Positions 1-64,000 of a stretch of DNA of 64,000 bases are shown here, one piece after another. Origin of the DNA: Candidatus Spongiihabitans sp. (GTDB lineage: Bacteria; Pseudomonadota; Gammaproteobacteria; Arenicellales; Poriferihabitantaceae). The translations under genes were made by a program, and so were the position numbers. The first letter of the stretch is position 1, and every line of letters starts with the position of its first letter. A model generated the notes under the pieces. The model made no database searches. It was not told the DNA's origin and saw only the letters and a list, made by a program, of their open reading frames with translations. The DNA lies in the NCBI RefSeq assembly GCF_965247905.1, contig NZ_OZ252047.1, positions 196,938 through 260,937 on the forward strand, in the 5' to 3' direction.

Positions 1-47
1 TAATCCTAATCTATCTTTGGCGTTTTGTCAACTCTTTAATCAAATTC

Positions 48-1398
48 TGTTAGGAGTAAATTATCTGTCCTAATAATTAACACGTGAACTGTCCGGATTT
101 ATTCTATCCTATTTGGGGGTGGCAAATGAACCGGACAGCCTTTGTTGAGGAATTAAAACAGATGAGATTTGAAGAGGCCTATGAAGGATATCAATGCAAA
201 CGATTAAGCCAAGAGGAGGCAGCCAGTTTGTTAGGAGTCTGCAGTCGTAGTTTTCGCAGGTATATCAACCGTTATGAAGAGTCAGGGCTAGAAGGCTTGT
301 GTGACAAAAGACTGCACGCCCTATCAGTACGGTGCGCTCCGGTTGATGAGGTGATGGCATTAACTGATTTATATTCCAGTCGATATAATGGCTGGAATGT
401 CAGGCATTTTCATCGTTGGCGTCAACGAAAACACCAGGGGTCACGTAGCTATAGCTGGGTTAAAAACCAACTTCAAACAGCTAATTTGGTGGCCAAAGGT
501 CAATCACCTGGACCTCATCGCATTAGACGGCTCCCCAGTGCATTGCCCGGCATGATGATCCATCAAGATGGCAGCGCCCATTTATGGGTGCCCGGGGTGT
601 ATTGGGATTTAATTGTGACTATGGATGATGCCACTAACGAGCATTATTCCATGCGCTTTGTTGAACAGGAAGGCACGGTCAGTTCGTTGCTGGGTGTCAA
701 AGATGTACTCAAGGCTAAAGGTATTTTCTGTACTTTCTATTCCGACCGGGGCAGCCATTACTGGCATACACCAGAGGTGGGCGGCAAGGTGGATAAAAAC
801 AATCCGACTCAATTTGGCATTGCCCTTAAACGCTTAGGCATTGATATGATTGCCGCCTATTCGCCTGAGGCTCGCGGGCGATCTGAACGTGCCTTTGCTA
901 CTCACCAAGGGCGCTTGCCTCAAGAATTGGCTCTCAACGGCATCACCGATATAAAAGCCGCTAATGCATACCTTAACCATCATTACATGCCGGCCTTCAA
1001 TGAGGAGTTTGCCCGTCCTGCAAGAGAACAAGGCAATGCGTTTGTCCGGCTTGCCGGTGTTAATCTGGATGATTGCCTTTGTCAGCGTTATGAGCACCGG
1101 GTGAGGAAAGACAATTGCGTGCAATTTAACAACCTCAATTTACAGCTGCCGAAAGACAAACATCGCTATCATTACATCAAAGCCAAAGTAAAGGTTGTGA
1201 TCCATTTAGATGGCTTGATTTCAATTTTTCATGGTCCTAGACGACTGGGACGATATTCAAAAGATGGCTGTTTATTGAATGAGGAACAAATACAGGCTGA
1301 CGTTGCGTAAATCCGCTTCACAATGTCATGAGTATAAACCAATTAAAAGCGGACAGATGTCGTGTTAATTATTAGGACAGTTCTATTTACTCCTAACA
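48..1398 (+). mobile_element. Complete IS element (ISNCY / IS1202-group-like) with terminal inverted repeats and a 16-bp flanking direct repeat
   Basis: IRL 48-84 (TGTTAGGAGTAAATTATCTGTCCTAATAATTAACACG) is the near-perfect reverse complement of IRR 1361-1398. The identical 16-mer CTCTTTAATCAAATTC lies just outside both ends (32-47 and 1399-1414). Confidence 0.8.
126..1310 (+). CDS. IS transposase (N-terminal HTH plus integrase-core/DDE-type domain)
   Basis: Single long ORF inside the IRs. N-terminal HTH-like segment (LSQEEAASLLGVCSRSFRRYINRYEESGLEGL) is followed by an rve-like core. ATG at 126 is preferred over the track start at 84 because 84 lies inside IRL. Confidence 0.8.
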   Translation: MNRTAFVEELKQMRFEEAYEGYQCKRLSQEEAASLLGVCSRSFRRYINRYEESGLEGLCDKRLHALSVRCAPVDEVMALTDLYSSRYNGWNVRHFHRWRQRKHQGSRSYSWVKNQLQTANLVAKGQSPGPHRIRRLPSALPGMMIHQDGSAHLWVPGVYWDLIVTMDDATNEHYSMRFVEQEGTVSSLLGVKDVLKAKGIFCTFYSDRGSHYWHTPEVGGKVDKNNPTQFGIALKRLGIDMIAAYSPEARGRSERAFATHQGRLPQELALNGITDIKAANAYLNHHYMPAFNEEFARPAREQGNAFVRLAGVNLDDCLCQRYEHRVRKDNCVQFNNLNLQLPKDKHRYHYIKAKVKVVIHLDGLISIFHGPRRLGRYSKDGCLLNEEQIQADVA

Positions 1399-1414
1399 CT
1401 CTTTAATCAAATTC

Positions 1415-1645
1415 CTTTCGATTTTGTCAACTTTCCTTGATAGTTCCCTTTTTTATTTACATGGATGTAAGGGCAAATAATTGCTCCTGCATTATTTGCA
1501 CTCCCGCCATCCGTGGCGGTCGTATGCCGATTTTGCAGGAGCAAAAAATCGGCGATTGACATGGATGTAAGGGCAAATAATTGCTCCTCGGCAATTGCTC
1601 CTGCATTGCTCTAATAAGTTACGTCCATGTAACGATGCATTATTT
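1415..1645. repeat. REP-like palindromic repeat region
   Basis: Direct repeat CATGGATGTAAGGGCAAATAATTGCTCCT occurs at about 1459 and about 1560. Hairpin GCAAATAAT-N9-ATTATTTGC is present. It also contains a lone copy of the MITE-B terminal repeat (TTGTCAACTTTCCTTGATAGTTCCC, about 1425-1449). Confidence 0.5.
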
Positions 1646-1698
1646 GGTTCAAGATACTTTAAGGTATAGTGAAATGGTCATAACTAATTGTTCTATAA

Positions 1699-2670
1699 AT
1701 GAAAAACAAGCATGTCATTCGTTGCCGAATTTCGGAGAATAAATTCAGGGCGATTCCACGGCTGTTTTGCCTTGATATCGAGGCTTGCAAAGTCGCTCGA
1801 ATCACAGGCATCTCTGGCTCGGCGACCAGCCGATTGTATGCTCAAATCAGACAACGCATGGCCGGGCAATGCGAGCGTATGTGTTCACTAATTCATCGCC
1901 CGTTTTGTTCCTTTCCGGCGGTGCTTTAGCACCGCCCTCTCAGCCGTCATTCTCGCCGGCAGGCGGAAAAAACCGCCCTCCCTGCCGTCATTCTCGCCGA
2001 AGGCGGGAATCCAGTTAAATATCTGTCACGCGTAGCGTGACTCTTTTTGGCATCCGGCTTTGCCAGACACAAACCGGCGGCATCAAAGCAAAGGAGTCCG
2101 GCTACGCCGGACGGCATACTCCACTGGATTGCCCGGCCAATAATAATATGGGCCGGGCAATGACGCCCCTTATTTGTCATTCTCGCCGGCAGGCGGGGAT
2201 CCAGAGTGGCGTAGCCGCCGGGACGCGCGCATACATTAGCGGCAAGCAACAAGCACCATCGCCTTGCCGTCATTCTCGCATCGAACGGCGCGGCATCAAA
2301 GCAAAGGAGTTCGGCTACGCCGAACGGCATATTCCACTGGATTGCCCGGAACAAGCCGGGCAATGACGAGTTGGGATACAATGGTGAATTGAGAGGACAA
2401 AGGCGCGTTGAGACGCCAAAGCACACGAGAGAAAATGTCCGGCTACGCCAGAGCACGTTTTAGTGTCACGCTTTGCGTGACACTTATTTACCATTGTCTT
2501 CTCAAAAGAACTCATCGCCTTCCGATTCACCATTGTCCCCCCAGCCCGTCATTCTCGCCGCAGGCCGGACTCCTTTGAAAGAGTGTGAGTTTCGCTTCAA
2601 TATGCGCCACGAAAACAGGTGTCAATATCTGCTGAAATCTATCCGAAATCGACCGCTTAAAGTATCTTGA
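1699..2670 (+). pseudogene. IS1595-family transposase remnant: only N-terminal (about 57 aa) and C-terminal (about 35 aa) coding parts remain
   Basis: The N-terminus MKNKHVIRCRISENKFRAIPRLFCLDIEACKVARITGIS...LYAQIRQRM and the C-terminus LKECEFRFNMRHENRCQYLL are typical ends of IS1016-group transposases. The middle is replaced by repeats. Confidence 0.6.
1935..2560. repeat. Nest of REP/MITE-like short palindromic repeats
   Basis: At least 5 copies of CGTCATTCTCGCCG-N-AGGCGG(G/A)ATCC-like units. Two copies of an approximately 90-bp unit (GGCATCAAAGCAAAGGAGTYCGGCTACGCCGRACGGCATAYTCCACTGGATTGCCCGG...GGGCAATGACG). Hairpins GTCACGC-N3-4-GCGTGAC at about 2026 and about 2465. Confidence 0.6.
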
Positions 2671-2763
2671 ACCCATTATTTTCACTCCCGCCATATTTCC
2701 CGGCTAATCCAAAACGACACTAAAGCATCGGTTGCTGTGACCTGCTGCGATTAGACTCGTGGT

Positions 2764-5229
2764 ATGATTAGCGACTATTCATGGATGAAATTAAAAGGAT
2801 TGCCTATGAGGATTGATCGTGGCGTTCGGTTGCCGGCTTCAATATATTTACTTGCCTTTTCCAGTGGCGTAATCGGCCATCGTTTTCTCGATGCGTTAAT
2901 CCCGCTATGGGTAACCTTGGTCGCCTTGCTGTTTTGTGCGCTTGTGGCGTATTGGAAGAACGCGGCGCGGTGGGTGTTTGTATTTGCCCTCGGTGTGGCC
3001 TGGACAAATTTCACTGCTACAAACTTGTTGCATACCACGATTGATAGCGCATTGGAAAAGCAGGATGTGGTGGTGAGCGGAAAAATAGTCGGCGTGCCGG
3101 TGCAAACGCCGCGCTATTCGCGATTTGATTTTGTCGTCGACACCCTGACCTGGCAAGGCAAAGCCTATGATTCGCCCGGCAAGATAAGATTAAAAGCCTA
3201 CCACAACGCCGATGTATTCAAGGCGAATCAGGCTTGGCGGTTCACCGTGCGCCTGAAGCAAGCGCGCGGCTATCAAAATCCAGGCAGTCGATTCAACTAT
3301 GAAACCTATTTGTTTGAACACCGCATTCGTGCGACCGGGTATGTTCGCAACGAAGCGTCCAATCGGCTGCTTAACCCAAGCCTGAATAAATATTCCATTT
3401 CAAAATTCCGCGAGCGCATCAGCACATTTATCCAAATCCATATGCGGGACGCCCCTCGCCACGGCATATTGACCGCCCTGATCGTTGGCGTAAGGGGCGC
3501 GATGAGCGATGCCGACTGGCGTATTTTGCAAAATACCGGAACCATCCACCTGGTCGCGATTTCCGGGCTGCATATCGGTTTGGTTTCCGGGTTGGTAATG
3601 TGGGTGGCGGCACGGGTTTGGCGCTTGACCGGGCAACTGCAAACCCGAATACCGGCGCAAAATGTTGCGGTGATTTCAGGGTTGGTCGCAGGATGTTGTT
3701 ACGCCTTGCTGGCGGGGATGACAATCCCCACCCGGCGCGCGGTTGTTATGTTATCCGTAGTCGCGATATCGATGTTGTTAAAAAGAAAGCCGGTGCCGTT
3801 TGAGTTGTTGATTCTGGCGCTGAGTGTCGTTTTGCTGGTCGATCCACTGACTCCGCTGGCTACCGGATTCTGGCTGTCTTTCTGTGCGGTGGCGGTGATC
3901 ATTTGTTGCGTGACAAAACTCAATCAAAATACCCGCCACGAAAACACTCGCCACATAAATACTCGACCCGGCAACAAGTACTCGCTTCCCGAAAAAACCA
4001 AAGGGTGGCTGTCCATCCAACTGGGCTTGAGTTTTGGAATGGCGCCGCTGTTATTGCTGCTGTTCCATCAACTGTCGTTAATCGCGCCGCTGGCGAATTT
4101 GGTCGCCATTCCCGTGATTGGCTTCGTCGCGGTGCCGGCGGCATTGTTCGGTTTGTGCTTGTTTGCTTTGGGGTTTCCCGAATTGGCTTTGGTGGTATTT
4201 GAGTATGTGCTGATTGCCATCGATCATGTTTGGTCGGTTTTGCAGTTCCTGGCCGCCGCCAACTGGTCGGTCTGGCAACCCCCGTCCGCGCCCATTTGGG
4301 CTTTGATGCTGGCTGCTGTTGGCGCCGCTTTGCTGTTTTTCCGCCCGCCGTTTCCGGCAAGATTCACAGCGGTTTTATGGTTTTTACCGCTGCTCTTTTT
4401 CCAGCCTGAAAAGCTCGGTCACGGCGCATTCAAATACACCATGCTCGAGGTCGGTCATGGCTTGGCCAGCGTAGTGGAAACCCAAAACCATACCCTGGTT
4501 TACGATACCGGACCGAAATTCAATGGTGGCATGGATGCGGGCAAGACGGTGGTCGTGCCTTATCTAAAGTCCCGTGGTATCCGCAATATCGATAAATTGA
4601 TAATCAGCCATGAACACAGTGATCATGCCGGCGGTTATCGAGCCATCAATAGCGTATTTAATATCGATCATTTTCTTGCTGGAGTGCCCGATAAAATTGA
4701 TGGCGCACCATTACTTGCGGAAAAATGTCTGGGTGGGCAGAAATGGCTCTGGGATGGGGTTCGCTTCGAAATACTGTGGCCGCTGAACCACGACTTTGCG
4801 AAAGGCAATAATGCGTCATGCGTGCTTAAAATTAGCTCCAGATTCGGCTCGTTGCTTCTGACCGGCGATATAGAAGGTCCAGCGGAAAGAATGATGGTGG
4901 CGAGGCACGGCGAGCGGCTCGCTGCCGATATACTGCAGGTGCCGCATCAGGGAAGCAAGACCTCATCAACGACAACATTTTTGAGCCGGGTCAAGCCGAA
5001 ATTGGCGCTATTGAGCAGCGGATACCTCAATCAATTCGGTCACCCCCATCAAGTCATTTCTGAGCGATATGCGTTGCGACAAATTCCCCTGATCGATACC
5101 GCTCACAGCGGTGCGCTGACTATAAATTTCGACCACACTCAACAACAGCTAAACCATCGGCCAAACTATCGAGACGGCCTGAACGGATACTGGTTTGAGC
5201 CGAAGGGTGCGACAAACAATACGCTATAA
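2764..5229 (+). CDS. comEC: DNA internalization-related competence protein ComEC/Rec2
   Basis: Polytopic membrane competence domain followed by a C-terminal metallo-beta-lactamase motif (ISHEHSDHAGG). The start may be the internal Met at about 2806. Confidence 0.9.
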   Translation: MISDYSWMKLKGLPMRIDRGVRLPASIYLLAFSSGVIGHRFLDALIPLWVTLVALLFCALVAYWKNAARWVFVFALGVAWTNFTATNLLHTTIDSALEKQDVVVSGKIVGVPVQTPRYSRFDFVVDTLTWQGKAYDSPGKIRLKAYHNADVFKANQAWRFTVRLKQARGYQNPGSRFNYETYLFEHRIRATGYVRNEASNRLLNPSLNKYSISKFRERISTFIQIHMRDAPRHGILTALIVGVRGAMSDADWRILQNTGTIHLVAISGLHIGLVSGLVMWVAARVWRLTGQLQTRIPAQNVAVISGLVAGCCYALLAGMTIPTRRAVVMLSVVAISMLLKRKPVPFELLILALSVVLLVDPLTPLATGFWLSFCAVAVIICCVTKLNQNTRHENTRHINTRPGNKYSLPEKTKGWLSIQLGLSFGMAPLLLLLFHQLSLIAPLANLVAIPVIGFVAVPAALFGLCLFALGFPELALVVFEYVLIAIDHVWSVLQFLAAANWSVWQPPSAPIWALMLAAVGAALLFFRPPFPARFTAVLWFLPLLFFQPEKLGHGAFKYTMLEVGHGLASVVETQNHTLVYDTGPKFNGGMDAGKTVVVPYLKSRGIRNIDKLIISHEHSDHAGGYRAINSVFNIDHFLAGVPDKIDGAPLLAEKCLGGQKWLWDGVRFEILWPLNHDFAKGNNASCVLKISSRFGSLLLTGDIEGPAERMMVARHGERLAADILQVPHQGSKTSSTTTFLSRVKPKLALLSSGYLNQFGHPHQVISERYALRQIPLIDTAHSGALTINFDHTQQQLNHRPNYRDGLNGYWFEPKGATNNTL

Positions 5230-5352
5230 CGCACCGGCGCTGATAAAATTTAAGTTCCTCAAATAACTATCGGCAACTACCGGCAATCTATTTGCGCTTA
5301 ATCGTGCATGTGGATATAATGAACTCCCTTTTATCTCAGAAGTGAGGATGGT

Positions 5353-6723
5353 ATGGAGTATTTAAATAATCTAATCAGTCAAATCAACGCCTTCGTCTGG
5401 GGGCCTCCGATGCTCGGTATGTTGGGTGTTACCGGATTGCTATTGACGCTTGGCCTGGTTTTTATGCCGTGGCGCAAGGTCGCTTACGGGTTTCGGCTGC
5501 TGTTCGCCAAAGACGATGGCAGCGGCGAGGGTGAAGTCAAGCCATTTAATGCGCTGATGACCGCGTTATCGGCGACCGTCGGCACCGGTAATATCGCTGG
5601 CGTGGCAACTGCCATCGCTCTCGGCGGACCCGGCGCAATTTTTTATATGTGGGTCATCGCCCTGTTCGGGATGGCGACCAAATACGCCGAGGCGGTGTGT
5701 GCGGTAACCTATCGTGAAGTCGATTCAACCGGTAAATACGTCGGCGGGCCGATGTATTATTTGAGCCGTGGGGTCGGCGAGTTCGCGCCCGGGCTCGGTA
5801 AAAGCCTGGGCTTTTTGTTTGCCTTGTTTGGCGCCATCGCCGCTTTCGGTATCGGTAACGCAGTGCAGGTTAATTCCATGGCGGCGGTGTTGAATGATAG
5901 TTTCAACGTTCCCACTTATGCGACCGGCATCGTTGTCGCCGCGCTGGTGGGGTTTGTGATTTTGGGCGGAATCAAGCGTATCGGTGATGTCGCCGGTAAG
6001 TTGGTGCCGGCGATGATCGTTTTATATGTCGGTGCGTCGCTGGTTATCATCCTGATAAACATTGCTGAAGTGCCGGCCGCAATAGGGTTGATTTTCAAAT
6101 ACGCCTTTGAACCGGCCGCCGCCGCGGGTGGATTTGCGGGTGCTGCTGTGGCTGCTGCCATTCGTTTCGGTGTGGCGCGTGGTGTATTTTCCAATGAAGC
6201 TGGCCTCGGTTCTGCGGCTATCGCCCATGCTGCTGCCAAAACCGACAACCCGGTGCGTCAGGGAATCATCGCCATGCTCGGTACGTTCATTGACACCCTC
6301 GTTGTGTGCACCATGACGGCATTGGTGATTTTAACCTCTGGCGCGTGGACTAGCGGACTAAATGGTGCGGTGTTGACCTCAACCGCCTTTTCCAACTCCA
6401 TCGGCGGTGGGCAATATATCGTTACCATCGCACTGGCGGTTTTCGCGTTCACCACCATTTTGGGCTGGTCGTACTACGGCGAGCGTTGTTGGCAGTACCT
6501 GTTTAAAGAAAAAACGGTGATAATTTACCGTGGTTTGTGGGTGCTGGCGGCATTGGGCTTCGCCAATGTCAAGGTGGATTTCGTATGGAATCTAGCCGAC
6601 ACGCTCAACGGGCTGATGGCAGTGCCGAACCTGGTTGGTCTGTTACTGTTGGCGCCGATGGTGTTTAAGGTGACCAGCGACTATTTCGATAAAGAAAAGA
6701 AGTTAGCCGACCGCGACGGATGA
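5353..6723 (+). CDS. Alanine/glycine:cation symporter (AGCS family)
   Basis: 456-aa polytopic protein with AGCS hallmarks (FNALMTALSATVGTGNIAGVATAI, GGPGAIFYMW, FSNEAGLGSAAIAHAAA). Confidence 0.9.
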   Translation: MEYLNNLISQINAFVWGPPMLGMLGVTGLLLTLGLVFMPWRKVAYGFRLLFAKDDGSGEGEVKPFNALMTALSATVGTGNIAGVATAIALGGPGAIFYMWVIALFGMATKYAEAVCAVTYREVDSTGKYVGGPMYYLSRGVGEFAPGLGKSLGFLFALFGAIAAFGIGNAVQVNSMAAVLNDSFNVPTYATGIVVAALVGFVILGGIKRIGDVAGKLVPAMIVLYVGASLVIILINIAEVPAAIGLIFKYAFEPAAAAGGFAGAAVAAAIRFGVARGVFSNEAGLGSAAIAHAAAKTDNPVRQGIIAMLGTFIDTLVVCTMTALVILTSGAWTSGLNGAVLTSTAFSNSIGGGQYIVTIALAVFAFTTILGWSYYGERCWQYLFKEKTVIIYRGLWVLAALGFANVKVDFVWNLADTLNGLMAVPNLVGLLLLAPMVFKVTSDYFDKEKKLADRDG

Positions 6724-6901
6724 CGGCGGTGGCGGCAACGCCATCGCTGTCGCCATCGTCACCAGCACGGTGATCACCGCGACCGTCGCCGTTCGCGTGA
6801 CATCGGCGGCGGGCATTGCGCGTATCACGGATGATGCGCGCAAATCCGCCCCGCGGTTGACCGTCGCCGCGCGTGTCCGTAGCATTTCCTGAGCATTCAT
6901 T

Positions 6902-7900
6902 TTGAGCAATCACGTTCTGGTCACCGGCGGCGCGGGCTACATCGGCTCGCACACCGCATGGCATCTGGTCGCGGCCGGGCACGAAGTCGCGGTGCTGGAT
7001 AACCTGTATTCCGGGCATCGCTGGGCGGTGCCCGGCGGCGCGGCGTTTTACCAAGGCGACATCCACGACCGCGCGTTGCTCGACGAAATAATCCGCGCGC
7101 GCGGCATCGACGCGGTGATGCACTTCGCCGGTCACATCATCGTGCCCGAGTCGCTGGAAAATCCCGCCAAGTATTACCGCAACAACGTGGTCGGCTCGCT
7201 CAACTTGATCGACGCCTGCATCGCCAACCGCGTCCGCCATTTCATATTTTCATCCAGCGCGGCGGTGTATGGCGCGCCGGAGTTTTGCCCGGTCAGCGAA
7301 GCCGCCGCGCCGCGCCCAATCAACCCTTATGGCGCGACCAAGTTAATCACCGAATGGACGCTGCGCGATTTATCGGCGGCGTCGCGGTCGTTCAATTATG
7401 TCGCGTTGCGCTACTTCAACGTCGCCGGCGCGCACGCCGACGGTGCCCTCGGGCAAGCCACGCCCGAGGCCACCCATCTAATCAAAGTCGCGTGCCAAGT
7501 CTCGACCGGCGCGCGCCCGCGCATGACGATTTTCGGCGATGACTACCCGACGCCCGACGGCACTTGTGTGCGCGATTACATTCATGTGGATGACTTGGCA
7601 TCCGCGCATCTCGACGCGCTCGACTACCTCGCGCGTGGCGGCGGCGACAGCGTCGTGCTGAACTGCGGCTACGGTCGCGGGTTCAGCGTGCGCGAAGTGA
7701 TTGATTGCGTCAAGACCGTGAGCGATGTGGACTTCGCAGTGAAGACCGCGCCGCGCCGCGCCGGCGATCCGCCGGAGTTGGTCGCCGACAATGAAAAAAT
7801 CAAGCGCGTCTTAAACTGGCAGCCGCGCCACGACGACCTCGCGACCATCTGCCGTTCTGCTTACCTGTGGGAGAAAAAACTCGCGGCGGAAAAAAGTTGA
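6902..7900 (+). CDS. galE: UDP-glucose 4-epimerase
   Basis: N-terminal Rossmann motif VLVTGGAGYIGSH, catalytic YGATK, and GalE-typical length (332 aa). TTG start. Confidence 0.9.
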   Translation: MSNHVLVTGGAGYIGSHTAWHLVAAGHEVAVLDNLYSGHRWAVPGGAAFYQGDIHDRALLDEIIRARGIDAVMHFAGHIIVPESLENPAKYYRNNVVGSLNLIDACIANRVRHFIFSSSAAVYGAPEFCPVSEAAAPRPINPYGATKLITEWTLRDLSAASRSFNYVALRYFNVAGAHADGALGQATPEATHLIKVACQVSTGARPRMTIFGDDYPTPDGTCVRDYIHVDDLASAHLDALDYLARGGGDSVVLNCGYGRGFSVREVIDCVKTVSDVDFAVKTAPRRAGDPPELVADNEKIKRVLNWQPRHDDLATICRSAYLWEKKLAAEKS

Positions 7901-7920
7901 CTGCCGCCGGGCAAAATTTG

Positions 7921-9531
7921 ATGACGCGGTTGTGGCAAAAAGACCTGTCCCTGTGGCACCAAGCCGAAGTGGACGGCGGTTGCAGTTCGGATTCCATCGC
8001 CAACCGCCTGGGTTGGCTGGATGCGGTTGAATGGATGGAGGAGCATGTCGGCACGCTCGGCGACTGGGCGCGACAGGTCGCCGAGTCCGGCCAATTCGAC
8101 CAGGTTATTTTATTGGGCATGGGCGGTTCCAGCCTTGCCGCCGAGGTGTTTTCGGCGGTGTTTGGCAGTCAATCAGGCTACCTGCGACTGCAGGTTGTGG
8201 ACACCACATCGCCGGCGCAAATCAATGCGCTTGATGTCGATCTTGGGCGCTCTTTGATTATGGTCGCCAGCAAATCCGGCGGCACGGTGGAGACCGCGGA
8301 TTTATTCGCCTACTTTCATTCCAGATTGCAAGCGCAGGTGAATCGCCCCGGCGACCATCTGGTCGCCATTACCGATCAAGATTCGCGGCTTCATCGGCAA
8401 GCCATTGACATGAATTTCACGCGTGTTTTTGTTAACCCGTCCGACATCGGCGGGCGCTATGCCGCGTTGAGCTATTTTGGCTTGGCGCCGGCCGCGTTGA
8501 TGGGCGTTGACCTGAACCGGTTACTGGCGCAAACCCGGGCGTTTAGTGCGAGTTGTCGATCAGACGATGCCAGCAATCCAGTGCTTCAGTTGGCGAGATT
8601 GATGGGCAATGGAGCAATCGCGGGCAAACCTGTTTTGGAACTGCGGCTGGCTCGGCCGTTGCAATCCTTGGCGGTTTGGATTGAGCAACTGGTTGCGGAA
8701 AGCACCGGCAAAGATGCGCAGGGCATCCTGCCGGTGTACGATGAGCCGGGAATCGATGCGCTTGAGCACGGATATAATCGCTCCGAGCATCGCTCCGAGC
8801 ATCGAGCCAGCGTGTATGTCGGGCTTGGCGACGCGTCGCAAGAGGGGCAAACCACCGCCGATATGCAGTGGCAACTGGGTGATCGATACGACCTTGGGAG
8901 GGAGTTTCTGCGCTGGGAAATGGCCACCGCGCTTGCGGCAAGCATCATGGGAATCAACCCATTCGACCAACCCGATGTGGAACAAGCGAAGCAGCAGACG
9001 CGCGCATTTGTGGCCGGTCGGGAAGCGCACGCGTTCAGCAGATTATTTGAAAACCAGCACTACGCGGTGTATGCCGATTGCGCGGACGACCATGCCGCCA
9101 CCGCGGCGGCGGTGTTCGACCATTTCCGCGACGCCGCCGATGGCGCGTGGTATTTGGCGGTGCTGGCGTATCTGCCGAATTTCGACGCGGTCAACGACCG
9201 ACTGCAAGCGCTGCGCCGCGGGTTGGCGCAACGCTTTGCATTGACCACGACATTGGGTTACGGCCCGCGTTATTTGCACTCCACCGGGCAGTTGCACAAA
9301 GGCGGACCAGCGGGCGGATGCTTCATCCAGATCACCGAGCAGGATATGGATGACATCGCCATCCCCGGGCGCGAATATGGTTTCGCTGATTTGCACCGCG
9401 CGCAAGCCGACGGCGATTACGCCGTGTTGCAGCGCAAAGGTCGTCCGCTAATGCGGATAACATTAAAAGGCGATAGACTGGGGGCTTTGGACAAACTGGC
9501 GACGCACTTGACCGCCAAACGCGGCACATAA
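7921..9531 (+). CDS. Glucose-6-phosphate isomerase-like SIS-domain protein (PGI domain of the transaldolase/PGI type)
   Basis: SIS motifs [10 protein letters not shown] and [10 protein letters not shown]. The ATG at 7921 ([12 protein letters not shown]) is preferred because the track start at 7867 overlaps the galE end. Confidence 0.7.
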
Positions 9532-9532
9532 T

Positions 9533-10471
9533 ATGGTTACATTTCAACAGCTTATAATGACATTGCAGCAATACTGGGCCGATCAAGGCTGTGTCATTCT
9601 GCAACCCTATGATATGCAGATGGGTGCGGGAACATTTCATCCGGCAACGTTTTTGGGCGCCATAGGCCCGGAACCGATGCGCGCCGCTTATGTGCAGCCG
9701 TCGCGTCGCCCCACAGACGGTCGCTATGGTGAAAACCCCAATCGTTTGCAACACTATTTCCAGTTTCAGGTGGTACTGAAACCATCCCCGGAAAATTTCC
9801 AGGACTTGTATCTTGGCTCCCTGTCCAGCCTTGGGCTGGATATGTTGAAGGACGACGTGCGATTTGTAGAAGATGATTGGGAGTCACCGACTTTGGGTGC
9901 CTGGGGTCTGGGATGGGAAATCTGGATAAACGGCATGGAGGTTTCTCAATTTACTTATTTCCAACAAGTGGGTGGTTTGGATTGCAAGCCCGTTACCGGT
10001 GAAATCACCTATGGTCTGGAGCGCATCGCCATGTATTTACAAGGTGTGGATTCGTTGTTTGATTTAGTTTGGCGCGAGGGTTCAAATAGCGCCACAGCCG
10101 GATACAGTTATGGCGATCTTTACTTGCAAAATGAAGTGCAGCAGTCGGTTTATAATTTTGAATGTTCAGGTATCCCGCAGCTTTTTGATCAATTCAATGC
10201 GACGGAAGCCATGGCGCTAAAATTATTGGAAAAGGAATTGCCCTTACCCGCCTATGAACAAATGCTGACCGCTTCCCATGCCTTTAATTTACTGGATGCT
10301 CGACATGCCATCGGTGTGACCGAGCGCGCCCGATATATTGGGCGGGTGCGTCAGTTGGCAAAGGGCGTGGCGCAACGCTATTACGATAGCCGGGAAAAAC
10401 TCGGCTTTCCCGGCTGCGTCAAAACCGCGCCGCGGCGGCCGCGACGGCGAGCGAAAGCGGGGACGCGATGA
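9533..10471 (+). CDS. glyQ: Glycine--tRNA ligase alpha subunit
   Basis: Highly conserved GlyQ sequence ([17 protein letters not shown]...[26 protein letters not shown]). Confidence 0.95.
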
Positions 10472-12660
10472 TGGCGCAAGTGAGCAAGGCGGCGAGAAAA
10501 TCGCCAAGAAAATTTGCGGGCCGGCGGAAAAACCTGTTAATTGAACTAGGCACCGAAGAACTGCCACCGAAGGTGCTAAAAAATCTGGCGCAGTCATTCG
10601 CGCAAAATTTCTTCGATGGCTTGGTCGCATCTGGCGTGGCCGAGAATAAACCGAATCAGTACAAATACTATGCTACACCCCGAAGGCTTGCGGTATGGGT
10701 CAAAGGCGTTTCCCCAAAACAGCCTGACCAGATTGAACAGCGAACAGGTCCGGCCGTAGCGGCGGCATTTGACCATCGGGGCAATCCGACTGCCGCTGCG
10801 CAAGGGTTCGCAAAATCCTGTGATGTGCCTGTTTCGAGATTGAAAAAACGGGTTTCCGATAAAGGGTCGTGGCTGGTTTTTGAAAACAAGGTAAAAGGTA
10901 AAAACTTAAATGTGCTGGTTACGCAATGTTTAAATGACAGCATAAAAGCGTTGCCCATTCCCAAACGAATGCGCTGGGGAAATAGCGATGTGGAGTTTGT
11001 CAGGCCGGTACATTGGTTGCTGGCACTGTACGGCAGTGATTTGATTCGAACCGAAGTGTTAGGACTAAAAGCCAATCGTTTCACCAGAGGGCATCGGTTT
11101 CATTGCCCTGGAACATTAAGGATACCTTCGGCAGATCGGTATCTTAATACATTAAAGTTGAATGGATTCGTGATCGCCGACTACCAGACTCGTCAATTGA
11201 TGATCGTTAAGCAGACCACTCGCCTGGCAAAAAAAGCCGATGCCCAAGCGGTAATCGGTCAAAATTTACTTGACGAGGTTACCGGTTTGGTTGAATGGCC
11301 GATGGCATCTTTGGGAGAATTTGAGCAGAAATATTTAAAATTGCCCAAGGAAGTTTTGATCTCAACGATGGTCGATCATCAAAAGTATTTTCATATTACC
11401 AATCAGAAAGGAAAGCTGGTGCCGTTGTTTGTTTCGGTCGGCAATATCAAAAGCAAGACGCCAAAACGGGTACGCCAGGGTAATGAGCGCGTACTCCGTG
11501 CCCGGTTGTCTGATGCCGAATTTTTCTGGAAGACCGACCAGAAAGTCAAGCTGCATGATCGTGTCGATTCGTTGAAAGGCGTTTTGTTTCATAATCAACT
11601 TGGCTCAATTTACGACAAAACAATCCGTGTAGGAAGGTTAGCGGGCGTGATTGCAACAAAACTCAACATCGACAAGAAAGGCGTACAGCGTGCTGCCAGG
11701 CTGTGCAAGGCCGACCTGGTGACCGACCTGGTGGGTGAATTTCCTCAGTTGCAAGGCACCATTGGCAAGTATTATGCGACCAAACAAGGCGAGGACAGAG
11801 ACGTTGCCGATGCCATTGAGGGTCACTACAAGCCGAGGTACGCGAACGACAAATTGCCGTCGACCCCTTTGGCGCAATGTGTCGCGCTGGCAGACCGGAT
11901 TGATTCGCTGGTGGGTATATTTGCGACTGCCGAAGTGCCAACCGGAGACAAAGATCCGTTTGCCCTGCGCCGCGCTGCGTTGGGCGTGTTGCGAATAATC
12001 ATCGAAAGAAAACTTGACCTGGATTTATTTGAATTGCTTTCTCGGGCAATGAAGCAGTATGTCAATTCAGGTCTAAAAAATATTGATACCCGTAACCCGG
12101 TAATTGACCAGGTATTTGAATTCACCAATGAGCGACTGAAAGGATATTTTCAGTCTCAAGGTTTCAGTGCGGAGCAAATCTCTTCGGTGCAATCTTGCAA
12201 ACCTGCTAAACCTCTCGACTTCGCAAATCGCTTGCAGGCAGTGAGTCGTTTTTTCAGCAAGCGGCGTGCTGCCGCTGAATCTTTGGCTTCGGCTAATAAA
12301 CGAATCGCAAATATTTTAACCCAGGCTAATATTCATCTTGATCCCGGTCATAATATTGATGGCGATGGCGGCAATATCAAGTTCAACAACAAACTAATGA
12401 CAGACCATGCGGAAAGACAATTAGCGAAGGGTGTCGAAACAATCAGCAAGGAAGTTAAGGGATACTTTATTACCGCTCAATACGAGAAAGGCTTCGACAA
12501 GTTGTCTGCGTTAAAAGCCCCGGTCGATCAATTTTTTGATGAGGTAATGGTGATGCACGATGACCCGGCGATTAGAAATAATAGATTGGCATTGCTGATC
12601 AAAATTCGCCAATTATTTTTGGGCGTAGCCGATATTTCCCGTATTCGGATTGACAAATGA
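10468..12660 (+). CDS. glyS: Glycine--tRNA ligase beta subunit
   Basis: 730-aa ORF overlapping the glyQ stop by 4 nt. GlyS motifs are present ([18 protein letters not shown]). Confidence 0.95.
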
Positions 12661-12741
12661 AGCAGGATTCCAATGATTCTTTTGAGGCAATGATTGCCAA
12701 AGCGAAAATAACAGCATCGGAAATATTCAGGCGGATTAAGA

Positions 12742-13311
12742 ATGGAGAATAGCAAATTAATTATTCTGGATCGGGATGGGGTAATCAATCACAATTCGGA
12801 TGATCATATAAAGTCCCCGGAACAATGGGTTGCGATTCCCGGAAGTTTGGAAGCGATCTCCCGACTTTGCCGGGAAGATTATCGAGTAGTGGTAATTACC
12901 AACCAATCCGGGATTTCCAGAGGTCTGTTCACGATCAATACGTTGAATAAAATTCACCAAAAAATGCTCGACGAATTGCACCATAGCGGCGGGGAAATCA
13001 GCGCAATATTTTTCTGTCCGCATAGTGCAGACGATCAGTGCGAATGCAGGAAACCTAAACCGGGAATGTTTCTTGAAGTATCAAAACGGCTGAAATACAG
13101 CCTGAAGGATGTTTATGCGGTGGGTGATTCGGTGCGCGATTTACAGGCCGCCGCCACCGCCGGAGCGATGCCGGTACTGGTCGAAACCGGGAACGGGTTA
13201 AGCAGTATCGAAGAGATTTCGAAGCATGATTATGAACCCGCCATTGCCACTGTACCGAAGTTTAAGGATTTGAGTCGCTTTGTCGATAATTTGTTAAGCG
13301 CGCAGTGTTGA
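12742..13311 (+). CDS. gmhB: D-glycero-beta-D-manno-heptose-1,7-bisphosphate 7-phosphatase
   Basis: HAD motif ILDRDGVIN plus the Zn-binding CPH...C.CRKPKPGM signature. Confidence 0.85.
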   Translation: MENSKLIILDRDGVINHNSDDHIKSPEQWVAIPGSLEAISRLCREDYRVVVITNQSGISRGLFTINTLNKIHQKMLDELHHSGGEISAIFFCPHSADDQCECRKPKPGMFLEVSKRLKYSLKDVYAVGDSVRDLQAAATAGAMPVLVETGNGLSSIEEISKHDYEPAIATVPKFKDLSRFVDNLLSAQC

Positions 13312-13332
13312 TTATTGCTGCGGTAATTCTTT

Positions 13333-14082
13333 ATGCTGTATTTGCGTTCACTGCTGTATCTCACTGGCCAGATCATAACCACTATGATTGTCAGTCTGAT
13401 CGCTATTTGTTGTTTCTTTTTGCCGTCGTTGACTCGCGCAAAAGTAATTTCGATTTGGGCGCGCTTTAACATCTGGACCTTGAGAATGTTGTGCGGCATC
13501 AGTTACCGGGTAACCGGTGCGGAAAACATCCCCCGCCAACCGTCCATCGTCATCTCAAACCATCAGTCTGCATGGGAAACGCTTTGCTTCCAACTCATTT
13601 TCCCGGCCCAGTCCTATTTGATAAAAAGGGAATTGCTGTGGCTGCCATTTTTTGGATGGGGATTGGCAATGAATCGACCTATCGCTATCGATCGTTCAAA
13701 AAAAACCAAGGCGTTGGAGCATTTAATCAAACAGGGAATAATTCGTTTAAACGAAGGACGCTGGCTGGTTATTTTTCCGGAAGGCACGCGAATGGCGCCT
13801 GGAAAACCAGGTGAATTTCAGGTTGGCGGTGCGATGATTGCCGCCAAATCCGGGCATCCGATTGTTCCTGTAGCCCATAATGCCGGGTTATTTTGGTCCA
13901 AGAATGGCTTCCTGAAATACCCCGGAGTGGTGGATGTGATTATCGGGCCGGTGATAGAAACTCGTGGCAGAAAAACCCGGGAAATTAACCGGGAGGTTGA
14001 AGCCTGGATTTACGCAAATCTGGAGAAATTACCAGATAGTCGGCCAAGCAGTCGGTCAGGTAGTCGGCCAGGCAGTCGGTAA
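13333..14082 (+). CDS. plsC: 1-acyl-sn-glycerol-3-phosphate acyltransferase
   Basis: Acyltransferase motifs NHQSAWE and FPEGTR. The C-terminus carries a 12-bp x 3.5 tandem repeat (SRPSSRSGSRPGSR). Confidence 0.85.
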   Translation: MLYLRSLLYLTGQIITTMIVSLIAICCFFLPSLTRAKVISIWARFNIWTLRMLCGISYRVTGAENIPRQPSIVISNHQSAWETLCFQLIFPAQSYLIKRELLWLPFFGWGLAMNRPIAIDRSKKTKALEHLIKQGIIRLNEGRWLVIFPEGTRMAPGKPGEFQVGGAMIAAKSGHPIVPVAHNAGLFWSKNGFLKYPGVVDVIIGPVIETRGRKTREINREVEAWIYANLEKLPDSRPSSRSGSRPGSR

Positions 14083-14085
14083 TCT

Positions 14086-14934
14086 TCAGGCATTGGATAA
14101 CTGGATAAATTGATTCACTGTTAAATTTTCGGCGCGCCTGGAAGAATCAACCCGCGCATTTTTAAATTGTTGCGCTGAAATTATTGATTGCAAAGAATTC
14201 CGCAATGTTTTTCTGCGTTGGGAGAATGCGAGTTTGACAATTTCGTTAAGTCGGATGCGATCGCGGACATGACGAGATGCCGCCCTAGAGAGTGGTGTGG
14301 GGGTCAGGCGAATTACCGTTGACTCGACTTCTGGCGGCGGATCAAAGGCCTGGGGCGGAACATCAAACAAGCATTGACAGTCCAACTCCAGCGCCGCCAT
14401 TACCGATAACCGACCATAGATTTTGCTTCCAGGTGCGGCGCTTAATCTTTGTGCAACCTCTTTTTGCAACATGAATAGCATATCCTGAATGTGCTCGACG
14501 GATTTGAGCAAATGAAATAAAAGGGGCGTGGAAATATTGTAGGGAAGGTTGCCGATTATCCGAACCTTGTTACTTGTTTCGTTCTTTAAATCATCCGAGA
14601 TGACAGGCGGCACGTTACCGGTCAGTTCGGAACAATTAAACACAGAAGCGATTTCAAAGTTTAATATATCGGACTGAAACAGGGTTAGCCGATCTGAGTC
14701 GTACTTTTCGCTGAGTGTGGCGGCCAGATCCCGGTCAAGTTCGACCACTGTGAGATGGCCAATACGATCTAATAAACGTTCTGTAAGCGCACCGCTACCG
14801 GGCCCGATTTCCAATACTAATTCGTTATCCGCTGGATGGAACACATTTACGATTCTTTCCAGAACATTTTCATCTGTGAGAAAATGCTGTCCGAAACGCT
14901 TGCGCGGTGTCATTCCATGTATCATGCGACTCAA
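14086..14934 (-). CDS. rsmA: 16S rRNA (adenine1518/1519-N6)-dimethyltransferase
   Basis: KRFGQHFL N-terminal motif, SAM-binding LEIGPGSGALT, and NLPYNIS. Adjacent to pdxA as in the classic pdxA-ksgA arrangement. Confidence 0.9.
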   Translation of the reverse strand: MSRMIHGMTPRKRFGQHFLTDENVLERIVNVFHPADNELVLEIGPGSGALTERLLDRIGHLTVVELDRDLAATLSEKYDSDRLTLFQSDILNFEIASVFNCSELTGNVPPVISDDLKNETSNKVRIIGNLPYNISTPLLFHLLKSVEHIQDMLFMLQKEVAQRLSAAPGSKIYGRLSVMAALELDCQCLFDVPPQAFDPPPEVESTVIRLTPTPLSRAASRHVRDRIRLNEIVKLAFSQRRKTLRNSLQSIISAQQFKNARVDSSRRAENLTVNQFIQLSNA

Positions 14935-14942
14935 AGTATTTT

Positions 14943-15971
14943 TTACCGATTGCCCGCAAATTCGATTGCCAGATTGATGGCGGCGACTAAACTCGATTCC
15001 GTTGCCAGGCCGCTACCCGCGAGCTCCAATGCCGTACCGTGATCTACTGAGGTTCGTATTATCGGAAGTCCAAGAGTAACATTGACCACTTCTCCGAATC
15101 CGCTGTGCTTAATAACCGGCAGCCCTTGATCGTGGTACATCGCCAGGACGCCATCAAGCTGGCTCAATTGGGTTTGGGTGAATGCCGTATCGGCCGGTAA
15201 CGGGCCAATCAGATTGAACCCTTGTTGCTGCATTGCTGAAATTGCCGGCCCAATAATTTCAATTTCTTCTTTGCCGAGATGGCCGCCTTCGCCGGCATGG
15301 GGGTTCAGCCCGCATATTCCAATTTTGGGATTATCGATGCCATAAAGCGCGGTGATATCTCTGGCCATAACCTTAAGTACGGATTGAATGCGGTCACCAG
15401 TAATATGATCCGCCACTTCTCTTAAAGGCAGGTGGGTGGTAACCAGGCAAACACGGGTAGTGCCGTTGGCAAGCATCATCACCGGTTGGTTGGCCCCGGT
15501 GCGCTTGGCTATCCATTCGGTATGGCCTAAAAAAGGTATCCCGGCATCATTGATTATTCCTTTATGCACTGGCGCCGTGACCATGGCATCGAATTCCCCG
15601 GATAGGCACAAATCTACGGCGGTATCGATACAGCGAGTGACATACCGGCTGTTTTTTTGGTCCAGTTTGCCCGGCGTAACCGGAGTGGAAACTTCTAAAG
15701 GAATAACCGAGACTCGCCCTGAGCGGCCCTCTGGGTGGCCTCCTGAGTGACCTGGGTTGGATTTATCGGTTGACTCATATTCATTAAAATCCAACGCCAT
15801 GCCAAGCAGCTCGGCGCGATCTCTAAGTAAATTTAGACCGCCGACTACCGCCAAGGCGGCATCAAACCCTTGCTGGGCGGCTTTAATCACAATATCCGGG
15901 CCGATGCCTGCGGGTTCGCCGCTACAAATTATAATTTTTGGTAGTGCCATGATCATTTTACCTGAGTTCAT
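14943..15971 (-). CDS. pdxA: 4-hydroxythreonine-4-phosphate dehydrogenase
   Basis: PdxA motifs (GEPAGIGPD, HLGHTE-like FLGHTEW, GLNPHAGEGG, RTSVDHGTA). The start may be the Met at 15950. Confidence 0.9.
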   Translation of the reverse strand: MNSGKMIMALPKIIICSGEPAGIGPDIVIKAAQQGFDAALAVVGGLNLLRDRAELLGMALDFNEYESTDKSNPGHSGGHPEGRSGRVSVIPLEVSTPVTPGKLDQKNSRYVTRCIDTAVDLCLSGEFDAMVTAPVHKGIINDAGIPFLGHTEWIAKRTGANQPVMMLANGTTRVCLVTTHLPLREVADHITGDRIQSVLKVMARDITALYGIDNPKIGICGLNPHAGEGGHLGKEEIEIIGPAISAMQQQGFNLIGPLPADTAFTQTQLSQLDGVLAMYHDQGLPVIKHSGFGEVVNVTLGLPIIRTSVDHGTALELAGSGLATESSLVAAINLAIEFAGNR

Positions 15972-16105
15972 TTTGCCTGAGTGAAGGACACTAATGTTGG
16001 GTGAAACAAGCCATCAATGCACGATAATTGTTTATGGATTGTAGCGATCAGCAATGGGCTGTATTGTATGCGCCCCGTACCCGCACCAGACAAATTTCCC
16101 CATCT

Positions 16106-16558
16106 TTACTTGTCCGTTGATTTTTGAGGGGTCAAGTCTTCCTGTTTTCCACTGGGCTGTGGCTCCTCAGCTTGCGGTTGGTCAGACGGCCACGCGTCAG
16201 AATGCGGCAAGTCTTCGGGCCAGTTTTCTGCCCCGCCTTCGGACATGGGCGGTATTTCAGCCGTCCGCCATCCAAATTCATCAAAACTCACACGGCCTTT
16301 TTGATCGAATATAACGCCCTCGTCGATAAGTTTCTGTCTTTGCCGTTGATCACTGCTACCTTGTTTGCGCGCGCTGATTTCCCCCTTGCTATTGATCACT
16401 CGGTGCCACGGAATGGCTTGATCGTCTGGCGTGGCCGCCATGGCATAGCCGACCTGCCGGGCGTTGCAATTCACCATACGGGCGATACGCCCGTAACTGG
16501 TTACCGTTGCAACCGGGATGCGCCTAACAATATCGTAAATGTCCTGATAGAGACTCAT
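16106..16558 (-). CDS. Alkyltransferase-like (ATL) protein: MGMT DNA-binding domain lacking the acceptor Cys
   Basis: The MGMT-fold segment VYDIVRRIPVATVTSYGRIARMV has IPWHRVI where true methyltransferases have PCHRV (Trp replaces Cys). An acidic/Pro-rich C-terminal tail of about 50 aa follows. Confidence 0.75.
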   Translation of the reverse strand: MSLYQDIYDIVRRIPVATVTSYGRIARMVNCNARQVGYAMAATPDDQAIPWHRVINSKGEISARKQGSSDQRQRQKLIDEGVIFDQKGRVSFDEFGWRTAEIPPMSEGGAENWPEDLPHSDAWPSDQPQAEEPQPSGKQEDLTPQKSTDK

Positions 16559-16823
16559 GAGATCAGGGTCAGAGTAGAAATTATTGGGGCTTGGGACCAG
16601 GTTTTTCTGGCTTCACTCTTCGTTGATAAAGTTGTTCAACTTGCTCCTTAAACCTTGCACTCCCAAATGCCATACAGCTATTTGTTGCATTTCTCAAATC
16701 ATCAACTAGTTCAACGTTAAAAATATCTTCAAACAAATCCCGATACTATACAAACATTACATTTTCAACGAATCAATTTGCTTAATTTTCTTAACAAATA
16801 ATTTCTACTCTGACCCTGATCTC
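16559..16823. mobile_element. MITE-A copy 1 (about 265 bp, about 25-bp terminal inverted repeats)
   Basis: GAGATCAGGGTCAGAGTAGAAATTATT ... AATAATTTCTACTCTGACCCTGATCTC. A near-identical copy lies at 26319-26598. No ORF. It abuts the ATL start codon. Confidence 0.75.
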
Positions 16824-16835
16824 TCTGGTCTCTCA

Positions 16836-17073
16836 CCGGCAATAACGCGGTGATGACGCAAGTCTGGATCGCGCTGTGCGTGTATTTACTCTTGGCGTTC
16901 ATCAAATTCCAGTCGTGGCTGGGCAAAAGCATGCGACAAATGCTCCGCCTGTTGCATCCTGACTTGTTCGACAAGCGCGACTTGATGGCGCTCTTGCGTG
17001 GCCACCCGCCCCCCAGGCCCGGCTTCAATCGCAATCAATCCTCGTTGCTGTGAAAGTTAATGGGACAGCAGTG
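16836..17073 (+). pseudogene. IS4-family transposase 3' remnant plus IS terminus (copy 1)
   Basis: Encodes NNAVMTQVWIALCVYLLLAFIKFQS...GFNRNQSSLL. It is near-identical to 25620-25866. The shared terminus ...CTGTGAAAGTTAATGGGACAGCAGTG ends at 17073. Confidence 0.75.
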
Positions 17074-17295
17074 ATATGGATTACAATGCGTTCTTGTCCA
17101 GCTTAATTCACCATAACATTTATTCTCCAGCCTGGAGATAATCTTTCTTTTTCCCGAAAGACACGCGATGTCGGGGCGGCCGTAATGCGGACCAATCTTA
17201 AACGTTGTCTTTACCCTTTCCTTGGAACGCTCTTCTCTTTCTTCTTCGCGATAACGAGTAACACCTTCACACTTTTTTTTCAGATACTTGTACAT
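17035..17295 (-). CDS. Small Cys-containing hypothetical protein, last gene of the kinase operon; 3' end apparently truncated by the IS4 terminus
   Basis: The ATG at 17295 lies 4 nt downstream of the kinase stop. The last 12-13 codons are encoded by the IS4 end sequence. No recognisable family. Confidence 0.3.
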   Translation of the reverse strand: MYKYLKKKCEGVTRYREEEREERSKERVKTTFKIGPHYGRPDIACLSGKRKIISRLENKCYGELSWTRTHCNPYHCCPINFHSNED

Positions 17296-17299
17296 TGCT

Positions 17300-19705
17300 T
17301 CAGTCCTTACCGCCGTTTCTTTTAAGCAGTTTTTCCACTGTAGTACTCCCTGTTTGCTTCGCGAAATGCAACGGTGTTTCGCCATAATCATTTGTCGCGT
17401 TTATATCCGCACCGTTTTGAATCAGTAGTGCGGCGACTTTGCCCGCATCTTTCAACGCGGCATGATGCAACGGCGTGTAGCCTTTGTTATTTTTCGCGTT
17501 TATATCCGCACCTTTTTGAATCAGTAGTGCGGCGACTTTGTCCGCATCCTTCCACGCGGCAACATGCAACGGTGTGTCGCCATCATCACGTTTCGCGTTT
17601 ATATCCGCACCTTTTTGAATCAGTAGTGCGGCGACTTTGTCCGCATCCTCCACAGCGGCATAATGCAACGGTGTTGCGCCAGAACCATTTTTCGCGTTTA
17701 TATCCGCACCTTTTTGAATCAGTAGTGCGGCGACTTTGCCCGCATCCAGCCACGCGGTAAAATGCAACGGTGTTGCGCCATCATCACGTTTCGCGTTTAT
17801 ATCCGCACCTTTTTGAATCAGTAGTGCGGCGACTTTGTCCGCATCCTCCACAGCGGCATAATGCAACGGTGTTGCGCCAGAACCATTTTTCGCGTTTATA
17901 TCCGCACCTTTTTGAATCAGTAGTGCGGCGACTTTGCCCGCATCCAGCCACGCGGTAAGATGCAACGGTGTTGCGCCATCATCATTTTTCGCGTTTATAT
18001 CCGCACCTTTTTGAATCAGTAGTGCGGCGACTTTGCCCGCATCATCCCGCGCGGCACCATGCAACGGCGTTTCGCCATATTTATTTTTCGCGTTTATATC
18101 CGCACTCTTTTTAATCAATAGTGCGGCGACTTTGCCCGCATCATTCCACGCGGTAAAATGCAACGGTGTGTCGCCAGGACCATTTTTCGCGTTTATATCC
18201 GCACCTTTTTGAATCAGTAGTGTGGCGATTTTGTCCGCATCATTCGCCGCGGCATAATGCAACGGTGTGTCGCCATCCCTATGCCAGCCATCATAATTCC
18301 TCCCGAACAAGCGCGGTGTTGTCTTCAATCCATCTGTCATGAGTTTGTTATCGGATTTTAATTTGGCATCCACCTTGGCGCCGGATTGCAACAGATGCTC
18401 CGCCAGCGTTGTGAAGTTCAACGTGGCAGCGTAGTGCAAGTCAGTCCAGTCGTTAGCATCCTTCGCCGTCGGCGAAGGCGGACGCCCGACCTTTGCCATA
18501 AATTGGGCAGTTTCATCGGCGAGGCGGGCGGCTTGTTCAGCAGCGATTCGTTGTTTTTCTTCCTCGGCGGCGATTCGTTGTTTTTCTTCATCGGCAGCAA
18601 TACGCTGTTGTTCTTGTTCAGCAACGATTCGTTGTTGTTCCTGCCATTTTTGATAGTGATTGCCGCCAAAAAACAACGCAGTAAACAGCAACAAAACGGC
18701 TATTATCACCAGCGGTTTTTTATGCGACGGGCGGGCTTCCGGTTTGGGGTTTTGCGGTGACGGAGGTGTGGCGTCGGGGGCTGTGCTAGGCACGGGGGCG
18801 GTGTCGACCGAAGGGCTTTCACCACCAAGCATCCGCAACCATTGCCCGACATCCTGCGGACGGTCTTTGGCATTTATCGATAAAGCGGATTCTATCGCCG
18901 CGATAAATTCGCCGCTGTAGCCTTCCGCCGACAATCGCGTCATCGGGTCCGGATTGCCAGTCGCCACTTCGGTGATACGCCAACTGCCTTCGGGCGGAGG
19001 GTGCCCGCTGATGGCGCGATACAACACCGCAGCCAGCGCGTATATGTCCGTGTATGCGCCCTGTCCGCCGCGCGTGGAATACTGCTCTGGCGGCGAATAA
19101 CCGGCTTTGACTATCGCGCTGATGCTGCGGCTACGTATCCCTATGGCTTGCCGCGCGGCACCAAAATCCAACAGCACCGGGCTGCCATCGGCACGGATGA
19201 TGATGTTGTCCGGCGAGATGTCGCGGTGCAATAATCCATCGGCATGCATGTGCTTGAGGGCATCCAGCAACGGGGCGATTATCGCGCCCAATGCGGGTTC
19301 GGATGGCGGTTGCGACAACGATTGCAGGTGCGCTTCGAAGCTCAAGCCGTCTTCGTAATCCAGCACCATATACGCGGTGTTATTGTCCTCAAAAATTTGA
19401 TGTACGCGCACGATGTTGGCGTGTCGAAATTTGGCGAGGTTGCGCGCTTCTTCCAAAAATCGGTCCAAGCCCCAGCGGTAATCTTCTTCATTACCGGCCG
19501 ATTTTGGATGCACGGTAACCCCCTCGCGCATCGCGAACTCGTTCGGCAGGTATTCCTTGACGGCAAAGCACGCGTGCAGGTCGGTGTCTTCCGCCAAATA
19601 GGTGACGCCGAAACCGCCTACGCCTAATACCGACAAGATTTCATATTGCCGCAACCGAGTTTCGGGCGGCAGTGCGGCTTTGTGTTCGGGGTCGGAGTGT
19701 TGCAT
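17300..19705 (-). CDS. Ser/Thr protein kinase - TM - coiled-coil - 11x ankyrin repeat protein
   Basis: Hanks kinase motifs (GVGGFGVTY, AVKEY, HRDISPDNII, DFGAAR, SPPE). Pro-rich linker. One TM helix (KKPLVIIAVLLLFTALFFGG). EQQRIAA 9-aa repeats. Then 11 ANK repeats (G.TPLH.AA....KVAALLIQKGADINAKN). Confidence 0.9.
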   Translation of the reverse strand: MQHSDPEHKAALPPETRLRQYEILSVLGVGGFGVTYLAEDTDLHACFAVKEYLPNEFAMREGVTVHPKSAGNEEDYRWGLDRFLEEARNLAKFRHANIVRVHQIFEDNNTAYMVLDYEDGLSFEAHLQSLSQPPSEPALGAIIAPLLDALKHMHADGLLHRDISPDNIIIRADGSPVLLDFGAARQAIGIRSRSISAIVKAGYSPPEQYSTRGGQGAYTDIYALAAVLYRAISGHPPPEGSWRITEVATGNPDPMTRLSAEGYSGEFIAAIESALSINAKDRPQDVGQWLRMLGGESPSVDTAPVPSTAPDATPPSPQNPKPEARPSHKKPLVIIAVLLLFTALFFGGNHYQKWQEQQRIVAEQEQQRIAADEEKQRIAAEEEKQRIAAEQAARLADETAQFMAKVGRPPSPTAKDANDWTDLHYAATLNFTTLAEHLLQSGAKVDAKLKSDNKLMTDGLKTTPRLFGRNYDGWHRDGDTPLHYAAANDADKIATLLIQKGADINAKNGPGDTPLHFTAWNDAGKVAALLIKKSADINAKNKYGETPLHGAARDDAGKVAALLIQKGADINAKNDDGATPLHLTAWLDAGKVAALLIQKGADINAKNGSGATPLHYAAVEDADKVAALLIQKGADINAKRDDGATPLHFTAWLDAGKVAALLIQKGADINAKNGSGATPLHYAAVEDADKVAALLIQKGADINAKRDDGDTPLHVAAWKDADKVAALLIQKGADINAKNNKGYTPLHHAALKDAGKVAALLIQNGADINATNDYGETPLHFAKQTGSTTVEKLLKRNGGKD
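17380..18260. repeat. 99-bp-period tandem DNA repeats encoding ankyrin repeats, including a near-perfect 198-bp duplication
   Basis: Units at about 17563-17760 and 17761-17958 are almost identical. The antisense track ORFs 17374-17760 and 17770-17958 end in identical 55-aa strings. Confidence 0.85.
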
Positions 19706-19719
19706 GGGGGAATTATAGT

Positions 19720-20553
19720 TTATGGTGCGGCAAAAACGCCCAGCAAAATTGGCGCAACCAAAGAGCTTTGTGTTTCCGTATATCGCCCTTTTCCGGCATC
19801 TTTGAGTTGCCGCAAAAACCGCTTGACCTCATCACCATCACCATCGCTGGTATTGACGGTGGTCACCGATCTTTTATCAATCGCCGAAAAACGCCGCGCG
19901 CCCGAAAGAATCGCGTTCTCCGTTCCGGGGTGCGGAACATCATCGGTTACCACCACAATCGTTTGTATTTCTGATTCGGTTCGCCACGGCGATTTCAGCG
20001 CCAGCTCAAAACCGCCCCCCAAATTCTCACCATCAGTGTCGTTATTGCCGTCGCCGCCACCAGCAGTAATCAGCACCAGGGCAGATTGTAAAGTTTTCAA
20101 TGAACTATCGGATGCGCTGATTTTTTGCAGTCGGAAGTAGGTATATCGCGCCGGATTTATGCCCTTGTCGTTAAAACCGATGATGCCAATCGCGACTGAC
20201 GGGGCGAGTTTTTCCAGCACTTCCGCCAAGTTACCCAACTCTTGTTTTAACGCGGCTATCTCTTCGCTCATGCTGCCGGTGGTATCCAACACAATCACCA
20301 CGTCCAAAGGTGGCAGTTGATGTTTTGGGGATTTCTTCAATTCACTAATCTGTGCGGCTTGCTGCGCTATGGTTTGCTCTTTTTGGTAGAGTTCGGTTTT
20401 GAGGGCGGCGAGTTCCTGGCGCAAATCAGGGACTTCTTTTTTATAGTATGGCAGGGCGATGACCGCAATAAGAATAAACGCCCCCATTGCCGATGCGAAC
20501 AAATCCAACGCCGACATGCTGAATATTTCCAGCCCTTTGCTGCGGCTTCTCAC
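19720..20553 (-). CDS. Membrane-anchored coiled-coil von Willebrand factor A (vWA) protein with an ExbD/TolR-like N-terminal anchor
   Basis: N-terminus RSRSKGLEIFSMSALDLFASAMGAFILIAVIALP is one TM helix with an Asp at its start. It is followed by a coiled coil (LRQELAALKTELYQKEQTIAQQAAQISELK) and a vWA domain with MIDAS-like VIVLDTTGSMSEE and VVVTDD. The GTG start overlaps the PP2C stop (GTGA). Confidence 0.8.
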   Translation of the reverse strand: MRSRSKGLEIFSMSALDLFASAMGAFILIAVIALPYYKKEVPDLRQELAALKTELYQKEQTIAQQAAQISELKKSPKHQLPPLDVVIVLDTTGSMSEEIAALKQELGNLAEVLEKLAPSVAIGIIGFNDKGINPARYTYFRLQKISASDSSLKTLQSALVLITAGGGDGNNDTDGENLGGGFELALKSPWRTESEIQTIVVVTDDVPHPGTENAILSGARRFSAIDKRSVTTVNTSDGDGDEVKRFLRQLKDAGKGRYTETQSSLVAPILLGVFAAP

Positions 20554-21347
20554 GGGCTGGGGGGCGGTTTTATTGCAAGCACAGTAACATTATCCTGATG
20601 TGGCGCACCCCGGGATTCTGTTTTTGCTACCAATGCGGCGGTGATATCGCTTGCGGTTTGTTGGCGCATGGAGTGCAGACAATCGGCGATTTCATCCTGC
20701 GTTAATGTGAGCAACCCATCGCTGGCCACCACAATTATCGGCGGAGCGGCACCATCCCATGCAATGCTGTTTTCGTCAACCAGCGCAATATCTTCACCCA
20801 TTAAAGCGGAACGCAAGGCATGCCGTTGTGAGTTTATTTTCGCATCTTCGCTCGATATTTTGCCTTCCATCACCGCTTGGTCCAACAACCCCCCCAGAGA
20901 ATGGTCGGCATTAATCTTTTGTAGCTGTTCGTCCATAAATATATATAAAAGCGAGTCACCAACGCTAATCCAGTGCAATGTGTCGTTATGGAGTAGTGTC
21001 GCAATCAATGTGCAGCCCATGCCGGTTAGTGAATTGTCTTCGCGTATTTTTGCGGCTAATGCACAGTTTGCCGCATGTAGCATATCCGTGGAAAGTTGTG
21101 GAATAGTACTTTCATCACATGACGCAGAAAAAGAAGAAATAAACTCTTTTACGGAAATTTCAGCAGCATCCGCGCCGCCCGCATGTCCACCCATGCCGTC
21201 TGCCAGCACCGCCAGCGTAGTGTTGGCATTGACCGGAAAGAATGCGTAAAAATCCTCCTGGCGCTCACGTTTCCCCTGTGCCGCACAACCTGAAAAATCT
21301 TTTTCTCTTTTCAGGACAGGTCTTCCCAATCGAAATCTGCGCCGCAA
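20550..21347 (-). CDS. PP2C-family Ser/Thr protein phosphatase
   Basis: PP2C motifs RERQEDF, VLADGMGGHAGG, VGDS, VVASDGL. The exact start is uncertain because the TTG at 21347 overlaps the upstream FHA gene by 37 nt. Confidence 0.9.
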   Translation of the reverse strand: MRRRFRLGRPVLKREKDFSGCAAQGKRERQEDFYAFFPVNANTTLAVLADGMGGHAGGADAAEISVKEFISSFSASCDESTIPQLSTDMLHAANCALAAKIREDNSLTGMGCTLIATLLHNDTLHWISVGDSLLYIFMDEQLQKINADHSLGGLLDQAVMEGKISSEDAKINSQRHALRSALMGEDIALVDENSIAWDGAAPPIIVVASDGLLTLTQDEIADCLHSMRQQTASDITAALVAKTESRGAPHQDNVTVLAIKPPPSP

Positions 21348-21784
21348 AACGGCACGAGTTGCAATACGGTTTTCCCCATTTTAATTTCATCGCCATGCTT
21401 GATTTCTCGCGGCTCTAACACAGGATCCTCGTTCAAGTAGGTGAGATTTTTTCCGTGACCGTGGCGTAGGTAAAACTTTCTGCCACGACCGTCATAAATC
21501 ACTTCGGCTTGATTTTCGCGTGCGATTTCGCTGTCGTTCACATCCAAGCAAACTGCGCAGTCCGCCGCCCGACCAATAATATTGACACCGTAGTGCAACG
21601 GAAAACTTTTTCCTCTTCGAGAACCGGAAACAGCCACCAACCAGCCGGTAACCGGCTCCAAATCTTCACTTTCGTTGCTTTCAGAAGGTGGTCGGTAAAC
21701 GGTGGTTTTCGGAGCGTCTGGGTTTTTCTTTTCGGGAGCGCTGCGGCGCAACATCCGCGTGGTATTTTCGGGATTGTCGGTCAT
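21311..21784 (-). CDS. FHA-domain protein (disordered Pro/Glu/Thr-rich N-terminus plus FHA)
   Basis: FHA core: GWLVAVSG...GKSFPLHYGVNIIGRAADCAVCLD...SEIARENQAEVIYD...FYLRHG...NLTYLN...GDEIKMGKTVLQLVPF. Confidence 0.85.
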   Translation of the reverse strand: MTDNPENTTRMLRRSAPEKKNPDAPKTTVYRPPSESNESEDLEPVTGWLVAVSGSRRGKSFPLHYGVNIIGRAADCAVCLDVNDSEIARENQAEVIYDGRGRKFYLRHGHGKNLTYLNEDPVLEPREIKHGDEIKMGKTVLQLVPFCGADFDWEDLS

Positions 21785-21796
21785 GAGTTTTACCTA

Positions 21797-22624
21797 TTAG
21801 TTCTTGTAAAGCCGATTGACAAGATTGTCAAGACAATACTGTACGCAGGTATTGAGCACGCTTTCTTCTTCGCCTTGCACGGCATGAAAAAAGAACACTA
21901 AAATCGACGCTTGAATCAACGCCAGCAAAGTAGTGTTAAACGCGACCGCCATTTTATTGGTGAGCTGTGACACGAAGTTGACACATTCGGGAACGCCCTC
22001 GCCACCGGCATATGCCAACGCATATGCGATGCCGAACACCGTGCCGATAAATCCGAGCGTGGGAATGAGCCACATGACATAGCGCAAAAAGTTATAACGT
22101 AGATCCAATTCATGTAAAAACAACTCGGCACTGGAGTTAAGCAGGCTGTTGGCTTGGTCAACCGCTCGCGAAGATTGAAACTGCAAAATGACACGCTTCG
22201 CCATACGTGGCAAAAAAGAAACGGCGGGGCGTGCGGTTAGCGTGCGATATATCTCGGGTAGCTGGGCGGCGGTCAGCACTGTTTCATCGTCCTCCGGCAA
22301 CAACCCTCTGTCGCATTCGGCGCGGTCATTTTTCGCCGAACGCAGACGCTTTGTTAATTCTCCCAAGCCGCCAAAAAATAAAATCCACATTAAATTTTGC
22401 AATGAGATTGGATAAAATTGAAATTCCCGGTCAATCAGCAATGCACCGATAAGCGACTCTTTCTGGTCGCCCAATAAAGGACTTTCAACGACACATTCCG
22501 GCGGCAACTCTCCGGTGGATATATTTTTATTTTCAAGCGGCAACCAGAAATGCAGCAATATCACGAACAACAATCCGATAACACCACCTCCGGCAAATCC
22601 AACAATTGTTTGGGCTGGACGCAC
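21797..22624 (-). CDS. MotA/TolQ/ExbB-family proton-channel-like membrane protein
   Basis: The C-terminal signature LRYVMWLIPTLGFIGTVFGIAYA...MAVAFNTTLLALIQASILVFFFH matches the conserved MotA_ExbB TM pair (..P.LGLLGTV.G....AL.TT..GL..A). An N-terminal TM helix is present. Confidence 0.8.
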   Translation of the reverse strand: MRPAQTIVGFAGGGVIGLLFVILLHFWLPLENKNISTGELPPECVVESPLLGDQKESLIGALLIDREFQFYPISLQNLMWILFFGGLGELTKRLRSAKNDRAECDRGLLPEDDETVLTAAQLPEIYRTLTARPAVSFLPRMAKRVILQFQSSRAVDQANSLLNSSAELFLHELDLRYNFLRYVMWLIPTLGFIGTVFGIAYALAYAGGEGVPECVNFVSQLTNKMAVAFNTTLLALIQASILVFFFHAVQGEEESVLNTCVQYCLDNLVNRLYKN

Positions 22625-22626
22625 GT

Positions 22627-23016
22627 TTATTTTTTTATAATCTCGCCGGTGATCGGGTCGCGTTTAACTGTGGCGGATGAGTTTATTGGATCGGCTGTTT
22701 GATTTTGTGGCGGAGGCGATACTTGCGAAAGAACTGCCATCGCTTCGGTCGAACCCGCCAACAACTGATGAACGACGACGACATATTCGCCCAACATCAT
22801 CATCGTTTTCGGGGTGATTGGATGCGGTCCGTGAACCGGTTGCCATTGCCCGTCAACGCGAATTTTGGTTCCGTTCGCGCTGTTATCATCCGAAACAAAC
22901 ATCTGATCCCGCGAATACAGGGTAATAGTGCAGTGCAATCGGCTGACCGTGCTATTGGAGACACGAACCAAACAACTCTCGGCACGCCCGACAGTCACTA
23001 CGATGGGTTCATTCAT
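22627..23016 (-). CDS. Small FHA-domain protein, first gene of the operon
   Basis: FHA core VTVGRAESCLVRVSNSTVSRLHCTITLYSRDQMFVSDDNSANGTKI. Its stop lies 2 nt before the MotA-like start. Confidence 0.85.
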   Translation of the reverse strand: MNEPIVVTVGRAESCLVRVSNSTVSRLHCTITLYSRDQMFVSDDNSANGTKIRVDGQWQPVHGPHPITPKTMMMLGEYVVVVHQLLAGSTEAMAVLSQVSPPPQNQTADPINSSATVKRDPITGEIIKK

Positions 23017-23139
23017 AGCTGTAGCCTCCCCCTAAAATTTTTTGCCGTAGGTTGCTCGCACAGATCATGAATTTACGCGGTGCGGTGAATATAGATTTTT
23101 CGCCATCTTACTCTGTGATGGCACCTATCGCAAGTGCAA

Positions 23140-23367
23140 CCAAAGCGCGCGCATGCACAAAAAAACCATCCAAGCAAATTGTGTGGACGCTCCGAAACGA
23201 GAATCTCTTTTTGGTTTAAGGATGTGATCCAGCCCCAGGTTCCCTTGAGGCTACCTTGTTACGACTTCACCCCAGTCATGACATACCGTGGTAATCGTCC
23301 TCCCGAAGATTAGACTAACTACTTCTGGTACTCCCATGGTGTGACGAGCCATGGTGTGGTGGGCGGG
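23140..23367 (-). pseudogene. Orphan decayed fragment of a 16S rRNA gene 3' end (about 150 nt) plus the beginning of the 16S-23S ITS
   Basis: 23217-23367 reads TAAGGATGTGATCCAGCCCCAGGTTCCCTTGAGGCTACCTTGTTACGACTTCACCCCAGTCATGA...CTCCCATGGTGTGACG. This is the reverse complement of the universal 16S 3' end (1492R site intact). The anti-SD is mutated (GGATG for GGAGG) and there is an 8-nt deletion. Below 23217 is ITS-like GTCCACACAATTTGCTTGGAT (minus strand). Confidence 0.75.
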
Positions 23368-23918
23368 AATGGTTTGACCCGCCCATAATAAAACGCCGCC
23401 GGCCTGACCTGCTTCAAGCGCACCAGCCGGGCCAGGATGCGCCCAACCGTGCTGATGCTGAGAAGCAGACCCTGATCCCTGGACAACACCTTCCAGAGCT
23501 TGCGTTTGCCCCACAAGGGATAACGCCTGCGCAAGTGCAGCACTTGTTGCTCCTGCCGCGCTGTCCATTGTCGACCGCGCACGCGCTTTGGGCGACGGCT
23601 TTGATCTTCTAAGCCGTTCCAGCCATGCTGTTGATAACGCTCTAGCCAACGGTAGTAGGTCGCCTTCGGCCAGCCGATGGTTTTCAGGCATACGTCGTGC
23701 AGCCTGCTGATTTGAGCTCGGCATAGAGTTCCAGTTTCTTTATTCGGGCGATGGCGGGTTCACTGGCGGTGTCGGCAATCGCCCAACTGCGGCATGATTT
23801 GATACGCAGGCTTTTGATCTGCATCGGGTAGTCTCCTGTGATTTAAGTGAATTGATTTCACCTTAGACTACCCGATTTTCTTAACTAATAAAGTCTCATT
23901 TGTGTCTGAGCCCGGACA
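23368..23918 (-). mobile_element. IS481-family element, truncated copy (left end plus about the first third of the transposase)
   Basis: About 95% identical by eye to 31730-32275, including the terminal GTCTCATTTGTGTCTGAGCC(C/T)GGACA. Homology stops at about 23370, where the rRNA fragment begins. Confidence 0.75.
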
Positions 23919-23955
23919 TGATTTGAGAGTATTTAGATTTTTTTGTGAATGATGC

Positions 23956-23985
23956 TTGACAGCAGAGTGGTGAATAAAGTAAACT
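23956..23985 (+). promoter_or_regulatory. Candidate sigma70 promoter for the HTH-ParA gene
   Basis: TTGACA (23956-23961), an 18-nt spacer, then TAAACT (23980-23985), about 40 nt upstream of the ATG at 24023. The palindrome TTTGCAAA lies just downstream. Confidence 0.3.
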
Positions 23986-24022
23986 GAAACTGTTTGCAAA
24001 GTTCACATATCGACATCACAGC

Positions 24023-25063
24023 ATGACTAACAAACTGGAATACGATCTGGTAGGGATTGCGGAAATTGCTGAAATTGCAGGAATTTCCCGGCAGGCCGTG
24101 GTTAATTGGCGCGCCAGATTCCCAAATTTTCCTGTTCCAGCTGTTGAACTTAAATCCGGGCCGGTTTTCCGGCGATCACAAATCCGTGCATGGCTACACG
24201 CCAGGAGGTTTCCAATGGCACATATAATTTCAACTATTAATCTTAAAGGCGGGGTTGGAAAGACCCACACCACTGTGGCATTAGCCGAGGTGTATTCGGC
24301 ATCGTTTAATAAAAAGGTGTTGGTTATTGATTTGGACCCGCAGACCAACGCCACTATAATGCTCATCGGCGAAGAGCGATGGAGTGAGTTGAACGAGAAT
24401 GGTTATACCTTGGCGAGGTTATTCAAAGATGCATTGAACCCCGACACCGCTACTTTCGACATTGAGAAGACCCTACAAAAACGCGTGTCTGATGTGCGGG
24501 CGGCTAACTCGATAGATCTCTTGCCCTCCAGTTTGGATTTGATAGATGTGCAGGATCGATTAGCCACCGTGCCATCGGGTAAATTTTATGCAGTTAATCC
24601 AATTGAGCTTTTGAGTAGGGCTGTGAAACCTATTGTTGACGATTACGACATTGTGCTAATTGATTGTCCTCCGAATCTCGGGATTATCACCTTGAACGGT
24701 TTGCGTATATCCAGTGGTTACATTATCCCCACTATTCCAGACATCCTTTCGACATATGGTATTCCGCAAATCATAAAACGGGTGAAGGAGTTCTCCAAAC
24801 AAATAGCCGAGCCCATTGATCCGTTAGGTATAGTGATTTCCAAGTATCGCGAACAATCGAATGTACATCGGAACACTGTAAAGCGGCTAGGTGACAATTT
24901 TGATGCACCGCTGTTTCATACCATTATTAAAGAGAGTAATGATCTTGCGAGTGCTGCGGAATACGGCTCTACTAACACCTTGAAGCAAAAGTATAGTTAC
25001 CATGGGCTGGTAGAAGTATACGAATCTTTGGCAACAGAAATTTTGGGAGCGTTGGGAGAATGA
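24023..25063 (+). CDS. HTH-fused ParA/Soj-family ATPase
   Basis: N-terminal excisionase/MerR-like HTH (IAEIAGISRQAVVNWRARFPNFP...FRRSQIRAWL). This is followed by the deviant Walker A NLKGGVGKTHT, DLDPQ, and Walker B VLIDCPP. Confidence 0.85.
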   Translation: MTNKLEYDLVGIAEIAEIAGISRQAVVNWRARFPNFPVPAVELKSGPVFRRSQIRAWLHARRFPMAHIISTINLKGGVGKTHTTVALAEVYSASFNKKVLVIDLDPQTNATIMLIGEERWSELNENGYTLARLFKDALNPDTATFDIEKTLQKRVSDVRAANSIDLLPSSLDLIDVQDRLATVPSGKFYAVNPIELLSRAVKPIVDDYDIVLIDCPPNLGIITLNGLRISSGYIIPTIPDILSTYGIPQIIKRVKEFSKQIAEPIDPLGIVISKYREQSNVHRNTVKRLGDNFDAPLFHTIIKESNDLASAAEYGSTNTLKQKYSYHGLVEVYESLATEILGALGE

Positions 25064-25437
25064 ATATCACAAAACCGCTAAAATCTTTTATGAAGGTCAT
25101 CGTCGATGAGGTCGGACAGAATCCTGAATTTGCCAAAAAAATTGCTATGGCTCTTGGGTTGGGTGAAGCCAAACGATACTCCGAACAGCAAGCAAAAAGG
25201 CGTAGTGGGAGGCGCACTCCAGCAGTGTTGGACCCGGTGGTATTGGTCAGCGAAGGAAGCGGAGAATTGCGAAAGAAACTTGATTCATTGGGTCTTGAGC
25301 AATTGCGAGATATCGTGGCTGAGTGTGGTATGGATCCGGGGAAACTTGTCATGAAATGGAAAAACAAAGAGCGAGTCATTGACCATATCGTTGAAGTGGC
25401 GAGTGCTCGATCTAAAAAGGGTGAGGCGTTCCGGTGA
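25060..25437 (+). CDS. Small basic partner protein with a C-terminal HeH/Rho_N-like motif (possible ParB-analog adaptor)
   Basis: ATGA overlap with the parA-like stop. Basic stretch KRRSGRRTP. C-terminal LEQLRDIVAECGMDPGKLVMKWKNKERVIDHIV resembles SAP/HeH nucleic-acid-binding helices. Confidence 0.55.
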   Translation: MNITKPLKSFMKVIVDEVGQNPEFAKKIAMALGLGEAKRYSEQQAKRRSGRRTPAVLDPVVLVSEGSGELRKKLDSLGLEQLRDIVAECGMDPGKLVMKWKNKERVIDHIVEVASARSKKGEAFR

Positions 25438-25439
25438 AA

Positions 25440-25866
25440 AGTAATCACTATTTCTCATGAAGCAACACTTTAAGCACTTGCTCGCGCAAGCGGTGGACGA
25501 GTTGTGTCGGCAGGGCGTGTTGGAGCAGGGCGCGGATGCGGTTGCCGACCTTTATCAAGCGCGTTGGCAGGTGGAATTGTTCTTTAAGTGGATCAAGCAA
25601 AACCTGAAGATAAAGTCCTTCATCGGCGCCGGCAATAACGCGGTGATGACGCAAGTCTGGGTCGCGCTGTGCGTGTGTTTACTCTTGGCGTTCATCAAAT
25701 TCCAGTCGCGGCTGGGCAAAAGCATGCGACAAATGCTCCGCCTGTTGCATCTTGACTTGTTCGACAAGCGCGACTTGATGGCGCTCTTGCGTGGCGACCC
25801 GCCCCCCAGGCCCGGCTTCAATCGCAATCAATCCTCGTTGCTGTGAAAGTTAATGGGACAGCAGTG
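25440..25866 (+). pseudogene. IS4-family transposase 3' remnant plus IS terminus (copy 2)
   Basis: Contains the DDE C-terminal Y-2-R-3-E-6-K signature (LYQARWQVELFFKWIKQNLKIKSF). It ends with the same terminus as copy 1. Confidence 0.8.
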
Positions 25867-26071
25867 GTTGAGCAACTGCTCGCCGTCCTCCTAATCCGAG
25901 ACGAGAAGTACAGAAGAATAAAAGCTTTTTTACAGTCAAAATACTTGCTTACGGTACGGAAATAACTTTCAGAATGGAGTAGCCTTCAGCAAATAATCGC
26001 CGCTCACATCCAATTATTTATTCTGTATTGAGGTAACCCTCATTGGCACGCAAAAATGCGATTGCAAGTTC

Positions 26072-26318
26072 ATGAACAAACTTGATGACACACTCGATGA
26101 AATCATCTATCTGGCGCGGGAATATGGTTTAGTTCTGCGTGGCGTATTTTGCGTCAATGAAGATGACAATGTGCCAGAAATCGCCGAGGGCGTTCACGCA
26201 TCAACGCTGATTTTATTTGGTAATGCGGGTTCTTCGTTTTGGGAATGTTTTTCAGGCTCGAGAGAGGTTGCTGATGGTCAGGCCGACCCATTGAACCGGT
26301 GGAGTCAAAGAGTGGGCG
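26072..26318 (+). pseudogene. 5' fragment of a hypothetical gene truncated by MITE-A copy 2
   Basis: The ORF reads MNKLDDTLDEIIYLAREYGL...DPLNRWSQRVG and then runs into the MITE terminal repeat. Confidence 0.4.
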
Positions 26319-26598
26319 CAGATCAGGGTCAGAGCGCAGATCAGGATCAGAGTAGAAATTATTGGGGCTTGGGAGCAGGTTTTTCTGGCTTCACTCTTCG
26401 TTGATAAAGTTGTTCAACTTGTTCCTTAAACCTTGCACTCCCAAATGCCATACAGCTATTTGTTGCATTTCTCAAATCATCAACTAGTTCAACGTTCAAA
26501 ATATCTTCAAACAAATCCCGATACTATACAAGCATTACATTTTCAACGAATCAATTTGCTTAACAAATACAAATAATTTCTACTCTGACCCTGATCTC
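26319..26598. mobile_element. MITE-A copy 2 (left terminal repeat partially duplicated)
   Basis: Near-identical to 16559-16823. The left end shows CAGATCAGGGTCAGAG followed by CGCAGATCAGGATCAGAGTAGAAATT. The right end is AATAATTTCTACTCTGACCCTGATCTC. Confidence 0.75.
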
Positions 26599-26795
26599 TG
26601 CCGCAAGCCGACCCCGACATTATCATTTCCGGACGCGGCGACGTGTCTATGTGGAAAAAATGGACTTCGCTGAGCGCGGTGGCGCACGATGGATTTATAT
26701 TCATCGACGGCAATGTGATGCACCGCCACACCGCACGCATGATTCTCGGCATCCGCGGACTGTGCGAACAGATCGACCGGGTGCGAAATTGAAAG

Positions 26796-26875
26796 GAGTC
26801 CGGCTACGCCGGACGGCATATTCCACTGGATTGCCCGGCCAATAATAATATGGGCCGGGCAATGACGAGTTGGGG
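26796..26875. repeat. Third copy of the approximately 90-bp REP-like unit seen at about 2078 and about 2292
   Basis: GGAGTCCGGCTACGCCGGACGGCATATTCCACTGGATTGCCCGGCCAATAATAATATGGGCCGGGCAATGACGAGTTGGGG, with the hairpin TGCCCGGCC-N11-GGCCGGGCA. Confidence 0.6.
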
Positions 26876-27211
26876 CGACAATGGCGAATCGAACGGGAAT
26901 GATTTTTTTGAGACGCCAAAAGTAAACTAGAAAAAAGTCCGGTTTCACCAGACTCATTAATTACGAACAAACATTGTGCGCCGCATATTTTTCGTCAGGC
27001 AAGGCGCGCAAGGAGCGAGGGAGTGAGCAATACATTAAGTATGTGAGCGACCGAGTGACGACGCGCAACACTATACGGCGTAATAAACCATGGCGACGAA
27101 AAAATCGCCGGGGAGCGCCATGAATTGATTGGCGCGAGCGAAGCGAGCCCGAAGGGCGCGTATCAAGGATGATACGCGCAAAAGGCAAGCGCAAAATAGG
27201 CAAGCGTGGAA

Positions 27212-29089
27212 TCAGCCCTTGCCGCGCCAGGGAATGGAGCGATGGATAATGCGCCGCATGACCAAATCAAACATTAAGCCAAGCAGGCCCAGAAGCAAAA
27301 TGGTCATCCAGATGATTTCGTAGTCGGATTGTTTGCGTGCGACATTTTCTACGAAGCCGATGCCGGTTGTGCCGGCCAGCATTTCCGCCGCAACCAGCGT
27401 GCCCCAGCACACGCCGATGGCGATGCGGATGCCGGTTAAAATTTCCGGCAGGGAGTTGGGCAGGATGACTTGCCAGACGATTTGTTTTTTGCTGGCACCC
27501 AGCGAATGTGCCGCGTGTATTTTGGATAGTTGCGTGCCGGTGGCGCCGGTGCGCGCGGAAATTACCATGATGGCGAACGCCACCATGAACAACAGAAATA
27601 TTTTGCCGTCGTCCTGAATGCCGAATATGGTCAGCACCAGCGGCGCCCAGGCGAGCGGCGGGATGGGTCGGTAGAGTTCGATGAGCGGGTCGAAATAGCC
27701 TTTGGCAAAACGCGAAAGCCCCATGAATAATCCCAGCGGCACGCCCAAAATAATTCCGAAGAACAAGCCGGCCAATACCCGCAAAATGGAATCCCAGATG
27801 TGACCGGTCGGAATCGGCAACGACGGCGATGCGTAATTGCCGGTGACCACGTTATACACCGCGCCTTTGAAATTATTGGAAATGTTTCCGGCAACATCGT
27901 GGCGCGGATACTCGCCGGGAATCAGGTCGGCGAGCCAATCGGGTAGCAAAAAGCCAAGCATCTCCGAGACCGGTTTCATTTTATACCACAGCAACGGAAT
28001 GCCCTTGTAACCGACATCCGGGTCGGCCAGGCGCACGAAAGTTCGAAGCGTGTCCGAAGGTTTTGGCAGCCAGCGTCCCGAACCTTGCTCGGAACACGCA
28101 CGATTGCCGGCCAGGATTTCGCCGCCGGGCATTGCTAGTGCGTTGATGTAGCGAAGGCTACCTTGCAGACGCTTCTGCTCATGATCCAGCGCAATTAATG
28201 CTTGCTCGACGGTGTATGTCATCTGCGGCGGAAAAATTCTGCCGTCATCAATGCGCTTGTAGATTCTGTCGATTTGTTTCAGTAATTGTTTGCGTTGCGC
28301 ATCGTTGTTGTCTGTGCTCTGGAAATTTTTGTAACGCGTTTTGATGGCTTCAAGTTGCGCGGTAATCGTCGCACCATCGTTGCGAATGGCGACGAAGTCA
28401 TCGGAAATTTCCACCAGCATCCGACTGGCGGCATCAAACACGCGACCGCGCTCGGTGCGCGATAGCGGCGGCAACTCCACGCTGGTCTCGCCCCAGGCCG
28501 GTTGCGCCTGCGCTTTGGCATTCTCGGCTTCATCCACCGCGCCCGGATAGCCGTCCGTGCTCATGTCAATGGTCAACTGGCGGATGCGCACGGCGATGTC
28601 GTCGAACCGCCCGGCCAATGACGGCTCGCTCATTTGGGGATTTGACTGCGCCGCCAACGCATCGCGCATAGCAGAAATAATAGACTGCAATTCGACTCGG
28701 TCGGCGTCATTGAAATCAATTTGCGCCAATTGTTTTTCCAACGATGTGATTTGCGCGTAATCGCGTTGCAACAATTTGGTGCCGCTTAACAAACGATCAT
28801 CGAGCGGGAAGGCCGAGCGAATCGGATTAATCGCACGATTGAGTTTAGCAACCTGACATAATTCATTTCCGGCGAGGGGAAAATAAGAGCGCGCCGCGTC
28901 CCAGGAGAAATAAAACCAGACGAGCAGAATGGTCGATACGCCGGCGATAATCCAGTGCCATCCGCCCAACGCACGGCTCGGGTTGCCGAACACCGCATCG
29001 GTTTTTTCGGTGCGGATGAGGCGTCGCCCATACACGATTGACCCGATCAAAAGGGCGATTAAGACGATGAATAGTATGCCGACGATCAT
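27212..29089 (-). CDS. ABC transporter permease (NitT/TauT-type) with an N-terminal extension of about 370 aa
   Basis: The C-terminal roughly 250 aa is a BPD-type permease (LRVLAGLFFGIILGVPLGL..., AHSLGASKKQIVWQVILPNSLPEILTG). The N-terminal part has 2 TM helices and a long helical soluble region. Confidence 0.8.
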   Translation of the reverse strand: MIVGILFIVLIALLIGSIVYGRRLIRTEKTDAVFGNPSRALGGWHWIIAGVSTILLVWFYFSWDAARSYFPLAGNELCQVAKLNRAINPIRSAFPLDDRLLSGTKLLQRDYAQITSLEKQLAQIDFNDADRVELQSIISAMRDALAAQSNPQMSEPSLAGRFDDIAVRIRQLTIDMSTDGYPGAVDEAENAKAQAQPAWGETSVELPPLSRTERGRVFDAASRMLVEISDDFVAIRNDGATITAQLEAIKTRYKNFQSTDNNDAQRKQLLKQIDRIYKRIDDGRIFPPQMTYTVEQALIALDHEQKRLQGSLRYINALAMPGGEILAGNRACSEQGSGRWLPKPSDTLRTFVRLADPDVGYKGIPLLWYKMKPVSEMLGFLLPDWLADLIPGEYPRHDVAGNISNNFKGAVYNVVTGNYASPSLPIPTGHIWDSILRVLAGLFFGIILGVPLGLFMGLSRFAKGYFDPLIELYRPIPPLAWAPLVLTIFGIQDDGKIFLLFMVAFAIMVISARTGATGTQLSKIHAAHSLGASKKQIVWQVILPNSLPEILTGIRIAIGVCWGTLVAAEMLAGTTGIGFVENVARKQSDYEIIWMTILLLGLLGLMFDLVMRRIIHRSIPWRGKG

Positions 29090-29172
29090 GTGGTCGTTAG
29101 GTTGTCGTTCGATTGAGAGCGAGAATGACGGCGGCGTTGTTTTTAATTATTCTCATCATCCGGTCGCCCGGC

Positions 29173-29979
29173 TCACGCTATTTCCGCTTTGCCCATAATC
29201 TCTTCTTCCATATCCCAAATCATGGTCAAAATTTCTTCGCGGGTTTCGACAAACTGTTTGCTGTTTTTAATCTCACGCGGGTCTTCGCTCAACCCGCGTT
29301 TGGCAAACGGCAAGTGGTATTGTTTATGCAACCGCCCGGGTCGGGGTGCCATGACAAACAATCGTTCGCCAAGCAACAGTGCCTCTTCCACCGAGTGCGT
29401 GATGATCATGATGGTCTTGCCGGTTTCCTTCCAGATTTTCAGCACCAGCGCCTGCATCTTTTCACGCGTCAGCGCATCCAGCGCGCCCAACGGTTCGTCC
29501 ATCAAAATCAAGTCCGGGTCGTTAATCAAGCATCGTGCCAGAGCCACGCGCTGCTGCATACCACCGGACAACTGATAGGTCGGCGTGTCGCCAAACCCCT
29601 GCAAGCCAACGATGTCCAACCATTCTTCCACTTTATTCGCGGTTTCCACCGGGTCGGCATTTTTCATGCGCAAACCGAAGTCGACGTTTTCGGCAACGGT
29701 CAGCCATTCAAACAACGCGCCTTGTTGAAACACCATGCCGCGGTCAACACCCGGACCCGCGATTTCGCCATCGTTCAGCACAAACTTTCCATCGGTCGGG
29801 CGAAGGAAGCCGGCGATGAGATTCAGCAAAGTGGTTTTGCCGCAACCGGAAGGTCCCAACACCGAGAGGAGTTCACTTTGCTTCAAAGTGAAACTGACAT
29901 CCTTGAGCGCGTGCACGTCCTCGCCATCGCCCATGTCGAAGACCATGCTGACTTTGTCGGCGACTAAATCACCCATCAT
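29173..29979 (-). CDS. ABC transporter ATP-binding protein (NitT/TauT family)
   Basis: Walker A GPSGCGKTT, signature LSGGMQQRVALAR, Walker B LILMDEP. Confidence 0.9.
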   Translation of the reverse strand: MMGDLVADKVSMVFDMGDGEDVHALKDVSFTLKQSELLSVLGPSGCGKTTLLNLIAGFLRPTDGKFVLNDGEIAGPGVDRGMVFQQGALFEWLTVAENVDFGLRMKNADPVETANKVEEWLDIVGLQGFGDTPTYQLSGGMQQRVALARCLINDPDLILMDEPLGALDALTREKMQALVLKIWKETGKTIMIITHSVEEALLLGERLFVMAPRPGRLHKQYHLPFAKRGLSEDPREIKNSKQFVETREEILTMIWDMEEEIMGKAEIA

Positions 29980-30005
29980 CGCGCTTGGCTAATTTGTGCG
30001 GGGGT

Positions 30006-30040
30006 AAAAAAAAGGTGACAGGCTCTCATAACCTGTCACC
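30006..30040 (-). terminator. Rho-independent terminator/attenuator between the SBP and ATPase genes
   Basis: On the minus strand, GGTGACAGG-TTATGAGAG-CCTGTCACC is followed by T8. It lies 23 nt after the SBP stop. Confidence 0.6.
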
Positions 30041-30062
30041 AGTAACCGCAACCGCGATCCGA

Positions 30063-31034
30063 TTACTTCAGGAATGAAGTATCGATGACCGCACTGTAGT
30101 CTTTTAGCGCGGGATTTTCCGGCGTTGCGAACGCCGAGCCGACAAAGTTAATCGCGGTGTCGGCCACCCCGCCCTTGTTGAAATAGTCGTCCAACTGTTG
30201 TTGAGGCGTTGGAAAGCCGAAAGACGCCATCTGGTTGCGCGCGTCTTCAACCGACATACCGGCATCTTTGGCGATGACACCGATCTTTGATTGGTCTTTG
30301 GCGAAAGCGGCGTTGGCTTCGTGGGTCACTGCCAGGAAAGTGCGCAACTGCTCCGGGTTTTCCTGAAGGAATTTCTCGGTGACGGAAACCACATCAAAAC
30401 TTACGATGTCCACCGCGGCTTTTTCTTCATTGGTCATCAAAACTTTGCCGTGTTCTTTGGCTTTTTTGGTGGAGTTGCCGCCGAAGATGCAAGCCATGAC
30501 GACATTGCCATCGGCCAGTGAAGTTACCGCGGCCTCCGGCTCCTGGTCGACCACTTTGATTTTGGAAACATCCACGTTTAACGCTTTCATCATCCCGCGA
30601 AAACTGTAATCGGCCATGGTATTGAGCGGCACCGCCACGGCCTGACCTTCCAGTTCGTTGGCGTTCTCTTTGCTGATGCCGGAACCGTCTCGCACCACGC
30701 AGTCGTTTGCCGGATAGCGCATGGCAATCGCAACCAGTTTGATCGGCGCGCTGGCATTGACCGCGTTGATGAACGGCGCAAGACCCTGACTGTAGGAAAT
30801 GTCAATGTCGCCGGCCAGCATCGCTTCGGTCATGGCGGTGCCGGTGTCAAAGTTGGTCCAGTTGACATCAACGCCCAGAGCGTCGTCGTAAGCCTTTTCA
30901 ACTTTGGGTATCTGGTTGGGCGTCGCCCACTCCAGGAAGAATGCCACGTTGACATCGGCCAGAGTGGCGGAGGCCAAGGTGGCGGCAACCGCCGCAGCGG
31001 CAACGCGAGTGGAGATTTTTGTTACGAATTTCAT
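30063..31034 (-). CDS. ABC transporter periplasmic substrate-binding protein (NMT1/TauA-like)
   Basis: Signal peptide MKFVTKISTRVAAAAVAATLASATLA, then a TauA/SsuA-like fold pattern (W..F.TG......AGDIDISYSQG). The Met at 31034 is preferred to the track start at 31106. Confidence 0.8.
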   Translation of the reverse strand: MKFVTKISTRVAAAAVAATLASATLADVNVAFFLEWATPNQIPKVEKAYDDALGVDVNWTNFDTGTAMTEAMLAGDIDISYSQGLAPFINAVNASAPIKLVAIAMRYPANDCVVRDGSGISKENANELEGQAVAVPLNTMADYSFRGMMKALNVDVSKIKVVDQEPEAAVTSLADGNVVMACIFGGNSTKKAKEHGKVLMTNEEKAAVDIVSFDVVSVTEKFLQENPEQLRTFLAVTHEANAAFAKDQSKIGVIAKDAGMSVEDARNQMASFGFPTPQQQLDDYFNKGGVADTAINFVGSAFATPENPALKDYSAVIDTSFLK

Positions 31035-31148
31035 GAATGATTCCTCGTGATGATGGATGAAATGATTAACTGGAATGGCCGCTACTATTAACATCAAGCG
31101 GCTCAATTTTGCCGAGTATAGGGAATTGTCCGCCCGATGGCAATATGA

Positions 31149-32275
31149 TGTCCGGGTTCACCACCTATGAGACAAAATCAGGCAACCAAGGCAGGTTGCT
31201 GATAGTACGCCATCGGCGTCATTAAATCCAAACTATCGTGTGGCCGGTAATGATTATAGGTCCATTGGTAATGAACCAGTTCCTGGTTGATCGCGGCTGC
31301 CGTCAACGCTCCTTCATACAGCGGGCAGAACTCATAACGGCTGGTGCCATTGGCTCGCTCAACGCAACCATTCCATTCCGGCTTTTTAGGCGGCAACGCA
31401 ATAGAGGCAGGTCCAAGGCCTCGCAGGCTTGCTCAAACTCATCCCGAAACTCACTGCCGCCATCGACCTGTATCGAGCGGATTTTGAACGGCGCTTGTTC
31501 GATAAGGCAGATCAAAAAGTCTTTGGCGTTCCTGCTGGTCGCGCGGCTATAGGCTTTTAAGGCAACAAATCCGGCAGCCGGACAGGCTGCCTTGAACTCT
31601 TTGATGCTAAAGCCCGCTGGTAGTCCTACGCTCATGTGGTCAATCTGCACCCGCTCGCCTGGCCGCCTGGCGCGCATCCCATATGTCCAGCGCTTGGCGT
31701 GGTGCTTGAACTGGCAGCGGCATTTCGGCTTGACCCGCCCATAATAAAATGCCGCCGGCTTGACCCGCTTCAAGCGCACCAGCCGGTCCAGGATGCGCCC
31801 AACCGTGCTGATGCTGAGAAGCAGACCCCGATCCCTGAACAACACCTTCCAGAGCTTGCGTTTGCCCCACAACGGATAACGCTTGCGCAAGTGCAACACT
31901 TGTTGCTCCTGCTGCGCTGTCCATTGTCGACCGCGCACACGCTTCGGACGACGGCTTTGGCTTGCCAAGCCACGCCAGCCGTGCCGCCGGTAACGCCCTA
32001 GCCAACGGTAGTAGGTCGCCTTCGACCAGCCGATGGTTTTCAGGCATACGTCGTGCAACCTGCTGATTTGAGCTCGGCATAGAGTTCCAGTTTCTTTATT
32101 CGGGCGATGGCGGGTTCACTGGCGGTGTCGGCAATCGCCTGACTGCGGTATGATTTGATACGCAGGCTTTTTATCTGCATCGGGTAGTCTCCTGTGATTT
32201 AAGTGAATTGATTTCACCTTAGACTACCCGATTTTCTTAACTAATGAAGTCTCATTTGTGTCTGAGCCTGGACAC
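31149..32275 (-). mobile_element. IS481-family element, full length
   Basis: Imperfect TIRs: TGTCCGGGTTCACCACCTATGAGAC (31149...) versus the reverse complement of GTCTCATTTGTGTCTGAGCCTGGACA (...32275). A DDE integrase-type transposase lies inside. Confidence 0.8.
31178..32058 (-). pseudogene. IS481-family transposase, frameshifted
   Basis: The coding sequence is split between the 251-aa ORF (31303-32058) and the 72-aa ORF (31178-31396, ...NGCVERANGTSRYEF...YNHYRPHDSL) in different frames. Confidence 0.7.
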
Positions 32276-32488
32276 GCCTGTTTGGGTTATCAATCCGGAT
32301 CGTTCTGTTTGCTTCTAGCATTTGCAGTCGGTGCGACGGCCAGATTGGTCGGGGATCGGCAACTGGCACTCATCACGGTGGACCGGGTTTCCAGTGCGTC
32401 ATAACCAGCCAACTGAATCCGGTCGTGGTCAATGGTCTCCGTCGGAATATCAAAAGGCGGCGAAATCCTTTAGTGAGACCACCATTCG

Positions 32489-33487
32489 TCAGTCCAGTTC
32501 TGTCAGGTTCACAGTGCGCCTTTGCTGCAACGACAACAACGCGGCTTCAGCAAGCATCAATGCCCGCAGGCCATCGTCCAGGCCTGGCAGCGTTACCGCT
32601 TCGCCCATCAAGCAGCGCACAAAACCATCCAGTTCAGCCCGGTAGGCGGCTGCGTAGCGTTCGCGAAAAGAAGACAATGTCTTGGCGCTGCGGACGCCAG
32701 ACTGGTTATACGCCACGACTGTATTTTCATTGACATTTTGCGCGACCAGCATGCCGTCGGAGCCATGCACCTCAATGCGTTGGTCGTAGCCAAAACTGGC
32801 GCGTCGGCTGTTTGAAATCTGCACCAGTTTTCCGCTCGCGCTAGTCATCGTGATGACCGCAGTATCCACATCGCCCGCTTCGCCGATCGCCGCATCCACC
32901 TGACAGGCGGCCTGGGCGCTGACGCTTATCATTTCCTCGGCTAACAGGAATCGAGCCATATCGAAATCGTGGATGGTCATGTCGCGGAACAGGCCTCCAG
33001 ACGTTTTAATGTACTCCACCGATGGCGGCGCCGGATCCTTGGAAATGATGCTCACCAGTTCCACCGCGCCGACGCCACCGGCCTCAACCCGTTGCTGCAA
33101 AGCCTGGAAGTCAGGATCAAAACGACGATTAAAGGCAACCATGATTTTACAGTTGCTTTGCGAAACGCGTTGCACACACTGCCGCGCTCGTTGCAGCGAC
33201 AGGTCGATGGGCTTTTCGCAAAACACATGCTTGCCCGCTGCGACCGCCTGCTCGATCAAATCGGCATGGGTATCGGCAGTGGAACAAATCAGAACCGCGT
33301 GAATGTCGTCGCGGGCAAAAATCTGTTGCGGCGTCATCTGTTCGCAGCCGAGTTCGCCGGCAAGCCGGTCTGCATTGACCTGCAAGGGATCGTAAAGCGC
33401 CGCTATCCGCGCATGACCGTTTTTGGCCACATTGCCGCCGTGGATCGAACCGATGCGGCCAGCGCCCAATAAAGCCATATTGATCAT
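32489..33487 (-). CDS. iolG: Inositol 2-dehydrogenase
   Basis: Gfo/Idh/MocA fold (LLGAGRIGSIHG, FCEKP). Located in an iol operon. Confidence 0.85.
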   Translation of the reverse strand: MINMALLGAGRIGSIHGGNVAKNGHARIAALYDPLQVNADRLAGELGCEQMTPQQIFARDDIHAVLICSTADTHADLIEQAVAAGKHVFCEKPIDLSLQRARQCVQRVSQSNCKIMVAFNRRFDPDFQALQQRVEAGGVGAVELVSIISKDPAPPSVEYIKTSGGLFRDMTIHDFDMARFLLAEEMISVSAQAACQVDAAIGEAGDVDTAVITMTSASGKLVQISNSRRASFGYDQRIEVHGSDGMLVAQNVNENTVVAYNQSGVRSAKTLSSFRERYAAAYRAELDGFVRCLMGEAVTLPGLDDGLRALMLAEAALLSLQQRRTVNLTELD

Positions 33488-33495
33488 AAATGCGC

Positions 33496-34395
33496 CTAGT
33501 CAACTATGGCATAACCGGCGGTTAATGCGACCTGCTTAAGCGCTTGGTAGCCGATGCAGGCGTATTCGTAAGGGTCGGCTTTTGCAGGATCCTGCTCGGC
33601 CTCGACGATGATCCAACCCTGGTATTTAATGTCAGCCAGCGCCTGCAACACCCGGTTATAGTCGATAATGCCGTCCCCAGGCACCGTAAAAACTCCCCTC
33701 AGCACGCAATCCAGAAAAGAGTCCTGCTCCCGGTCGACCGCTTTGAGCACTTCCGCACGAATGTCTTTGGCATGCACATGGTTGATGCGATGCCCGTAAC
33801 GTTCGATGACAGCAAGAATGTCGCCGCCGGCAAATAACAAATGCCCGGTATCAATCAACAGCCCCAGAGCATCTCCGGTATGGGCCATGGTCAGATCCAG
33901 CTCGCGTTCGGTTTCCACGCCGCTGCCCATATGGTGATGAAAAGCCAGCGCAACGCCCTGGCTGGCACAATACTCCGCTAGCCCGGTGAGTCGTTCCCCA
34001 TAGGCCGCAAACTCGGAATCCGGCAACACCGGCTTATTGACTAATGGCTCATTCTGGCGGTTCTGTACGGTGGCATAAGTTTCACCATAAACCAGCACCG
34101 GGGCTGCCAGAGCCGCATACAACTCGAGCTGCGGCGTGACCCGCTCCAGCTCATTCTTTAGCGTATTGTTAAGCAAAAGACCCGCATACCATCCGGACAC
34201 CAGCTTGAGATCGTGTTCGCTCAGCACCTTTTCGAGGGCTGCCTGGTCCTTGGGAAACTTGCCGCCAAGCTCGGTGCCGGTATACCCGGCCTGGCGAGTC
34301 TCTCGCAGACAGGTTTCAAGGGAAGTCTCGCCGCCCAATTGAGGCAGATCATCGTTAGACCATGAAATTGGAGACATGCCCAGTTTCAGCTGCAT
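33496..34395 (-). CDS. iolE: Myo-inosose-2 dehydratase
   Basis: The N-terminus LGMSPISWSNDDLPQLGG is the typical IolE signature. Xylose-isomerase-like TIM barrel. Confidence 0.9.
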   Translation of the reverse strand: MQLKLGMSPISWSNDDLPQLGGETSLETCLRETRQAGYTGTELGGKFPKDQAALEKVLSEHDLKLVSGWYAGLLLNNTLKNELERVTPQLELYAALAAPVLVYGETYATVQNRQNEPLVNKPVLPDSEFAAYGERLTGLAEYCASQGVALAFHHHMGSGVETERELDLTMAHTGDALGLLIDTGHLLFAGGDILAVIERYGHRINHVHAKDIRAEVLKAVDREQDSFLDCVLRGVFTVPGDGIIDYNRVLQALADIKYQGWIIVEAEQDPAKADPYEYACIGYQALKQVALTAGYAIVD

Positions 34396-34399
34396 CTTT

Positions 34400-35251
34400 T
34401 CACTGCGCTTTATTTAACAGCCATTCATGCGCCGGGTCATTGGCAAAACGCCATGCGCGAACCGGTCCGGCCATGACGTTAAGATAGTAGCTGGTATAGC
34501 CATGCGGCACGCCTACCGGGTGGTAGCCTTGCGGCACCAGCACGACATCCCGGTCCTCCGCGCTAACGGTTTCATCCAGACTGCGATTATCCGTATATAC
34601 CCGCTGATGGACATAACCGCTTGAGGGATTTAGGCGATGATAATAGGTTTCCTCGAGTTGGCTTTCCTCAGGCAGGGCATTTCTATCGTGCTTATGCGGC
34701 GGATAGGAAGACCAGTTCCCCGCAGGCGTGATCACCTCTACCACCAACAGACTATCGGCCGGTTGGCTTTCCGGCAGGATGTTGCGCACGTAGCGGGTGT
34801 TGGAACCTTGGCCGCGAACCTCCTGAGACATCATGGCTTCATCAATTATTCGCGCTGGTCCGCTATTACCCTGATTATTACTCTGGCCATTATTCCGGTC
34901 GTTATTCCGGTCGTTATTCTGGCCGGGAGCGCTGCACACCGCTAATTCCACCGCCGTATCGGCCAACACCTCGGCACTGGCGCCCGCAGGCACATAAACA
35001 ACGCCCGGAGCCTGTTCATCAAACACAGTGCTGCGACCACCCACGCCATTCCAGCGTTGTTCGCCCACCTTAACGCTGGCGCTGCCCGAGAGCACGACCA
35101 GACAGAGTTCGCGACCGGCCTGCTGCAGGCTCAGAGGCTGTCCCGCTTGAACATCATAAAGCTCAAATCCGACGTATTTCCAGCCAGCATTTTGCGGCGT
35201 AATCTGGTGCACTCGCTGTGCTTTGGCGGGCTTTATCAATAACCGACTCAT
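34400..35251 (-). CDS. iolB: 5-deoxy-glucuronate isomerase
   Basis: IolB signature NWSSYPPHKHD...LPEESQLEETYYH...GYHPVGVPHGYTSYYLNVMAG. The ATG at 35251 overlaps the iolD stop. Contains a low-complexity insert NNDRNNDRNNGQSNNQGNSG. Confidence 0.85.
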   Translation of the reverse strand: MSRLLIKPAKAQRVHQITPQNAGWKYVGFELYDVQAGQPLSLQQAGRELCLVVLSGSASVKVGEQRWNGVGGRSTVFDEQAPGVVYVPAGASAEVLADTAVELAVCSAPGQNNDRNNDRNNGQSNNQGNSGPARIIDEAMMSQEVRGQGSNTRYVRNILPESQPADSLLVVEVITPAGNWSSYPPHKHDRNALPEESQLEETYYHRLNPSSGYVHQRVYTDNRSLDETVSAEDRDVVLVPQGYHPVGVPHGYTSYYLNVMAGPVRAWRFANDPAHEWLLNKAQ

Positions 35252-37089
35252 TAGTAACCTCTTTCCTGTTGACGACTGACCACGGCTGATTTGTGCTTTT
35301 CCAATACTTCGTTGCGCACTGAAACTTCCGGAACTTCCACCTCCCACCAGCAACCCCCCGGTGAAGCCGGCAGCGGGTCAGTATCGATAACCACCACACT
35401 GACGCCAGCGCGCTTCGAAGCCGCGCTGACTGCGGCCTTGAGCGCTCCGATATTAGCCGCTTTTTCGGCATGAGCGCCCATCGCAGCGGCATGTGCGGCA
35501 AAATCGATTTCGGCCAGACCCTTATTATGCGTATCACACAGCAGATTGTTAAAATTGGCCCCGCCAGTGGCCATCTGCAACCGATTGATACTGCTATAGC
35601 CGCGGTTATCCAGAATGACAATCGTAATCTGCAGGCCCAGGCTCACCGCCGTGGCGACATCGGAATTCATCATCAGGTAAGAGCCGTCTCCGACCATCAC
35701 CACAACGTCACGCTCAGGTTCAGCCAGCTTCACGCCAACGCCGGCGGCGATCTCGTATCCCATGCACGAGTAACCGTATTCCAAATGGTATCCGCCCACT
35801 GCGACACTGTTCCAGTGCTTGTGCAGTTCAGCCGGCAAACTCCCCGCGGCCGCCACCACCACGGCATTGTCAGCGACGCTCTGGTTAACCGCGGCCACAA
35901 CCTGCGCGTCACTCGGGATGCTCGTGTCATTCGCGGCTGAGACAAGATTCTGCTGAATCCCGATCCATTCCGACCTGAGCTGATTCGCATGTGCAAGCCA
36001 GTCAGCGCTTGCGCGGTAGCCATCCAGATTTTCAGCTAGTGATTGCAATCCCAGTTTGGCATCGGCAACGCAAGGCATGGCGCGGTATTTGGCGGTGTCC
36101 ATGGGTTGCACGTTAAGTTGAACCACTTGGCACTTAAACAAACTGTTAGAGCCGGAAATGAAATCCTGCAAGCGGGTGCCGACCGCGAGCACCAGATCGG
36201 CTTCGCGTGCCAGCGTGTTGGCGCAGGCCACGCCGGTCACGCCAACCGCGCCGAAATTGAGGGGATGTTCAGCCGGCAAGGATGATTTGCCGGCCTGGGT
36301 TTCGATAACCGGTATCTGGTGGGTCATGGCAAAAACCTGCAATTCGGCCTCGGCACGAGAATAGCGCACTCCACCTCCGGCAACGATAACCGGTTTGCGA
36401 GCGGCCTTGATGGCGGCCAGTGTTTGTGCCAACTCGTAACGGTCGGGCGATTGTCGACGCAATGCCCATATTCTCTTTTCAAACAGGGCTTCAGGATAAT
36501 TGAAGGCTTGGCATTGCACATCCTGACAGATACTGATAGTGGCAGGACCGCACAGTGCGGGATCGGTCAGTACTACCATCGCTTTTGGCAGCGCCTGAAT
36601 TAACTGCTCGGGCCGAGTAATACGATGGAAATACCGACTCACCGGGCGGAAAACATCATTGACGGTAACACTGCCGTCGCTAAAGTCTTCGATCTGCTGC
36701 AAAACCGGATCCGGCAACCCCGATGCGAACACATCGCCGGGAATCAGCAAAACCGGAATTCGGTTTACGTGGGCCGAGGCGGCCGCGGTCACCATGTTGG
36801 TCGCCCCCGGACCGATTGAGGAAGTCGCCACCATCACCTGTTGACGCCGACGCGCCTTCGCAAACGCGATGGCGGCATGGGCCATGCCCTGTTCATTGTG
36901 GCCACGATAGGTCGGCAACTGATCCCGTGCCTGAAATAATGCCTCGCCAATGCCGGCCACGTTGCCATGGCCGAAGATCGCCCAGACACCGGCGAATAAA
37001 GGCGGCTCAGCGCCATCGTCGAGGCGCACAAATTGCTGGGTTAAAAATCGCAACAGGGATTGTGCGGCGGTAAGACGAATGGTTTTCAT
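35251..37089 (-). CDS. iolD: 3D-(3,5/4)-trihydroxycyclohexane-1,2-dione acylhydrolase (ThDP enzyme)
   Basis: 612-aa ThDP-dependent fold. The N-terminus RLTAAQSLLRFL...FGHGNVAGIGEAL is typical of IolD. Confidence 0.9.
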   Translation of the reverse strand: MKTIRLTAAQSLLRFLTQQFVRLDDGAEPPLFAGVWAIFGHGNVAGIGEALFQARDQLPTYRGHNEQGMAHAAIAFAKARRRQQVMVATSSIGPGATNMVTAAASAHVNRIPVLLIPGDVFASGLPDPVLQQIEDFSDGSVTVNDVFRPVSRYFHRITRPEQLIQALPKAMVVLTDPALCGPATISICQDVQCQAFNYPEALFEKRIWALRRQSPDRYELAQTLAAIKAARKPVIVAGGGVRYSRAEAELQVFAMTHQIPVIETQAGKSSLPAEHPLNFGAVGVTGVACANTLAREADLVLAVGTRLQDFISGSNSLFKCQVVQLNVQPMDTAKYRAMPCVADAKLGLQSLAENLDGYRASADWLAHANQLRSEWIGIQQNLVSAANDTSIPSDAQVVAAVNQSVADNAVVVAAAGSLPAELHKHWNSVAVGGYHLEYGYSCMGYEIAAGVGVKLAEPERDVVVMVGDGSYLMMNSDVATAVSLGLQITIVILDNRGYSSINRLQMATGGANFNNLLCDTHNKGLAEIDFAAHAAAMGAHAEKAANIGALKAAVSAASKRAGVSVVVIDTDPLPASPGGCWWEVEVPEVSVRNEVLEKHKSAVVSRQQERGY

Positions 37090-39041
37090 GCCGATTTACG
37101 CTTTGGTTGATTTTGCGGGCCGGGATTGATTTTGCCGGCGGCGGCACAGGCCCTGTCCCAAGCCTCAATCATGCTGCGGTAATTAGCGCGCATCGCCGCG
37201 ACCGCGGTGGCATCATCAATGGTTTCGGCGAGCCAGTCCCTGGCCGGCTGGGCAAACAAAGTTCGACCCACCGCAAACCCTTTCACCCGCGGCTGACCGG
37301 CCGCAACCTTGAAAGACTCGCTAATCGATTCGATCGAGCCGTCCAGACCTAAGACGATAATGCCCTGGCACCAGGGATCATGCTCATCGATCACCTGTCC
37401 TGCGGCATTCCAATAGGCTTCATTCATGCCCGGCTCGAGTTTCCACCAATCCGGCCTTATGCCCAGTTCATAAAAGCGCCTCATGATCGTCGCGACGCTG
37501 TCAAATTCAGGTTCGTTGGGGTTCCGAGCGGTAATAATTTCGAGCAGCCATTCATGCCCCGTGTGCCGACAGGCGCGATCCAGGCTTTGGATTATACGTT
37601 CATGGCCGGCGCGAATTTCCGGTTCATCATCCAGTCGATACGGACACAATATCTTAACCGTCTGGGTGAGCGGCCAGTTCGCCAGATGCTCGGTGATGTC
37701 TCCTTGCGCCTCGAGCGCCAGCGGGAACCGTCCGGCGGCTTCGATCGGCCGCCCGACCCAGGCGCCTGACCAGGTCGCTGCCCGCAGGGTGGCGCGCGCC
37801 GATCGATCATCGACTAAAACGCCGAAGCCGGGGTCGCTGCCCGCTTCGGCCTCGGCCGCTTTCCAGACCAACTGCTTAAATTGACCAACCGCCGCGCTAT
37901 CGCGTCCATACTCATGCGCCCAGGCATCAAACTGACGCCGATGATCAAAGGCGAACGCCACTACGCGGCTGTAGTCCTTTCGCCGATTGGTCGCGCGATG
38001 AATATGATTGAGATGCGGATCAAACCGCAAGGCCGTGTAATCGCTGCCGTTTTTGATGAAATCCTGCAACTCCACATCCGACGGCAACGCCGGCGCACAG
38101 CCATGACGCGACACCGCGAAAGCGCCGCAGGCGTTAGCGTAGGCGCAGGTTGTCCGCCAGTCTTCGCCCCTTAACCAGCCGCGCAACAGGCCGGCCATAA
38201 AGGCATCGCCGGCCCCTAAAACATTAAACACCTCGACTTTGTAGCCCGCTGCGGCGATGCCTGACTGCCAGCCATCAACGACCGCCTCAAACACTGTGCA
38301 GCCCATGGCGCCGCGTTTGCAGATTAGAATGGCATCGGTTAGTTCACGCACTTTGCGCAGCGCCGATAAAGTGTCATCGGTGCCGCCCGCAATATGAAAC
38401 TCTTCCTCGGTGCCGACAATCATGTCACAGTCAGCGAGATATTTTTGCAGTTGCAGACTCACGTCCTGATTAGCAATAAAACGGGCCGCGCCATCGCCAT
38501 GACCGGCCAGGCTCCACAGGTTGGGCCGATAATCGATATCCAGCACCACCCTGGAACCCTGCGAGCGCGCTAGTTTCATGGCCTTGTGGCTGGCCGCGGC
38601 CACGCTGGCCGTGCTCAAATGCGTGCCGGACACCAATACCGCCCGCGCTTGCGCGATGAAGTCGGTCTCCACATCATCCGCGCACAACGCCATATCAGCG
38701 CAATTCTCCCGATAGAAGATGAGCGGGAAATGATGCTCGTCCTGGATGCCTAGAATCGCCAGGGCAGTCAGGCGATCGGGGTCGGTGACAACCCGCTGTG
38801 TATCCACCCCTTCAGCGACCATGGTCTCACGGATAAAGCGTCCCATATGTTCATCGCCAACGCGGGTGAGCAGGGCTGATTTGAGGCCCAGGCGAGCCGT
38901 GCCGATAGCGATATTAGCCGGACTTCCGCCAACATACTTGGCGAAGCTGCGCATGTCCTCAAGACGGCCGCCAACCTGCTCGCCATACAGGTCCACGCCG
39001 GCGCGACCGATACAGATGATATCCAGAACCGTTTGTTTCAT
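37086..39041 (-). CDS. iolC: 5-dehydro-2-deoxygluconokinase fused to a DUF2090/aldolase-like C-terminal domain
   Basis: N-terminal PfkB kinase (DIICIGRAGVDLY..., GAGDAF) plus a C-terminal domain of about 300 aa, as in proteobacterial long IolC proteins. Confidence 0.85.
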   Translation of the reverse strand: MKQTVLDIICIGRAGVDLYGEQVGGRLEDMRSFAKYVGGSPANIAIGTARLGLKSALLTRVGDEHMGRFIRETMVAEGVDTQRVVTDPDRLTALAILGIQDEHHFPLIFYRENCADMALCADDVETDFIAQARAVLVSGTHLSTASVAAASHKAMKLARSQGSRVVLDIDYRPNLWSLAGHGDGAARFIANQDVSLQLQKYLADCDMIVGTEEEFHIAGGTDDTLSALRKVRELTDAILICKRGAMGCTVFEAVVDGWQSGIAAAGYKVEVFNVLGAGDAFMAGLLRGWLRGEDWRTTCAYANACGAFAVSRHGCAPALPSDVELQDFIKNGSDYTALRFDPHLNHIHRATNRRKDYSRVVAFAFDHRRQFDAWAHEYGRDSAAVGQFKQLVWKAAEAEAGSDPGFGVLVDDRSARATLRAATWSGAWVGRPIEAAGRFPLALEAQGDITEHLANWPLTQTVKILCPYRLDDEPEIRAGHERIIQSLDRACRHTGHEWLLEIITARNPNEPEFDSVATIMRRFYELGIRPDWWKLEPGMNEAYWNAAGQVIDEHDPWCQGIIVLGLDGSIESISESFKVAAGQPRVKGFAVGRTLFAQPARDWLAETIDDATAVAAMRANYRSMIEAWDRACAAAGKINPGPQNQPKRKSA

Positions 39042-39105
39042 TATCCTGATATGCCGAAATAGGTGTTGTGCAACGCGGTATGGTTGCCCGTGACGCCACT
39101 AAATC

Positions 39106-39969
39106 TTAGTCTTTTTGCGAGCAGCGCTTGCCGGTTTCCAGCACCAGACACAAAGCCAGGCACATGGTCGCCGATAAACCGCGAAAGCCGCCCACTTCCT
39201 GTTCGGGCACTTCAAGGTGCAAGACATCGGCTCTGGCAATCGGGCTTAAGGTGGAATCGGTCAAAGCCACCACCGCAACCTGCCGCGCCAGACAGATATC
39301 CACCAACTCGCACGTATTGGCGGTATACGGGTTGAAGCTAACCGCAACCAGCGCTTCGTCTCGGTGAATCAGGCTGGCCTTATCGGCCATCAAACTGGCC
39401 AGGCCGTCCAGCAACACGGCCGGCAAACCCATCTTCACAAACATATAATGCAGGTAAGTGGTCACCGGCGCGGCGCGTCCCTGCCCGGCAAGATAGATGC
39501 AACGGGCGGTCGCCAGCCGCTTGCTGGCCTGCAATATGGTCGCTTCATCCACCTGTTGTTCCAGCTTGTTGATAGAAACGCTGGCCGCCCGACTGAACCG
39601 GTGCAATACCGTTTGCTCAAGTTGCTCAGGTTGCTCAGGTTGCTCATGTTGCTTTTGGTCGTCCAGATGATGGATGCGCTGAACATAAGGCAAAGGCATG
39701 TGGCGCATGCTTCCCTGAAACACCGACTGCATGTCGGAAAAGCCGCGGTAACCGATGGCCTTGGCGAAACGCACCAGGGCTGATGGGGTTACTCGGGCTC
39801 GGTCGCTAATCACCGCAATGGTATTCAGCGCAACAACATCCGGATTATGCACTACAAATTCCGCAACCCGCTGCAAGCGTTTGGGCAAGGAAACATAGCG
39901 CTTTTGCAGCCACGGTCTTATCTCGCTGAATACCCTGGGCGGTTTTTGGCTTATCGCATTAGACATCAC
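39106..39969 (-). CDS. RpiR/MurR-family transcriptional regulator (likely iol regulator)
   Basis: N-terminal HTH_6 plus a C-terminal SIS domain. Divergent from the sugar ABC operon. Contains a 9-bp x 5 tandem repeat (EQPEQPEQLEQ). Confidence 0.85.
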   Translation of the reverse strand: MMSNAISQKPPRVFSEIRPWLQKRYVSLPKRLQRVAEFVVHNPDVVALNTIAVISDRARVTPSALVRFAKAIGYRGFSDMQSVFQGSMRHMPLPYVQRIHHLDDQKQHEQPEQPEQLEQTVLHRFSRAASVSINKLEQQVDEATILQASKRLATARCIYLAGQGRAAPVTTYLHYMFVKMGLPAVLLDGLASLMADKASLIHRDEALVAVSFNPYTANTCELVDICLARQVAVVALTDSTLSPIARADVLHLEVPEQEVGGFRGLSATMCLALCLVLETGKRCSQKD

Positions 39970-40075
39970 AGTCCCGAATCATAAATAAGTCATAAACAAG
40001 GTTGCTCGAAACAAATAATCGTTAGGCGTTGCGCCCCGCATGGGCAGCGAAGTATACACAATCCGAAGTCTATTT

Positions 40076-40122
40076 GGAATAAATATTCTATTTTAAATAT
40101 AGTTGCAATTTAAATTCTATTA
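40076..40122. promoter_or_regulatory. AT-rich candidate operator pair in the rpiR/ABC divergent intergenic region
   Basis: GGAATAAATATTCTATTTT (40076-40094) and TTGCAATTTAAATTCTATTA (40103-40122). A closely related pair in the same order recurs at 59489-59536. Confidence 0.3.
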
Positions 40123-40207
40123 AGGTATGTTAGGGTATTATGCGCTGAAGAATATTATTTAGCCCTGAATATTTTATTTTACAACCAACTTCCTCATGGG
40201 GGGATAT

Positions 40208-41164
40208 ATGAAACCACTTAATTTATTTGCGTCCGCGGCATTGTTCATGGCAATGGCTGCGCCGCTGGCGATGACGAGCACGAGCGTCGCGGCGGAAGGC
40301 GAGAGATATGTTCTGATCAGCCATGCGCCGGATTCCGACAGCTGGTGGAACACCGTCAAGAACGGCATTGCCCTGGCCGGTTCACAGATGGGCGTCGAGG
40401 TTGAATACCGCAACCCGCCGACCGGTGATCTGGCCGACATGGCTCGCATCATCGAGCAAGCGGCGGCTTCTAATCCGAACGGCATCATCACCACCTTGGC
40501 GGATTACGACGTTCTGTCCGGCGCGATCAGAAACGCGGTCGATCAGGGCATCAACGTGATCATCATGAACTCGGGATCGCCAGAGCAGGCGCGCGAAGTC
40601 GGGGCGCTGATGTATATTGGCCAGCCCGAGTATGACGCTGGCCATGCGGCCGGCCTGCGCGCCAAAGGCGACGGCATTGGCTCTTTCCTCTGTGTCAACC
40701 ACTATATCTCCAATCCGTCCTCGACCCAGCGCTGCCAGGGTTTCGCGGATGGTCTGGGGGTGGAGCTCGGCAATCAGATGATTGATTCCGGCCAGGATCC
40801 TTCCGAGATTAAAAACAAGGTGCTGGCCTATCTTTCGGCCAACCCAGGCACTGACTCAATCCTGACTCTGGGGCCAACCTCGGCCGACCCGACCATTGCC
40901 GCGCTGCAAGAAAACGGCATGGCCGGCGACCTCTATTTCGGCACCTTCGATCTCGGCACCGAGATCGTGAAAGGCATCAAGGCGGGCATCATCAACTGGG
41001 GAATCGATCAACAACCCTTCCTGCAAGCCTACCTGCCCGTTATTGTCCTGACCAACTATGACCGTTATGGCGTGCTGCCCGGCAACAACATCAACTCCGG
41101 CCCGGGCTTCGTCACCAAGGATGGCCTGACCCTGGTCGAAAAGTACGCTGGCGAATACCGCTAG
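40208..41164 (+). CDS. Sugar (inositol-type) ABC transporter periplasmic binding protein
   Basis: Signal peptide MKPLNLFASAALFMAMAAPLAMT. Peripla_BP type I pattern. Located in an iol context. Confidence 0.85.
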   Translation: MKPLNLFASAALFMAMAAPLAMTSTSVAAEGERYVLISHAPDSDSWWNTVKNGIALAGSQMGVEVEYRNPPTGDLADMARIIEQAAASNPNGIITTLADYDVLSGAIRNAVDQGINVIIMNSGSPEQAREVGALMYIGQPEYDAGHAAGLRAKGDGIGSFLCVNHYISNPSSTQRCQGFADGLGVELGNQMIDSGQDPSEIKNKVLAYLSANPGTDSILTLGPTSADPTIAALQENGMAGDLYFGTFDLGTEIVKGIKAGIINWGIDQQPFLQAYLPVIVLTNYDRYGVLPGNNINSGPGFVTKDGLTLVEKYAGEYR

Positions 41165-41258
41165 CGCATAACATGACCACGACATGAGCATGCCATGAAT
41201 AAGCGGCCGCGAAACCTGCGGCCGCCCTGTTCATATCCAACGATACGAGGCGCCCAAG

Positions 41259-42377
41259 ATGCCGCAGACCACACCGCCGACAACTGACGAGCGCGTCAAG
41301 GAGATATCGGGCTTTCGCAAAGCCCTGATCCGACCCGAACTGGGCAGCATTTGCGGCGTCATTCTGGTATTTGTCTTCTTTTTTCTCACGGCGCGCGACT
41401 CGGGCATGTTTTCGCCCGCGGGCGTGATGAACTGGTCGATAGTCTCGGCGCAGTTCATCATTATCGCCGTAGGCGCCTGCCTGCTGATGATTGCCGGCGA
41501 GTTCGACCTGTCGGTCGGCTCGATGATCGGTTTTTCCGGCATGTCAATTGCCCTGCTGTCGGTCAGCTTTGGCTGGCCGGTATGGCTGGCGATCATCGTC
41601 ACCTTTGTCCTGTGCGTGGCAATAGGCGCATTCAATGGCTGGCTGGTGATCAAGACCGGGTTGCCGAGCTTCATCGTGACCCTGGCATTCCTGTTTATTC
41701 TGCGCGGCCTGACCATCTTTGCCGCCATCGCCACTACCCGAAAAACCATTATTGGCGGTGTGCGCGAAGTCGCTGAAGGCGACTGGCTGGCGGCAATCTT
41801 CGGCGGCAAGGTCCTGACCGGACTGTTCCAGTGGATGGGCGATCAGGGCTGGATCGAAACATTCGTGCGCGGCACCCGGGAAGGGCAGCCGGTGGTTGAT
41901 GGCATCCCGATGTTGATGGTCTGGGCTTTGATTCTGGTTATTTTCGGCCACTGGCTGCTGACCAAAACCAAATTCGGCAACTGGATCTTCGCCGCCGGCG
42001 GCGATGCGCAGGCGGCCCGCTATGTGGGCGTGCCGGTGAACCGCGTCAAAATCATGATGTTCATGTTCACCGCCTTCTGCGCCTGCGTTTTTGCCACCGC
42101 CCAGGTGATGGAGTTCGGTTCGGCCGGGGCCGATCGCGGGCTGTTGAAGGAATTCGAGGCGATTATATCCGTTGTCATCGGCGGCGCTTTGCTGACCGGC
42201 GGATACGGTTCGGTCATCGGCGCGGCGCTGGGGGCGATTGTCTTTGGCGTGGTGCAGCAGGGGCTGTTCTTTGCCGGGGTGGAAAGCTCGCTGTTCAGGG
42301 TGTTCCTCGGGGTGATCCTGCTGCTCGCGGTGATCCTGAATACCTATATCCGGCGCATGATTACCGGGGAGAAGTAA
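41259..42377 (+). CDS. Sugar ABC transporter permease (BPD_transp_2 / RbsC-like)
   Basis: 372-aa polytopic protein with an RbsC-like pattern (GEFDLSVGS, GGYGSVIGAALGA). Confidence 0.85.
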   Translation: MPQTTPPTTDERVKEISGFRKALIRPELGSICGVILVFVFFFLTARDSGMFSPAGVMNWSIVSAQFIIIAVGACLLMIAGEFDLSVGSMIGFSGMSIALLSVSFGWPVWLAIIVTFVLCVAIGAFNGWLVIKTGLPSFIVTLAFLFILRGLTIFAAIATTRKTIIGGVREVAEGDWLAAIFGGKVLTGLFQWMGDQGWIETFVRGTREGQPVVDGIPMLMVWALILVIFGHWLLTKTKFGNWIFAAGGDAQAARYVGVPVNRVKIMMFMFTAFCACVFATAQVMEFGSAGADRGLLKEFEAIISVVIGGALLTGGYGSVIGAALGAIVFGVVQQGLFFAGVESSLFRVFLGVILLLAVILNTYIRRMITGEK

Positions 42378-42378
42378 G

Positions 42379-43185
42379 ATGGCTAAACCGCTAATCGAAA
42401 TGCAGAATGTCGAGACGATGATTGAAATGAAGGACATCGAGAAACACTTCGGCTCGGTCATCGCCTTGTCCGGCGTGTCGCTCGATTTGATGGCCGGTGA
42501 ATGTCACTGTTTGCTGGGCGACAACGGCGCCGGCAAGTCAACCTTTATAAAAACCATGTCCGGCGTGCACAAACCCTCAGCCGGCGAAATTTTTTTCGAA
42601 GGCAAGCCGCTGAGTTTCGCGCGTCCACGCGATGCCATCGTCGCCGGAATCGCCACCGTGTATCAGGACCTGGCGATGATCCCGCTGATGTCGGTGACGC
42701 GAAATTTTTTCATGGGCAACGAGCCGACCAAGAAAATCGCTGGCATCAGTTTCTTCGATCACCAGCTCGCCAATGACGTGACCATGGAGGAAATGAAGAA
42801 AATGGGTATCAACCTGCGCTCTCCGGATCAGGCGGTGGGTACGCTTTCAGGCGGCGAACGCCAGACGGTGGCGATTGCCCGGGCGGTCCATTTCGGCGCC
42901 AAGGTGCTGATTTTGGACGAGCCAACCTCGGCCCTCGGCGTACGCCAGACCGCCAATGTTCTGGCCACGGTTGACCGGGTGCGCAATCAGGGTATCGGCG
43001 TGGTGTTCATCACCCACAATGTGCGCCATGCGATGGCCGTGGGCGACCGCTTTACCGTGCTCGACCGCGGCAAAACGCTGGGCACCGCGAAACGCGGTGA
43101 AATTACCCCCGAGGAATTGCAAAACATGATGGCCGGCGGCCAAAAACTGGCGACGCTGGAAGGCTCGCTGGGCGGCACGGTTTAG
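42379..43185 (+). CDS. Sugar ABC transporter ATP-binding protein (single NBD)
   Basis: Walker A GDNGAGKST, signature LSGGERQTVAIAR, Walker B LILDEPT. Confidence 0.85.
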   Translation: MAKPLIEMQNVETMIEMKDIEKHFGSVIALSGVSLDLMAGECHCLLGDNGAGKSTFIKTMSGVHKPSAGEIFFEGKPLSFARPRDAIVAGIATVYQDLAMIPLMSVTRNFFMGNEPTKKIAGISFFDHQLANDVTMEEMKKMGINLRSPDQAVGTLSGGERQTVAIARAVHFGAKVLILDEPTSALGVRQTANVLATVDRVRNQGIGVVFITHNVRHAMAVGDRFTVLDRGKTLGTAKRGEITPEELQNMMAGGQKLATLEGSLGGTV

Positions 43186-43317
43186 CGGCTGCGGTTGGCC
43201 GGCCGAATTATTCCCTACATATGATGTCCGCGGCTACGATGACCGCGGCTAGCGCCCAAACCAACTCCCCGGAGTTGCCCGGACAAACTGAATTAATGGT
43301 TTATAAGCGATAGTGGC

Positions 43318-44442
43318 ATGAAAGAAATAGGTGTCGGTGTCATCGGCACCGCTTTTATGGGCAAAGCCCATTCACTCGCTTACGCTATAGCCGGGACTGC
43401 ATTTGGCGATGGCCTGAGACCGCGCCTGGAAGTGTTGTGCGATATTAACGCACAGCGGGGCCAGGCCAAACGGCAGGAAATGGGCTTTGCCCGCTCGACA
43501 ACCCAATACATGGACGTGATAAACGACCCTAAGGTGGAACTCATTTCGATATGCGTCCCCAATGTCGTCCACAAGGAAATTGCTGTGGCCGCGCTCAGGG
43601 CTGGCAAGCATGTCTGGTGCGAAAAGCCAATGGCGACTAATGTGGCCGAGGCGGAGGAAATGCTGGCCGCGGCGCGCGCTTCAGACCGCCAGACCATTCT
43701 GGGTTATAATTATACTCAGAACCCATTAGTTCATGCGGCGCGCCAACTGATTGAGGAGGGCGCCATAGGACGCGTCATCGGCTTCCACGGCATCTACGAT
43801 GTGGACAATGAAGCCGATCCAGACCGCCCTCATAGCTGGAGAATGAATCGGGAAGCGTCGGGTTGCGGCGCCAACGCGGATCTAATGTGCCATCTGGTAA
43901 GCATGGCCCACTTCATGACCGGCAGCGAAGTTGCCCGTTTGGTTGGAGACTACGACACGGTGCACCAGCAACGCAGCGACCCCAAGAATCAGGGTCGGAC
44001 GCTTGCGGTGGATAATGACGATGTTTGCACCGCGCTGGCGCATTTCGCCAGTGGCATCAAGGGCACTCTTCGCGTCAGCCGCGTTGCTTGGGGGCGCAAA
44101 TGCGGTTTGCGCTGGGAAATCCACGGCTCCCAAGGCATGATTTGTCACGATCAGGAACGTCTCAACGAAATCAAACTATATGCTCGCAACGAAGATCCCC
44201 GTCAGCAGGGATTCCGAACCATTCTATCCGGGCCCTGCCATCAACCCTATGATGCGTTCCTGCCCAATGCCGGCCATGCGCTCGGGTTCATCGATGTCAA
44301 GGCTTGCGAACTGCACAAGTTACTGACCGCGATTACAACGGGCGAACCCGCCTGGCCCAGCTTTGAAGACGGCATCAAAATTGAGCGAGTCATGGATGCC
44401 ATCGACCGTTCGGTCCTGTCAGGCCAGTGGCTGGATGTCTAA
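43318..44442 (+). CDS. Gfo/Idh/MocA-family oxidoreductase
   Basis: N-terminal Rossmann motif GVGVIGTAFMGKAH and the WCEKP motif. Confidence 0.85.
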   Translation: MKEIGVGVIGTAFMGKAHSLAYAIAGTAFGDGLRPRLEVLCDINAQRGQAKRQEMGFARSTTQYMDVINDPKVELISICVPNVVHKEIAVAALRAGKHVWCEKPMATNVAEAEEMLAAARASDRQTILGYNYTQNPLVHAARQLIEEGAIGRVIGFHGIYDVDNEADPDRPHSWRMNREASGCGANADLMCHLVSMAHFMTGSEVARLVGDYDTVHQQRSDPKNQGRTLAVDNDDVCTALAHFASGIKGTLRVSRVAWGRKCGLRWEIHGSQGMICHDQERLNEIKLYARNEDPRQQGFRTILSGPCHQPYDAFLPNAGHALGFIDVKACELHKLLTAITTGEPAWPSFEDGIKIERVMDAIDRSVLSGQWLDV

Positions 44443-44811
44443 CGCCGCTTGCGGCTTGACGATAGCACTCACCCATGCACTGATTGGCAACGATGACGAG
44501 TTTGCCGCGCTATGCGATAACCTTGCCAGATAGAGCACAACGGCACGATCAGGTAATGATACTCAAGCGCGCAACGAATCCTTTACGCACGCAAGGCTCA
44601 TTCAGGCCATGCGGTGCGGGGGACGCTGTTCTCGTTAACCTGCCAGTCCACTGCATGAACACGGGTAACTGGCTCGAAGCCGTGGAGGCCGGTGGTGCAG
44701 CTGCCGCCCTGGTGGCATCGCAACGCGGTTGTGCCGCAGGCCCGCTTCCGATCAACTTAAATTCCTGCAGCAAAAGCAACCCATGAATCCTGCCGCCAAC
44801 TGGAGCTGACC

Positions 44812-44894
44812 TTGCATATTCCACACCACGACAACCAGAACCAGCCGATCGTAAACCGCAACGACAGCAGGGCTCCACTGTGTTTCTTTAACAT
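44812..44894 (+). pseudogene. 5' fragment (27 codons) of a second iolB paralog, split by the IS30 composite transposon
   Basis: GGAG followed by a TTG start at 44812. It reads (M)HIPHHDNQNQPIVNRNDSRAPLCFFN and joins in frame to 52905 onward (IVKLKKRETF...) once the transposon and one CAT copy are removed. Confidence 0.6.
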
Positions 44895-45955
44895 GGTGGT
44901 TTCTAGTTTCTATTGCAACAATTCATTAAAAGCCTCAAAAGGCGTTTTCCAGTTTAACGCGTTACGCGGTCGTCCATTTAATCGGTCTTGAGCCTTGCGC
45001 GCTTGATAAGCGCTGACTTGATTAAAGTCAGCGCCTTTCGGAAAGCGCCGCCTGATCAAGCCGTTGGCGTTCTCATTGGCGCCTCGTTCCCATGGACTGC
45101 GTGGAGGGGCAAAACAGACCGGCATGCGGGTCTCTTTCGTGAACAATCGATGCGCTGGCATCTCTTTGCCCTGATCATGGGTCAGGGTTGGTTTCATCTG
45201 TTTCGGTGTCGTTCGTGATTTGCGCGCAAACGCCTTGCGCGCCGTTTCGGCGTCCGGTCTCTTCAAGCGAACCAGCAACACCGTCCGGGTGGCGCGCTCA
45301 CCTAGCGCGCCAAGAGCGGATTGATGGCGTGCGCCCAGGATCAAGTCGCCTTCCCAATGACCGGGCACAGCGCGCTCAGCCACTTGCGCAGGCCGCTCTT
45401 CAATACTGATCATCTCCGGGATACGACCCCGACGGTCATTGCCCCGGCTCCGTGGCCGCCGCGCTGGTCGATGCTGCCGTAAACAACGCAACAGGGATTG
45501 ACGCAGACTCCCCCGAGGCAATACATACAAATACGTATAGAGGGTTTCGGCGCACACGCGCATCCGTTCATCCCCAGGATAATCTATCTTGAGCTTGGCG
45601 CTGATTTGAGCCGGCGACCACTGCTTGCGAAGTCCGTTGATGACGAGCCGACGCAAACCCGGGTCTTGAACCAACTTGCCCAAACGACGATAACACCGCC
45701 GCCGCGCCTTGTTGTCAGCGGTGACCGCCAAGTAATAAAATCCGCGCTTGTTACGGTTGATTTCACGACTGATGGTTGATGGGCTTCGATAGAGTGGACC
45801 GGCGATTGCACGGATGCCCGCACCACAATGACACAATACGCCGATGGCCTCTCGCTCCACCAAGCATAGACGACGATAAGCCTTCATTATTCAACGCCTC
45901 GCTTGATATTGTTGTACTCATACTATAGGTGTTGCGTTAGAATTTAGAGACCACC
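44895..45955 (-). mobile_element. IS30-family element, copy A
   Basis: Imperfect TIRs: GGTGGTTTCTAGTTTCTATTGCAACA... and ...TGTTGCGTTAGAATTTAGAGACCACC. 1061 bp. Confidence 0.85.
44910..45887 (-). CDS. IS30-family transposase
   Basis: 325 aa. HTH N-terminus plus a DDE core (HWEGDLI..., THDQGKEM, ANENANGLIRRRFPKG). Confidence 0.9.
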   Translation of the reverse strand: MKAYRRLCLVEREAIGVLCHCGAGIRAIAGPLYRSPSTISREINRNKRGFYYLAVTADNKARRRCYRRLGKLVQDPGLRRLVINGLRKQWSPAQISAKLKIDYPGDERMRVCAETLYTYLYVLPRGSLRQSLLRCLRQHRPARRPRSRGNDRRGRIPEMISIEERPAQVAERAVPGHWEGDLILGARHQSALGALGERATRTVLLVRLKRPDAETARKAFARKSRTTPKQMKPTLTHDQGKEMPAHRLFTKETRMPVCFAPPRSPWERGANENANGLIRRRFPKGADFNQVSAYQARKAQDRLNGRPRNALNWKTPFEAFNELLQ

Positions 45956-46031
45956 TTATTAAAAACCGTAACATCGATAATATAAACAGTTACTGAGGAA
46001 TCCCCAATTTCAGTGCCAATGCCATTGAGAA

Positions 46032-49000
46032 TTATTTACTGTCATTATCTTCCTCCCCAAACACACGAAACTGCTGCGACGTGGTGGCCGCATCCAATGA
46101 AATCTCTACAGATGAAGCGACCGCTTCAAGTTGACTCAGGGGATTATTAAGCACCTTTAACTCGTACTCTACGGTCTCGGTATCGATGGGTGTGAATCTG
46201 TATATGTAATATTTGTTCTTCCACTTGGCTGCCGTATTGACCTCGTTGATAGTCAATTTTACACGACCACCTGACCGTTTTTCCTTAGCCTCAATCACCC
46301 GCTCTATCAAAGCCGAACTCTGATCATCACCGGATTCGAATAAAGCCCTGTCTTCGGCACTGCGAAAACTAAGTAGGTCAGCGGTAATTGTTTCATAACC
46401 TGTTATATGGCCAATATATAAAGGGAATCTTCCTTGCTTCTCTTCAAATAGCTTCGCTAGGTCCTCGCCAGCTTTCCCGTCAGACGTTGCAGTAGAACCT
46501 GCTACCGCTCCGCCTAAGCCCGAGCCGCCACCTGATACGCGTACTCCTACACGGGCACCAGGTTTCTCGGTCACATGTTCTACTGGTTCGACGCCAATAG
46601 CCGAAGGCACATCCCAACCAGTCGTGGCTGGCTCAGGTTCAGCCGCAACGGATTGTACTGTGGGTTTTAAAGGAGGAGTTGGAGGAGGAACATTAGGCGA
46701 CGCCCCTTGAACAGGCCCTATGATCACCGAAGGTTCAGGCATCACTTGTTCTGCAGCCCCTTCGATCAAAGTCTGCAACATTGAATCTAAATCATCGTCA
46801 AGGTTATCCCCTAACATTTTACTCAGTAACTCAGGGCGTATTGACGCATCACATTGATAAATTTTCGAGAATGAGTCACCGTCGATAAGCCCAAAGATAG
46901 AAGCGATGGCATCACCGATCGTATTTGCCAACAATGGATTGTATGGGTCACCTGCATTTACGGGATTACAACAGACATAAAGATAACCGTCTTGAATTGA
47001 GTAAGACCAATGTGGCAAAGGATTATCCAATGTTTCTTGCTTAAAGGTAATTTGACTTTGTGCCTGCTCGCAAACCACAAGTTCTAACCCTTCAAATATA
47101 TTTCGACCTGGCGCTTTAGCAAAGTGACTGTGACGATAGATTTCTATGTACTTTTTAGCCGATTGGAAATGTTGATTGGCCAGCTCGGTACAAGCGGCAA
47201 CGCGGTGGCCAATAACTTTCTCATTGACCGCCTCTTTATCCAAAACATTGACCCTGAATAGACGCCGGACCTTATCAGCTCCACGCTTTTTGAGCAAACA
47301 GGCAACAGGAAGTGATTTCAGTAACTCTTGGGGAAAACCTTCCACGTCGACGTGGTAAGTCTCATTAACTGGGAAGTAGCCTTGCTCATCGCCGTGCTTA
47401 GCATAAATTCTACCTTCCTCAGCGAAGGCTTCGTAGTTAGCTCCGGTTTCATCTAGTTCAAAATCGACTGTTTTGATTAGAAAATTGTACAACTTTTTCG
47501 CCAAATCACCAGAGGTATCCTTTTCTGGTAGTTCAGCTAACAAGGCATAGATTTCCTCGGAGTCGAGATCGTCAACACTCTCTCTGACTCCCGCATTTAT
47601 CCAAGCATGTTTCAGCAGGCTTTGAGACAAGCTTAATTCCTCCATGCTTACTATTGTTGGCATTATCGGTCTGGGAAATAAACCCGCGACGGCTGCATCA
47701 TTCACCATACAATCAATAGGTGCCAGCGGCTTAAGCTTATTAGCCCTTAGCCATGGGCTGTATTTGACTTTCCAACGAATATACGATGGCAGTTCGCCTT
47801 GATAAATTCGAGCATACCGTGCCCTTGAAGGATAAAAACTCAACGTGCCATGTTGCTCGGAACCTTTTAACCAGGAAACAGCTCGAGGGTCATTGGCCAA
47901 CCAAGCTAAGATAGCGTCGCTCTCGCTAGAAAGAATCACATCAATATCATCAAGCGACTTTACAAACTGGAATTTGCTATTAGTAGGTAGCTTTTTTACA
48001 GAGTCGAAAACGTGTATAGCATTTTCTCCAAATATAGCGGGGTATTTTAGCCTTTGCTTTGCGTAATCAAGAAATTCCGACTCGACCTGCATATTGTCAC
48101 TTAGCCTTGGCCATTCAGCCACGCCTAACCAAGCTAGAAATGTAGGTAGCGAGGCTCGCTCGATTCCCATTGATTCGTAAACTGATGACTCAGCTGCTAA
48201 TTTTCTTGGCGCAGATTGATACAGCCGACTAACGATATCTCCCGCAGCGGTATAGCCTGCACCAATGTAGAGTTGACTGGCACCCACCCACTCTGAGTTC
48301 TGGTTTAAAAGAATAGCATTCAATCGTTTAGGGAATTCTGGACGATCTTCCTCATTGCTATAAGAACTAAACAGCGTAAAGAGCGAATGCAATAATGCAG
48401 AACGGACTTGATCCTCATCCAGCTCATTGACTGCGACATTGGCTGACGAGACTAGACCTGCAATCATATTACCTAAGGAATATTCATGCACATCGAAAAC
48501 AGCTAAGTCTCGGGCGCTATCTCTTACCTTATTCCCCCGAAGCAACCCCCAGAGCCGTTCATTGAGTATTTTAACTTTTGCCCATTCAGGAAACACCAAC
48601 CCATCAGTTAAACTACTGCCAGGTAAATACACACCATCATCTTCGGATAGCTCATCACCCTGAGTATCTAACAACAGTCCCTTATAGCAGTAATCACTCC
48701 CCAAACGTTGATTGATTATCCCTAAAGCCACTGCTGCCCGCTGCTCCAGAGTTATATCGCTAGCCGCTTGCAATTGCGCGACAAACTGCTCACCCTTTAT
48801 GTGCTCAACACCCAGTCGATCAAACAGCTGCTTCTCCGTGGCGTTTCTAGCCATAACAATAGAGGGGAATATAGTTGCTGGTAACCATTCCAAAGCATTA
48901 ACACCCTTAGGGGAAGCAAACACTTCTGCTGCCGTGAGCATATCGCCAGACAGTACAGGAAGGATATTCCGTGTTTTAATCGCGTCGATTAAGGCCCCCT

Positions 49001-50195
49001 GTAAAGATTTAATATCCGACTGGTAGTCTTGCTGTAGCGAAGCAGGGTCAAGTAAATCTAGAGCACGATAGACATCACCGGACGCATCGACCTGCCGTTC
49101 AAAGATATCAGCCAAGAAAAGTGCTAAGCACTCCAGCACATAATCATTCGCCTCGCCTTCCCGCAAATGTTTACGATTTTGTTCCAACTCTAAGCTTGCA
49201 TGACATAAAGCGTGGAGAGGAAGCGGTATGGAAGTGGGGAAAAAGGAATACAAGTTCGCTGGCTCAGCCAATCCTTCATCGTTTAAAGCAACTATTAGTT
49301 GATAACTATCGGGGTCATCACTATCGCGCAGGAGGTCGTTTGGAATTTCACCTGTATCACTGAATAGCCTCCATCGCTTGCAGGTTTCGATATCACTATT
49401 AGGATCAAGCTCAGTAAGGTCAACCAAGTGTTCAGAAACAACCTCCGAACTCCATTCTTTAACCCAAGTCTCGTCCTCATGTTCACCAACTACTGAAACC
49501 GACAACGACTCAATGGAATCAGAAAACAGTAAAAATTCAGGGCGCAATAAGCTTAACTGATTAAGTGCATTATCATAGCTGTGAGCGCTGCCAAATGGCA
49601 TACCGACAACTGTCTCAAAACCAGTTTCAATCAACGATTCACAATTCTTGAACAAATCCGCATCAACGACAAAATGGCGCAGCTCAACTTTCGACAAATC
49701 GACCGGGAATGGTAATAAGGGTACTGGGTCAGTAGCCTCCCCCTGGTATTTCGCTAACTCTTCGCCTACAATGCTATATTGGCTTTTTAATTCATCTACT
49801 AAGCCATGAGCATAACGACTGCTAAAGGCCAGTTGTAACGCGCCACTAATAATCATCGGGTGGCGGGACCAATTGAGCACTGAACGAAAGCCCAAGCCTT
49901 TGCTGCCGATCAGCTGGCTATTTTTCGCGCGCTTGGGGCTTAAGTCAGCCGTTTGCAGCGAACTGACCCCACCTGTGGTAAAACCTAGTCCTGTATTCGC
50001 AACAATCAAGCCTTGGGGAGTGAGTTCAATCCGAATACGACTGCGTTGACCTGCTTTCCTAGCTGCATCCGCAGCGTTCTGTAACAGCTCAAGAATTTCG
50101 CGGCCTTTGTAGTCCCGAGAAATACCCTCTTCGCGTCGCTGATCAGCAACTAACTGGGAGGGTTTAATTCGGGAACTATCAAGGAAAGTTGACAA
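46032..50195 (-). CDS. Giant GHKL (sacsin/MORC-like) ATPase with a C-terminal DUF3883 restriction-endonuclease-like domain; 5' end displaced by a MITE insertion
   Basis: Bergerat motifs ILELLQNAADA, VANTGLGF, IGSKGLGFRSVLNW near the N-terminus. The C-terminal roughly 120 aa has a (D)...E-x-K pattern (ITADLLSF...IERVIEAKEK...LTINEVNTAAKWKNKYYIYRF) typical of DUF3883. The annotated TTG start lies inside the MITE terminal repeat. Confidence 0.8.
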   Translation of the reverse strand: MSTFLDSSRIKPSQLVADQRREEGISRDYKGREILELLQNAADAARKAGQRSRIRIELTPQGLIVANTGLGFTTGGVSSLQTADLSPKRAKNSQLIGSKGLGFRSVLNWSRHPMIISGALQLAFSSRYAHGLVDELKSQYSIVGEELAKYQGEATDPVPLLPFPVDLSKVELRHFVVDADLFKNCESLIETGFETVVGMPFGSAHSYDNALNQLSLLRPEFLLFSDSIESLSVSVVGEHEDETWVKEWSSEVVSEHLVDLTELDPNSDIETCKRWRLFSDTGEIPNDLLRDSDDPDSYQLIVALNDEGLAEPANLYSFFPTSIPLPLHALCHASLELEQNRKHLREGEANDYVLECLALFLADIFERQVDASGDVYRALDLLDPASLQQDYQSDIKSLQGALIDAIKTRNILPVLSGDMLTAAEVFASPKGVNALEWLPATIFPSIVMARNATEKQLFDRLGVEHIKGEQFVAQLQAASDITLEQRAAVALGIINQRLGSDYCYKGLLLDTQGDELSEDDGVYLPGSSLTDGLVFPEWAKVKILNERLWGLLRGNKVRDSARDLAVFDVHEYSLGNMIAGLVSSANVAVNELDEDQVRSALLHSLFTLFSSYSNEEDRPEFPKRLNAILLNQNSEWVGASQLYIGAGYTAAGDIVSRLYQSAPRKLAAESSVYESMGIERASLPTFLAWLGVAEWPRLSDNMQVESEFLDYAKQRLKYPAIFGENAIHVFDSVKKLPTNSKFQFVKSLDDIDVILSSESDAILAWLANDPRAVSWLKGSEQHGTLSFYPSRARYARIYQGELPSYIRWKVKYSPWLRANKLKPLAPIDCMVNDAAVAGLFPRPIMPTIVSMEELSLSQSLLKHAWINAGVRESVDDLDSEEIYALLAELPEKDTSGDLAKKLYNFLIKTVDFELDETGANYEAFAEEGRIYAKHGDEQGYFPVNETYHVDVEGFPQELLKSLPVACLLKKRGADKVRRLFRVNVLDKEAVNEKVIGHRVAACTELANQHFQSAKKYIEIYRHSHFAKAPGRNIFEGLELVVCEQAQSQITFKQETLDNPLPHWSYSIQDGYLYVCCNPVNAGDPYNPLLANTIGDAIASIFGLIDGDSFSKIYQCDASIRPELLSKMLGDNLDDDLDSMLQTLIEGAAEQVMPEPSVIIGPVQGASPNVPPPTPPLKPTVQSVAAEPEPATTGWDVPSAIGVEPVEHVTEKPGARVGVRVSGGGSGLGGAVAGSTATSDGKAGEDLAKLFEEKQGRFPLYIGHITGYETITADLLSFRSAEDRALFESGDDQSSALIERVIEAKEKRSGGRVKLTINEVNTAAKWKNKYYIYRFTPIDTETVEYELKVLNNPLSQLEAVASSVEISLDAATTSQQFRVFGEEDNDSK

Positions 50196-50386
50196 GCCCC
50201 GGATTCACTTGACTTCCCGCATAACTAGCTTACCGCCGACAACAACGAGTTTAAAGTGACGTTTGAGGTCTGATTTTTTAACAAGAGGCACCTTACCACG
50301 AGGTTTCGGCATAGCTAACAAAGCGCGGGTGGATTTATCTGTTTGTTTCATTCTTGGCGTTTTGTCAACTTTCCTTGATAGTTCCC
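50171..50386. mobile_element. MITE-B (216 bp) with perfect 25-bp terminal inverted repeats and an 8-bp TSD
   Basis: GGGAACTATCAAGGAAAGTTGACAA (50171-50195) and its exact reverse complement (50362-50386). They are flanked by TTTAATTC at 50163-50170 and 50387-50394. Confidence 0.85.
50205..50351 (-). CDS. 48-aa basic ORF inside MITE-B (speculative)
   Basis: ATG at 50351. Encodes MKQTDKSTRALLAMPKPRGKVPLVKKSDLKRHFKLVVVGGKLVMREVK. Below the track length cutoff and with no family signal. Confidence 0.2.
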   Translation of the reverse strand: MKQTDKSTRALLAMPKPRGKVPLVKKSDLKRHFKLVVVGGKLVMREVK

Positions 50387-50530
50387 TTTAATTCCGTAAA
50401 CCTGAAGAGCAATGTCCTGCTGCTCCGCCAGCCAAATGCTCCATTCGACGGCACTGCCTAGAGCAAGACCCTCTGTGGACATTTCACGCTCGGGTGTAAT
50501 GACGACAGGGTTTAGCGGCTCTTGGGCCAT
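50387..50530 (-). pseudogene. Original first 48 codons of the giant GHKL/DUF3883 gene, separated by MITE-B
   Basis: MAQEPLNPVVITPEREMSTEGLALGSAVEWSIWLAEQQDIALQVYGIK joins in frame to PSQLVADQRREEGISRDYKGREILELLQNAADA when the MITE and one TSD copy are removed. Confidence 0.7.
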
Positions 50531-50739
50531 GGCTTAAACAAATCCTTGTGGGCTAGTCATTCTTAGTCACCTATATATTGGTATCAGATCAGGCAGCATA
50601 CATCTCGCCAACAAGCTGATCGACCGAATGAATTAGATCAATATCTGACACTGAAAAATTTTTTTAGTTTTCCTCTTCTGGCAGTTCTTTTAGGGCTTCA
50701 TTTAATCCTCTGTAAGGCGCAAAAGCCTCTCGGATAATC

Positions 50740-51198
50740 CAGATTATTGCATGGCTCTCCTTCTGGATCGGAGTGCCAAAGGTATCTGAGCTTATACACC
50801 TGTTTATCGCGGCCTATGACGCCAAATACCCGAAGGCGACGCTGTGCTTACAGAAAGACCGGGAGGAGCTGATGGCATTCTACGACTTTCCCGCCATGCA
50901 CTGGCAGAGCATCCGCACCAGCAACCAGATTAATCGACCTTCGGCACCATCCGGCACCGAACCATCCGGCACCGAACCAAGCGCTCAAAGGGCTACCTCT
51001 CCAGAGATGGCATGCTACACATGATGTTCAAGCTGGGCATGTGTGCGGAGAAAAAATGGCATCGCCTGCGCGGGTTTAACTACTTGGCGAAGGTGATCAC
51101 GGGAATAGAATTTAAAGATGGAATCGAGGTAAAAGAAATTGACCGGGTCGCCGCTTGAATCAGGTGCTGAAACACCACTTTTGACAATAACTCTGTCC
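50740..51198 (+). pseudogene. IS256-family transposase 3' remnant (5'-truncated, frameshifted, 15-bp internal duplication) with IS terminus
   Basis: Encodes ...YPKATLCLQKDREELMAFYDFPAMHWQSIRTSN, then after a frameshift STFGTIRHRTIRHRTKRSKGYLSRDGMLHMMFKLGMCAEKKWHRL. The end ...CTTTTGACAATAACTCTGTCC is IS256-like. Confidence 0.75.
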
Positions 51199-51404
51199 TA
51201 TAGTTCATTTTCTTTGATTTCTGCAATACGCATCAATGCTTTTTGGAGTCCTGTCTTCAGGTCTTTATTTCCATGGACTGGAACCGAAATACGTTCTCTT
51301 CTTCCATCCATGATAAATATATGGTGACTGCTTGAGATTCTTTTCAATTCCCAGCCTTTTCGTTCCAAAAGTTTACACAATTCTTTGCCGGAGACGGTTT
51401 TCAT
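51198..51404 (-). CDS. hicA: HicA-family mRNA interferase toxin
   Basis: 68 aa. SGKELCKLLERKGWELKRISSSHHIF...ISVPVHGNKDLKTGLQKALMR is the HicA dsRBD-like signature, including the catalytic His. Confidence 0.85.
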   Translation of the reverse strand: MKTVSGKELCKLLERKGWELKRISSSHHIFIMDGRRERISVPVHGNKDLKTGLQKALMRIAEIKENEL

Positions 51405-51604
51405 ACCGCTAACTCTATAACTTCAGCTTCTTCATCGACTTCCGGCTCCTCGATATCAATGGATAAACAGCCAAGAATTGCATCTTCGATATTTATTTTT
51501 ATTTCTTTCATTGTATCACCTTGTGACACACATCCGGGTATTGAGGGCACTTCAGCCCAAAAGCCACCTTCTTCTGCTTTGTGAACTACAACTTTAATTT
51601 TCAT
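51401..51604 (-). CDS. hicB: HicB-like (UPF0150) antitoxin, short form
   Basis: 67 aa. VVVHKAEEGGFWAEVPSIPGCVSQGDTMKE...NIEDAI is the HicB N-terminal RNase-H-like partial fold. 4-nt overlap with hicA. Confidence 0.8.
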   Translation of the reverse strand: MKIKVVVHKAEEGGFWAEVPSIPGCVSQGDTMKEIKINIEDAILGCLSIDIEEPEVDEEAEVIELAV

Positions 51605-51840
51605 AGGAACAACATACCTGCATAGCGTTAATTTTTCAATTCATAAATAGAACGTCGAAGTTACTCATTTTAATTTAATTAGCTCTTAATGTTCTGTAAA
51701 ATGGTATGCTCCAGTGTTCCATTCGTATTACAGACTATCCAACGCTTACTAACATTACTTTCGAATGCCTCAAAATGAGCCTAATAGTTGCTCTTGTTTG
51801 ATTCTCTCCAACTTCAACTACCATAATATTCATTTTCATT

Positions 51841-52901
51841 GGTGGTCTCTAGTTTCTATTGCAACAATTCATTAAAAGCCTCAAAAGGCGCTTTCCAGTT
51901 TAACACGTTACGCGGTCGTCCATTTAATCGGTCTTGAGCCTTGCGCGCTTGATAAGCGCTGACTTGATTAAAGTCAGCGCCTTTCGGAAAGCGCCGCCTG
52001 ATCAAGCCGTTGGCGTTCTCATTGGCGCCTCGTTCCCATGGACTGCGTGGAGGGGCAAAACAGACCGGCATGCGGGTCTCTTTCGTGAACAATCGATGCG
52101 CTGGCATCTCTTTGCCCTGATCATGGGTCAGGGTTGGTTTCATCTGTTTCGGTGTCGTTCGTGATTTGCGCGCAAACGCCTTGCGCGCCGTTTCGGCGTC
52201 CGGTCTCTTCAAGCGAACCAGCAACACCGTCCGGGTGGCGCGCTCACCTAGCGCGCCAAGAGCGGATTGATGGCGTGCGCCCAGGATCAAGTCGCCTTCC
52301 CAATGACCGGGCACAGCGCGCTCAGCCACTTGCGCAGGCCGCTCTTCAATACTGATCATCTCCGGGATACGACCCCGACGGTCATTGCCCCGGCTCCGTG
52401 GCCGCCGCGCTGGTCGATGCTGCCGTAAACAACGCAACAGGGATTGACGCAGACTCCCCCGAGGCAATACATACAAATACGTATAGAGGGTTTCGGCGCA
52501 CACGCGCATCCGTTCATCCCCAGGATAATCTATCTTGAGCTTGGCGCTGATTTGAGCCGGCGACCACTGCTTGCGAAGTCCGTTGATGACGAGCCGACGC
52601 AAACCCGGGTCTTGAACCAACTTGCCCAAACGACGATAACACCGCCGCCGCGCCTTGTTGTCAGCGGTGACCGCCAAGTAATAAAATCCGCGCTTGTTAC
52701 GGTTGATTTCACGACTGATGGTTGATGGGCTTCGATAGAGTGGACCGGCGATTGCACGGATGCCCGCACCACAATGACACAATACGCCGATGGCCTCTCG
52801 CTCCACCAAGCATAGACGACGATAAGCCTTCATTATTCAACGCCTCGCTTGATATTGTTGTACTCATACTATAGGTGTTGCGTTAGAATTTAGAGACCGC
52901 C
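51841..52901 (-). mobile_element. IS30-family element, copy B
   Basis: Same sequence as copy A apart from a few substitutions. The ends are GGTGGTCTCT... and ...GAGACCGCC. Confidence 0.85.
51856..52833 (-). CDS. IS30-family transposase
   Basis: 325 aa. Differs from copy A at 2 residues near the C-terminus (NVLNWKAPF versus NALNWKTPF). Confidence 0.9.
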   Translation of the reverse strand: MKAYRRLCLVEREAIGVLCHCGAGIRAIAGPLYRSPSTISREINRNKRGFYYLAVTADNKARRRCYRRLGKLVQDPGLRRLVINGLRKQWSPAQISAKLKIDYPGDERMRVCAETLYTYLYVLPRGSLRQSLLRCLRQHRPARRPRSRGNDRRGRIPEMISIEERPAQVAERAVPGHWEGDLILGARHQSALGALGERATRTVLLVRLKRPDAETARKAFARKSRTTPKQMKPTLTHDQGKEMPAHRLFTKETRMPVCFAPPRSPWERGANENANGLIRRRFPKGADFNQVSAYQARKAQDRLNGRPRNVLNWKAPFEAFNELLQ

Positions 52902-53661
52902 CATCGTAAAACTAAAAAAGAGGGAAACCTTCCGCTCACAAGTTGAAGGCTACGAAACCTGTATCGTGCCGACTACCGGCAGTATTGATGTCATTGTACC
53001 GGGCGCATCTTACCAGAAGGTGGGAAAGCGCAGGCATATCTGGGAAGGCGATCCAGAAGGCGTCTATATCCCCACGGGTGTTGAGGCCAATCTTAACTGC
53101 GTGAGTGATGCGGCGGAAGTTTTCATCGCCGGCGCTCGACACGACGAAGTATATGAACCCTTCGTCGTGCGTGAGAGCGACATCGACCCGGTACAGTATG
53201 GCTCCGATGACACTAAAACCCACCGCAAGATCAAACACATTCTAGGCAAGAGTCCGGCAGGAAAAGTCGGCCGGCTGCTGGTAAGCGAGCTGTTTACAGT
53301 GGGCGCCGGCGGCTGGTCCGGATTTCCGCCACACAAGCATGATACCGATCATCTGCCCGAGGAAACCCGTCACGACGAGGTGTATCACTTTCGTTTCAAT
53401 CCATCTCATGGATTCGGAGCCCAGTTTCTCACTCAGGCAGGAGAAGATTACGGCGATGTCTGCCACATCCGAAACAGGTCCACTATCCTCATCGACCAGG
53501 GCTACCACCCCTGTGTCGCTGCTCCCGGATACGAAATGTACTACTTTACGGTGCTCGCAGGCCTGTCGCAGAGACCCTTGCACCAGCGCTTCCATCCGCA
53601 ACACGCTTACCAACTGGACACCATCCCCGGCATCAAAGACATGATCAACAAGTTCAAGTAG
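52902..53661 (+). pseudogene. 3' portion (about 252 codons) of the second iolB paralog (5-deoxy-glucuronate isomerase family)
   Basis: IolB signatures GWSGFPPHKHD...LPEETRHDEVYHFRF and GYHPCVAAPGYEMYYFTVLAG. The reading frame is open right up to the IS30 end. Confidence 0.75.
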
Positions 53662-53724
53662 CGCATTACACTTGCTTGAACCTGTTCAGATTCTTCTGAC
53701 GCTGCCCTGCCCGCGCCGCTCGCT

Positions 53725-54642
53725 TTATAAAGGCGCCGTCGGGTCATCGAGATCCATATCGATCCACACCGGTTGGTGGTCCGAAGCATCGGCCGCGCCG
53801 TCGATATGGATGCTACGCACCCGATCCGCCAGATTGGCCGTGACGAAGCAATAATCCAAACAAGTATCGGTATCCGCGCCTCCTTCGGCGGCATTAGCCA
53901 CGGCTGGAGAAGTCACCCTGTCGTTCTCTCCATGGCCGGCCACCACCCAGGCGTCGAGAAAGCCGTCGCGCCGAACAAGCCGACCATGGCGCGGCGACAA
54001 GGGGCCTGCGATCAAGTCATATTGAGTGGAGCCTGGAACGAAATTCAAGTCACCCATTAACATGGCCGGGCGCGGCATTGGCGGCTCTTCGCCTTCGGTC
54101 CACCCGGCATCAGGGTTCGGATGACCGCCGCACCAGGCGCCGCCTTCGGTCGGCGCCTGATCGATGATGTTGAGTAACGCCTCAATTTGGGGGCCGCGGG
54201 TTTCCGCCGACAAGTGGCTGAGATGGGCGGAATAGACGCGCACCGGCCCGGCCGGCATATCAATTACCGCTTCCAGCAGGGACTGCTGGATGCTGTGCTG
54301 GGTTAGCGTTCCATATTTCGGAAGCGGAAAACCGCGGCTCGAGATGATCGGCAAGCGCGACATCAGCATGATGCCGAACTGGCGGCGGCGGTTGATCAGG
54401 CGATTGTGTTCGTTGCGGTAACTCGCATCCATGTCCAAACCGGGTGCGTAGACCCAATGAAAATCAGGCAGGAGCTCGGCCAAAACGGCGACCTCGTCAA
54501 CGTTTCCTGAGCGTTTCCAAAACCGTTCAACCTCTTGCAGGGCAATAACGTCCCCGCCCTCGACCGCCTTGGCGGTGCGCTTCAAATCGTATTGCCCGTC
54601 CCGACCCAGCCCGTATTGGATGTTGTAGGTGACTATCTTCAC
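53725..54642 (-). CDS. Endonuclease/exonuclease/phosphatase (EEP) family hydrolase
   Basis: The N-terminus KIVTYNIQYG, LQEV, GDLNF and the C-terminal SDHQPV are the EEP catalytic motifs. Confidence 0.8.
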   Translation of the reverse strand: MKIVTYNIQYGLGRDGQYDLKRTAKAVEGGDVIALQEVERFWKRSGNVDEVAVLAELLPDFHWVYAPGLDMDASYRNEHNRLINRRRQFGIMLMSRLPIISSRGFPLPKYGTLTQHSIQQSLLEAVIDMPAGPVRVYSAHLSHLSAETRGPQIEALLNIIDQAPTEGGAWCGGHPNPDAGWTEGEEPPMPRPAMLMGDLNFVPGSTQYDLIAGPLSPRHGRLVRRDGFLDAWVVAGHGENDRVTSPAVANAAEGGADTDTCLDYCFVTANLADRVRSIHIDGAADASDHQPVWIDMDLDDPTAPL

Positions 54643-54701
54643 TTCGCAATTTCCTCAATTCGAGTTTGATGCCCATTGCCGACGGTTGCAACCCCGGAAA
54701 G

Positions 54702-55760
54702 CTATATCCTGTCCCCGTGCTCGTCAAAGAAGAACACGGCATTGACATCTATGCCCCAATGAATTTGATCGCCGAGCTTGCAGGTTTGTTCGCCGCTTTG
54801 AATCGAGCGGAAGATTTGTCCGCCGCCGAGCTTGAGGTCGTAGAGAATTTCTCGGCCCTGGCTTTCAACAAAGGTGACTTCACCTTCAATAGCGGTTGCG
54901 AAATCCGGCTGCAGGCATTCGGGGCGGACGCCAATGGCGATTTTTTGTCCGGCCGACACCGACGCCCCCTTGATCTGAGCCGGTAATTCAAAGCTCAGTC
55001 CATGGGCGACAAAACGGCCGTCTTCAACCAAGCCATCGGCAAACGATATCGGCGGGTTGCCGATGAAGCCGGCGATAAATTTGTTCTTGGGTTGGTGGTA
55101 CATTTCATCAGGCGTTCCGATTTGCTGAATCTTGCCCTTGTGCATCAAGGCAATGCGATCGCACATGCTCATTGCTTCGACCTGATCGTGGGTAACTAGA
55201 ATGGACGTGCAGCCGGATTCCCGCTGAATTCGGCGGATTTCGCTACGCATATCGAGCCGCAGCCCCGCGTCGAGATTGGCCAACGGCTCATCCATCAACA
55301 AAACGTCCGGCCTGCGCACCAGGGCTCGGGCCAAGGCGACTCGCTGCTGCTGGCCGCCCGAAAGTTGGCCGGGCCGGCGACCCAGAAGCTCTTCTATGTG
55401 CAGGGTGTTGGCGATATCCTTAACCTTGCGCTCAATATCGGCATTGCTCTCTTTGCGAATTCGCAACGGAAAAGCGATGTTCTCGTAAACGCTGAGGTGC
55501 GGGTACAGGGCGAATGACTGGAACACGACGCCGGCTTTCCGCTGCTGAGGCGCTAACTGGGTGACCTCGCGATCGCCGAACCAAATCCGCCCGGCGCTTA
55601 CCCGGTGCAGCCCGCAGATGGCGTACAGCGTTGTTGTCTTGCCGCACCCCGACGGCCCCAACAGGGCGATCATTTCGCAATCGCCGATGGCCAGGTCCAG
55701 ATCCTCAATCACCTTGACCGGGCCGAATGATTTCGAGAATTTTTCCAATCTGATTTCCAT
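54702..55760 (-). CDS. Sugar ABC transporter ATP-binding protein (MalK/UgpC type)
   Basis: Walker A GPSGCGKTT, LSGGQQQRVALARAL, LLMDEPL, plus a C-terminal TOBE-like regulatory domain. Confidence 0.9.
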   Translation of the reverse strand: MEIRLEKFSKSFGPVKVIEDLDLAIGDCEMIALLGPSGCGKTTTLYAICGLHRVSAGRIWFGDREVTQLAPQQRKAGVVFQSFALYPHLSVYENIAFPLRIRKESNADIERKVKDIANTLHIEELLGRRPGQLSGGQQQRVALARALVRRPDVLLMDEPLANLDAGLRLDMRSEIRRIQRESGCTSILVTHDQVEAMSMCDRIALMHKGKIQQIGTPDEMYHQPKNKFIAGFIGNPPISFADGLVEDGRFVAHGLSFELPAQIKGASVSAGQKIAIGVRPECLQPDFATAIEGEVTFVESQGREILYDLKLGGGQIFRSIQSGEQTCKLGDQIHWGIDVNAVFFFDEHGDRI

Positions 55761-56584
55761 TAGCCTTTGCTCCCCCCGCCATAGATATTCATTAGTTTGT
55801 CCTGGGTAAAGAGGTAAAAAATCATGACCGGAATGACATAAAACAGTCCGACCGCTTTAAAGAGCCCGAAATCGGACAGGTAATCGTCGATCAGAAGGCC
55901 GGCCAGATAGACCGACAACAGCCGGGCCTCCGAGCTCGGCGCAAGGATCAGCGGCAGCACGAATTCGCTCCATCCGGCCATGAATGAGAATATCGCCAGC
56001 GCGGCGATTCCGGGCATGACTTGGGGCAGGATGAGTTTGTGCCAAACCTGGAAACGACTGGCGCCGTCCTGCAGTCCCGCCATCTCGATCTCCCAAGGCA
56101 CCGTGTCATAAAAGCCCTTCATTATCCATATGCCAAACGGAAGTTCGAGGGCGGACTTGACCAGGATGACGCCGATTAGCGTGTCGAACAGGCCGACTAA
56201 TTGCAGCATGAGAAAAATCGATATGATCAAAGTGACGCTGGGGAAGGAATGGAGCACCAATACCACGCCAAGAAACTGGGCGCGGAACGGGAACTTCAAG
56301 CGCGATAGCGCATAGCCCGCGGTGGACGACAGGACCACGACAATGGTGACGACGCTGGTTGCAAAAAGGGTGGTGTTGAGCGTCGCGGTCCAAACACTGC
56401 CGTGACCGGGGATCTCCTCGGTCAGGAAGCGCCAGTTTCTAAGCGTGAACTTTTCCGGCCAGATGCTCTCAATATTGATTTCGGACACTGAATCGATGAA
56501 CAGCCAAACGTACATGATCAAGATCGGTGCCGAGATGATCAGCAAAAATAGGGTCAGAGGCCAATTGATTTTACGATCATCCAT
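55760..56584 (-). CDS. Carbohydrate ABC transporter permease (MalG-like)
   Basis: Start taken at the ATG at 56584 (MDDRKINWPLTLFLL...), 2 nt after the upstream permease stop. The EAA-loop region is present (EMAGLQDGASRFQVWHKLILP). Confidence 0.85.
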   Translation of the reverse strand: MDDRKINWPLTLFLLIISAPILIMYVWLFIDSVSEINIESIWPEKFTLRNWRFLTEEIPGHGSVWTATLNTTLFATSVVTIVVVLSSTAGYALSRLKFPFRAQFLGVVLVLHSFPSVTLIISIFLMLQLVGLFDTLIGVILVKSALELPFGIWIMKGFYDTVPWEIEMAGLQDGASRFQVWHKLILPQVMPGIAALAIFSFMAGWSEFVLPLILAPSSEARLLSVYLAGLLIDDYLSDFGLFKAVGLFYVIPVMIFYLFTQDKLMNIYGGGSKG

Positions 56585-56586
56585 GG

Positions 56587-57957
56587 TCAGTTCTCTATAG
56601 GCGGGTCGGCGACCAGCTTCTTGAAATCGAATAGCCGAAGGTAAAACAGCGATAGCGCGATGCCGACAACCACCAGCACGACGGCCAGCGTTGCGCCCAT
56701 GCCGTAGCGCAAGTTGCCGAAGTAGTTCGACAGCGCCGTGTGATAGGCGTTCAGCGCCCAGGTCTCGGTGGTGTAGAACCCAGGCCCGCCATCGGTCAGC
56801 AAAAGAATGTATTCGAACGAGGTCAACAGGCTCAGGGTCTGGTAGCTGGTGATAAACAGGATCGGCCAAGCCATCAACGGCAGTATGATACGCCGTACTT
56901 GTTGCCAGGCATAGGCGCCGTCAACTTCGGCCGCACGCAATACGTCCGCGGGGATCGCCAGCACGGCGCTGGCAAATATGATCATGCCCATGCTGGCGCC
57001 GACAAACCCATTGGCGATAATCACAAAGGTCCATGGAAATTCATTCAGCCAGTTTTCGGGCTGCACGCCGAACATTCCGAGGAAGTGGCTCATGAAGCCG
57101 CTGTCGAAGGTAAACCACTTCCACAGCATCACGTAGATAACCGACGGGCTGATACGCGGGATCAGCCATATAGCACGGAAAAACCTTGACTGCCCGGGCG
57201 GCATGTAGAATGTGGCGAGCGCCAGCAAAAGCGCAAACCCGACGTTGAAAAAAAGAGTGAGAAAGACATAGAATGCGGTGTTGGCCATGACCTTCACGGT
57301 AAATTCACTGGCCATTAACTCGACGTAGTTGTCAGCGGTCCATCGCCAACTGGTGTTGGTCAATTCGAGCAAGCGAGCAAACGTGGCGTCGTCGACTTTA
57401 ATGCCCAATGAGACGAGGCCGGCGCGGAATGCTTTTGCTGTGGTAAATTCGCGGTTGGCGACGGTGCTGACCACCGATTTGGATATGTCCTTGCGATCCT
57501 TAAACTTGCGCGGGCGGTGGTTCAGCCGCTTCAGGGCGGCAAAGAGCGCCTGCTCGGACGCAAACGCCTGGCCCGCCAGCGTCTCCTCTATCTCCTGCAT
57601 CACCGGCGGTTCCAGACCGATTTTCCTGACCTTGGCCAGGCCCGCCGCGTCCAACGCGAACACCCTGGCGCCCAACTGCTTGACCAGGGCGGCATCAACG
57701 CCCGCATCGGTCATGTCCCGAATTGATGATTCGGTGACGACGTACCGATTGCCGAGAATCCCGGTGTCGGAAGTCATTGAGGTGAAACTGAACACGACGG
57801 TCATTAACACCGGAACGACGAAGAACAGGGTTACCGCAATTGAAGCGGGCAACATGAACCAGACCGGGAAGAGCGAGCGGCGCATGCGCATCGGCTTGTT
57901 TTGCTCTCTGTGTTTAGCCTGGATTAGTGATTCGGATTGACTAATCCTGATATTCAC
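56587..57957 (-). CDS. Carbohydrate ABC transporter permease (MalF-like) with a long periplasmic loop
   Basis: 456 aa. A loop of about 170 aa follows TM1. EAA loop AAEVDGAYAWQQVRRIILP. The start may be the Met at 57891. Confidence 0.85.
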   Translation of the reverse strand: MNIRISQSESLIQAKHREQNKPMRMRRSLFPVWFMLPASIAVTLFFVVPVLMTVVFSFTSMTSDTGILGNRYVVTESSIRDMTDAGVDAALVKQLGARVFALDAAGLAKVRKIGLEPPVMQEIEETLAGQAFASEQALFAALKRLNHRPRKFKDRKDISKSVVSTVANREFTTAKAFRAGLVSLGIKVDDATFARLLELTNTSWRWTADNYVELMASEFTVKVMANTAFYVFLTLFFNVGFALLLALATFYMPPGQSRFFRAIWLIPRISPSVIYVMLWKWFTFDSGFMSHFLGMFGVQPENWLNEFPWTFVIIANGFVGASMGMIIFASAVLAIPADVLRAAEVDGAYAWQQVRRIILPLMAWPILFITSYQTLSLLTSFEYILLLTDGGPGFYTTETWALNAYHTALSNYFGNLRYGMGATLAVVLVVVGIALSLFYLRLFDFKKLVADPPIEN

Positions 57958-57969
57958 GCTTCAATGCCT

Positions 57970-57997
57970 CCGGTCCGGCAACCGCCTGCCGAACCGG
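57970..57997 (-). promoter_or_regulatory. Intercistronic GC-rich hairpin between the SBP and permease genes
   Basis: On the minus strand, CCGGTTCGGCA-GGCGGT-TGCCGGACCGG forms an 11-bp stem (one G-U pair). There is no T-run, so it is more likely an mRNA stabiliser or attenuator than a full terminator. Confidence 0.3.
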
Positions 57998-58032
57998 AAT
58001 AATGTCCCGAAGCGCGAATAGTATTGCTGGCG

Positions 58033-59394
58033 TTAGCGGATAACCACTTTATTCCCCATCGTGGCTTGCATCTCCCTGACCACCGTATCGACCGCTTGCT
58101 CCGGGGTGAGGTCGCCGCTCCAGGTCGCGGTCAGGCCCTTCCAGACGAGCGTGTCGTATTGTCCAAAATTGACATTGTTGGGTAGCGCGAAAGCGCTTTT
58201 CAACAGTTCCGTGGCTTCCGCCGTCCAGCGATCGTCGGAATATTGCGTGACCTTGGTCTGAGCCGTGGTGATGCCGAGATGGGCCGAGGCTATGGCATGG
58301 AGCGTATTGAGCCTGGGCTCGGAGACTATGGTGATGAGCCGCCCCGCGATTTCCAGTTCATCCCCGCTTGCCTGCTTCGAAATCAGATAGGTCAGCGGAT
58401 GCGTGAGCGTGGTCGCCTTGCCGCCCGAACCGCCAGACGGGATCAGCGAAAACATGACCGTGCCAAAGAAGTCCTTGAGGCCTTCGCGACGGGTATAGCG
58501 GGCATAGTGCCAGGTGCCGCCGTGCCACAGTCCGGCCTTGCCGTTGGCCACCTCGTTGTACCATTGGTCCCACTCCATCCCCAGATGATTCTTCTTGGTC
58601 ACTCCGTGCTTGAACACCGCGTCGTGGAAGAACTGGTAATATCCGAGCAGGGCGCCCTTGTCCAGGAGCAGCTTGCCGCTCTTGGCGTCGATCATGTCGC
58701 CACCCTTCTGGACCGCGTAGAACTGCCAGTAGTCACCGCCTTTGGTGGCGCGGGGATAAAATCCGTAGCCCTTCTCCACCAGGCCCTTATCCTGAATTTT
58801 CTTGGCATCCTCGAGAACGTTTTGCAACGTGTACTGACCGCTTTTGACTTTCGCGGGCAGCGCCGCGATGTCGGCATCCGAATAACCAATCGCCTTTAAG
58901 TGAGGATTCCAGGCGAAGAAAGGCCTGGATTCGGCATCCTGAGGCGCGCCCCAGACCTGCCCATTCCATGACATGATTGGCCACAGGCTGGGAAAAACAT
59001 CTGAGAAAGGCCAAGCCTCAAGATCGACGATGTCCTCGATCGGTATGATCAAGCCGGCGCTCCCCCACACCGGGATGTCCTCATGGCCGCCAACGATAAT
59101 GTGCGGTCCTTTACCGGCCTCGACGGCTAGCGAGAAACCCTGTTTCAGTTGCTGCCAGGTCTGTGAACCGGCGAATGATCGCGCTGACACTTTGACCTGG
59201 ATATCGCGACCCTCGATCTCCAGTTCCTCGTTGAGAACGTTGGCGGCTAGCGCGACGGCTTTGAAGCGGTAGCGTTCGTTCTGGTCGGCTGGCGCCCAAA
59301 CCACGATCTCCATTTCTTTGGCCTGAGCAGGTGGTAACACAAACAAAATGGCGAAAATCGCCATGAGATAAGATTTTCTAAATAAAGATGTCAC
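58033..59394 (-). CDS. Extracellular solute-binding protein (family 1) of the sugar ABC transporter
   Basis: Signal peptide (MTSLFRKSYLMAIFAILFVLPPAQA). 453 aa. First gene of the ABC operon. Confidence 0.85.
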   Translation of the reverse strand: MTSLFRKSYLMAIFAILFVLPPAQAKEMEIVVWAPADQNERYRFKAVALAANVLNEELEIEGRDIQVKVSARSFAGSQTWQQLKQGFSLAVEAGKGPHIIVGGHEDIPVWGSAGLIIPIEDIVDLEAWPFSDVFPSLWPIMSWNGQVWGAPQDAESRPFFAWNPHLKAIGYSDADIAALPAKVKSGQYTLQNVLEDAKKIQDKGLVEKGYGFYPRATKGGDYWQFYAVQKGGDMIDAKSGKLLLDKGALLGYYQFFHDAVFKHGVTKKNHLGMEWDQWYNEVANGKAGLWHGGTWHYARYTRREGLKDFFGTVMFSLIPSGGSGGKATTLTHPLTYLISKQASGDELEIAGRLITIVSEPRLNTLHAIASAHLGITTAQTKVTQYSDDRWTAEATELLKSAFALPNNVNFGQYDTLVWKGLTATWSGDLTPEQAVDTVVREMQATMGNKVVIR

Positions 59395-59488
59395 TTTTTG
59401 CCTCCGGTTTTGAATTTATTCGAGCCTGTATCTGGGCTTATTCATTGGTCAATATCACCAATTCAAGTCTGCAAAACAGAATTATAAT

Positions 59489-59536
59489 AGAAAATTTATT
59501 CTATGTTCAATTATTTTGCAATATAAATTCCATTTT
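59489..59536. promoter_or_regulatory. AT-rich candidate operator pair upstream of the second sugar ABC operon
   Basis: AGAAAATTTATTCTATGTT (59489-59507) and TTGCAATATAAATTCCATTTT (59516-59536). They match the pair at 40076-40122 in order and spacing. Confidence 0.3.
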
Positions 59537-59678
59537 ATATTAGGGGCCGGTTATGTCAAGGGTTTTGTTAATGCCAAGCAAACGGTCCGGATTTGCAACC
59601 CGTGAGGCATCCGAATTTATAGCGGCTGGTTTTGGCGGCTGCCCTGGGTTGAGCGAGTCGCGGCAGCGCGCGCGCCAT

Positions 59679-60524
59679 CTACAAACTGAATGAATCCGCG
59701 GGGCGTTTTTCCCTGAGTATGGCCGCAACCAAGGCGCCCGCCAATAACACCAACCAGCACAGGTATATCCATAGAAAAAAGATGGGAATGGTTGCCAAAG
59801 CGCCGTAAATACGCTGGTATGAGTTGAAGTTCAGGAGATAGATTCCAAACCCCAGCTTCAAGGCTTCAAATAAAACCGTGGCCACAACACCGCCCACAAA
59901 AGAGTCGCGCACCCTGATCTCCAGGTTGGGTATGGCTTGGTAAAACAACATAAACGCACACAACTCGAATAGTATGGGCAAGTACTTCAACAGCAGCTGG
60001 GTAAAACCGACGACCACGGGCTGCTCTGAAAACACCGACATGGAAAGCAGCGCCGAGCTCATGGAAAGGCTGATCGCAATCAACACAGGTCCGAGGGTTA
60101 ATACCGACCAATAAACGATTAAGCGCAGGAACCAGTCGCGTCCTTTCCTGATTTTCCAGATCTCATTGAACGCATCCTCAATGGTTGCTAACAGGAACAA
60201 ACTGCTCAGGAGCAAAAAGACCAGCCCGACCGCGGTCAGCTTGCCAGCCTTATCCGAGAATTCCAGGATGTAGCCCTTAACCGTTTCACTGGCTGCGGGC
60301 ATAAAATTTTCGAATAAAAACGTCTCAATATCACTCGACCACTCTCCAAATACCGGAAACAGGGAGAGCATGGAAAAAATGACCGTAACCAGCGGCACCA
60401 GCGCCAAGAGCGTGGTGAAAGACAGCGCTGCCGCGGTGCTAAAACAGCAATCCTGATTGAATCGGCGAAACACCTCGCCTGAGAATGATTTTAGCTGGTT
60501 GAGCGGTTGCTCCAATTTCCACAT
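59679..60524 (-). CDS. YihY/BrkB-family membrane protein
   Basis: 281-aa polytopic protein with a typical YihY N-terminus (FRRFNQDCCFSTAAALSFTTLLALVPL). Confidence 0.85.
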   Translation of the reverse strand: MWKLEQPLNQLKSFSGEVFRRFNQDCCFSTAAALSFTTLLALVPLVTVIFSMLSLFPVFGEWSSDIETFLFENFMPAASETVKGYILEFSDKAGKLTAVGLVFLLLSSLFLLATIEDAFNEIWKIRKGRDWFLRLIVYWSVLTLGPVLIAISLSMSSALLSMSVFSEQPVVVGFTQLLLKYLPILFELCAFMLFYQAIPNLEIRVRDSFVGGVVATVLFEALKLGFGIYLLNFNSYQRIYGALATIPIFFLWIYLCWLVLLAGALVAAILREKRPADSFSL

Positions 60525-60592
60525 TTTATCGCTTGCCTCGCCCGGCGAAAGGGATATTATTGGAAATTATAGCATTTCAACTATTCAGCATT

Positions 60593-61150
60593 ATGAAAAC
60601 AGTCGCATTTGCGCACATGGCGGACGGCACCGCCGCGGACTACGCCCTGCTTGCCGAGCAAGAAAAGCGGTTTACCGCCGCCCTGCCTGCGCGCCTGATG
60701 CGCGCGCTTGAAGCGTTGGAACATTCATTTTCCGGCTACCGCGTCAGCCGGCTGGAACATTCGTTGCAATCCGCAACCCGCGCCCATGATGCCGGCGAGG
60801 AGGATGGCATGGTGGCCGCGGCATTGTTGCATGATATCGGCGATGCGCTGGCGCCGGTCTGCCATAGCGAGATGGCCGCGGCGATTCTGCGACCGTATGT
60901 GTCCGAGCGAATCTATTGGATCGTCAAACACCACGGGCTGTTTCAACTGTATTACTACGCCCACTATTTCGGCCAGGACCGCAATGCCCGAGACCGATAC
61001 AAGAATCACCGCTGGTATCAGGACACGGTGGATTTTTGTGAAAACTATGACCAGAACTGTTTTGACCCGGATTTCAAGTCAAAGCCGCTGGCGTTTTTTA
61101 AACCGATGGTTGAGCGCGTTTTCGCCGAGCCTTTGCGGCATTTTGTTTAG
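60593..61150 (+). CDS. HD-domain metal-dependent phosphohydrolase/oxygenase-like protein
   Basis: Contains LEHSLQSATRA...AALLHDIGD...H.E....L...V...I..H. The ATG at 60593 is preferred to the track start at 60533. Confidence 0.75.
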   Translation: MKTVAFAHMADGTAADYALLAEQEKRFTAALPARLMRALEALEHSFSGYRVSRLEHSLQSATRAHDAGEEDGMVAAALLHDIGDALAPVCHSEMAAAILRPYVSERIYWIVKHHGLFQLYYYAHYFGQDRNARDRYKNHRWYQDTVDFCENYDQNCFDPDFKSKPLAFFKPMVERVFAEPLRHFV

Positions 61151-61182
61151 CCTATTGCCTAGCCTATTGCCCGGCCCGGCGA

Positions 61183-63630
<2,448 letters not shown>

Positions 63631-64000
63631 TTATTGCCTGAATAAAATCAGTGATTTTAACCTATTTTACGTTGAAAAGGGTTAATTCTTGTTTATCGTA
63701 TTATCTGTTTTTTCTTTATTAATCAAGGAGTTGCAGGTTCTAAAATCGCTTGTCCATCGGCGCTGTCTTGCTGTTGGCAATGGGCTTAAAATAACGCTGC
63801 TGGTCGCGCGGCGCGACTTTGCGACTTGGCTTTTAACGGCCGCTCAGGCGCGCTGTAAAAACGCGGTAGAACTCGAAAACCGCCCGCGGTGACTGATTGC
63901 GATATGTTCAAGTGTTGCCCTCTTATCTTTATGCGTCCTATGCGTAACCAGTGGCCTTTTATGGGTTTGTTTTAATTGGTCTGCTGACCTGCTCTTGAAT

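Follow-up and report, generated by a model that had tools for sequence, protein, structure and literature searches.

A predicted TolQ/ExbB-like proton-motor gene pair linked to a receptor kinase and FHA proteins in a sponge symbiont and other bacteria

A TolQ/ExbB-like ring protein, a partner protein with an Asp-bearing transmembrane (TM) helix, FHA proteins and a Hanks-type kinase are near-universally co-inherited in a distinct family of bacterial loci, one of which is a six-gene operon of the sponge symbiont Candidatus Spongiihabitans sp. The 5:2 proton motors described so far power flagella, gliding, TonB-dependent uptake, Tol–Pal envelope maintenance and Zorya defence; to our knowledge, none is under Hanks-type phosphorylation control. 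Here we propose, with a probability of roughly 0.55, that the operon encodes a PMF-driven motor or force transducer, presumably of 5:2 stoichiometry, that carries a periplasmic MIDAS vWA arm, with a receptor kinase, a phosphatase and FHA adaptors gating it from the cytoplasmic side. The pairing of a TolQ-like protein with a ‘transpore-helix vWA’ (TPH-vWA) protein has already been predicted; what is new is its linkage to a kinase and FHA proteins, which we found in no paper. The phospho-module provides a functional clue to the TPH-vWA motors predicted in 2025, and the union of a motor family with a receptor kinase and FHA proteins points to an unrecognised coupling of membrane energy, periplasmic binding and cytoplasmic phospho-signalling.

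A tightly coupled six-gene operon

The ORF map of the window (the whole 64-kb stretch of DNA that was analysed) places six tightly coupled genes on the minus strand, encoding FHA1, a TolQ/ExbB-like protein, FHA2, a PP2C phosphatase, a TM-vWA protein and a kinase–TM–ankyrin protein (Table 1). It agrees with the original prediction, made from the same DNA, of six head-to-tail genes and a small ORF at coupling-type spacing. A gap of 2 nt separates FHA1 from the TolQ/ExbB-like gene and one of 12 nt separates the latter from FHA2, which overlaps the PP2C gene by 37 nt; the PP2C and TM-vWA genes share a GTGA overlap, 14 nt lead on to the kinase gene and 4 nt to the small ORF. Every named domain of the six genes scores above its curated Pfam cut-off, bearing out the domain content first proposed (two FHA, MotA_ExbB, PP2C, vWA, kinase and Ank).

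Table 1 Features of the operon and their positions in the window
Feature	Position	Strand	Description
FHA1	22627-23016	-	129 aa, small cytoplasmic FHA protein
TolQ/ExbB-like proton-channel subunit	21797-22624	-	275 aa, 3 TM helices, GTG start
FHA2	21311-21784	-	157 aa, cytoplasmic FHA protein
PP2C-type Ser/Thr phosphatase	20550-21347	-	265 aa, cytoplasmic, TTG start
TM-vWA protein (transpore-helix / coiled-coil / vWA)	19720-20553	-	277 aa
Codons of TM-vWA residues 10-35, transpore-type helix IFSMSALDLFASAMGAFILIAVIALP	20449-20526	-	Asp17 codon 20503-20505
Kinase-TM-ankyrin, receptor-type Hanks Ser/Thr kinase	17300-19705	-	801 aa
Ankyrin array, kinase residues ~410-801	17303-18478	-	99-nt tandem units
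Small ORF	17035-17295	-	86 aa, ATG 4 nt past kinase stop

None of the 30 larger window ORFs that were scanned has a domain of T6SS, ter, flagellar, Tol or TonB type, as had been stated in the original prediction; their functions are housekeeping, ABC transport, inositol catabolism and IS transposition. Searches of Pfam, NCBIfam and PADLOC gave no match for the small ORF, and tblastn gave no relative in any of 82 related loci; it abuts, or runs into, an IS4-like remnant. It is therefore probably spurious and no component of the system.

The ring subunit has a predicted TolQ/ExbB fold

Residues 149–251 of the TolQ/ExbB-like protein score 42.3 bits on Pfam MotA_ExbB (PF01618; cut-off 22.9, E = 7.5e-11). 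In a Foldseek search of the PDB with its AF2 model (pLDDT 86.9, pTM 0.83), the top 21 matches were all TolQ or ExbB chains at a probability of 1.0, and such chains made up most of the top 50, with query- and target-normalised TM-scores of about 0.4–0.7 and target-normalised values of up to 0.71. Three TM helices are predicted, the last two of which carry the channel-lining Pro, Gly and Thr residues: P188, G191, G194, T195, T231 and T232 are invariant in 22 homologues and make up the motifs P188-x-x-G-x-x-G-T195 and T231-T232, which line up with ‘PTMGIIGTV...AVAF’ of MotA. Sequence similarity to the solved motors is remote (E = 0.4 to MotA). A cytoplasmic loop, L109-P-E-D-x-E-T115, is likewise conserved, although the residue at +3 after T115 is not. 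The NCBI protein WP_424947186.1 has the same 275-aa start as our ORF. The HMM and the predicted fold thus both confirm the assignment to the MotA/TolQ/ExbB family that the original prediction had made, with a modelled fold of the TolQ/ExbB type, and we presume that the protein forms a pentameric stator ring, the outer ring of a motor.

The TM-vWA protein as presumed inner subunit

The vWA protein scores 31.5 bits against Pfam VWA_2 (cut-off 27) and 29 against VWA (cut-off 23.8). That it sits on a membrane anchor of its own was recognised from the outset; the anchor proves to be more than that, as its helix bears an invariant Asp. This N-terminal TM helix (‘SMSALDLFAS’, including Asp17) is the most conserved stretch of the TM-vWA family, with 50–66% identity across phyla versus about 25–30% for the remainder of the protein. 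Asp17 is invariant in 96/96 partners, as are S14, A20 and F26 (96 partners from 80 loci), and the helix contains no His or SHLS motif. An invariant Asp in this position is what would be expected of an ExbD/TolR/MotB-type subunit, so the proton-channel protein presumably has its partner here.

The AF2 model (pLDDT 86.1) has a helix at residues 11–72 followed by an α/β domain, the predicted stalk reaching to about residue 73 and measuring about 40 residues, or roughly 6 nm. By Foldseek the vWA domain matches the integrin β-I and CMG2 vWA domains (E of about 1e-8). A Pfam vWA domain is present in 64 of the 96 partners; the MIDAS residues are D90-T-T-G-S94 and D204, with D90, S94 and D204 invariant.

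Sequence methods detect no homology of the Asp-bearing helix to TolR, ExbD or MotB. The sole match is a weak one of residues 10–66 to PADLOC ZorB1 (E = 0.039); a profile search of the PDB returned no match, and hhalign against an approximate E. coli TolR sequence gave a probability of 0.3, a single TM helix being too short for sequence statistics. It is thus on the invariant Asp, synteny and published modelling that the partner assignment is based, and from these the TM-vWA protein is presumed to be a dimeric inner subunit equivalent to ExbD, TolR or MotB. No gene for any of these three was present in six loci mapped gene by gene, and none recurred among 109 further neighbour ORFs.

The published modelling is that of PMC12204202 (Mol Biol Evol 2025, ‘Origin and Evolution of Bacterial Periplasmic Force Transducers’), which predicted 5:2 motors of TolQ-like and TPH-vWA proteins and presented AF3 models of the complexes with the Asp ringed by Thr. 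Our operon resembles these motors in placing a vWA gene, and no tolR, exbD or motB, beside the tolQ-like gene, and in the N-terminal helix of the vWA protein, with its conserved Asp and lack of an SHLS/His motif. It differs in possessing one vWA gene and no heterologous pair, whereas TPH-vWA genes come ‘predominantly’ as heterologous pairs, a wording by which pairing is not strictly defining; such pairs do occur in many related loci, alphaproteobacterial and from Lysobacterales. Idiomarina, an example host in that study, is not among the named matches of our family. We consider the modelled family to be probably the same as that of our ring protein and its partner. A further difference is the link to a kinase, a PP2C and FHA proteins: the text of PMC12204202 contains 0 occurrences of ‘kinase’ and ‘phospho’ and mentions no kinase, phosphatase or FHA genes. 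The original claim of an undescribed system consequently holds for this link and not for the motor pair.

Readers, eraser and writer of a phospho-switch

FHA1 matches Pfam FHA with 38.5 bits (cut-off 20.7) and keeps the canonical pThr-binding residues G10-R11, S25-R-L-H28 and N48-G. Its C-terminal motif, R-[ND]-P-x-T-G-E-I, is conserved in 46 orthologues and includes T123. FHA2 (Pfam FHA, 41.5 bits against 20.7; Yop-YscD_cpl, 37.3 bits) is closest in NCBIfam to the FhaB/FipA and OdhI models, at 46.6 bits against a cut-off of 125, and has a conserved N-terminal Thr motif, T9-R-M-L, and a C-terminal F-D-W (38 orthologues). The Thr motifs of both proteins have a hydrophobic residue at +3. In the alignment of 38 FHA2 orthologues, the clade of this genome reads I-A-R-E-N-Q where the pThr pocket would canonically have its Ser and His. 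The same substitutions are found in its two closest relatives (loci L003 and L006) and are therefore a clade trait rather than a local lesion; given the loss of these two residues, FHA2 of the clade may not be a phosphothreonine reader.

The phosphatase scores 46.4 bits against Pfam PP2C_2 (cut-off 24) and 140.6 bits against NCBIfam Stp1/IreP, under the equivalog cut-off of 230, and retains the metal-binding catalytic Asp motifs. The kinase matches Pfam Pkinase with 106 bits (cut-off 31.7) and Ank with 240 bits, and has the glycine-rich GxGxxG motif (G-V-G-G-F-G at 30), the catalytic Lys in A-V-K-E at 48, HRD160 and DFG180. Judging by these retained motifs, both look like active enzymes. TM prediction places the kinase domain (residues 1–300) in the cytoplasm, ahead of a TM helix at 331–349; the Gln/Glu-rich repeat segment that follows is read as a coiled coil, and the C-terminal part is a predicted periplasmic ankyrin array in which we counted eleven TPLH-type motifs, the same number of repeats as in the original prediction. 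In related loci the ectodomain differs (Ank, FGE-sulfatase, β-helix, Sel1 or YARHG), and the kinases of the other loci are all predicted to be single-pass proteins.

Motor and phospho-module are inherited together

The TolQ-like family is distinct, with 472 genomic loci that form about 205 clusters at 50% identity. Its hosts are Alpha- and Gammaproteobacteria, Latescibacterota, Rhodothermales and Bryobacterales, the cultured ones including Alishewanella tabrizica, Alteromonas stellipolaris, Vibrio chaetopteri, Pseudomonas sp. WN033, Defluviicoccus vanus and Rhizobium leguminosarum, in which the gene is on a megaplasmid. In 48 loci, here called full, at least 5 kb is available on both sides of the ring gene. 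An Asp-helix partner, usually with a vWA domain, is present in 47/48 of them, a Hanks kinase lies within 8 kb in 46/48 and at least two FHA genes are found in 48/48. Counted more widely, the partner lies within 8 kb of the ring gene in 67/80 loci, and in 66/72 related loci an FHA ORF of the same strand immediately precedes the ring gene. The co-occurrence of the MotA-like, TM-vWA and kinase genes on which the original prediction depended is thus observed. Its inclusion of the PP2C applies to this operon and not to the family: the phosphatase is present in 25/48 full loci and absent from 23/48, and is a clade-specific part outside the core. In many genomes the set is joined by protease–FHA proteins that span the membrane; with a periplasmic protease and a cytoplasmic FHA domain, both by prediction, these proteins follow a trans-envelope logic, as do the single-pass kinases with their varied ectodomains. 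The inheritance of the motor with a kinase and FHA readers suggests that the motor is switched by phosphorylation.

Comparison with known machines and alternative readings

With ExbB–ExbD, TolQ–TolR and MotA–MotB the operon shares the three-TM TolQ/ExbB fold, the conserved Pro/Gly/Thr channel motifs and a partner with one N-terminal TM helix bearing an essential-type Asp. It is set apart from these motors by the periplasmic domain of the partner, a vWA in place of the TolR/ExbD fold or the OmpA-like peptidoglycan-binding domain, by the lack of a gene for any third subunit of the TonB or TolA type, and by its tie to Ser/Thr phospho-signalling. The actinobacterial fhaA-fhaB-pstP-rodA-pbpA-pknA-pknB operon similarly has a pair of FHA genes interleaved, along with a PP2C and a Hanks kinase, with genes of a membrane machine, but that machine is the RodA/PBP peptidoglycan synthesis apparatus where here it is a TolQ-like motor, and FHA2 stays well under the cut-off of its FhaB-type model.

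The Agl–Glt gliding machine of Myxococcus (AglRQS, GltG, CglB) is the analogue behind a reading that overlaps our own but commits itself to one particular output: a machine for surface adhesion, gliding or envelope tethering, akin to AglRQS–Glt with its vWA adhesin CglB or to Tol–Pal. Here the motor would use its vWA domain to move, or put tension on, a ligand in the outer membrane or associated with peptidoglycan, and phosphorylation would set only polarity or timing. Agl–Glt unites a TolQ/TolR-like motor with a vWA domain and with FHA proteins, among them GltG, whose FHA domain has been modelled against the TolQ-like AglR pentamer on its cytoplasmic side (PMC11761067); FHA1 has a weak match to the NCBIfam GltG model (E = 0.084), and PMC12204202 puts forward a role in transducing force, and possibly in gliding, for TPH-vWA proteins. 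In Agl–Glt, however, the FHA domain forms one fusion protein with a TonB-like transducer, the vWA domain belongs to an outer-membrane lipoprotein, and the locus has no dedicated Hanks kinase or PP2C; more than 17 of its components are absent here. No Glt, Gld, Tol–Pal or outer-membrane component recurred among the 109 neighbour ORFs, the modelled stalk probably falls short of the outer membrane, and among the hosts of the family are planktonic SAR86 and a sponge symbiont that is intracellular or extracellular. We regard an output of this kind as unlikely.

Distinctly less plausible is an envelope-surveillance or conflict system, anti-phage or anti-invader, in which a Zorya-like motor and vWA arm would sense envelope perturbation and the kinase and FHA proteins would relay it to effectors such as FHA-linked proteases. 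Like Zorya (ZorAB with ZorC/D or ZorE), the operon has a MotAB-like pair outside flagella or transport. The ring protein has a weak match to the PADLOC ZorA model (16.7 bits, E of about 6e-4), the PP2C matches the PADLOC candidate PDC-M21C (E = 2e-7) and the kinase matches PD-T4-6 and mad6; kinase ectodomains are highly variable, IS4-like remnants bracket the locus, and related loci often encode protease–TM–FHA proteins (trypsin-like or M4) and in some cases CHAT–TPR proteins. Against this, no PADLOC system model fits, the ZorA match covers the shared channel core only, and the matches to PD-T4-6 and mad6 are generic to kinase domains. The 275-aa ring lacks the long cytoplasmic tail of ZorA, its partner ends in a vWA domain and not in the peptidoglycan-binding domain of ZorB, and neither ZorC/D/E nor any nuclease, helicase or other effector is encoded at the window locus. 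The accessory proteins of other loci have a predicted signal peptide, periplasmic protease, TM helix and cytoplasmic FHA domain, a topology that does not suit cytoplasmic executioners. The flanks hold housekeeping genes, and the ring gene was found on 1/72,556 plasmids and in 0/50,697 phage records. The likeness to Zorya, noted at first along with the absence of the other Zorya parts, comes down to shared MotA/ExbB homology.

It is also very unlikely that what this IS-rich symbiont genome retains is a remnant, in decay or without function, the family perhaps being functional elsewhere. The IS4-like remnants on both flanks, a 124-nt 16S rRNA 3′ fragment and a transposase fragment directly upstream, the absence of any promoter-like site found upstream of FHA1 and the two canonical residues lost from the FHA2 pocket are all compatible with decay. 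The six ORFs are nevertheless intact, full-length and translationally coupled, their catalytic and channel residues are preserved, and the FHA2 substitutions belong to the clade.

That the operon merely serves to regulate a known machine whose genes lie at another site, as with the T6SS threonine-phosphorylation pathway (PpkA/PppA/Fha1) or the TerY-P triad (vWA, PP2C and kinase) of the tellurite-resistance stress system, is scarcely credible and largely refuted: the writer, eraser and reader logic and the domain vocabulary (Hanks kinase, PP2C, FHA, vWA) are shared, as the original prediction had pointed out, but the FHA1 match to NCBIfam TagH (30.1 bits) is far under the cut-off of 120, the PP2C of the triad is dispensed with in almost half of the full loci, the vWA domain is fused to an Asp-bearing TM helix paired with a TolQ-like gene rather than carried by the kinase (PpkA) or soluble (TerY), and no T6SS or ter family is present in the window or in the six mapped loci or recurs among the 109 neighbour ORFs (from 14 diverse loci). 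The operon is not a Zorya, TerY-P or T6SS module. As the HMM assignment, the co-occurrence of the parts and the absence of adjacent T6SS and ter loci all withstood scrutiny, ‘PMF-coupled envelope phospho-signalling system’, the name originally given to the set, is a fair description.

A proposed mechanism for a phosphorylation-gated motor

The domains, folds, invariant residues, gene coupling and co-inheritance observed here lead us to propose how a PMF-driven motor under phosphorylation control might work. The TolQ/ExbB-like protein would form the outer ring, and the TM-vWA protein would be the inner subunit, its N-terminal Asp17 helix lying inside the ring as the proton-binding ‘transpore’ helix. 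The helical stalk would carry the metal-dependent (MIDAS) vWA domain out into the periplasm, where it could grip a protein ligand and then pull or turn it. On the regulatory side, the single-pass receptor kinase would sense an extracytoplasmic cue through a periplasmic domain that is lineage-specific, here the ankyrin array, and would phosphorylate cytoplasmic targets, for which R-D-P-I-T123-G-E-I of FHA1 and T9-R-M-L of FHA2 are candidates; T115 in the conserved loop of the ring may be another. FHA1, which is translationally coupled to the ring gene, would dock on the phosphorylated sites so that the motor is engaged or released, and the PP2C would reset the switch. The modelled contact of GltG with AglR in Agl–Glt offers a precedent for an FHA domain bound to a TolQ-like ring.

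Taken jointly, these steps would describe the first 5:2 stator-type proton motor to be gated directly by reversible Ser/Thr phosphorylation, with a receptor kinase sensing a periplasmic cue, FHA adaptors clutching the TolQ-like ring and the MIDAS vWA domain of the inner subunit applying force to a periplasmic ligand; we put forward this fuller reading as a tentative possibility, on balance doubtful. Were it true, the ligand of the vWA domain could be the co-encoded kinase or protease ectodomains; the system would then signal across the envelope by mechanical drive, and in the sponge symbiont its ankyrin ectodomain may adjust it to a signal from the host. At the DNA level, a repeat search resolves the ankyrin array into nine in-register copies of the 99-nt unit that are 85–90% identical.

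Architecture of the operon

Six closely packed open reading frames (ORFs) on the minus strand, followed by one small ORF, encode what is most likely a PMF-driven 5:2 motor clutched by a phospho-module, comprising a Hanks kinase, a PP2C phosphatase and FHA proteins. The source genome, Candidatus Spongiihabitans sp. (Arenicellales), is that of a sponge symbiont. The ORF order and spacings of the original prediction were reproduced exactly, and its domain assignments were borne out by Pfam, with every operon domain scoring above its curated threshold, including MotA_ExbB for the channel gene (42.3 bits versus a cut-off of 22.9). The terminal small ORF is probably not a component of the system because it has no family match and no relatives in 82 related loci, and its reading frame enters an insertion sequence (IS) remnant. 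A scan for promoters and terminators gave no informative signal, with no promoter-like site ahead of FHA1. Public calls begin the TM-vWA protein at Met13 and, in one case, the TolQ-like protein 20 residues late; conservation of an R-x-R-E-I-N-I-F-S motif and of TM1 among homologues supports the longer GTG starts for these two genes.

Coordinates of the operon and of other features in the window
Feature	Position	Strand	Remark
Operon with small ORF	17035-23016	-	
FHA1	22627-23016	-	2 nt gap to next gene
MotA/ExbB-like (TolQ-like, channel) gene	21797-22624	-	12 nt gap to FHA2
Segment before the late public start	22565-22624	-	P0001, 255 aa
FHA2	21311-21784	-	37-nt overlap with PP2C
PP2C	20550-21347	-	GTGA overlap with TM-vWA
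TM-vWA	19720-20553	-	14 nt gap to kinase gene
Segment before the Met13 public start	20518-20553	-	P0122, 265 aa
Kinase-TM-ankyrin	17300-19705	-	4 nt gap to small ORF
Ankyrin tandem units (DNA level)	17266-18357	-	
Small ORF	17035-17295	-	Terminal ORF of cluster
16S rRNA 3′ fragment	23230-23353	-	124 nt
ORF debris resembling transposase HTH	23319-23582		Overlaps 16S fragment
Direct repeats, two pairs	16560-17073 and 25629-26563		226 and 238 nt, 98% identical
ParA/MinD-like ATPase, then 125-aa ORF	24023-25437	+	ATPase 346 aa, AAA_31/CbiA
myo-Inositol catabolism cluster	32489-39041	-	
Low-GC block	44910-52833		About 45-46% versus about 55-57% either side
Left 325-aa ORF	44910-45887		HTH_38 domain
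1387-aa ORF	46032-50195	-	No Pfam match
Right 325-aa ORF	51856-52833		

A TolQ-like channel protein and its predicted Asp-helix partner

The AF2 model of the channel protein (pLDDT 86.9) matches TolQ and ExbB chains best, with MotA, PomA and ZorA ranking lower; sequence similarity to solved structures is remote (E 0.4 to MotA). Residues P188, G191, G194, T195, T231 and T232 of the channel motif are invariant, and L-P-E-D-x-E-T (residues 109-115) marks a conserved cytoplasmic loop. The family is compact and distinct: a search of 1.84 billion representatives gave 205 clusters (50% identity) at E ≤ 1e-30, and 185,579 species genomes contain 472 loci.

The original prediction saw the channel protein without a motor partner. 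A candidate for that role, no farther than 8 kb from the channel gene, was found in 67 of the best 80 of the 472 loci, and in the window this candidate is the TM-vWA protein. Its N terminus, MRSRSKGLEIFSMSALDLFASAMGAFILIAVIALPYY, opens with a short basic tail, after which comes a single TM helix that contains an aspartate, D17. This Asp-helix is the most conserved segment of the partner, with 50-66% identity across phyla versus about 25-30% elsewhere in the protein, and S14, D17, A20 and F26 are invariant across 96 partner sequences. A Pfam vWA domain is present in 64 of the 96, and the MIDAS residues D90, S94 and D204 are invariant. In the AF2 model built with database homologues (pLDDT 86.1), a single long helix crosses the membrane and continues as a stalk, beyond which lies an α/β domain that resembles the integrin beta-I and CMG2 vWA domains by structure matching.

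The inner subunits of 5:2 motors carry characteristic acidic residues: MotB D32, ExbD D25 and TolR D23. Such subunits are recognised by an invariant acidic residue in the single N-terminal TM helix of a protein encoded beside a TolQ/ExbB-like gene, and we therefore predict the role of second, inner subunit for TM-vWA. Gene-by-gene maps of related loci contained no ExbD, TolR or MotB gene, and none of the three is recurrent in the neighbour ORFs. Alignment of the Asp-helix with E. coli TolR using hhalign gave a probability of 0.3, and its 44-column profile had no PDB match at E ≤ 10; over a single short helix these values weigh neither for nor against homology. The one match to a known motor model is a weak hit to ZorB1 of PADLOC.

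The motor core was already predicted in 2025, in what is probably the same family; a TPH-vWA (transpore helix) protein has been modelled by AF3 within a TolQ-like pentamer, with no function assigned by the authors (PMC12204202). Every feature described for the TPH-vWA motors in that work agrees with the ring and partner family here, the Idiomarina example being compared by description; no Idiomarina proteins are among the named top matches to our family.

Co-inheritance with a phospho-module

Co-inheritance was counted in the best 80 of the 472 loci from gene-by-gene maps and profile searches, the analysed loci coming from Alpha- and Gammaproteobacteria, Latescibacterota, Rhodothermales and Bryobacterales. 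For the 48 loci whose flanks extend 5 kb or more in both directions, components were scored if within 8 kb: the Asp-helix partner is present in 47, a Hanks kinase in 46, two or more FHA ORFs (median three) in all 48 and PP2C in 25. In 66 of 72 loci the ORF that immediately precedes the channel gene encodes an FHA protein and lies on the same strand. The window-type order is FHA, TolQ-like, FHA, PP2C, (protease-TM-FHA), TPH-vWA, kinase; the alphaproteobacterial order is kinase, FHA, TolQ-like, TPH-vWA, FHA, TPH-vWA; and that of Lysobacterales is two partners, FHA, TolQ-like, X-TM-FHA, kinase. The system is real and conserved, as well as uncharacterised, and the predicted co-occurrence of the MotA-like and TM-vWA genes with the kinase module in other genomes is confirmed.

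The near-obligate coupling to Ser/Thr phospho-signalling appears to be unreported. Kinases, phosphatases and FHA domains go unmentioned in PMC12204202, and we found no link between a MotA/ExbB/TolQ-type protein and Hanks kinase, PP2C and FHA in the searchable literature, in which PMC12204202 and PMC11761067 are the related works. In the latter, GltG is modelled with its FHA domain against the TolQ-like AglR pentamer, on the cytoplasmic side, which is a useful precedent.

Accessory proteins in related loci combine a signal peptide, a trypsin-like or M4 peptidase, a TM helix and FHA. In five loci (L040, L045, L056, L070 and L083) such proteins are bitopic, one TM helix joining a periplasmic peptidase, trypsin-like or thermolysin-like (M4), to an FHA domain in the cytoplasm, L040 6246-9329 being a PP2C-TM-M4-TM-FHA fusion, and a CHAT-TPR protein neighbours three related loci. 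None of these three protein types occurs in the window. The families that recur in the other neighbour ORFs (109, taken from 14 loci) are limited to FHA (15), Trypsin_2 (5), M4 peptidase (3) and CHAT (3), together with LRR, collagen and TPR.

Kinase, phosphatase and FHA proteins

The window kinase has all catalytic motifs and PP2C retains its metal-binding aspartates. A count confirmed the eleven ankyrin repeats originally predicted for the kinase; at the DNA level they correspond to 99-nt units in tandem, whose 85-90% identity implies that the array was probably expanded recently by unequal recombination. Across loci the kinases are all single-pass, with ectodomains that vary: ankyrin in the window, L003 and several Latescibacterota (L070, L071, L076 and L080), and FGE-sulfatase, beta-helix, Sel1 or YARHG in other related loci.

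The canonical residues of the phosphothreonine pocket (G-R, S-R-x-H, N-G) are present in FHA1, which also has a C-terminal motif, R-[ND]-P-x-T-G-[ED]-I, that is conserved across phyla. FHA2 orthologues carry an N-terminal Thr with a hydrophobic residue at +3 (T9-R-M-L in the window), and a C-terminal F-x-W is common to them. Many bacterial FHA domains prefer pT-x-x-(I/L/V), and GarA and OdhI have self-regulating tails; the Thr motifs of FHA1 and FHA2 fit this preference and would resemble such tails. At residues 87-92, the FHA2 of the window and of the two relatives closest to it (L003 and L006) reads I-A-R-E/H/R-N-Q, versus I-S-R-x-x-H in other orthologues, the pocket Ser and His being replaced by Ala and Gln. 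On these alignments the loss of the two phosphothreonine-binding residues is a clade trait, and because of it the window FHA2 may serve as a scaffold or be a substrate, and not act as a reader.

Proposed mechanism and alternatives

In the proposed motor, for which we infer the 5:2 stoichiometry, an inner dimer would hold the periplasmic MIDAS vWA domain on its helical stalk, and the receptor kinase, phosphatase and FHA adaptors would clutch the motor from the cytoplasm, a presumptive direction of control with putative phospho-acceptor sites. The kinase domain would lie inside, and the ankyrin and vWA domains would therefore lie outside. The output could be a force exerted on a putative ligand in the envelope, or mechanical signals passed between the ectodomains that are encoded together. 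Ser/Thr phospho-coupling would give this motor class a new control mode.

The window copy could be inactive, given that it sits in an IS-ridden region, with IS remnants on its flanks and a stray piece of 16S 3′ end beside it; against this, all of its ORFs and key residues are intact. A role in defence is a slim possibility, as PADLOC returned no system match and the ring gene was found on 1 of 72,556 plasmids and in no phage records. Membership of Zorya was rejected: the channel protein (275 aa) has no long cytoplasmic tail, the partner ends in a vWA domain and not in a peptidoglycan-binding one, the window has no ZorC/D or ZorE effector genes, and the PADLOC ZorA match reaches 16.7 bits. A T6SS or TerY-P accessory module is essentially excluded, as is membership of the T6SS threonine-phosphorylation pathway or the TerY-P triad, because no T6SS or Ter family occurs in the 30 larger window ORFs scanned (housekeeping, transport, inositol-catabolism and IS genes) or recurs among the 109 neighbour ORFs. 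Membership of the actinobacterial Fha/PstP/Pkn division operon was also rejected. All three outcomes by which the original prediction could fall were tested, namely constant T6SS or ter adjacency, missing co-occurrence elsewhere and an unconfirmed MotA_ExbB assignment, and none was observed. The PMF-driven motor under phospho-control is the reading that we favour.

Genomic surroundings and related records

The sole plasmid record with the ring family (L084, 154417-173055) is on pRlBT01d, a 1.33-Mb conjugative megaplasmid of Rhizobium leguminosarum BT01, a genetically tractable host; it encodes PP2C, FHA2, kinase, FHA1, TolQ-like protein and Asp-helix partner, then a 1610-aa ORF.

In the window, the isolated 16S fragment (Rfam SSU positions 1388-1520 of 1533, 79.6 bits) lies upstream of FHA1, some 210 nt from its start; the remainder of the rRNA gene is absent, and the fragment may have been left by a rearrangement or be an artefact of assembly. 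The direct repeats, which are C-terminal remnants of an IS4-like transposase plus an adjacent element, bracket the operon and the orphan ParA-like gene, with their order permuted between sides. With the operon on one side and the right-hand IS remnant on the other, the ParA-like gene and the 125-aa ORF, which has no family match, suggest a partition module that came from a plasmid or island.

Farther away, the low-GC block, with its 1387-aa ORF flanked by the two 325-aa ORFs, resembles a composite transposon in layout, HTH_38 being typical of IS30-type transposases. The myo-inositol cluster, unrelated to the operon, adjoins sugar ABC-transporter genes and encodes GFO/IDH/MocA (IolG-like), xylose-isomerase-like TIM-barrel (IolE-like), KduI/IolB, TPP-enzyme (IolD-like) and PfkB-DUF2090 (IolC-like) proteins.

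Follow-up and report, generated by a model that had tools for sequence, protein, structure and literature searches.

What is known of bacterial receptor Ser/Thr kinases comes mostly from two kinds of examples, the PASTA kinases (cell wall) and PpkA (type VI secretion system, T6SS). PpkA, PppA and Fha1 make up the threonine-phosphorylation pathway of the H1 T6SS of Pseudomonas aeruginosa. TolA and TonB share a layout of an N-in transmembrane (TM) helix, an A/E/Q/R-rich helix and a C-terminal interaction domain, and among the ankyrin (ANK) "eukaryote-like proteins" of sponge symbionts, the usual form is a soluble or secreted protein made of ANK repeats only. The architecture of PpkA has been described (PMC1262709), genomes of sponge symbionts show a strong enrichment in ANK proteins (PMC4850255), ANK genes vary among strains in Wolbachia wPip (PMC2045654), and Bd3460 of Bdellovibrio provides a precedent for an ANK domain working in the periplasm (PMC4686830). 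In Deinococcus radiodurans, the DRA0331-DRA0334 operon encodes vWA, STPK, FHA and PP2C domains and is reportedly tied to DNA-damage signalling (bioRxiv 10.64898/2026.01.23.701218).

The gene analyzed here (17300..19705, minus strand) lies in a 64-kb window, by which we mean the whole stretch of DNA that was analyzed. Its 801-aa product is identical to WP_424947182.1, annotated as [quoted passage not shown]. We consider it reasonably probable that this product is a receptor kinase with a periplasmic array of 11 ANK repeats, encoded by the last gene of a six-gene phospho-signalling operon, and that the array evolves by in-frame recombination. Pfam searches yielded Pkinase at aa 21-241 (E = 2.7e-30, 106 bits, cut-off 31.7) and Ank families (E = 7.8e-74; PF00023, 239.8 bits), the latter being the only matches past the TM helix. 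The overall layout was found as originally predicted, with a Ser/Thr kinase, one TM helix, four 27-bp repeats and 11 ANK repeats. In the kinase domain (aa 1-300, 18806..19705, minus strand; PF00069), predicted to be cytoplasmic, all Hanks-type features could be read from the sequence, namely the Gly-rich loop (GVGGFG, 28-33), the VAIK Lys (K50), the alphaC Glu (E86), HRD (160-162), the catalytic Asn (N167) and DFG (180-182). These columns are nearly invariant across relatives (family alignments, n = 105 and n = 51), and the kinase is, as judged by motif, catalytically intact. Neither a PASTA nor a vWA ectodomain was found on it using Pfam and NCBIfam, whose PknB_PASTA_kin model covers the kinase part alone (118 bits vs. 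a cut-off of 450). Like the PknB/Stk1-type kinases (kinase-TM-PASTA), the protein is predicted to be N-in and single-pass with an extracytoplasmic repeat sensor, and it has a partner PP2C; unlike them, it carries no PASTA but an ANK solenoid on a helical stalk, belongs to a Gram-negative envelope and has other operon partners.

The operon context was not part of the original prediction. The kinase gene is the last of six minus-strand genes, in the order FHA, ExbB-like, FHA, PP2C, TolR-like-vWA and kinase, which overlap or are spaced by 2-14 nt. The first gene (22627..23016, minus strand) encodes an FHA-domain protein of 129 aa (Pfam FHA, E = 1.6e-09). It is followed by a gene for a MotA/TolQ/ExbB-family membrane protein with three hydrophobic segments (21797..22624, minus strand; PF01618 MotA_ExbB, 42.3 bits, cut-off 22.9), which shows weak similarity to ZorA (phmmer against the PDB gave marginal ZorA matches alone, E = 0.56). 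The second FHA-domain protein (21311..21784, minus strand; 157 aa; Pfam FHA, E = 1.8e-10) has a Thr-rich disordered N-terminus, and the next gene encodes a PP2C-type Ser/Thr phosphatase (20550..21347, minus strand; Pfam PP2C_2, E = 4.6e-12) that scores 140.6 bits with NCBIfam Stp1_PP2C, under the 230-bit cut-off. The vWA partner (19720..20553, minus strand; Pfam VWA_2/VWA) has at its N-terminus a TM helix bearing an invariant Asp (FSMSALDLFASAMGAFILI), followed by a helical stalk and then by a vWA domain; the frame in the window gives 277 aa, and the public record starts at M13 (265 aa). Numbered in the 277-aa frame, this Asp is D17. It belongs to the conserved motif FSMSALDLFAS and does not vary across an alignment of 34 homologues; the motif itself recurs almost unchanged in 120 homologues. 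An AF2 model of the partner (pLDDT 87) contains a helix at 13-74 followed by the vWA fold at 83-274. By its motif, the N-terminus is read as TolR/ExbD/MotB-like; no ExbD, TolR or MotB profile was matched in Pfam, and the family profile searched against the PDB returned vWA/integrin only.

This operon shares genes for a kinase, a PP2C and FHA proteins with the PpkA/PppA/Fha1 pathway. It differs from that pathway in that the vWA domain lies on a separate TolR-like protein, the kinase ectodomain is an ANK array, and the gene set includes an ExbB-like gene and a pair of FHA genes. A role in T6SS threonine phosphorylation was rejected because no T6SS gene is present among the window ORFs scanned against Pfam; NCBIfam TagH reached 30 bits in the window vs. 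a cut-off of 120. The D. radiodurans operon DRA0331-DRA0334 brings together the same four domain types but, as far as described, lacks an ExbB-like gene, a TolR-like TM on its vWA protein and an ANK ectodomain.

A genome scan recovered this set of genes, hereafter the module, at 424 loci in species-representative genomes from several phyla. When 82 loci were analyzed, a kinase was present in 75, PP2C in 69, and ExbB-like and FHA genes in 66 each; about 20% of the TolR-like-vWA loci have no ExbB-like gene within 10 kb. The module adjoins the orthologous kinase in L001, L002 and L121. The periplasmic slot of the module kinase is interchangeable, being occupied by FGE-sulfatase, Sel1, PEGA, PG-binding, TonB_C or ANK domains. 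ANK versions occur in sponge-associated lineages, e.g. in a Ca. Poriferihabitaceae MAG (L010), and versions with non-ANK ectodomains in the free-living marine gammaproteobacteria Alteromonas, Aliiglaciecola, Idiomarina and SAR86. One module copy (L012) includes a Trypsin_2-FHA gene between the PP2C and vWA genes, where most other copies show a gap. This gene is absent from the window operon, which therefore possibly represents a reduced or altered system and may be a reduced copy of the wider module. PADLOC and NCBIfam contain no model for the module. With its proteins, PADLOC returned generic kinase/ANK models (PD-T4-6, mad6, PDC-M72A) and a weak ZorA match (E ~6e-4) only, and the vWA and FHA proteins gave no PADLOC match. 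A literature search on the gene combination found no description of the module, nor was coupling of FHA/PP2C/kinase signalling to an ExbB/TolR-type motor found described. The module is apparently widespread and undescribed.

In order to place the ANK array with respect to the membrane, we considered the charges flanking the TM helix and the domains that follow it in relatives. The 801-aa protein contains one hydrophobic segment (aa 331-349, PLVIIAVLLLFTALFFGGN, 18659..18715, minus strand; Kyte-Doolittle hydropathy 2.2), immediately preceded by RPSHKK (aa 325-330). In the query kinase, four K+R residues flank the segment on the N side vs. two on the C side; the corresponding means in 92 homologues are 3.9 and 1.4, with N > C in 83. 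In module-linked relatives, the same post-TM slot holds TonB_C, PG_binding_1, PEGA or FGE-sulfatase domains, all of which are known as periplasmic: the L076 kinase bears two TonB_C domains, PG_binding_1 occurs on two kinases, and PEGA is found together with FGE-sulfatase. The charge bias and the periplasmic domains of relatives support, in silico, the originally proposed N-in/C-out topology with a periplasmic ANK array, which we favour. The statement that such an array on a bacterial kinase is unusual was overstated, as kinase-TM-ANK proteins account for 38 of the best 120 database matches; when their ANK counts were compared, these 38 were found to carry 2-13 repeats (HMM count). The TM between kinase and ANK is missing in 7 of 45 kinase-ANK homologues, two of which have a C-terminal TM, and therefore cytoplasmic ANK variants also exist in the family.

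Behind the TM helix lies a helical stalk (aa 350-405, 18491..18658, minus strand). It contains four 27-bp tandem repeats (18533-18640) that encode the 9-aa E/Q/R/A repeats EQQRIVAEQ, EQQRIAADE, EKQRIAAEE and EKQRIAAEQ, and TRF reports a 27-bp repeat at 18540-18640 (3.7 copies, 81% matches). A single-sequence AF2 model shows one continuous helix at aa 330-405 (pLDDT 65-78) inside a poor whole-protein model (pLDDT 42), from which this TM-plus-stalk helix alone was used. Of the coiled coil proposed earlier, the four repeats and the helix stand; a coiled coil was not established, and the nine-residue period does not correspond to a heptad. The L003 kinases have analogous 30-bp repeats in the stalk.

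The ExbB-like protein and its partner, which has a small N-terminal tail and a single Asp-bearing TM, resemble the pairs of the ExbB-ExbD-TonB, TolQ-TolR-TolA, MotA-MotB and ZorA-ZorB systems; unlike in these 5:2 ion-driven motors, the periplasmic domain of the partner is a vWA and not an ExbD/TolR or OmpA-like fold. A proton-driven motor of the ExbB/TolR type could be proposed, with the kinase as its third, TolA/TonB-like subunit, an explanation that we regard as distinctly improbable. The kinase TM would then dock on the ExbB-like/TolR-like-vWA complex, the stalk would span the periplasm, the ANK array would contact an outer-membrane or cell-wall partner, and the kinase head would turn mechanical or PMF-dependent movement into Thr phosphorylation. 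Such an arrangement is consistent with the MotA_ExbB protein in an operon type where canonical ExbD, TolR or MotB was found in none of 83 loci (phmmer with E. coli TolR and ExbD queries), and with the nearly invariant, Asp-bearing N-terminal TM of the vWA partner that continues into one long helix. The layout of the kinase itself resembles that of TolA and TonB, and the TonB_C and PG_binding_1 domains of the relatives mentioned above point the same way. However, the kinase TM was read to be without a TonB/TolA SHLS-type motif, the partner matches none of the ExbD, TolR and MotB profiles, and an ExbB-like gene is missing from the neighbourhood of roughly one in five TolR-like-vWA loci.

Apart from the ANK array, the 64-kb window contains no large tandem array. 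The ANK array comprises 11 repeats at aa 420-796 (broadened ANK HMM). A divergent first repeat (aa 420-452, 18350..18448, minus strand; ANK HMM span and sequence) is followed by an insertion of 25 aa (aa 453-477) and by ten canonical 33-aa repeats (aa 478-801, 17303..18274, minus strand; DNA period 99 bp), the final one being the C-terminal cap. TRF reports the 99-bp repeat at 17364-18276 (9.2 copies, 87% matches). Promoter-like matches and antisense ORFs within the array are periodic by-products of the repeat and were rejected as features.

A near-perfect, recent 198-bp tandem duplication had been proposed within the array, and it proved to be real. In the register first given (17563-17760 and 17761-17958), the two units are identical at 195 of 198 positions; in the best (codon) register, copy 1 (17780..17977, minus strand, aa 577-642) and copy 2 (17582..17779, minus strand, aa 643-708) are identical at 197 of 198, with a perfect tract of 183 bp. 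The lone difference is CTT (Leu) at codon 583 vs. TTT (Phe) at codon 649. The remaining pairs of 99-bp units are identical at 79-90 of 99 positions, and the probability of at least 197/198 against a background identity of 86.4% is ~9e-12. The other repeats had been described as diverged, which holds relative to the 198-bp pair only, because they are still about 86% identical in DNA; by sequence, the whole array is young or homogenised. The window comes from a metagenome-derived genome, and the duplication might in principle have arisen in assembly or polishing, as an artefact of the repeats. We consider this very improbable: the copies are not identical and differ nonsynonymously at a hypervariable repeat position, the duplication is precisely in frame and keeps the ANK register, the 3.03 Mb source contig suggests long-read assembly, and similar higher-order periods (297/309 bp) are found in related genes from independent assemblies.

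Exact tracts of 38-183 bp occur at in-frame offsets within the array, and these make it a plausible recombination substrate, as had been suggested. The framework codons of the ANK repeats are identical between repeats even at synonymous sites, and repeat-to-repeat variation is concentrated in nine codons, most of which map to the predicted binding face. Among repeats, the pN/pS ratio amounts to 1.8 overall and to 0.38 for the framework codons, both rough values obtained with few sites from paralogous repeats under gene conversion, with the "variable" class picked after viewing the data. The array would evolve as its 99-bp units undergo gene conversion or recombine unequally in frame. The latest event copied two ANK repeats, with one base changed since. 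Homogenisation would act on the framework codons and leave differences at a few others, which lie largely on the predicted binding face.

The expected variation in repeat number was seen in a sister species (61-63% identity to the window protein in the kinase domain). At four syntenic loci with flanks 97.2-98.4% identical and kinase domains 99% identical, the proteins have 710, 901, 1206 and 1227 aa and carry 6, 6, 13 and 13 ANK repeats, respectively. Three of the four loci come from one sample. When these strains, which belong to one species, are compared, the part up to the TM is ~99% conserved and the part beyond it is rearranged, in the kinase as well as in its vWA partner, a pattern that speaks for the N-in/C-out topology. 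Conspecific alleles of the window kinase were sought by a metagenome scan, in which the closest relative was 48% identical; the 90% protein cluster of the kinase has one member.

As in the ANK "eukaryote-like proteins" of sponge symbionts, the array is consensus-like and the genome is named as that of a sponge symbiont (Ca. Spongiihabitans). A host-directed function should be weighed, in which the array would be exposed or released to sponge cells (e.g. by cleavage or in outer-membrane vesicles) and manipulate phagocytosis or recognition, the kinase would report contact, and repeat variation would reflect host-symbiont co-evolution. The enrichment of ANK proteins in sponge symbionts (PMC4850255), some of which modulate amoebal phagocytosis (PMC4850255, PMC6372511), is in line with this idea, as are the ANK-type module kinases in sponge-linked MAGs such as that of Ca. 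Poriferihabitaceae, the hypervariability of the ectodomain between strains of one sample, and the pN/pS above 1 across repeats with its nine variable codons. We nevertheless regard it as rather unlikely. The TM helix holds the array at the inner membrane, with no evident cleavage site or secretion signal, and host proteins would not be easily within reach of an inner-membrane-anchored periplasmic array. Moreover, the module occurs with non-ANK ectodomains in free-living marine gammaproteobacteria, and therefore its core job is not host-specific. The protein also differs from the sponge-symbiont ANK proteins in that it combines the array with a TM helix and a predicted cytoplasmic kinase and is encoded in a phospho-signalling operon. 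Bd3460 and the wPip ANK proteins are without a kinase fusion. The variation described here consists of 33-codon units gained or lost in frame inside one receptor gene.

In the favoured reading, that of a receptor kinase with a periplasmic array, the catalytic domain would be cytoplasmic, the one TM helix would serve as inner-membrane anchor, and the repeat-built helical stalk and the 11-repeat ANK solenoid would lie in the periplasm. A protein ligand on the concave face of the ANK solenoid would alter kinase activity. The two FHA proteins would recognise phospho-threonines made by the kinase, the PP2C would remove them, and the signal would act on, or arise from, the possibly motor-like membrane complex of the ExbB-like and TolR-like-vWA proteins. 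More tentatively, the kinase might be the sensor arm of a widespread and apparently undescribed envelope machine. An ExbB/TolQ-like channel and a TolR-like, vWA-headed subunit would there be coupled to signalling by Thr phosphorylation, carried out by two or three FHA proteins, PP2C and a receptor kinase with a swappable ectodomain. The kinase would be TolA/TonB-like and cross the periplasm with its repeat-built helical stalk. In this reading, the hypervariability of both the ANK and the vWA head between co-existing symbiont strains would point to diversifying selection on the recognition of a partner or of the host.

The receptor-kinase design found here bears a predicted periplasmic ankyrin solenoid that has been caught while expanding. 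Co-existing strains of a related symbiont that are two-fold apart in repeat number, with flanks 97-98% identical, offer a natural system for the study of binding-surface change. The module ties an ExbB/TolR-like membrane complex to FHA/PP2C/kinase signalling. Should this complex prove to be a motor that is driven by PMF and controlled by phosphorylation, the small set of 5:2 motor systems would gain a new member, and a concrete role in signalling could be assigned to ANK proteins of sponge symbionts.

The ORF at 17300-19705 (minus strand) encodes a protein of 801 amino acids, identical to the public record WP_424947182.1 ('ankyrin repeat domain-containing protein [Candidatus Spongiihabitans sp.]', located on a 3.03-Mb contig). 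Pfam searches identified a protein kinase domain (PF00069, aa 21-241, E 2.7e-30) and several matching ankyrin (ANK) families (PF00023, E 7.8e-74). By reading of the sequence, the Hanks catalytic set is complete (GVGGFG28-33, K50, E86, HRD160-162, N167 and DFG180-182), and its columns are nearly invariant in two alignments comprising 105 and 51 relatives. The sole hydrophobic segment, aa 331-349 (Kyte-Doolittle 2.2; all others ≤1.6), is immediately preceded by RPSHKK and followed by four units of nine amino acids (EQQRIVAEQ, EQQRIAADE, EKQRIAAEE and EKQRIAAEQ), encoded by a 27-bp tandem repeat at 18540-18640. The coiled coil originally predicted for these units is unproven, because their period of nine residues does not match a heptad; they could equally well form one stable helix. 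Only a continuous helix at aa 330-405 reached moderate confidence in the single-sequence AF2 model of the protein, which was poor overall (pLDDT 42). Beyond this stalk, a divergent ANK repeat (aa 420-452), an insertion and ten canonical repeats (aa 478-801) were found, and a broadened ANK HMM gave the same count of 11 repeats that had been predicted.

The kinase gene is the last of six tightly packed operon genes on the minus strand, the others encoding an FHA protein (22627-23016), a member of the MotA/TolQ/ExbB family (21797-22624), a second FHA protein (21311-21784), a PP2C protein (20550-21347) and a protein with a transmembrane (TM) helix and a vWA domain (19720-20553), hereafter the vWA partner. 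Just upstream of the operon, on the opposite strand, lie a gene for a ParA/MinD-like ATPase (AAA_31; 24023-25063, +) and a fragment of a DDE transposase (25457-25846, +). Elsewhere in the window, two IS30-like transposase genes (HTH_38 + rve) form direct repeats at 44910-45887 and 51856-52833, 6946 bp apart and 99% identical over their first 300 nt; they enclose a 1387-aa ORF (46032-50195, -) with no Pfam match, and the region 44894-52833 looks like a composite transposon.

Among 120 homologues of the vWA partner, otherwise 27-53% identical, the N-terminus …EIFSMSALDLFASAMGAFILIAV… is almost invariant. It contains the TM motif FSMSALDLFAS… with an invariant D17, and the sequence used for comparison was that of E. 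coli TolR, SEINIVPLLDVLLVLLLIF. We infer that this N-terminus is a TolR/ExbD/MotB-like TM helix with the essential Asp; profile searches of the vWA partner gave no link to ExbD, TolR or MotB. The reading agrees with the lack of a canonical TolR or ExbD gene in 83 loci, and with an AF2 model (34 sequences, pLDDT 87) in which a single helix (aa 13-74) leads into a vWA fold.

A scan of species-representative genomes detected this gene set, or module, at 424 loci. Its carriers include Gammaproteobacteria (Alteromonas, Aliiglaciecola, Idiomarina, Pseudomonas sp. and SAR86, among others), as well as Rhodothermales, Acidobacteriota, Gemmatimonadota and Binatia; sponge-associated MAGs are numerous among the carriers. 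Of the 82 loci analysed, 66 had the ExbB-like gene, 69 PP2C, 66 FHA and 75 a kinase. The PP2C and vWA genes overlap directly in the window, and most other copies have a gap of ~1.5-2.3 kb between them; at locus L012, this gap holds a Trypsin_2-FHA gene (8597-9988, +, 463 aa), which is absent from the window operon. No model of the gene set was found in PADLOC or NCBIfam, and no description of the combination in the literature searched. Of the systems already described, the closest are PpkA/PppA/Fha1 of the P. aeruginosa T6SS (the PpkA architecture is described in PMC1262709) and the Deinococcus DRA0331-0334 vWA-STPK-FHA-PP2C operon (bioRxiv 10.64898/2026.01.23.701218). No T6SS genes were detected among the window ORFs scanned against Pfam.

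The kinase domain requires ATP and lacks a signal peptide, and the protein has a single TM helix; therefore, the C-terminal part should be located outside the cytoplasm. In the 15-residue flanks of the TM helix, K+R total 4 towards the kinase domain and 2 towards the ANK array; the corresponding averages in 92 homologues whose TM helix closely follows the kinase domain are 3.9 and 1.4 (N>C in 83/92). In 51 loci, the kinase closest to the conserved module was surveyed for Pfam domains; the post-TM slot contained FGE-sulfatase (12 loci), Sel1 (10), ANK (7), PEGA (5), PG_binding_1 (2), CarboxypepD_reg (2) and TonB_C (1), and several of these domains are periplasmic. Moreover, conspecific strains of the sister lineage are ~99% conserved through the TM helix and rearranged beyond it, the pattern expected of an exposed portion. 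Taken together, this indirect and consistent in silico evidence argues strongly for an N-in/C-out topology with a periplasmic ANK array. Cytoplasmic ANK variants do exist in the family, because in 7 of 45 kinase-ANK homologues no TM helix separates the two domains (two of the seven carry one at the C-terminus).

The single TonB_C case, L076 (6680-9493, -; Bryobacterales MAG OY729428.2), is a module-linked kinase of 937 aa whose TM helix lies near aa 435 and whose two TonB_C domains span aa 743-814 and 858-930; its gene adjoins the TolR-like-vWA gene. This hints that module-linked kinases may act in a TonB/TolA-like manner. In a rival reading of the system, the kinase would be a TolA/TonB-like third subunit of the putative motor, as its layout and the variants with TonB_C or PG_binding domains may suggest.

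TRF analysis revealed a 99-bp period at 17364-18276 (9.2 copies, 87% matches), the only large tandem array in the 64-kb window. The near-perfect 198-bp tandem duplication proposed originally was confirmed: the two units as first placed are identical at 195/198 positions, and in codon register the match between aa 577-642 (17780-17977) and aa 643-708 (17582-17779) rises to 197/198, far above the 86.4% background identity of the units (P(≥197/198) ~9e-12). The copies share a perfect tract of 183 bp and differ solely in CTT (Leu583) -> TTT (Phe649); the remaining 34 unit pairs of the array are identical at 79-90/99 positions. An assembly artefact is unlikely, given the one-base difference between the copies, the in-frame duplication and the 3-Mb length of the source contig. 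Antisense ORFs within the array (17374-18300, +; e.g. 17374-17760, 128 aa) and promoter-like matches evenly spaced every 99 bp were rejected as independent features, being periodic by-products of the repeat.

When the nine full canonical units (33 codons each) were aligned codon by codon, 15/33 codons were identical in all of them, synonymous sites included, so the entire array, beyond the two duplicated units, is young or homogenised. Variation is found mainly at codons 2, 7, 8, 10, 11, 14 and 31-33; five of these presumably match the positions of the target-binding face that were reportedly randomised in the DARPin libraries of Binz et al. 2003. The pN/pS ratios (Nei-Gojobori, all 36 unit pairs) were 1.8 overall, 0.38 for framework codons and 3.5 for the variable codons, a class picked after inspection of the data, and all three are rough, given the few sites, the paralogous units and likely gene conversion. 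The codon pattern fits concerted evolution of the scaffold, with selection maintaining differences between surface residues. Exact tracts of 38-61 bp connect units at each 99-bp offset up to 693 bp (183 bp at offset 198). Each 99-bp unit makes up exactly 33 codons, so that unequal recombination is feasible and would always preserve the reading frame.

No further strain of the species turned up: the 90% protein cluster has one member, and in a metagenome scan for alleles of the species the closest relative was 48% identical. In the closest lineage, whose kinase region is 61-63% identical, four syntenic loci with flanks 97.2-98.4% identical and kinase-domain DNA 99.2-99.7% identical encode proteins of 1206 aa with 13 ANK repeats and ~4 copies of a spacer repeat (L001, sample ERZ25073864), 710 aa with 6 and ~2 (L002, ERZ25073868), 901 aa with 6 and ~3 (L121, ERZ25073868), and 1227 aa with 13 and ~5 (L122, ERZ25073868); spacer copies (~65-100 aa) are approximate, as counted by eye. 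Related genes have 99/102-bp units 79-86% identical, higher-order periods of 297/309 bp and 27-30-bp stalk repeats. The suggestion that the array is a substrate for recombinational copy-number variation is thus well supported for the gene family, since near-identical sister loci differ in repeat number. The vWA partners of L001 (11697-12875, -; 392 aa, with vWA) and L002 (10161-10934, -; 257 aa, no Pfam domain on record) are identical bar one substitution over their first 62 aa, covering the TM helix and the start of the stalk, and unrelated beyond, within flanks that are 98% identical. Both predicted periplasmic heads, ANK and vWA, appear hypervariable at the strain level in the sister species. 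Directly upstream of the orthologous kinase, the same four loci carry two to four tandem DUF8196 paralogues (~5000-7850, +). The locus L003 (8001-14841, +; 6.29-Mb contig, sample ERZ26694896) has three tandem receptor kinases, two ANK-type and one FGE-sulfatase-type, with the FHA/PP2C/ExbB module absent from its 18 kb; kinases 2 (ANK-type) and 3 (FGE-sulfatase-type) have post-TM stalks of 30-bp tandem repeats (8.2 and 10 copies).

The best 120 matches to the kinase comprised 38 kinase-TM-ANK proteins with 2-13 repeats, 7 kinase-ANK proteins lacking a TM helix between the two parts and 72 kinases whose C-terminal domains are of other types. The architecture, originally called unusual, thus recurs as a family across genomes and metagenomes and is no isolated case; its rarity was overstated. 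A non-systematic search of the literature on ANK-kinase combinations surfaced no study of bacterial kinase-TM-ANK proteins; precedents are Bdellovibrio Bd3460 for periplasmic ANK (PMC4686830) and Wolbachia wPip for ANK genes varying among strains (PMC2045654).

Given the established domains, operon, conservation, duplication and sister-species allele variation, the best-supported reading describes the protein as a receptor kinase: its periplasmic ANK solenoid would bind a protein ligand, its phospho-threonine output would be recognised by both FHA proteins and reversed by PP2C, and the kinase would act jointly with the ExbB-like/TolR-like-vWA membrane complex. The proposed signalling wiring follows the precedents of PpkA/PppA/Fha1 and PknB/PstP/FhaA, and a motor-like character of the ExbB-like/TolR-like pair is proposed from a sequence motif. 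A host-directed ANK array, another rival reading, would parallel the ANK proteins of sponge symbionts (PMC4850255), but the predicted tethering of the array to the inner membrane and the occurrence of the module in free-living bacteria weigh against it. The original interpretation thus holds in part: the copy-number substrate stands at the level of the gene family, the rarity was overstated and the coiled coil is unproven. The receptor kinase combines known elements, a receptor Hanks kinase and a symbiont ANK array, and its interest comes mainly from the conserved operon, for which no description was found, and from the strain-level hypervariability of what would be both periplasmic heads.

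Follow-up and report, generated by a model that had tools for sequence, protein, structure and literature searches.

A non-canonical 5:2 ion-driven motor, of the class that includes MotAB, ExbBD, TolQR and ZorAB, is most likely encoded by an operon in the window, i.e. the whole 64,000-nucleotide stretch of Candidatus Spongiihabitans sp. DNA analysed here. Within this operon, a channel protein of the MotA/TolQ/ExbB family and a membrane-tethered protein with a vWA domain probably form a stator-like complex, and genes for FHA proteins, a phosphatase and a kinase accompany them.

The operon occupies positions 17300-23016 of the window on the minus strand as a single tight unit of six genes, in the order FHA, MotA/TolQ/ExbB-like, FHA, PP2C, TM-coiled-coil-vWA and Ser/Thr kinase-TM-ankyrin. 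The first gene (22627-23016, minus strand, as are all the features below) encodes FHA1, a small cytoplasmic FHA-domain protein of 129 aa (PF00498, E=1.6e-9), and its stop lies 2 nt from the start of the channel gene (21797-22624), whose 275-aa product is the candidate A-subunit. This is followed by FHA2 (21311-21784), a FhaB/FipA-like protein of 157 aa with a Thr-rich N-terminal tail (PF00498, E=1.8e-10; NCBIfam FhaB_Rv0019c, E=3.5e-12, below the cutoff), and by a PP2C-type Ser/Thr phosphatase of 265 aa (20550-21347; PF13672, E=4.6e-12; Stp1_PP2C_phos, E=5.4e-41, below the cutoff). The candidate B-subunit, a 277-aa protein predicted to combine a trans-pore helix, a coiled-coil stalk and a periplasmic vWA head, is encoded at 19720-20553; its start codon, a GTG at 20553, overlaps the stop of PP2C (GTGA) and is backed by homologues and by RefSeq WP_424947183.1 (277 aa). 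One deposited annotation of the same protein begins at Met13 (265 aa). The last gene (17300-19705) encodes a Ser/Thr kinase (residues 1-300; Pkinase, E=2.7e-30) followed by a TM segment (about 331-349), a short coiled coil and around ten ankyrin repeats (Ank, E=7.8e-74), the latter presumably periplasmic. The channel and vWA genes, both present as the first-pass annotation had described them, are 1.2 kb apart and not adjacent, with FHA2 and PP2C in between. IS-derived repeats bracket the operon, and the organism is a sponge symbiont.

The channel protein is a true member of the MotA/TolQ/ExbB family with a TolQ/ExbB-like fold. It matched PF01618 (MotA_ExbB) over residues 149-251 with E=7.5e-11 (42.3 bits; gathering cutoff 22.9), and four membrane helices were predicted, of which helix 3-27 is extra compared with TolQ. 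When its AF2 model (pLDDT 88.7) was searched with Foldseek, the best PDB folds were TolQ (9avi_A, E=6.7e-4; 8vlw, 9ddm and 8odt) and ExbB, followed by MotA, PomA and ZorA, and the top 49 PDB matches were all TolQ, ExbB, MotA, PomA or ZorA chains, with target-normalised TM-scores up to 0.71. The fold search was needed, as sequence-only searches of the PDB gave non-significant matches (E=0.4-0.6) and profile matches to the pore helices of MotA/PomA were weak (E about 0.4-1.4).

Homologues of the channel numbered 2376, with identities of about 46-60% among the 120 listed. The invariant residues found in 38 family members (P188, G191, G194, T195, G198, A228, F229, T231 and T232) fall in the pore-forming helix pair (residues 183-246, 21887-22078). 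In hhalign alignments, T195 (codon 22040-22042) corresponds to TolQ T145/ExbB T148, T232 (codon 21929-21931) to TolQ T178/ExbB T181, and P188 to TolQ P138. The channel retains both pore threonines, i.e. the Thr ring that in TolQ/ExbB surrounds the Asp of the partner subunit. The protein ends 29 residues beyond its last TM helix. A further residue, T115, lies in an LPEDExT motif and is near-invariant.

The vWA protein had been described in the first-pass annotation as a basic stretch and a single TM helix with an Asp at its cytoplasmic edge, followed by a coiled-coil stalk and a MIDAS-containing vWA domain, and this description was borne out in each part. Direct read-back confirmed the peptide that it quoted (SMSALDLFASAMGAFILIAVIALP), Asp17 (codon 20503-20505) and the DTTGS motif (residues 90-94, 20272-20286). 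The first 36 residues, MRSRSKGLEIFSMSALDLFASAMGAFILIAVIALPY (20446-20553), here called the trans-pore-helix (TPH) module, comprise a basic cytoplasmic tail and the TM helix that carries Asp17. In the AF2 model (pLDDT 86.2), the TM helix spans residues 14-33, a single long continuous helix at residues 44-73 makes up the stalk (20335-20424), and residues 83-274 adopt a vWA fold (19732-20307) with the MIDAS-like D90-T-T-G-S94 and an invariant D204. The protein matched the Pfam families VWA_2, VWA and Integrin_beta, and the head resembled the vWA domains of integrin beta I, ITIH1, CMG2/ANTXR and SpaC in Foldseek, at E about 1e-8. No peptidoglycan-binding or TonB-like element was recognised with Pfam or Foldseek, and direct reading of the helix revealed no His and no SHLS/His motif.

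Conservation was concentrated in the TPH module. Residues 1-36 were far better conserved than the vWA domain, being near-invariant in 120 homologues with only 27-58% overall identity, in which F11, S14-A20, G24, F26 and P35 were invariant. A search of 1.84 billion proteins with a profile of the module detected 1140 representative clusters (50% identity) at E<=1e-3, with the match nearly always at residue 1, so that this conservation goes far beyond chance. Asp17, the conservation of which had been proposed as a check, was found in every homologue examined, including one set selected by motif; in this motif-selected set, 90% of the 212 unique sequences had their start Met exactly 16 residues ahead of the Asp. 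The K+R mean was 3.3 on the N-terminal flank of the helix versus 0.76 on the C-terminal flank, a positive-inside signal that indicates an N-in topology. Conservation of the 13 helix positions proximal to the cytoplasm extended to every face, the helical conservation moment showing no bias to one side, as would suit an enclosed helix better than an anchor exposed to lipid.

The distance between the Asp and the MIDAS varied from 40 to 199 residues across the single genes of the family. In contrast to this range, paired and diverged helix-vWA paralogues had identical spacings (122/122, with 36% identity, and 94/94), as predicted for a two-chain stalk held in register. Paired-gene subtypes of the same channel family occur in metagenomes; the window holds one helix gene only, which implies a homodimer. 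Coiled coils also join the same helix to other heads, which are DUF2135-like or, in one case, a peptidase M15 domain. The TPH helix is a portable module that takes different heads.

The genomic neighbourhood links the two proteins closely. A channel gene was present within 10 kb in 64 of 80 genome loci chosen via the vWA protein; the other 16 had none in the fetched flanks, and several of these were short contigs or second copies in genomes with a complete locus elsewhere. Conversely, all 32 metagenome loci that were chosen via the channel gene and extended 1.5 kb or more to either side of it contained a helix gene, at a median gap of 26 bp. In these loci, the co-occurrence is essentially obligate in both directions. 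The co-evolution of the two genes, which had also been suggested as a check, was thus upheld at the level of co-occurrence; inter-protein covariation was uninformative, since the mutual information of channel columns with helix columns mainly reflected subtype and phylogeny, its highest-scoring pairs being scattered along the entire protein, and it was rejected as evidence. The channel gene had an FHA gene immediately upstream in 53 of the 67 metagenomic loci where this could be checked, FHA2 came after the channel gene in type-A loci, and a kinase gene flanked the helix gene in most loci. The distribution of the family is patchy and cross-phylum, covering at least five phyla, with several paralogues per genome, and its neighbours are rich in kinases and protease-FHA fusions and include a TPR-CHAT protein. 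Many related loci came from marine and sponge-associated metagenome-assembled genomes.

The absence of a canonical ExbD, TolR or MotB gene beside the MotA-like gene, as reported in the first-pass annotation, was confirmed for the window by phmmer with the E. coli proteins against all ORFs of at least 50 aa and by a motif scan. Orthologues of the channel gene did not consistently have such a neighbour either: the 80 genome loci yielded no ExbD, TolR or MotB, and ExbD was present in 3 of 80 metagenome loci, of which the one examined (L152) held a separate and complete ExbB-ExbD-TonB-TPR system.

The proposed likeness of the vWA protein to the ExbD/TolR/MotB anchor, in contrast, found no statistical support. 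The full protein gave no ExbD (PF02472) or MotB_plug (PF13677) match in Pfam or NCBIfam, 52 N-terminal segments scanned on their own against Pfam at E<=10 gave scattered chance matches without ExbD or MotB_plug, and a helix profile searched against all PDB sequences returned nothing at E<=10. When the helix alignment was compared by hhalign with an ExbD/TolR N-terminal alignment, only the four residues EINI were aligned, with a score of 8.65 (null mean 8.5) that 83 of 200 column shuffles matched or surpassed. This last negative is a weak one because the ExbD/TolR profile was shallow, its listed TolR homologues being near-identical enterobacterial sequences only. In global mode, the same comparison produced a meaningless alignment. 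Against the TM helix of E. coli MotB, hhalign gave an 11-column match (FASGMGAFVLL vs FMTAMMAFFLV) in which the Asp was one residue out of register. The claim that the TM-vWA protein is the missing B-subunit is thus supported in its functional part, by the Asp, the co-occurrence, the Thr ring and published AF3 models (see below), and lacks statistical support in its part on ExbD/TolR/MotB likeness; context and conservation support a protein that would work like a B-subunit.

A motor class made up of vWA and TolQ-like proteins was already predicted in 2025 (PMC12204202), the only source of this idea in the literature searched. In that study, for which Idiomarina was the query organism, AF3 models of TolQ-associated vWA proteins at 5:2 stoichiometry, including an Idiomarina example, placed the Asp pair inside the Thr ring, and the TPH-vWA genes were predominantly heterologous pairs (PMC12204202). 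Loci from Idiomarina and Pseudidiomarina belong to the family described here. The shared features are a TM-tethered vWA protein, a conserved Asp in the trans-pore helix, the lack of a SHLS/His motif, tight co-occurrence with a tolQ-like gene, the lack of tolR, exbD and motB, and presence in Proteobacteria; the differences are the paired genes there versus the single helix gene in the window, and the FHA2 and PP2C genes between the channel and vWA genes in the window. The operon is thus a new member of this predicted class, matched to it by described features. The text of PMC12204202 makes no mention of kinases, phosphatases, FHA proteins or non-vWA heads, and no paper linking MotA-like proteins with FHA, PP2C and kinase genes was found in the literature searched. 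The fixed link to FHA/kinase/PP2C genes and the presence of the helix on non-vWA heads apparently go beyond that paper.

Among the established systems, TolQ-TolR and ExbB-ExbD provide the best structural match for the A-subunit, with conserved Pro/Gly/Thr of the pore helices, and they share an N-in single-pass partner with an Asp near the cytoplasmic end and a basic tail plus an E-I-N-I-like motif ahead of the helix. They differ in that the window A-subunit has the extra N-terminal TM helix, giving four as in MotA, and in that its partner lacks both an ExbD-fold periplasmic domain and any significant similarity in sequence; the EINI-to-Asp and Asp-to-Pro spacings are off by 2 and 4 residues, and a TonB- or TolA-like third component is absent from the window system. 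With MotA-MotB and PomA-PomB, the window pair has in common the four-TM topology of the A-subunit, the N-in topology of MotB and the 11-residue helix match to MotB, whereas the partner lacks an OmpA-like peptidoglycan-binding domain and a recognised plug helix, and flagellar genes are not nearby. Zorya ZorA-ZorB is likewise a MotAB-like complex used outside motility and import, with cytoplasmic signalling, and the channel has weak PADLOC and PDB similarity to ZorA (PADLOC E about 6e-4, over the pore helices). In contrast to ZorA, the 275-aa channel lacks the long tail; a ZorB peptidoglycan-binding domain and ZorC/D are also absent, and PADLOC gave no system-level match and no match at all for the vWA protein. 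PpkA(vWA)-PppA-Fha1 of the Pseudomonas H1-T6SS is a Thr-phosphorylation module with a vWA element. DRA0331-0334 of Deinococcus is a vWA-STK-FHA-PP2C operon (bioRxiv 10.64898/2026.01.23.701218). Both share with the window one operon with a membrane Ser/Thr kinase, PP2C, FHA and vWA; unlike the window operon, neither includes a MotA/TolQ-like channel, and their vWA proteins lack the conserved Asp-bearing TM helix.

From the domain identities, monomer folds, conservation, topology signals and synteny observed above, we infer a physical assembly with a stoichiometry, ion coupling, a role for phosphorylation and a biological output, as follows. Five copies of the TolQ/MotA-like protein would form a membrane pentamer, the centre of which would take the N-terminal trans-pore helices of two vWA proteins, with Asp17 at the cytoplasmic end within a ring of T195 and T232. 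Both helices would run on into a parallel coiled-coil stalk leading to two MIDAS-type vWA domains in the periplasm. As protons (or Na+) pass the Asp/Thr site, the pentamer would rotate or move against the dimer; either this would drive the vWA head mechanically, or the ligand-binding state of the head would gate the passage of ions. Ser/Thr phosphorylation, acting by way of FHA1, FHA2, PP2C and the membrane kinase, may read or control the cytoplasmic side of the channel.

One competing explanation would be that the TM helix is a mere membrane anchor and that the vWA, PP2C, kinase and FHA proteins are a phospho-signalling module of the kind seen in vWA-STK-FHA-PP2C operons or the PpkA/PppA/Fha1 pathway, the MotA-like protein working alone or with an unlinked TolR/ExbD. 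Sets of vWA, PP2C, STK and FHA genes do exist without a MotA-like gene, as in the Deinococcus operon, and the 16 vWA loci without a channel gene and the lack of significant ExbD/TolR/MotB similarity in the helix are in line with it. However, a plain anchor is not expected to be the best-conserved part of a protein, with a buried invariant Asp and conservation on all faces, nor to carry unrelated heads, and all channel loci of sufficient length had a helix gene, in most cases right beside the channel gene, while the channel has kept its Thr ring; we regard this explanation as quite improbable. Also improbable, if a little less so, is a complex that would act as a Zorya-analogous envelope-surveillance or anti-phage sensor and not as a force transducer on an outer-membrane or extracellular ligand, its head detecting periplasmic perturbation and its motor relaying this to FHA, kinase and protease effectors. 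The patchy distribution across phyla, the swappable heads, the multiple paralogues per genome, the kinases, protease-FHA fusions and TPR-CHAT protein common among the neighbours, the position of the window operon between IS-derived repeats and the weak ZorA matches all suit a sensor; against it, those PADLOC matches are domain-level only, no ZorC/D-like or other recognised effector is present and the channel is without the ZorA-type tail.

The pair might instead be a regulated ion channel and not a rotary motor, in which an Asp/Thr leak would be gated by the vWA ligand or by phosphorylation with no mechanical output. None of the data require rotation, and neither part has a peptidoglycan-binding or TonB-like element to anchor it. 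The matched stalk lengths and rigid coiled coil, however, suggest mechanical transmission and, to our knowledge, all structurally characterised MotA/ExbB/TolQ/ZorA complexes have been interpreted as 5:2 rotary machines, which leaves a pure channel very unlikely.

Beyond the stator-like complex itself, we tentatively propose, as a possibility that is still rather doubtful, that the channel and the trans-pore-helix protein, together with the FHA/kinase genes, make up a mechanosignalling machine that is driven by ions and regulated by phosphorylation, as a bacterial counterpart of integrin signalling. Here, the 5:2 motor would pull on, or be stalled by, the periplasmic MIDAS head or the interchangeable DUF2135-like or peptidase heads, its mechanical state would be written into, or set by, Thr phosphorylation of the cytoplasmic face of the channel, for example at T115, and the FHA protein encoded immediately upstream would read this phosphorylation. 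If true, a stator-type motor would here be coupled to Hanks-kinase signalling, a link not described before that extends over at least five phyla.

The 5:2 motors known so far drive flagella, TonB import, Tol-Pal, gliding and Zorya defence, and they draw on a small set of B-subunits. In the present family, the B-subunit appears to be reduced to a 36-residue plug-in helix, with varying heads and an adjustable stalk length. The ankyrin repeats of the kinase and the many related loci from marine and sponge-associated metagenome-assembled genomes point to a relevance for sponge symbiosis. If the stator-like complex is confirmed, the motor class would be extended to a large family, with 1140 helix clusters (50% identity) and 2376 channel homologues, stator motors would be linked to Ser/Thr phospho-signalling, and it would become possible to test directly how ion flow can actuate an adhesion-type domain.

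The two candidate subunits are encoded within an operon of six head-to-tail genes on the minus strand (17300-23016), separated by 2-14 nt or by short overlaps, each carrying a domain recognised by Pfam or NCBIfam. These are an FHA-domain protein (FHA1, 22627-23016), a MotA/TolQ/ExbB-family channel (21797-22624), a second FHA-domain protein (FHA2, 21311-21784), a phosphatase of the PP2C type (20550-21347), a TM-coiled-coil-vWA protein (19720-20553) and a Ser/Thr kinase (17300-19705) that contains a single TM helix, a short stretch of coiled coil and some ten ankyrin repeats. The channel and vWA genes are therefore not adjacent, as FHA2 and PP2C lie in between. The start codon of the vWA gene is a GTG overlapping the stop of the PP2C gene (GTGA), and the long N-terminus of the vWA protein is confirmed by homologues and by RefSeq WP_424947183.1. 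On direct read-back, the peptide quoted in the first-pass annotation, Asp17 and the MIDAS-like motif DTTGS were all found exactly as written there. One deposited annotation of the genome uses late starts for both the vWA gene (265 aa, 19720-20553) and the channel gene (255 aa, 21797-22624), which removes the basic tail of the vWA protein's N-terminal helix module and most of the first TM helix of the channel; RefSeq, where Candidatus Spongiihabitans sp. has the proteins WP_424947183.1 and WP_424947186.1, holds the long forms.

A pair of direct repeats (226 and 238 nt, 98% identity; 16560-17073 and 25629-26563) flanks the operon together with a ParA-like gene (24023-25063). One repeat forms the 3' end of an IS-type transposase ORF (16850-17053 and 25457-25846), and the segment in between is possibly an island that is mobile or has been rearranged. 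The kinase gene contains nine tandem 99-nt units encoding 33-aa ankyrin repeats, mostly 85-90% identical in DNA, and 27-nt repeats encoding an (AEQEQQRIA)n coiled coil directly after the TM helix (17266-18357 and 18532-18639 for both); this points to a recent expansion of the repeats.

The 275-aa channel scored above the Pfam MotA_ExbB threshold, and sequence searches against proteins of solved structure gave no significant match. Its AF2 model (pLDDT 88.7) matched the TolQ and ExbB chains first, followed by MotA, PomA and ZorA. Compared with TolQ, the channel has an additional N-terminal membrane helix, which gives it a four-helix topology like that of MotA. Within the helix pair 183-246, residues P188, G191, G194, T195, G198, A228, F229, T231 and T232 were invariant in 38 family members, and hhalign placed T195 opposite TolQ T145/ExbB T148 and T232 opposite TolQ T178/ExbB T181. 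In solved complexes, the pore threonines of TolQ and ExbB encircle the Asp of the partner subunit (PMC12204202). In the LPEDExT loop, T115 is near-invariant and could, speculatively, be a candidate docking site for FHA domains. The window's channel also has some 20-25 extra residues in the first periplasmic loop (approximately residues 29-56, 22420-22540), which are absent from the other aligned homologues and modelled by AF2 as a low-confidence beta-hairpin.

The AF2 model of the vWA protein (pLDDT 86.2) consists of a TM helix (14-33), one long helix (44-73) and a vWA fold (83-274) similar to the vWA domains of integrin beta I, ITIH1, CMG2/ANTXR and pilus adhesins. A total of 727 homologues was found; among the 120 listed, overall identity was 27-58% and the first ~36 residues were near-identical, following M[KR]xRxRE[IV]N[IV]FSMSALDLFASALGAFIL...P. 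In 212 unique sequences, chosen by a motif that includes the Asp, the start Met lay exactly 16 residues N-terminal of the Asp in 90%, and the G (+7) and F (+9) that follow the Asp were invariant. The N flank of these same sequences carried a mean of 3.3 K+R against 0.76 on the C flank; therefore, the tail lies in the cytoplasm and the vWA domain in the periplasm, the same topology as in ExbD, TolR and MotB. All faces of the helix are conserved in its cytoplasm-proximal half.

The resemblance to an ExbD/TolR/MotB anchor proposed in the first-pass annotation did not find support at the level of homology. Neither ExbD nor MotB_plug matched the full vWA protein in Pfam or NCBIfam, nor any of 52 helix segments scanned on their own (E<=10), and a helix profile found nothing among PDB sequences. 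With hhalign, only EINI was aligned to a shallow ExbD/TolR alignment, at the score of a shuffled null, and an 11-residue alignment to E. coli MotB had a pairwise E=0.03 and put the Asp off register by one position. By eye, the layout of the module is like that of the three families (basic tail, E-I-N-[IV], Asp, hydrophobic run, Pro); the spacings are off by 2 and 4 residues. The vWA protein was therefore filed as a functional analogue of ExbD/TolR/MotB and not as a demonstrated family member.

When 1.84 billion proteins were searched with a profile limited to the 42-residue module, 1140 representative clusters were retrieved (E<=1e-3), with the match nearly always at residue 1. Among 139 newly retrieved top matches, 48 had a vWA domain, about 35-40 had another type of head, which carries a DxDLH motif and weakly resembles DUF2135, and one (P0402) additionally had a peptidase M15 domain. 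The helix is therefore a portable module in its own right and does not belong to the vWA domain as such. The non-vWA head (DxDLHVxDP...EEDxTxGPGxE; weak DUF2135 match, E=0.001) is joined to the module via coiled coils, for instance in L001:8967-9803(-), L006:9114-9884 and L028:5386-6117, and in P0372, P0388, P0402 and others.

Gene neighbourhoods were followed from both partners. Eighty species-representative genome loci, out of 424 confirmed, were fetched via the vWA protein, covering Gammaproteobacteria, Alphaproteobacteria, Rhodothermales/Bacteroidota, Acidobacteriota, Gemmatimonadota and Binatia. A channel gene lay within 10 kb in 64 of them, usually in the order FHA1, channel, FHA2, PP2C, a ~500-aa protein, helix-vWA and kinase. 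The ~500-aa protein combines a signal sequence and a periplasmic part that is weakly trypsin-like with a coiled coil and an FHA domain at the C-terminus; its gene sits between PP2C and vWA in most loci arranged like the window (L003:8514-10004, L051:8471-9967, L017:8001-10004 and about 40 more) and is missing from the window itself and from L002. Helix-vWA genes with kinases present and no channel gene within 10 kb were seen in L004, L006, L007, L008, L009, L034, L042, L057, L063 and L074; for some of these orphans a complete locus exists elsewhere in the same genome or contig (L009 and L054; L056 and L057), and several alternative helix proteins may share one channel. Alteromonadales-type loci (L051:13353-15917, L052, L016, L018, L024, L036, L060) have an extra second PP2C-like protein of ~550 aa and, 3' of a short soluble kinase, a protein of 850 aa in which a thermolysin-like M4 peptidase domain is joined by two FHA domains.

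In the reverse direction, 80 metagenomic loci were fetched via the channel gene. A gene with the helix module was present in 32/32 loci with >=1.5 kb on both sides, at a median distance of 26 bp, and an FHA gene lay immediately upstream of the channel gene in 53/67. Three architectures were distinguished: A, as in the window; B, with kinase, FHA, channel, helix-vWA, FHA and helix-vWA, the two helix-vWA genes being diverged paralogues; and C, with two helix-vWA genes, two FHA genes, channel and kinase. No ORF matching E. coli TolR, ExbD or MotB was found by phmmer or motif in the 80 genome loci, and ExbD occurred in only 3 metagenomic loci. In L152, the one examined, it is part of a complete ExbB-ExbD-TonB-TPR system, and a divergent TPR-CHAT gene lies between that system and the helix-vWA pair. 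The encoded caspase-like protein (1039 aa, L152:4062-7181(-)) was also seen in L138 and L157, in type-C loci, between such a complete system and the helix-vWA pair.

Diverged helix-vWA paralogues are paired in type-B loci (L087-L097, L110, L117, L120) and in L007. Both members share one Asp-to-MIDAS spacing (122/122 at 36% identity across 10 type-B loci; 94/94 for L007), compared with 40 to 199 in single genes. This equality fits a two-chain, in-register stalk, the closely related type-B loci counting as few independent cases.

In a published prediction, with an Idiomarina protein as query, vWA proteins have a TolR/ExbD-like trans-pore helix with a conserved Asp, and AF3 models put the Asp pair within the Thr ring; these proteins occur mainly as heterologous pairs, in Proteobacteria and Verrucomicrobia (PMC12204202). 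Because the family of the window operon includes Idiomarina and Pseudidiomarina loci (L051, L052) and paired subtypes, it is regarded as the same kind. The idea of the TM-vWA protein as the channel's putative B-subunit is largely right and agrees with this independent prediction, the part that invoked homology having found no support. The text of PMC12204202 makes no mention of kinases, phosphatases or FHA proteins, and literature searches found no paper tying a MotA-like protein to FHA, PP2C and kinase genes and no experimental study of any family member.

The analysis shows the domain content, the folds of the single proteins, the conservation, the topology signals and the synteny; the assembly, its stoichiometry, the ion coupling and the entire output are inferred, as follows. 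A channel pentamer would surround two helix-stalk-vWA chains, ions passing at Asp17/T195/T232 would move pentamer and dimer relative to each other, and the periplasmic MIDAS head would be actuated by this movement or would itself gate the ion flow, with the cytoplasmic face of the channel coupled to FHA1, FHA2, PP2C and the kinase. Rival explanations of the same genes are that the vWA protein is a plain membrane anchor within a phospho-signalling module, that the system is a Zorya-like envelope sensor, or that it is a gated channel without rotation. The operon is a putative member of the motor kind already predicted (PMC12204202); the constant tie to phospho-signalling genes and the modular heads seen in this family were both apparently undescribed before.

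Follow-up and report, generated by a model that had tools for sequence, protein, structure and literature searches.

A composite transposon of the IS30 family, with putative defence and addiction cargo, inserted in a KduI/IolB-family gene of an uncultured sponge symbiont

Insertion sequences of the IS30 family are about 1.0-1.25 kb in length, encode one DDE transposase with an N-terminal HTH, end in inverted repeats of 20-30 bp, generate target duplications of 2-3 bp, and transpose by a copy-out/paste-in pathway which proceeds via circles or IS dimers. The closest described counterpart of the locus analyzed here is Tn6330 (ISApl1-mcr-1-pap2-ISApl1), an IS30-family composite transposon that mobilised colistin resistance, in which newly made duplications form the outer flanks and the inner flanks preserve ancestral fingerprints (PMC5821093). 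A comparable unit is located near oriC on the chromosome of Candidatus Spongiihabitans sp., within the window, by which is meant the whole 64,000-nucleotide stretch of DNA that was analyzed and to which all positions refer. It is an 8,007-bp composite transposon in which two directly oriented IS30-family copies, at 44895-45955 and 51841-52901, enclose 5,885 bp of foreign DNA (45956-51840; 45% GC). The GC content of this cargo is 39-49%, as against 54-60% in the flanks, and its lack of a replication gene shows that it is not an entire plasmid.

As in Tn6330, two direct copies of about 1.06 kb surround a short cargo, a new short duplication lies outside the unit, the non-matching inner flanks can be read as fingerprints of ancestral separate insertions, and later decay has involved truncation or loss of an IS, here in a sister strain. 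The two systems differ in the length of the duplication, 3 bp here as against 2 bp, in the transposase, which does not exceed 45% identity (tblastn) to IS30-family genes on sequenced plasmids, in the cargo, which comprises a candidate defence gene and a toxin-antitoxin pair with no resistance gene, and in the host, an uncultured sponge symbiont, with one insertion site known. By analogy with Tn6330, the event can be regarded as real but of an ordinary kind, and it leaves the known working of IS30-type composite elements unchanged. What it provides is a well-documented example, from a non-clinical source, of an IS30-family composite transposon, with the empty site as proof, together with two additions to the catalogue of elements for an uncultured sponge symbiont, an apparently new IS30-family element and a new MITE.

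The original prediction, made from the letters of the DNA, had proposed two near-identical direct IS30 copies, and on recomputation all of its coordinates proved to be correct. Both copies are 1,061 bp long and lie on the minus strand, as does the transposase, which is an uninterrupted 325-aa ORF in each of them (44910-45887, WP_424947207.1, in the left copy; 51856-52833, WP_424947212.1, in the right). The copies are 99.6% identical, with four mismatches at 44901, 44945, 44959 and 45953 (IS positions 7, 51, 65 and 1059). The ends of the element are GGTGGTCTCTAG... and ...TTAGAGACCACC. Its terminal inverted repeats are 26 bp long with 22 of the 26 positions matching, and both outer repeats differ from the inner ends by a single base. 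The transposase scores 268 bits on the NCBIfam profile NF033563 “IS30 family transposase” (transpos_IS30; cut-off 80) over profile positions 1-266 of 267, while in Pfam it matches HTH_38 above the cut-off and rve slightly under it (28.1 bits against 32.6). On these profile matches the assignment to the IS30 family can be taken as firm, and the sequence-level features of the family (length, a single ORF with HTH_38 and rve, 26-bp repeats, a 3-bp duplication) are all present.

Where the element departs from described members of the family is in its novelty, since its closest outside relative is 83% identical in protein, and the 1,061-bp IS appears to be a new, previously undescribed member. A megablast of the IS against plasmids gave no match, a scan of JGI metagenomes for the transposase gave at most 53% identity, and the cluster of transposases at 90% identity has just two full-length members in the 3.03-Mb genome, which are the two copies described here. 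In the 83%-identical relative (L163), the left end does not match the inverted repeat and the contig is at 2x coverage, so no target duplication can be read there; the 3-bp duplication is that seen for the composite, and the genome contains no solitary copy of the IS.

The unit interrupts a KduI/IolB-family gene on the plus strand, whose 5' fragment (44812-44894) runs from the TTG start through codon 27 and two bases into codon 28, and whose 3' fragment (52905-53661) takes up the last base of that codon, continues to the stop and matches Pfam KduI (PF04962; E 2e-65, profile positions 54-261). The outer flanks are both CAT (44892-44894 and 52902-52904), and the inner flanks, TTA at 45956-45958 and ATT at 51838-51840, do not match each other, as had been reported. 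Virtual excision of 44895-52904 yields one continuous frame, as the original prediction had claimed; the frame runs from the TTG at 44812 to the stop at 53661, and the resulting 279-aa protein is collinear with intact 279-aa homologs over residues 1-279, in an alignment which has no gap across the join, in which N27 and I28 are invariant, and in which the MHIP start is conserved. A search for the empty site in related strains, which had been proposed as a check, was carried out and succeeded: a contig of the sister strain L082 holds the uninterrupted allele CTGTGTTTCTTTAACATCGTAAAACTAAAAAAG, which has a single CAT and is exactly the predicted join. A coincidental match of 3-bp flanks has a probability of 1 in 64, and the CAT duplication can be considered settled because the rebuilt protein, the gap-free alignment and the empty allele supply evidence that is independent of the flank match. 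There is accordingly one duplication around the whole unit, and none around each IS.

The split gene had been called an iolB paralog, and this is the right word, because the rebuilt protein, with 170.7 bits on TIGR04378, falls short of the cut-off of 205 for the IolB equivalog, whereas the canonical iolB at 34400-35353, 10 kb away, scores 322 bits. Upstream of the paralog are an inositol-type ABC transporter and a Gfo/Idh/MocA dehydrogenase, and in relatives a kinase gene stands between the dehydrogenase and the iolB-like gene (Gfo - kinase - KduI). In the window, what is left of this PfkB-family sugar kinase is a frameshifted stretch at 44474-44756 on the plus strand, derived from its C-terminal third, which was recovered by tblastn with the kinase of another genome (L001; residues 186-294, in two frames) and has a weak match to Pfam PfkB. 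Since this kinase of the same operon is already a remnant, and since the canonical iolB lies 10 kb away, the target gene was probably dispensable.

Both source sequences are metagenome-derived assemblies (the 3.03-Mb Ca. Spongiihabitans genome and ENA ERZ26167708). The independently assembled L082, which was reached together with L081 by exact-protein look-ups with the UgpC-like ATPase and HicA, diverges from the window by 0.2-0.5% in the flanks, and it shares with the window the right junction and the order of the cargo, and contains part of the left IS copy. Look-ups with the Gfo gene, the ABC ATPase, the giant ORF as listed, the left transposase and P0121 returned no record, and the sister species L164 lacks synteny at the locus and therefore supplies no second empty site. 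In L082 another IS is nested in the right IS, which also has a 210-bp deletion, the left IS has been truncated, and the giant cargo gene has a nonsense codon (TAG at codon 700) inside a recombined patch with 11% divergence. The position equivalent to 53946 of the window is joined there to that of 45610 at a 12-bp microhomology, with a homologous flank on the other side, and 1,045 bp are duplicated, the two copies differing by 1.3%. An assembly chimera was considered for L082 and rejected, as an assembler would not be expected to join regions on a 12-bp microhomology; an L082-like state was likewise rejected as the ancestral one, as it cannot give the window's clean left junction.

The element has thus decayed after insertion in both strains, and the unit illustrates the quick decay of such elements in IS-rich symbiont genomes. 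The original prediction had described the transposon as intact and the event as clean and recent. The first term is appropriate for the IS copies but not for the giant cargo gene, which is broken by a 216-bp MITE; the second description is not supported, because a slightly diverged strain shares the right junction and carries much secondary decay, so that a recent date of insertion is not demonstrable.

The origin that is considered probable for this structure is composite transposition of the whole unit, with foreign cargo, followed by decay. An IS30-type DDE transposase would have acted on the two outermost inverted repeats, and, with an incoming replicon as the donor, the whole unit would have transposed into CAT at codons 27/28 of the KduI/IolB-family paralog, duplicating the CAT in the process. 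The inner TTA and ATT would be leftovers of older, separate IS insertions which first bracketed the cargo in the donor, and the decay that came afterwards consists of the MITE with its 8-bp duplication in the window strain and of the nonsense codon, nested IS, deletion and IS truncation in the sister strain. The original prediction had concluded from the flanks that the unit moved as one piece. Its rejection of two independent insertions holds, but the matching outer flanks alone do not separate one-step transposition from the insertion of a single IS followed by recombination with a circle. In the latter case, which is quite unlikely, an IS30-family copy would have inserted in the iolB-like gene with duplication of CAT, and a circle of IS plus cargo would later have been integrated into the resident copy, through either RecA-dependent recombination or IS30-type targeting of IS ends. 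These two steps predict exactly the structure and flanks that are observed, the four differences between the copies lie at the IS extremes and leave the central 990 bp identical, which is compatible with a crossover in the middle, and the L082 locus was reshaped by recombination and not by transposition alone. Two rare events are needed instead of one, however, the genome shows no other copy of the IS and no sign of the IS moving alone, and no strain was found in which the IS stands alone at this CAT. Because the genome holds just two copies of the IS, arrival and insertion of the unit as one piece is most likely.

It is possible, if doubtful, that the transposition took place in another strain or species, and that the window strain gained the already interrupted locus through homologous recombination in the flanks (allelic replacement after transformation or transduction). 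The unit in L082, which has an illegitimate joint on one side and a homologous flank on the other, agrees with traffic of this kind, and the 1,045-bp duplication there shows that unit and flank were imported from a window-like donor into a strain with the intact allele; yet both junctions in the window are clean transitions from IS end to CAT, the flanks of the window offer no testable identity break, and an import of this sort bears on the later spread of the inserted unit, with the original transposition still required. Far harder to credit, to the point of being highly improbable, is the idea that two IS copies inserted independently into native DNA, or that one IS was duplicated by an error of assembly. 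Mis-assembly is a well-known consequence of repeats of about 1 kb, and chance would match the flanks once in 64 cases, but the sequence enclosed by the copies has a foreign composition and splits a gene which is unbroken in relatives and in L082, the copies differ at four positions and encode two distinct proteins with separate RefSeq accessions, and an independently assembled strain shares the right junction, the cargo order and part of the left copy.

A search for the same cargo in other genomes and plasmids had also been proposed, and it did not extend the known distribution beyond the sister strain. The unit was found at no second site in plasmids, phages, protein clusters or metagenome loci, its sole other occurrence being the same site in L082, and the plasmid and phage collections contained no donor sequence for it. 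Within the cargo, only a remnant of an IS256-family element matched plasmids and nothing matched phages, and an Rfam scan of 43000-55000 gave no match. Since the unit is known at just one site, we infer its movement as a unit.

The cargo appears to be a small defence and addiction module, consisting of a tmtA candidate, a hicB-hicA pair and a dead IS256 fragment. It had originally been described as a giant GHKL/DUF3883 gene plus hicBA, which is right and can be sharpened to a TmtA homolog for the giant gene, although the MITE and the IS256 remnant had been omitted. Tiamat (TmtA) is a single-gene anti-phage system in PADLOC/DefenseFinder. It has been listed among the single-gene systems with a PD-(D/E)xK nuclease domain (bioRxiv 10.1101/2024.10.26.620412). 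The giant gene, on the minus strand, consists of a main part at 46032-50170, which runs from codon 46 of a restored 1,424-aa protein to the stop, and a 5' fragment at 50387-50530, with the ATG at 50530 and the first 47 codons. The restored protein matches the PADLOC profile PDLC03964 TmtA strongly (E 1e-230, 767 bits), with residues 5-1143 of the protein on profile positions 21-1139 of 1,538. Its N-terminus has a GHKL/sacsin-like ATPase motif, ELLQNAADA, with a Pfam SACS match below the cut-off, and its C-terminus has a weak NOV_C/DUF3883 signal (E 7e-4, 20.1 bits against a cut-off of 22.1), a domain (PF13020) which is present in more distant full-length homologs. The full-length homologs are 1,400-1,430 aa long, a size which the restored protein shares, and the closest is 66% identical. 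The profile match, the size and the N-terminal motif identify the gene as a Tiamat-type homolog and a candidate single-gene anti-phage gene; it differs from Tiamat in the partial coverage of the profile, in the distance to its closest homolog, and in being interrupted in both strains, by the MITE in the window and by the TAG codon in L082.

The MITE-like element occupies 50171-50386 and cuts off the first 47 codons of the tmtA-like gene. It is short, encodes no transposase, and has perfect 25-bp terminal inverted repeats GGGAACTATCAAGGAAAGTTGACAA, and it is flanked by an 8-bp duplication TTTAATTC with copies at 50163-50170 and, within the 5' fragment, at 50387-50394. The empty MITE site is known from L081 and L082, and in L082 the octamer is present as a single copy. 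Removal of the MITE restores tmtA in frame, the homologs align through the insertion site, and the restored N-terminus is conserved. The same repeat end also occurs at 1424-1448 of the window, and the repeats do not match those of the IS1595-like and IS5-like elements nested in L082.

A broader reading which joins these observations, and which must be counted as rather unlikely, would make the unit an inter-strain vehicle for anti-phage and addiction genes, whose Tiamat-type gene is repeatedly selected against after the unit has become established, and which spreads by homology-anchored illegitimate recombination and not by transposition. Under such a reading, tmtA would have been inactivated independently in the two known strains, by the MITE in one and by the nonsense codon in the other. 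Spread of this sort is suggested by the joint in L082 and by the 1,045-bp duplication.

The remainder of the cargo begins at 50800-51197 on the plus strand with what is left of an IS256-family element, a piece of its 3' end which encodes a frameshifted transposase C-terminus (Pfam Transposase_mut, positions 294-340 of 379) and whose DNA is about 72% identical to plasmid-borne transposase genes of the IS256 family. It is followed on the minus strand by the hicA toxin gene at 51198-51404 (68 aa; Pfam HicA_toxin, 66 bits) and a hicB-like antitoxin gene at 51401-51604 (67 aa; Pfam HicB_lk_antitox, 32.6 bits), which overlap by 4 bp. As in HicAB type II modules, both domains score above their Pfam cut-offs and the genes overlap, while the differences lie in the short antitoxin, which has no recognisable DNA-binding extension, and in the gene order, which here is hicB and then hicA. 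The HicA protein is identical in L082.

At 44895-52901 a new IS30-family element has formed a genuine composite transposon, a unit in which two IS copies enclose 5,885 bp of cargo. A repeat search of the window returned a direct repeat pair with a start-to-start distance of 6,946 bp, and base-by-base comparison placed the IS copies at 44895-45955 and 51841-52901, each 1,061 bp long, with four mismatches between them (44901, 44945, 44959 and 45953). Each copy has one open minus-strand frame of 325 aa, whose product carries HTH_38 and rve domains; the transposase scores 268 bits against the NCBIfam IS30 transposase model (cut-off 80 bits), and the terminal inverted repeats are 26 bp long, with 22 of the 26 bases matching. 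The three bases flanking the unit are CAT on the left and CAT on the right, and the inner flanks of the IS copies are TTA and ATT; all of the features described in the original prediction are thus found where it placed them. The outermost inverted repeats of the composite each carry one base change relative to the inner ends, at window 44901 and 52899 (IS positions 7 and 1059).

Virtual excision of 44895-52904 fuses ...CTGTGTTTCTTTAACAT with CGTAAAACTAAAAAAG, and produces a frame of 279 codons which runs from a TTG at 44812, preceded by GGAG 8 bases 5' of it, to a stop at 53661. When one genome for each species was scanned, 597 relatives of the rebuilt protein were recovered, with a top identity of 81% in marine Gammaproteobacteria; the genes of the nearest relatives also have exactly 279 codons, and query residues 1-279 were matched in all of the best 80 of the 597. 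When the first 96 residues were aligned with nine homologs, the join region was gapless and the residues on either side of the join, N27 and I28, were invariant, so that the reconstruction aligns with homologs as had been predicted. Because the frame is kept with or without the 3-bp duplication, it is this gapless fit that shows the original site to have had a single CAT. The 3' part of the split gene matches Pfam KduI/IolB (E 2e-65); TIGR04378, the IolB equivalog model, gives the rebuilt protein 170.7 bits, under its cut-off of 205 bits, and a separate canonical iolB at 34400-35353, within an iolG-E-B-D-C cluster, scores 322 bits, so "iolB paralog", the term originally applied to the split gene, is the right description.

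The 1.06-Mb metagenome contig ENA ERZ26167708, which contains the loci L081 and L082, encodes both the window's exact UgpC-like ATPase and its exact HicA; the flanks in these loci are 99.5-99.8% identical to the window, the GyrB is 99% identical to that of the window, and the contig belongs to a sister strain of the window's strain. The right junction is common to both strains (the IS end, CAT, then a truncated 231-aa KduI fragment), and the cargo order is the same. On its left side the sister strain has an intact 279-aa KduI gene, whose allele across the insertion site in L082, GTTCCACTGTGTTTCTTTAACATCGTAAAACTAAAAAAGAG, contains one CAT and is exactly the join that had been predicted, which supplies the empty site sought in a related strain. 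That the unit inserted precisely, with duplication of 3 bp, is proven.

In the sister strain the intact gene, along with the next 285 bp on its downstream side (corresponding to window 52902-53946), runs directly into left-IS position 45610 at a 12-bp microhomology, GCCGGC(C/G)ACCAC. Through this fusion 1,045 bp are duplicated, so that the iolB-like gene occurs both whole and truncated (L082 15561-16703 and 5655-6699), and the two copies of the duplicated stretch are 1.3% different. Read most simply, a strain that still carried the intact allele would have received the unit and its right flank from a donor resembling the window; such an import would have been anchored by homology on one side and closed by an illegitimate joint on the other, and the arrangement, which is itself of some interest as recombination-mediated, looks like the product of homology-anchored illegitimate recombination. 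However the sister strain's arrangement arose, that of the window has to predate it, because the clean left junction is found only in the window.

The suggestion that the mobilisation was recent is unsupported. The window's IS copies differ by 0.4%, approximately the same as the flank divergence between the strains, so the insertion is at least as old as the strain split or has passed between the strains since, and the sister strain's unit has undergone further changes: its left IS is truncated, its right IS30 copy contains a nested 1,266-bp IS5-like element (L082 6734-7999) and a 210-bp deletion in the transposase gene (window 52394-52603), and a 740-bp IS1595-like insertion with an 8-bp duplication lies upstream of hicB (L082 8987-9726).

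Composite transposons of this type are well known, and the closest analogue of the unit is Tn6330, in which the outer flanks represent the new duplication and the inner flanks are ancestral fingerprints (PMC5821093); the same logic, applied to the unit's CAT/CAT outer and TTA/ATT inner flanks, is part of the evidence that favours its movement as one piece, as originally proposed. A two-step route, in which a lone IS inserts first and a circle of IS plus cargo then recombines into it, would yield a product identical to that of one-piece insertion, but we regard it as unlikely. The GC content of the cargo is 39-49%, compared to 54-60% in the flanks, which marks it as foreign DNA within a gene. 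When the transposase is clustered at 90% identity, the 3.03-Mb genome contributes only two full-length proteins, WP_424947207.1 and WP_424947212.1, which are the window's two IS copies; three further members are fragments of the decayed copies in the sister strain, and the next relative is at 83% identity. Within this genome the IS thus does not occur apart from the unit, which favours a model in which IS-cargo-IS arrived and inserted whole. Fusion of a small plasmid by an IS dimer is ruled out, since genes for replication or mobilisation are lacking from the cargo.

On sequence grounds, the cargo is a broken Tiamat-type predicted defence gene, tmtA, and a HicAB pair. The 1,387-aa ORF at 46032-50195 has its TTG start within a perfect 25-bp inverted repeat, whose arms (50171-50195 and 50362-50386) delimit a 216-bp element bracketed by an 8-bp direct repeat, TTTAATTC (50163-50170 and 50387-50394). 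Deletion of the element and one TTTAATTC copy joins a 60-aa upstream ORF in frame and restores a 1,424-aa product starting MAQEPLNP, which can be aligned along 98-100% of its length to homologs 1,400-1,430 aa long (the closest, "sacsin N-terminal ATP-binding-like" from Undibacterium parvum, at 66% identity) and whose N-terminus is conserved across the insertion point (...ALQVY.IKP.QLVADQRRE...). In the sister strain, tmtA is free of the element and TTTAATTC occurs once. The element is therefore MITE-like and interrupts tmtA; a 48-codon ORF inside it gave no Pfam match.

Against PADLOC's profile PDLC03964, for TmtA (Tiamat), the restored protein gives E 1e-230, Tiamat being a listed single-gene defence system with a PD-(D/E)xK nuclease domain (bioRxiv 10.1101/2024.10.26.620412). 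The giant GHKL/DUF3883 gene of the original prediction encodes a GHKL-type motif, ELLQNAADA, and shows a weak NOV_C/DUF3883 signal at the C-terminal end; it is split by the MITE. In the sister strain, tmtA has an in-frame TAG at codon 700, within a 750-bp patch (window 47600-48350) that is approximately 11% diverged between the window and L082, compared to approximately 1% or less elsewhere in the gene, which suggests a gene-conversion tract from another allele. With the MITE in one strain and the TAG in the other, tmtA has been independently inactivated in the two strains; this, and the defence-type cargo itself, are of some interest. The remaining cargo comprises the 3' remnant of an IS256-family element (~50800-51197) and, as predicted, hicBA, an overlapping hicB-hicA pair at 51198-51604.

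The target locus was already in decay. Eleven relatives share the order transporter, Gfo/Idh/MocA dehydrogenase, PfkB-family kinase and KduI paralog; the kinase, intact in relatives, is only a frameshifted remnant in the window (44474-44756), and the sister strain lacks it entirely. Inositol catabolism is encoded by a complete cluster at 32489-44442, in which iolG, iolE, iolB, iolD and an iolC-aldolase fusion gene occupy the minus strand, followed by an RpiR regulator and then by an ABC transporter and dehydrogenase on the plus strand. The canonical inositol pathway looks intact despite the broken paralog, and the decayed kinase and nearby canonical iolB suggest that loss of the paralog was of little cost. 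A 373-bp indel with no evident terminal repeats distinguishes the window (43219-43223) from L082 (17928-18300) between the ABC ATPase and Gfo/Idh/MocA genes.

Candidatus Spongiihabitans sp. encodes, on a 3.03-Mb contig, a protein with 100% identity to the window's GyrB; the genus is a known sponge symbiont (PMC12988363). Because gyrB lies at 61183-63624 and is followed in L081 by dnaA and dnaN, the locus is chromosomal and near the replication origin. No gene is called over the 730-885 bp between dnaN and gyrB, the usual place of recF, in either of the Ca. Spongiihabitans genomes examined (L081 1419-2149; L164, a sister-species locus, 9117-10000), and recF may have been lost or have decayed. 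Mobile DNA is abundant in the window, at whose start lies an ISNCY-family element (~48-1397; transposase gene for 408 aa at 84-1310). Copies of the 17-bp direct repeat ACTCTTTAATCAAATTC bound this element at 31-47 and 1398-1414, and it is nested in another copy of the element whose end is the 25-bp repeat of the tmtA MITE; in that copy the repeat lies at 1424-1448, and the left end falls outside the window.
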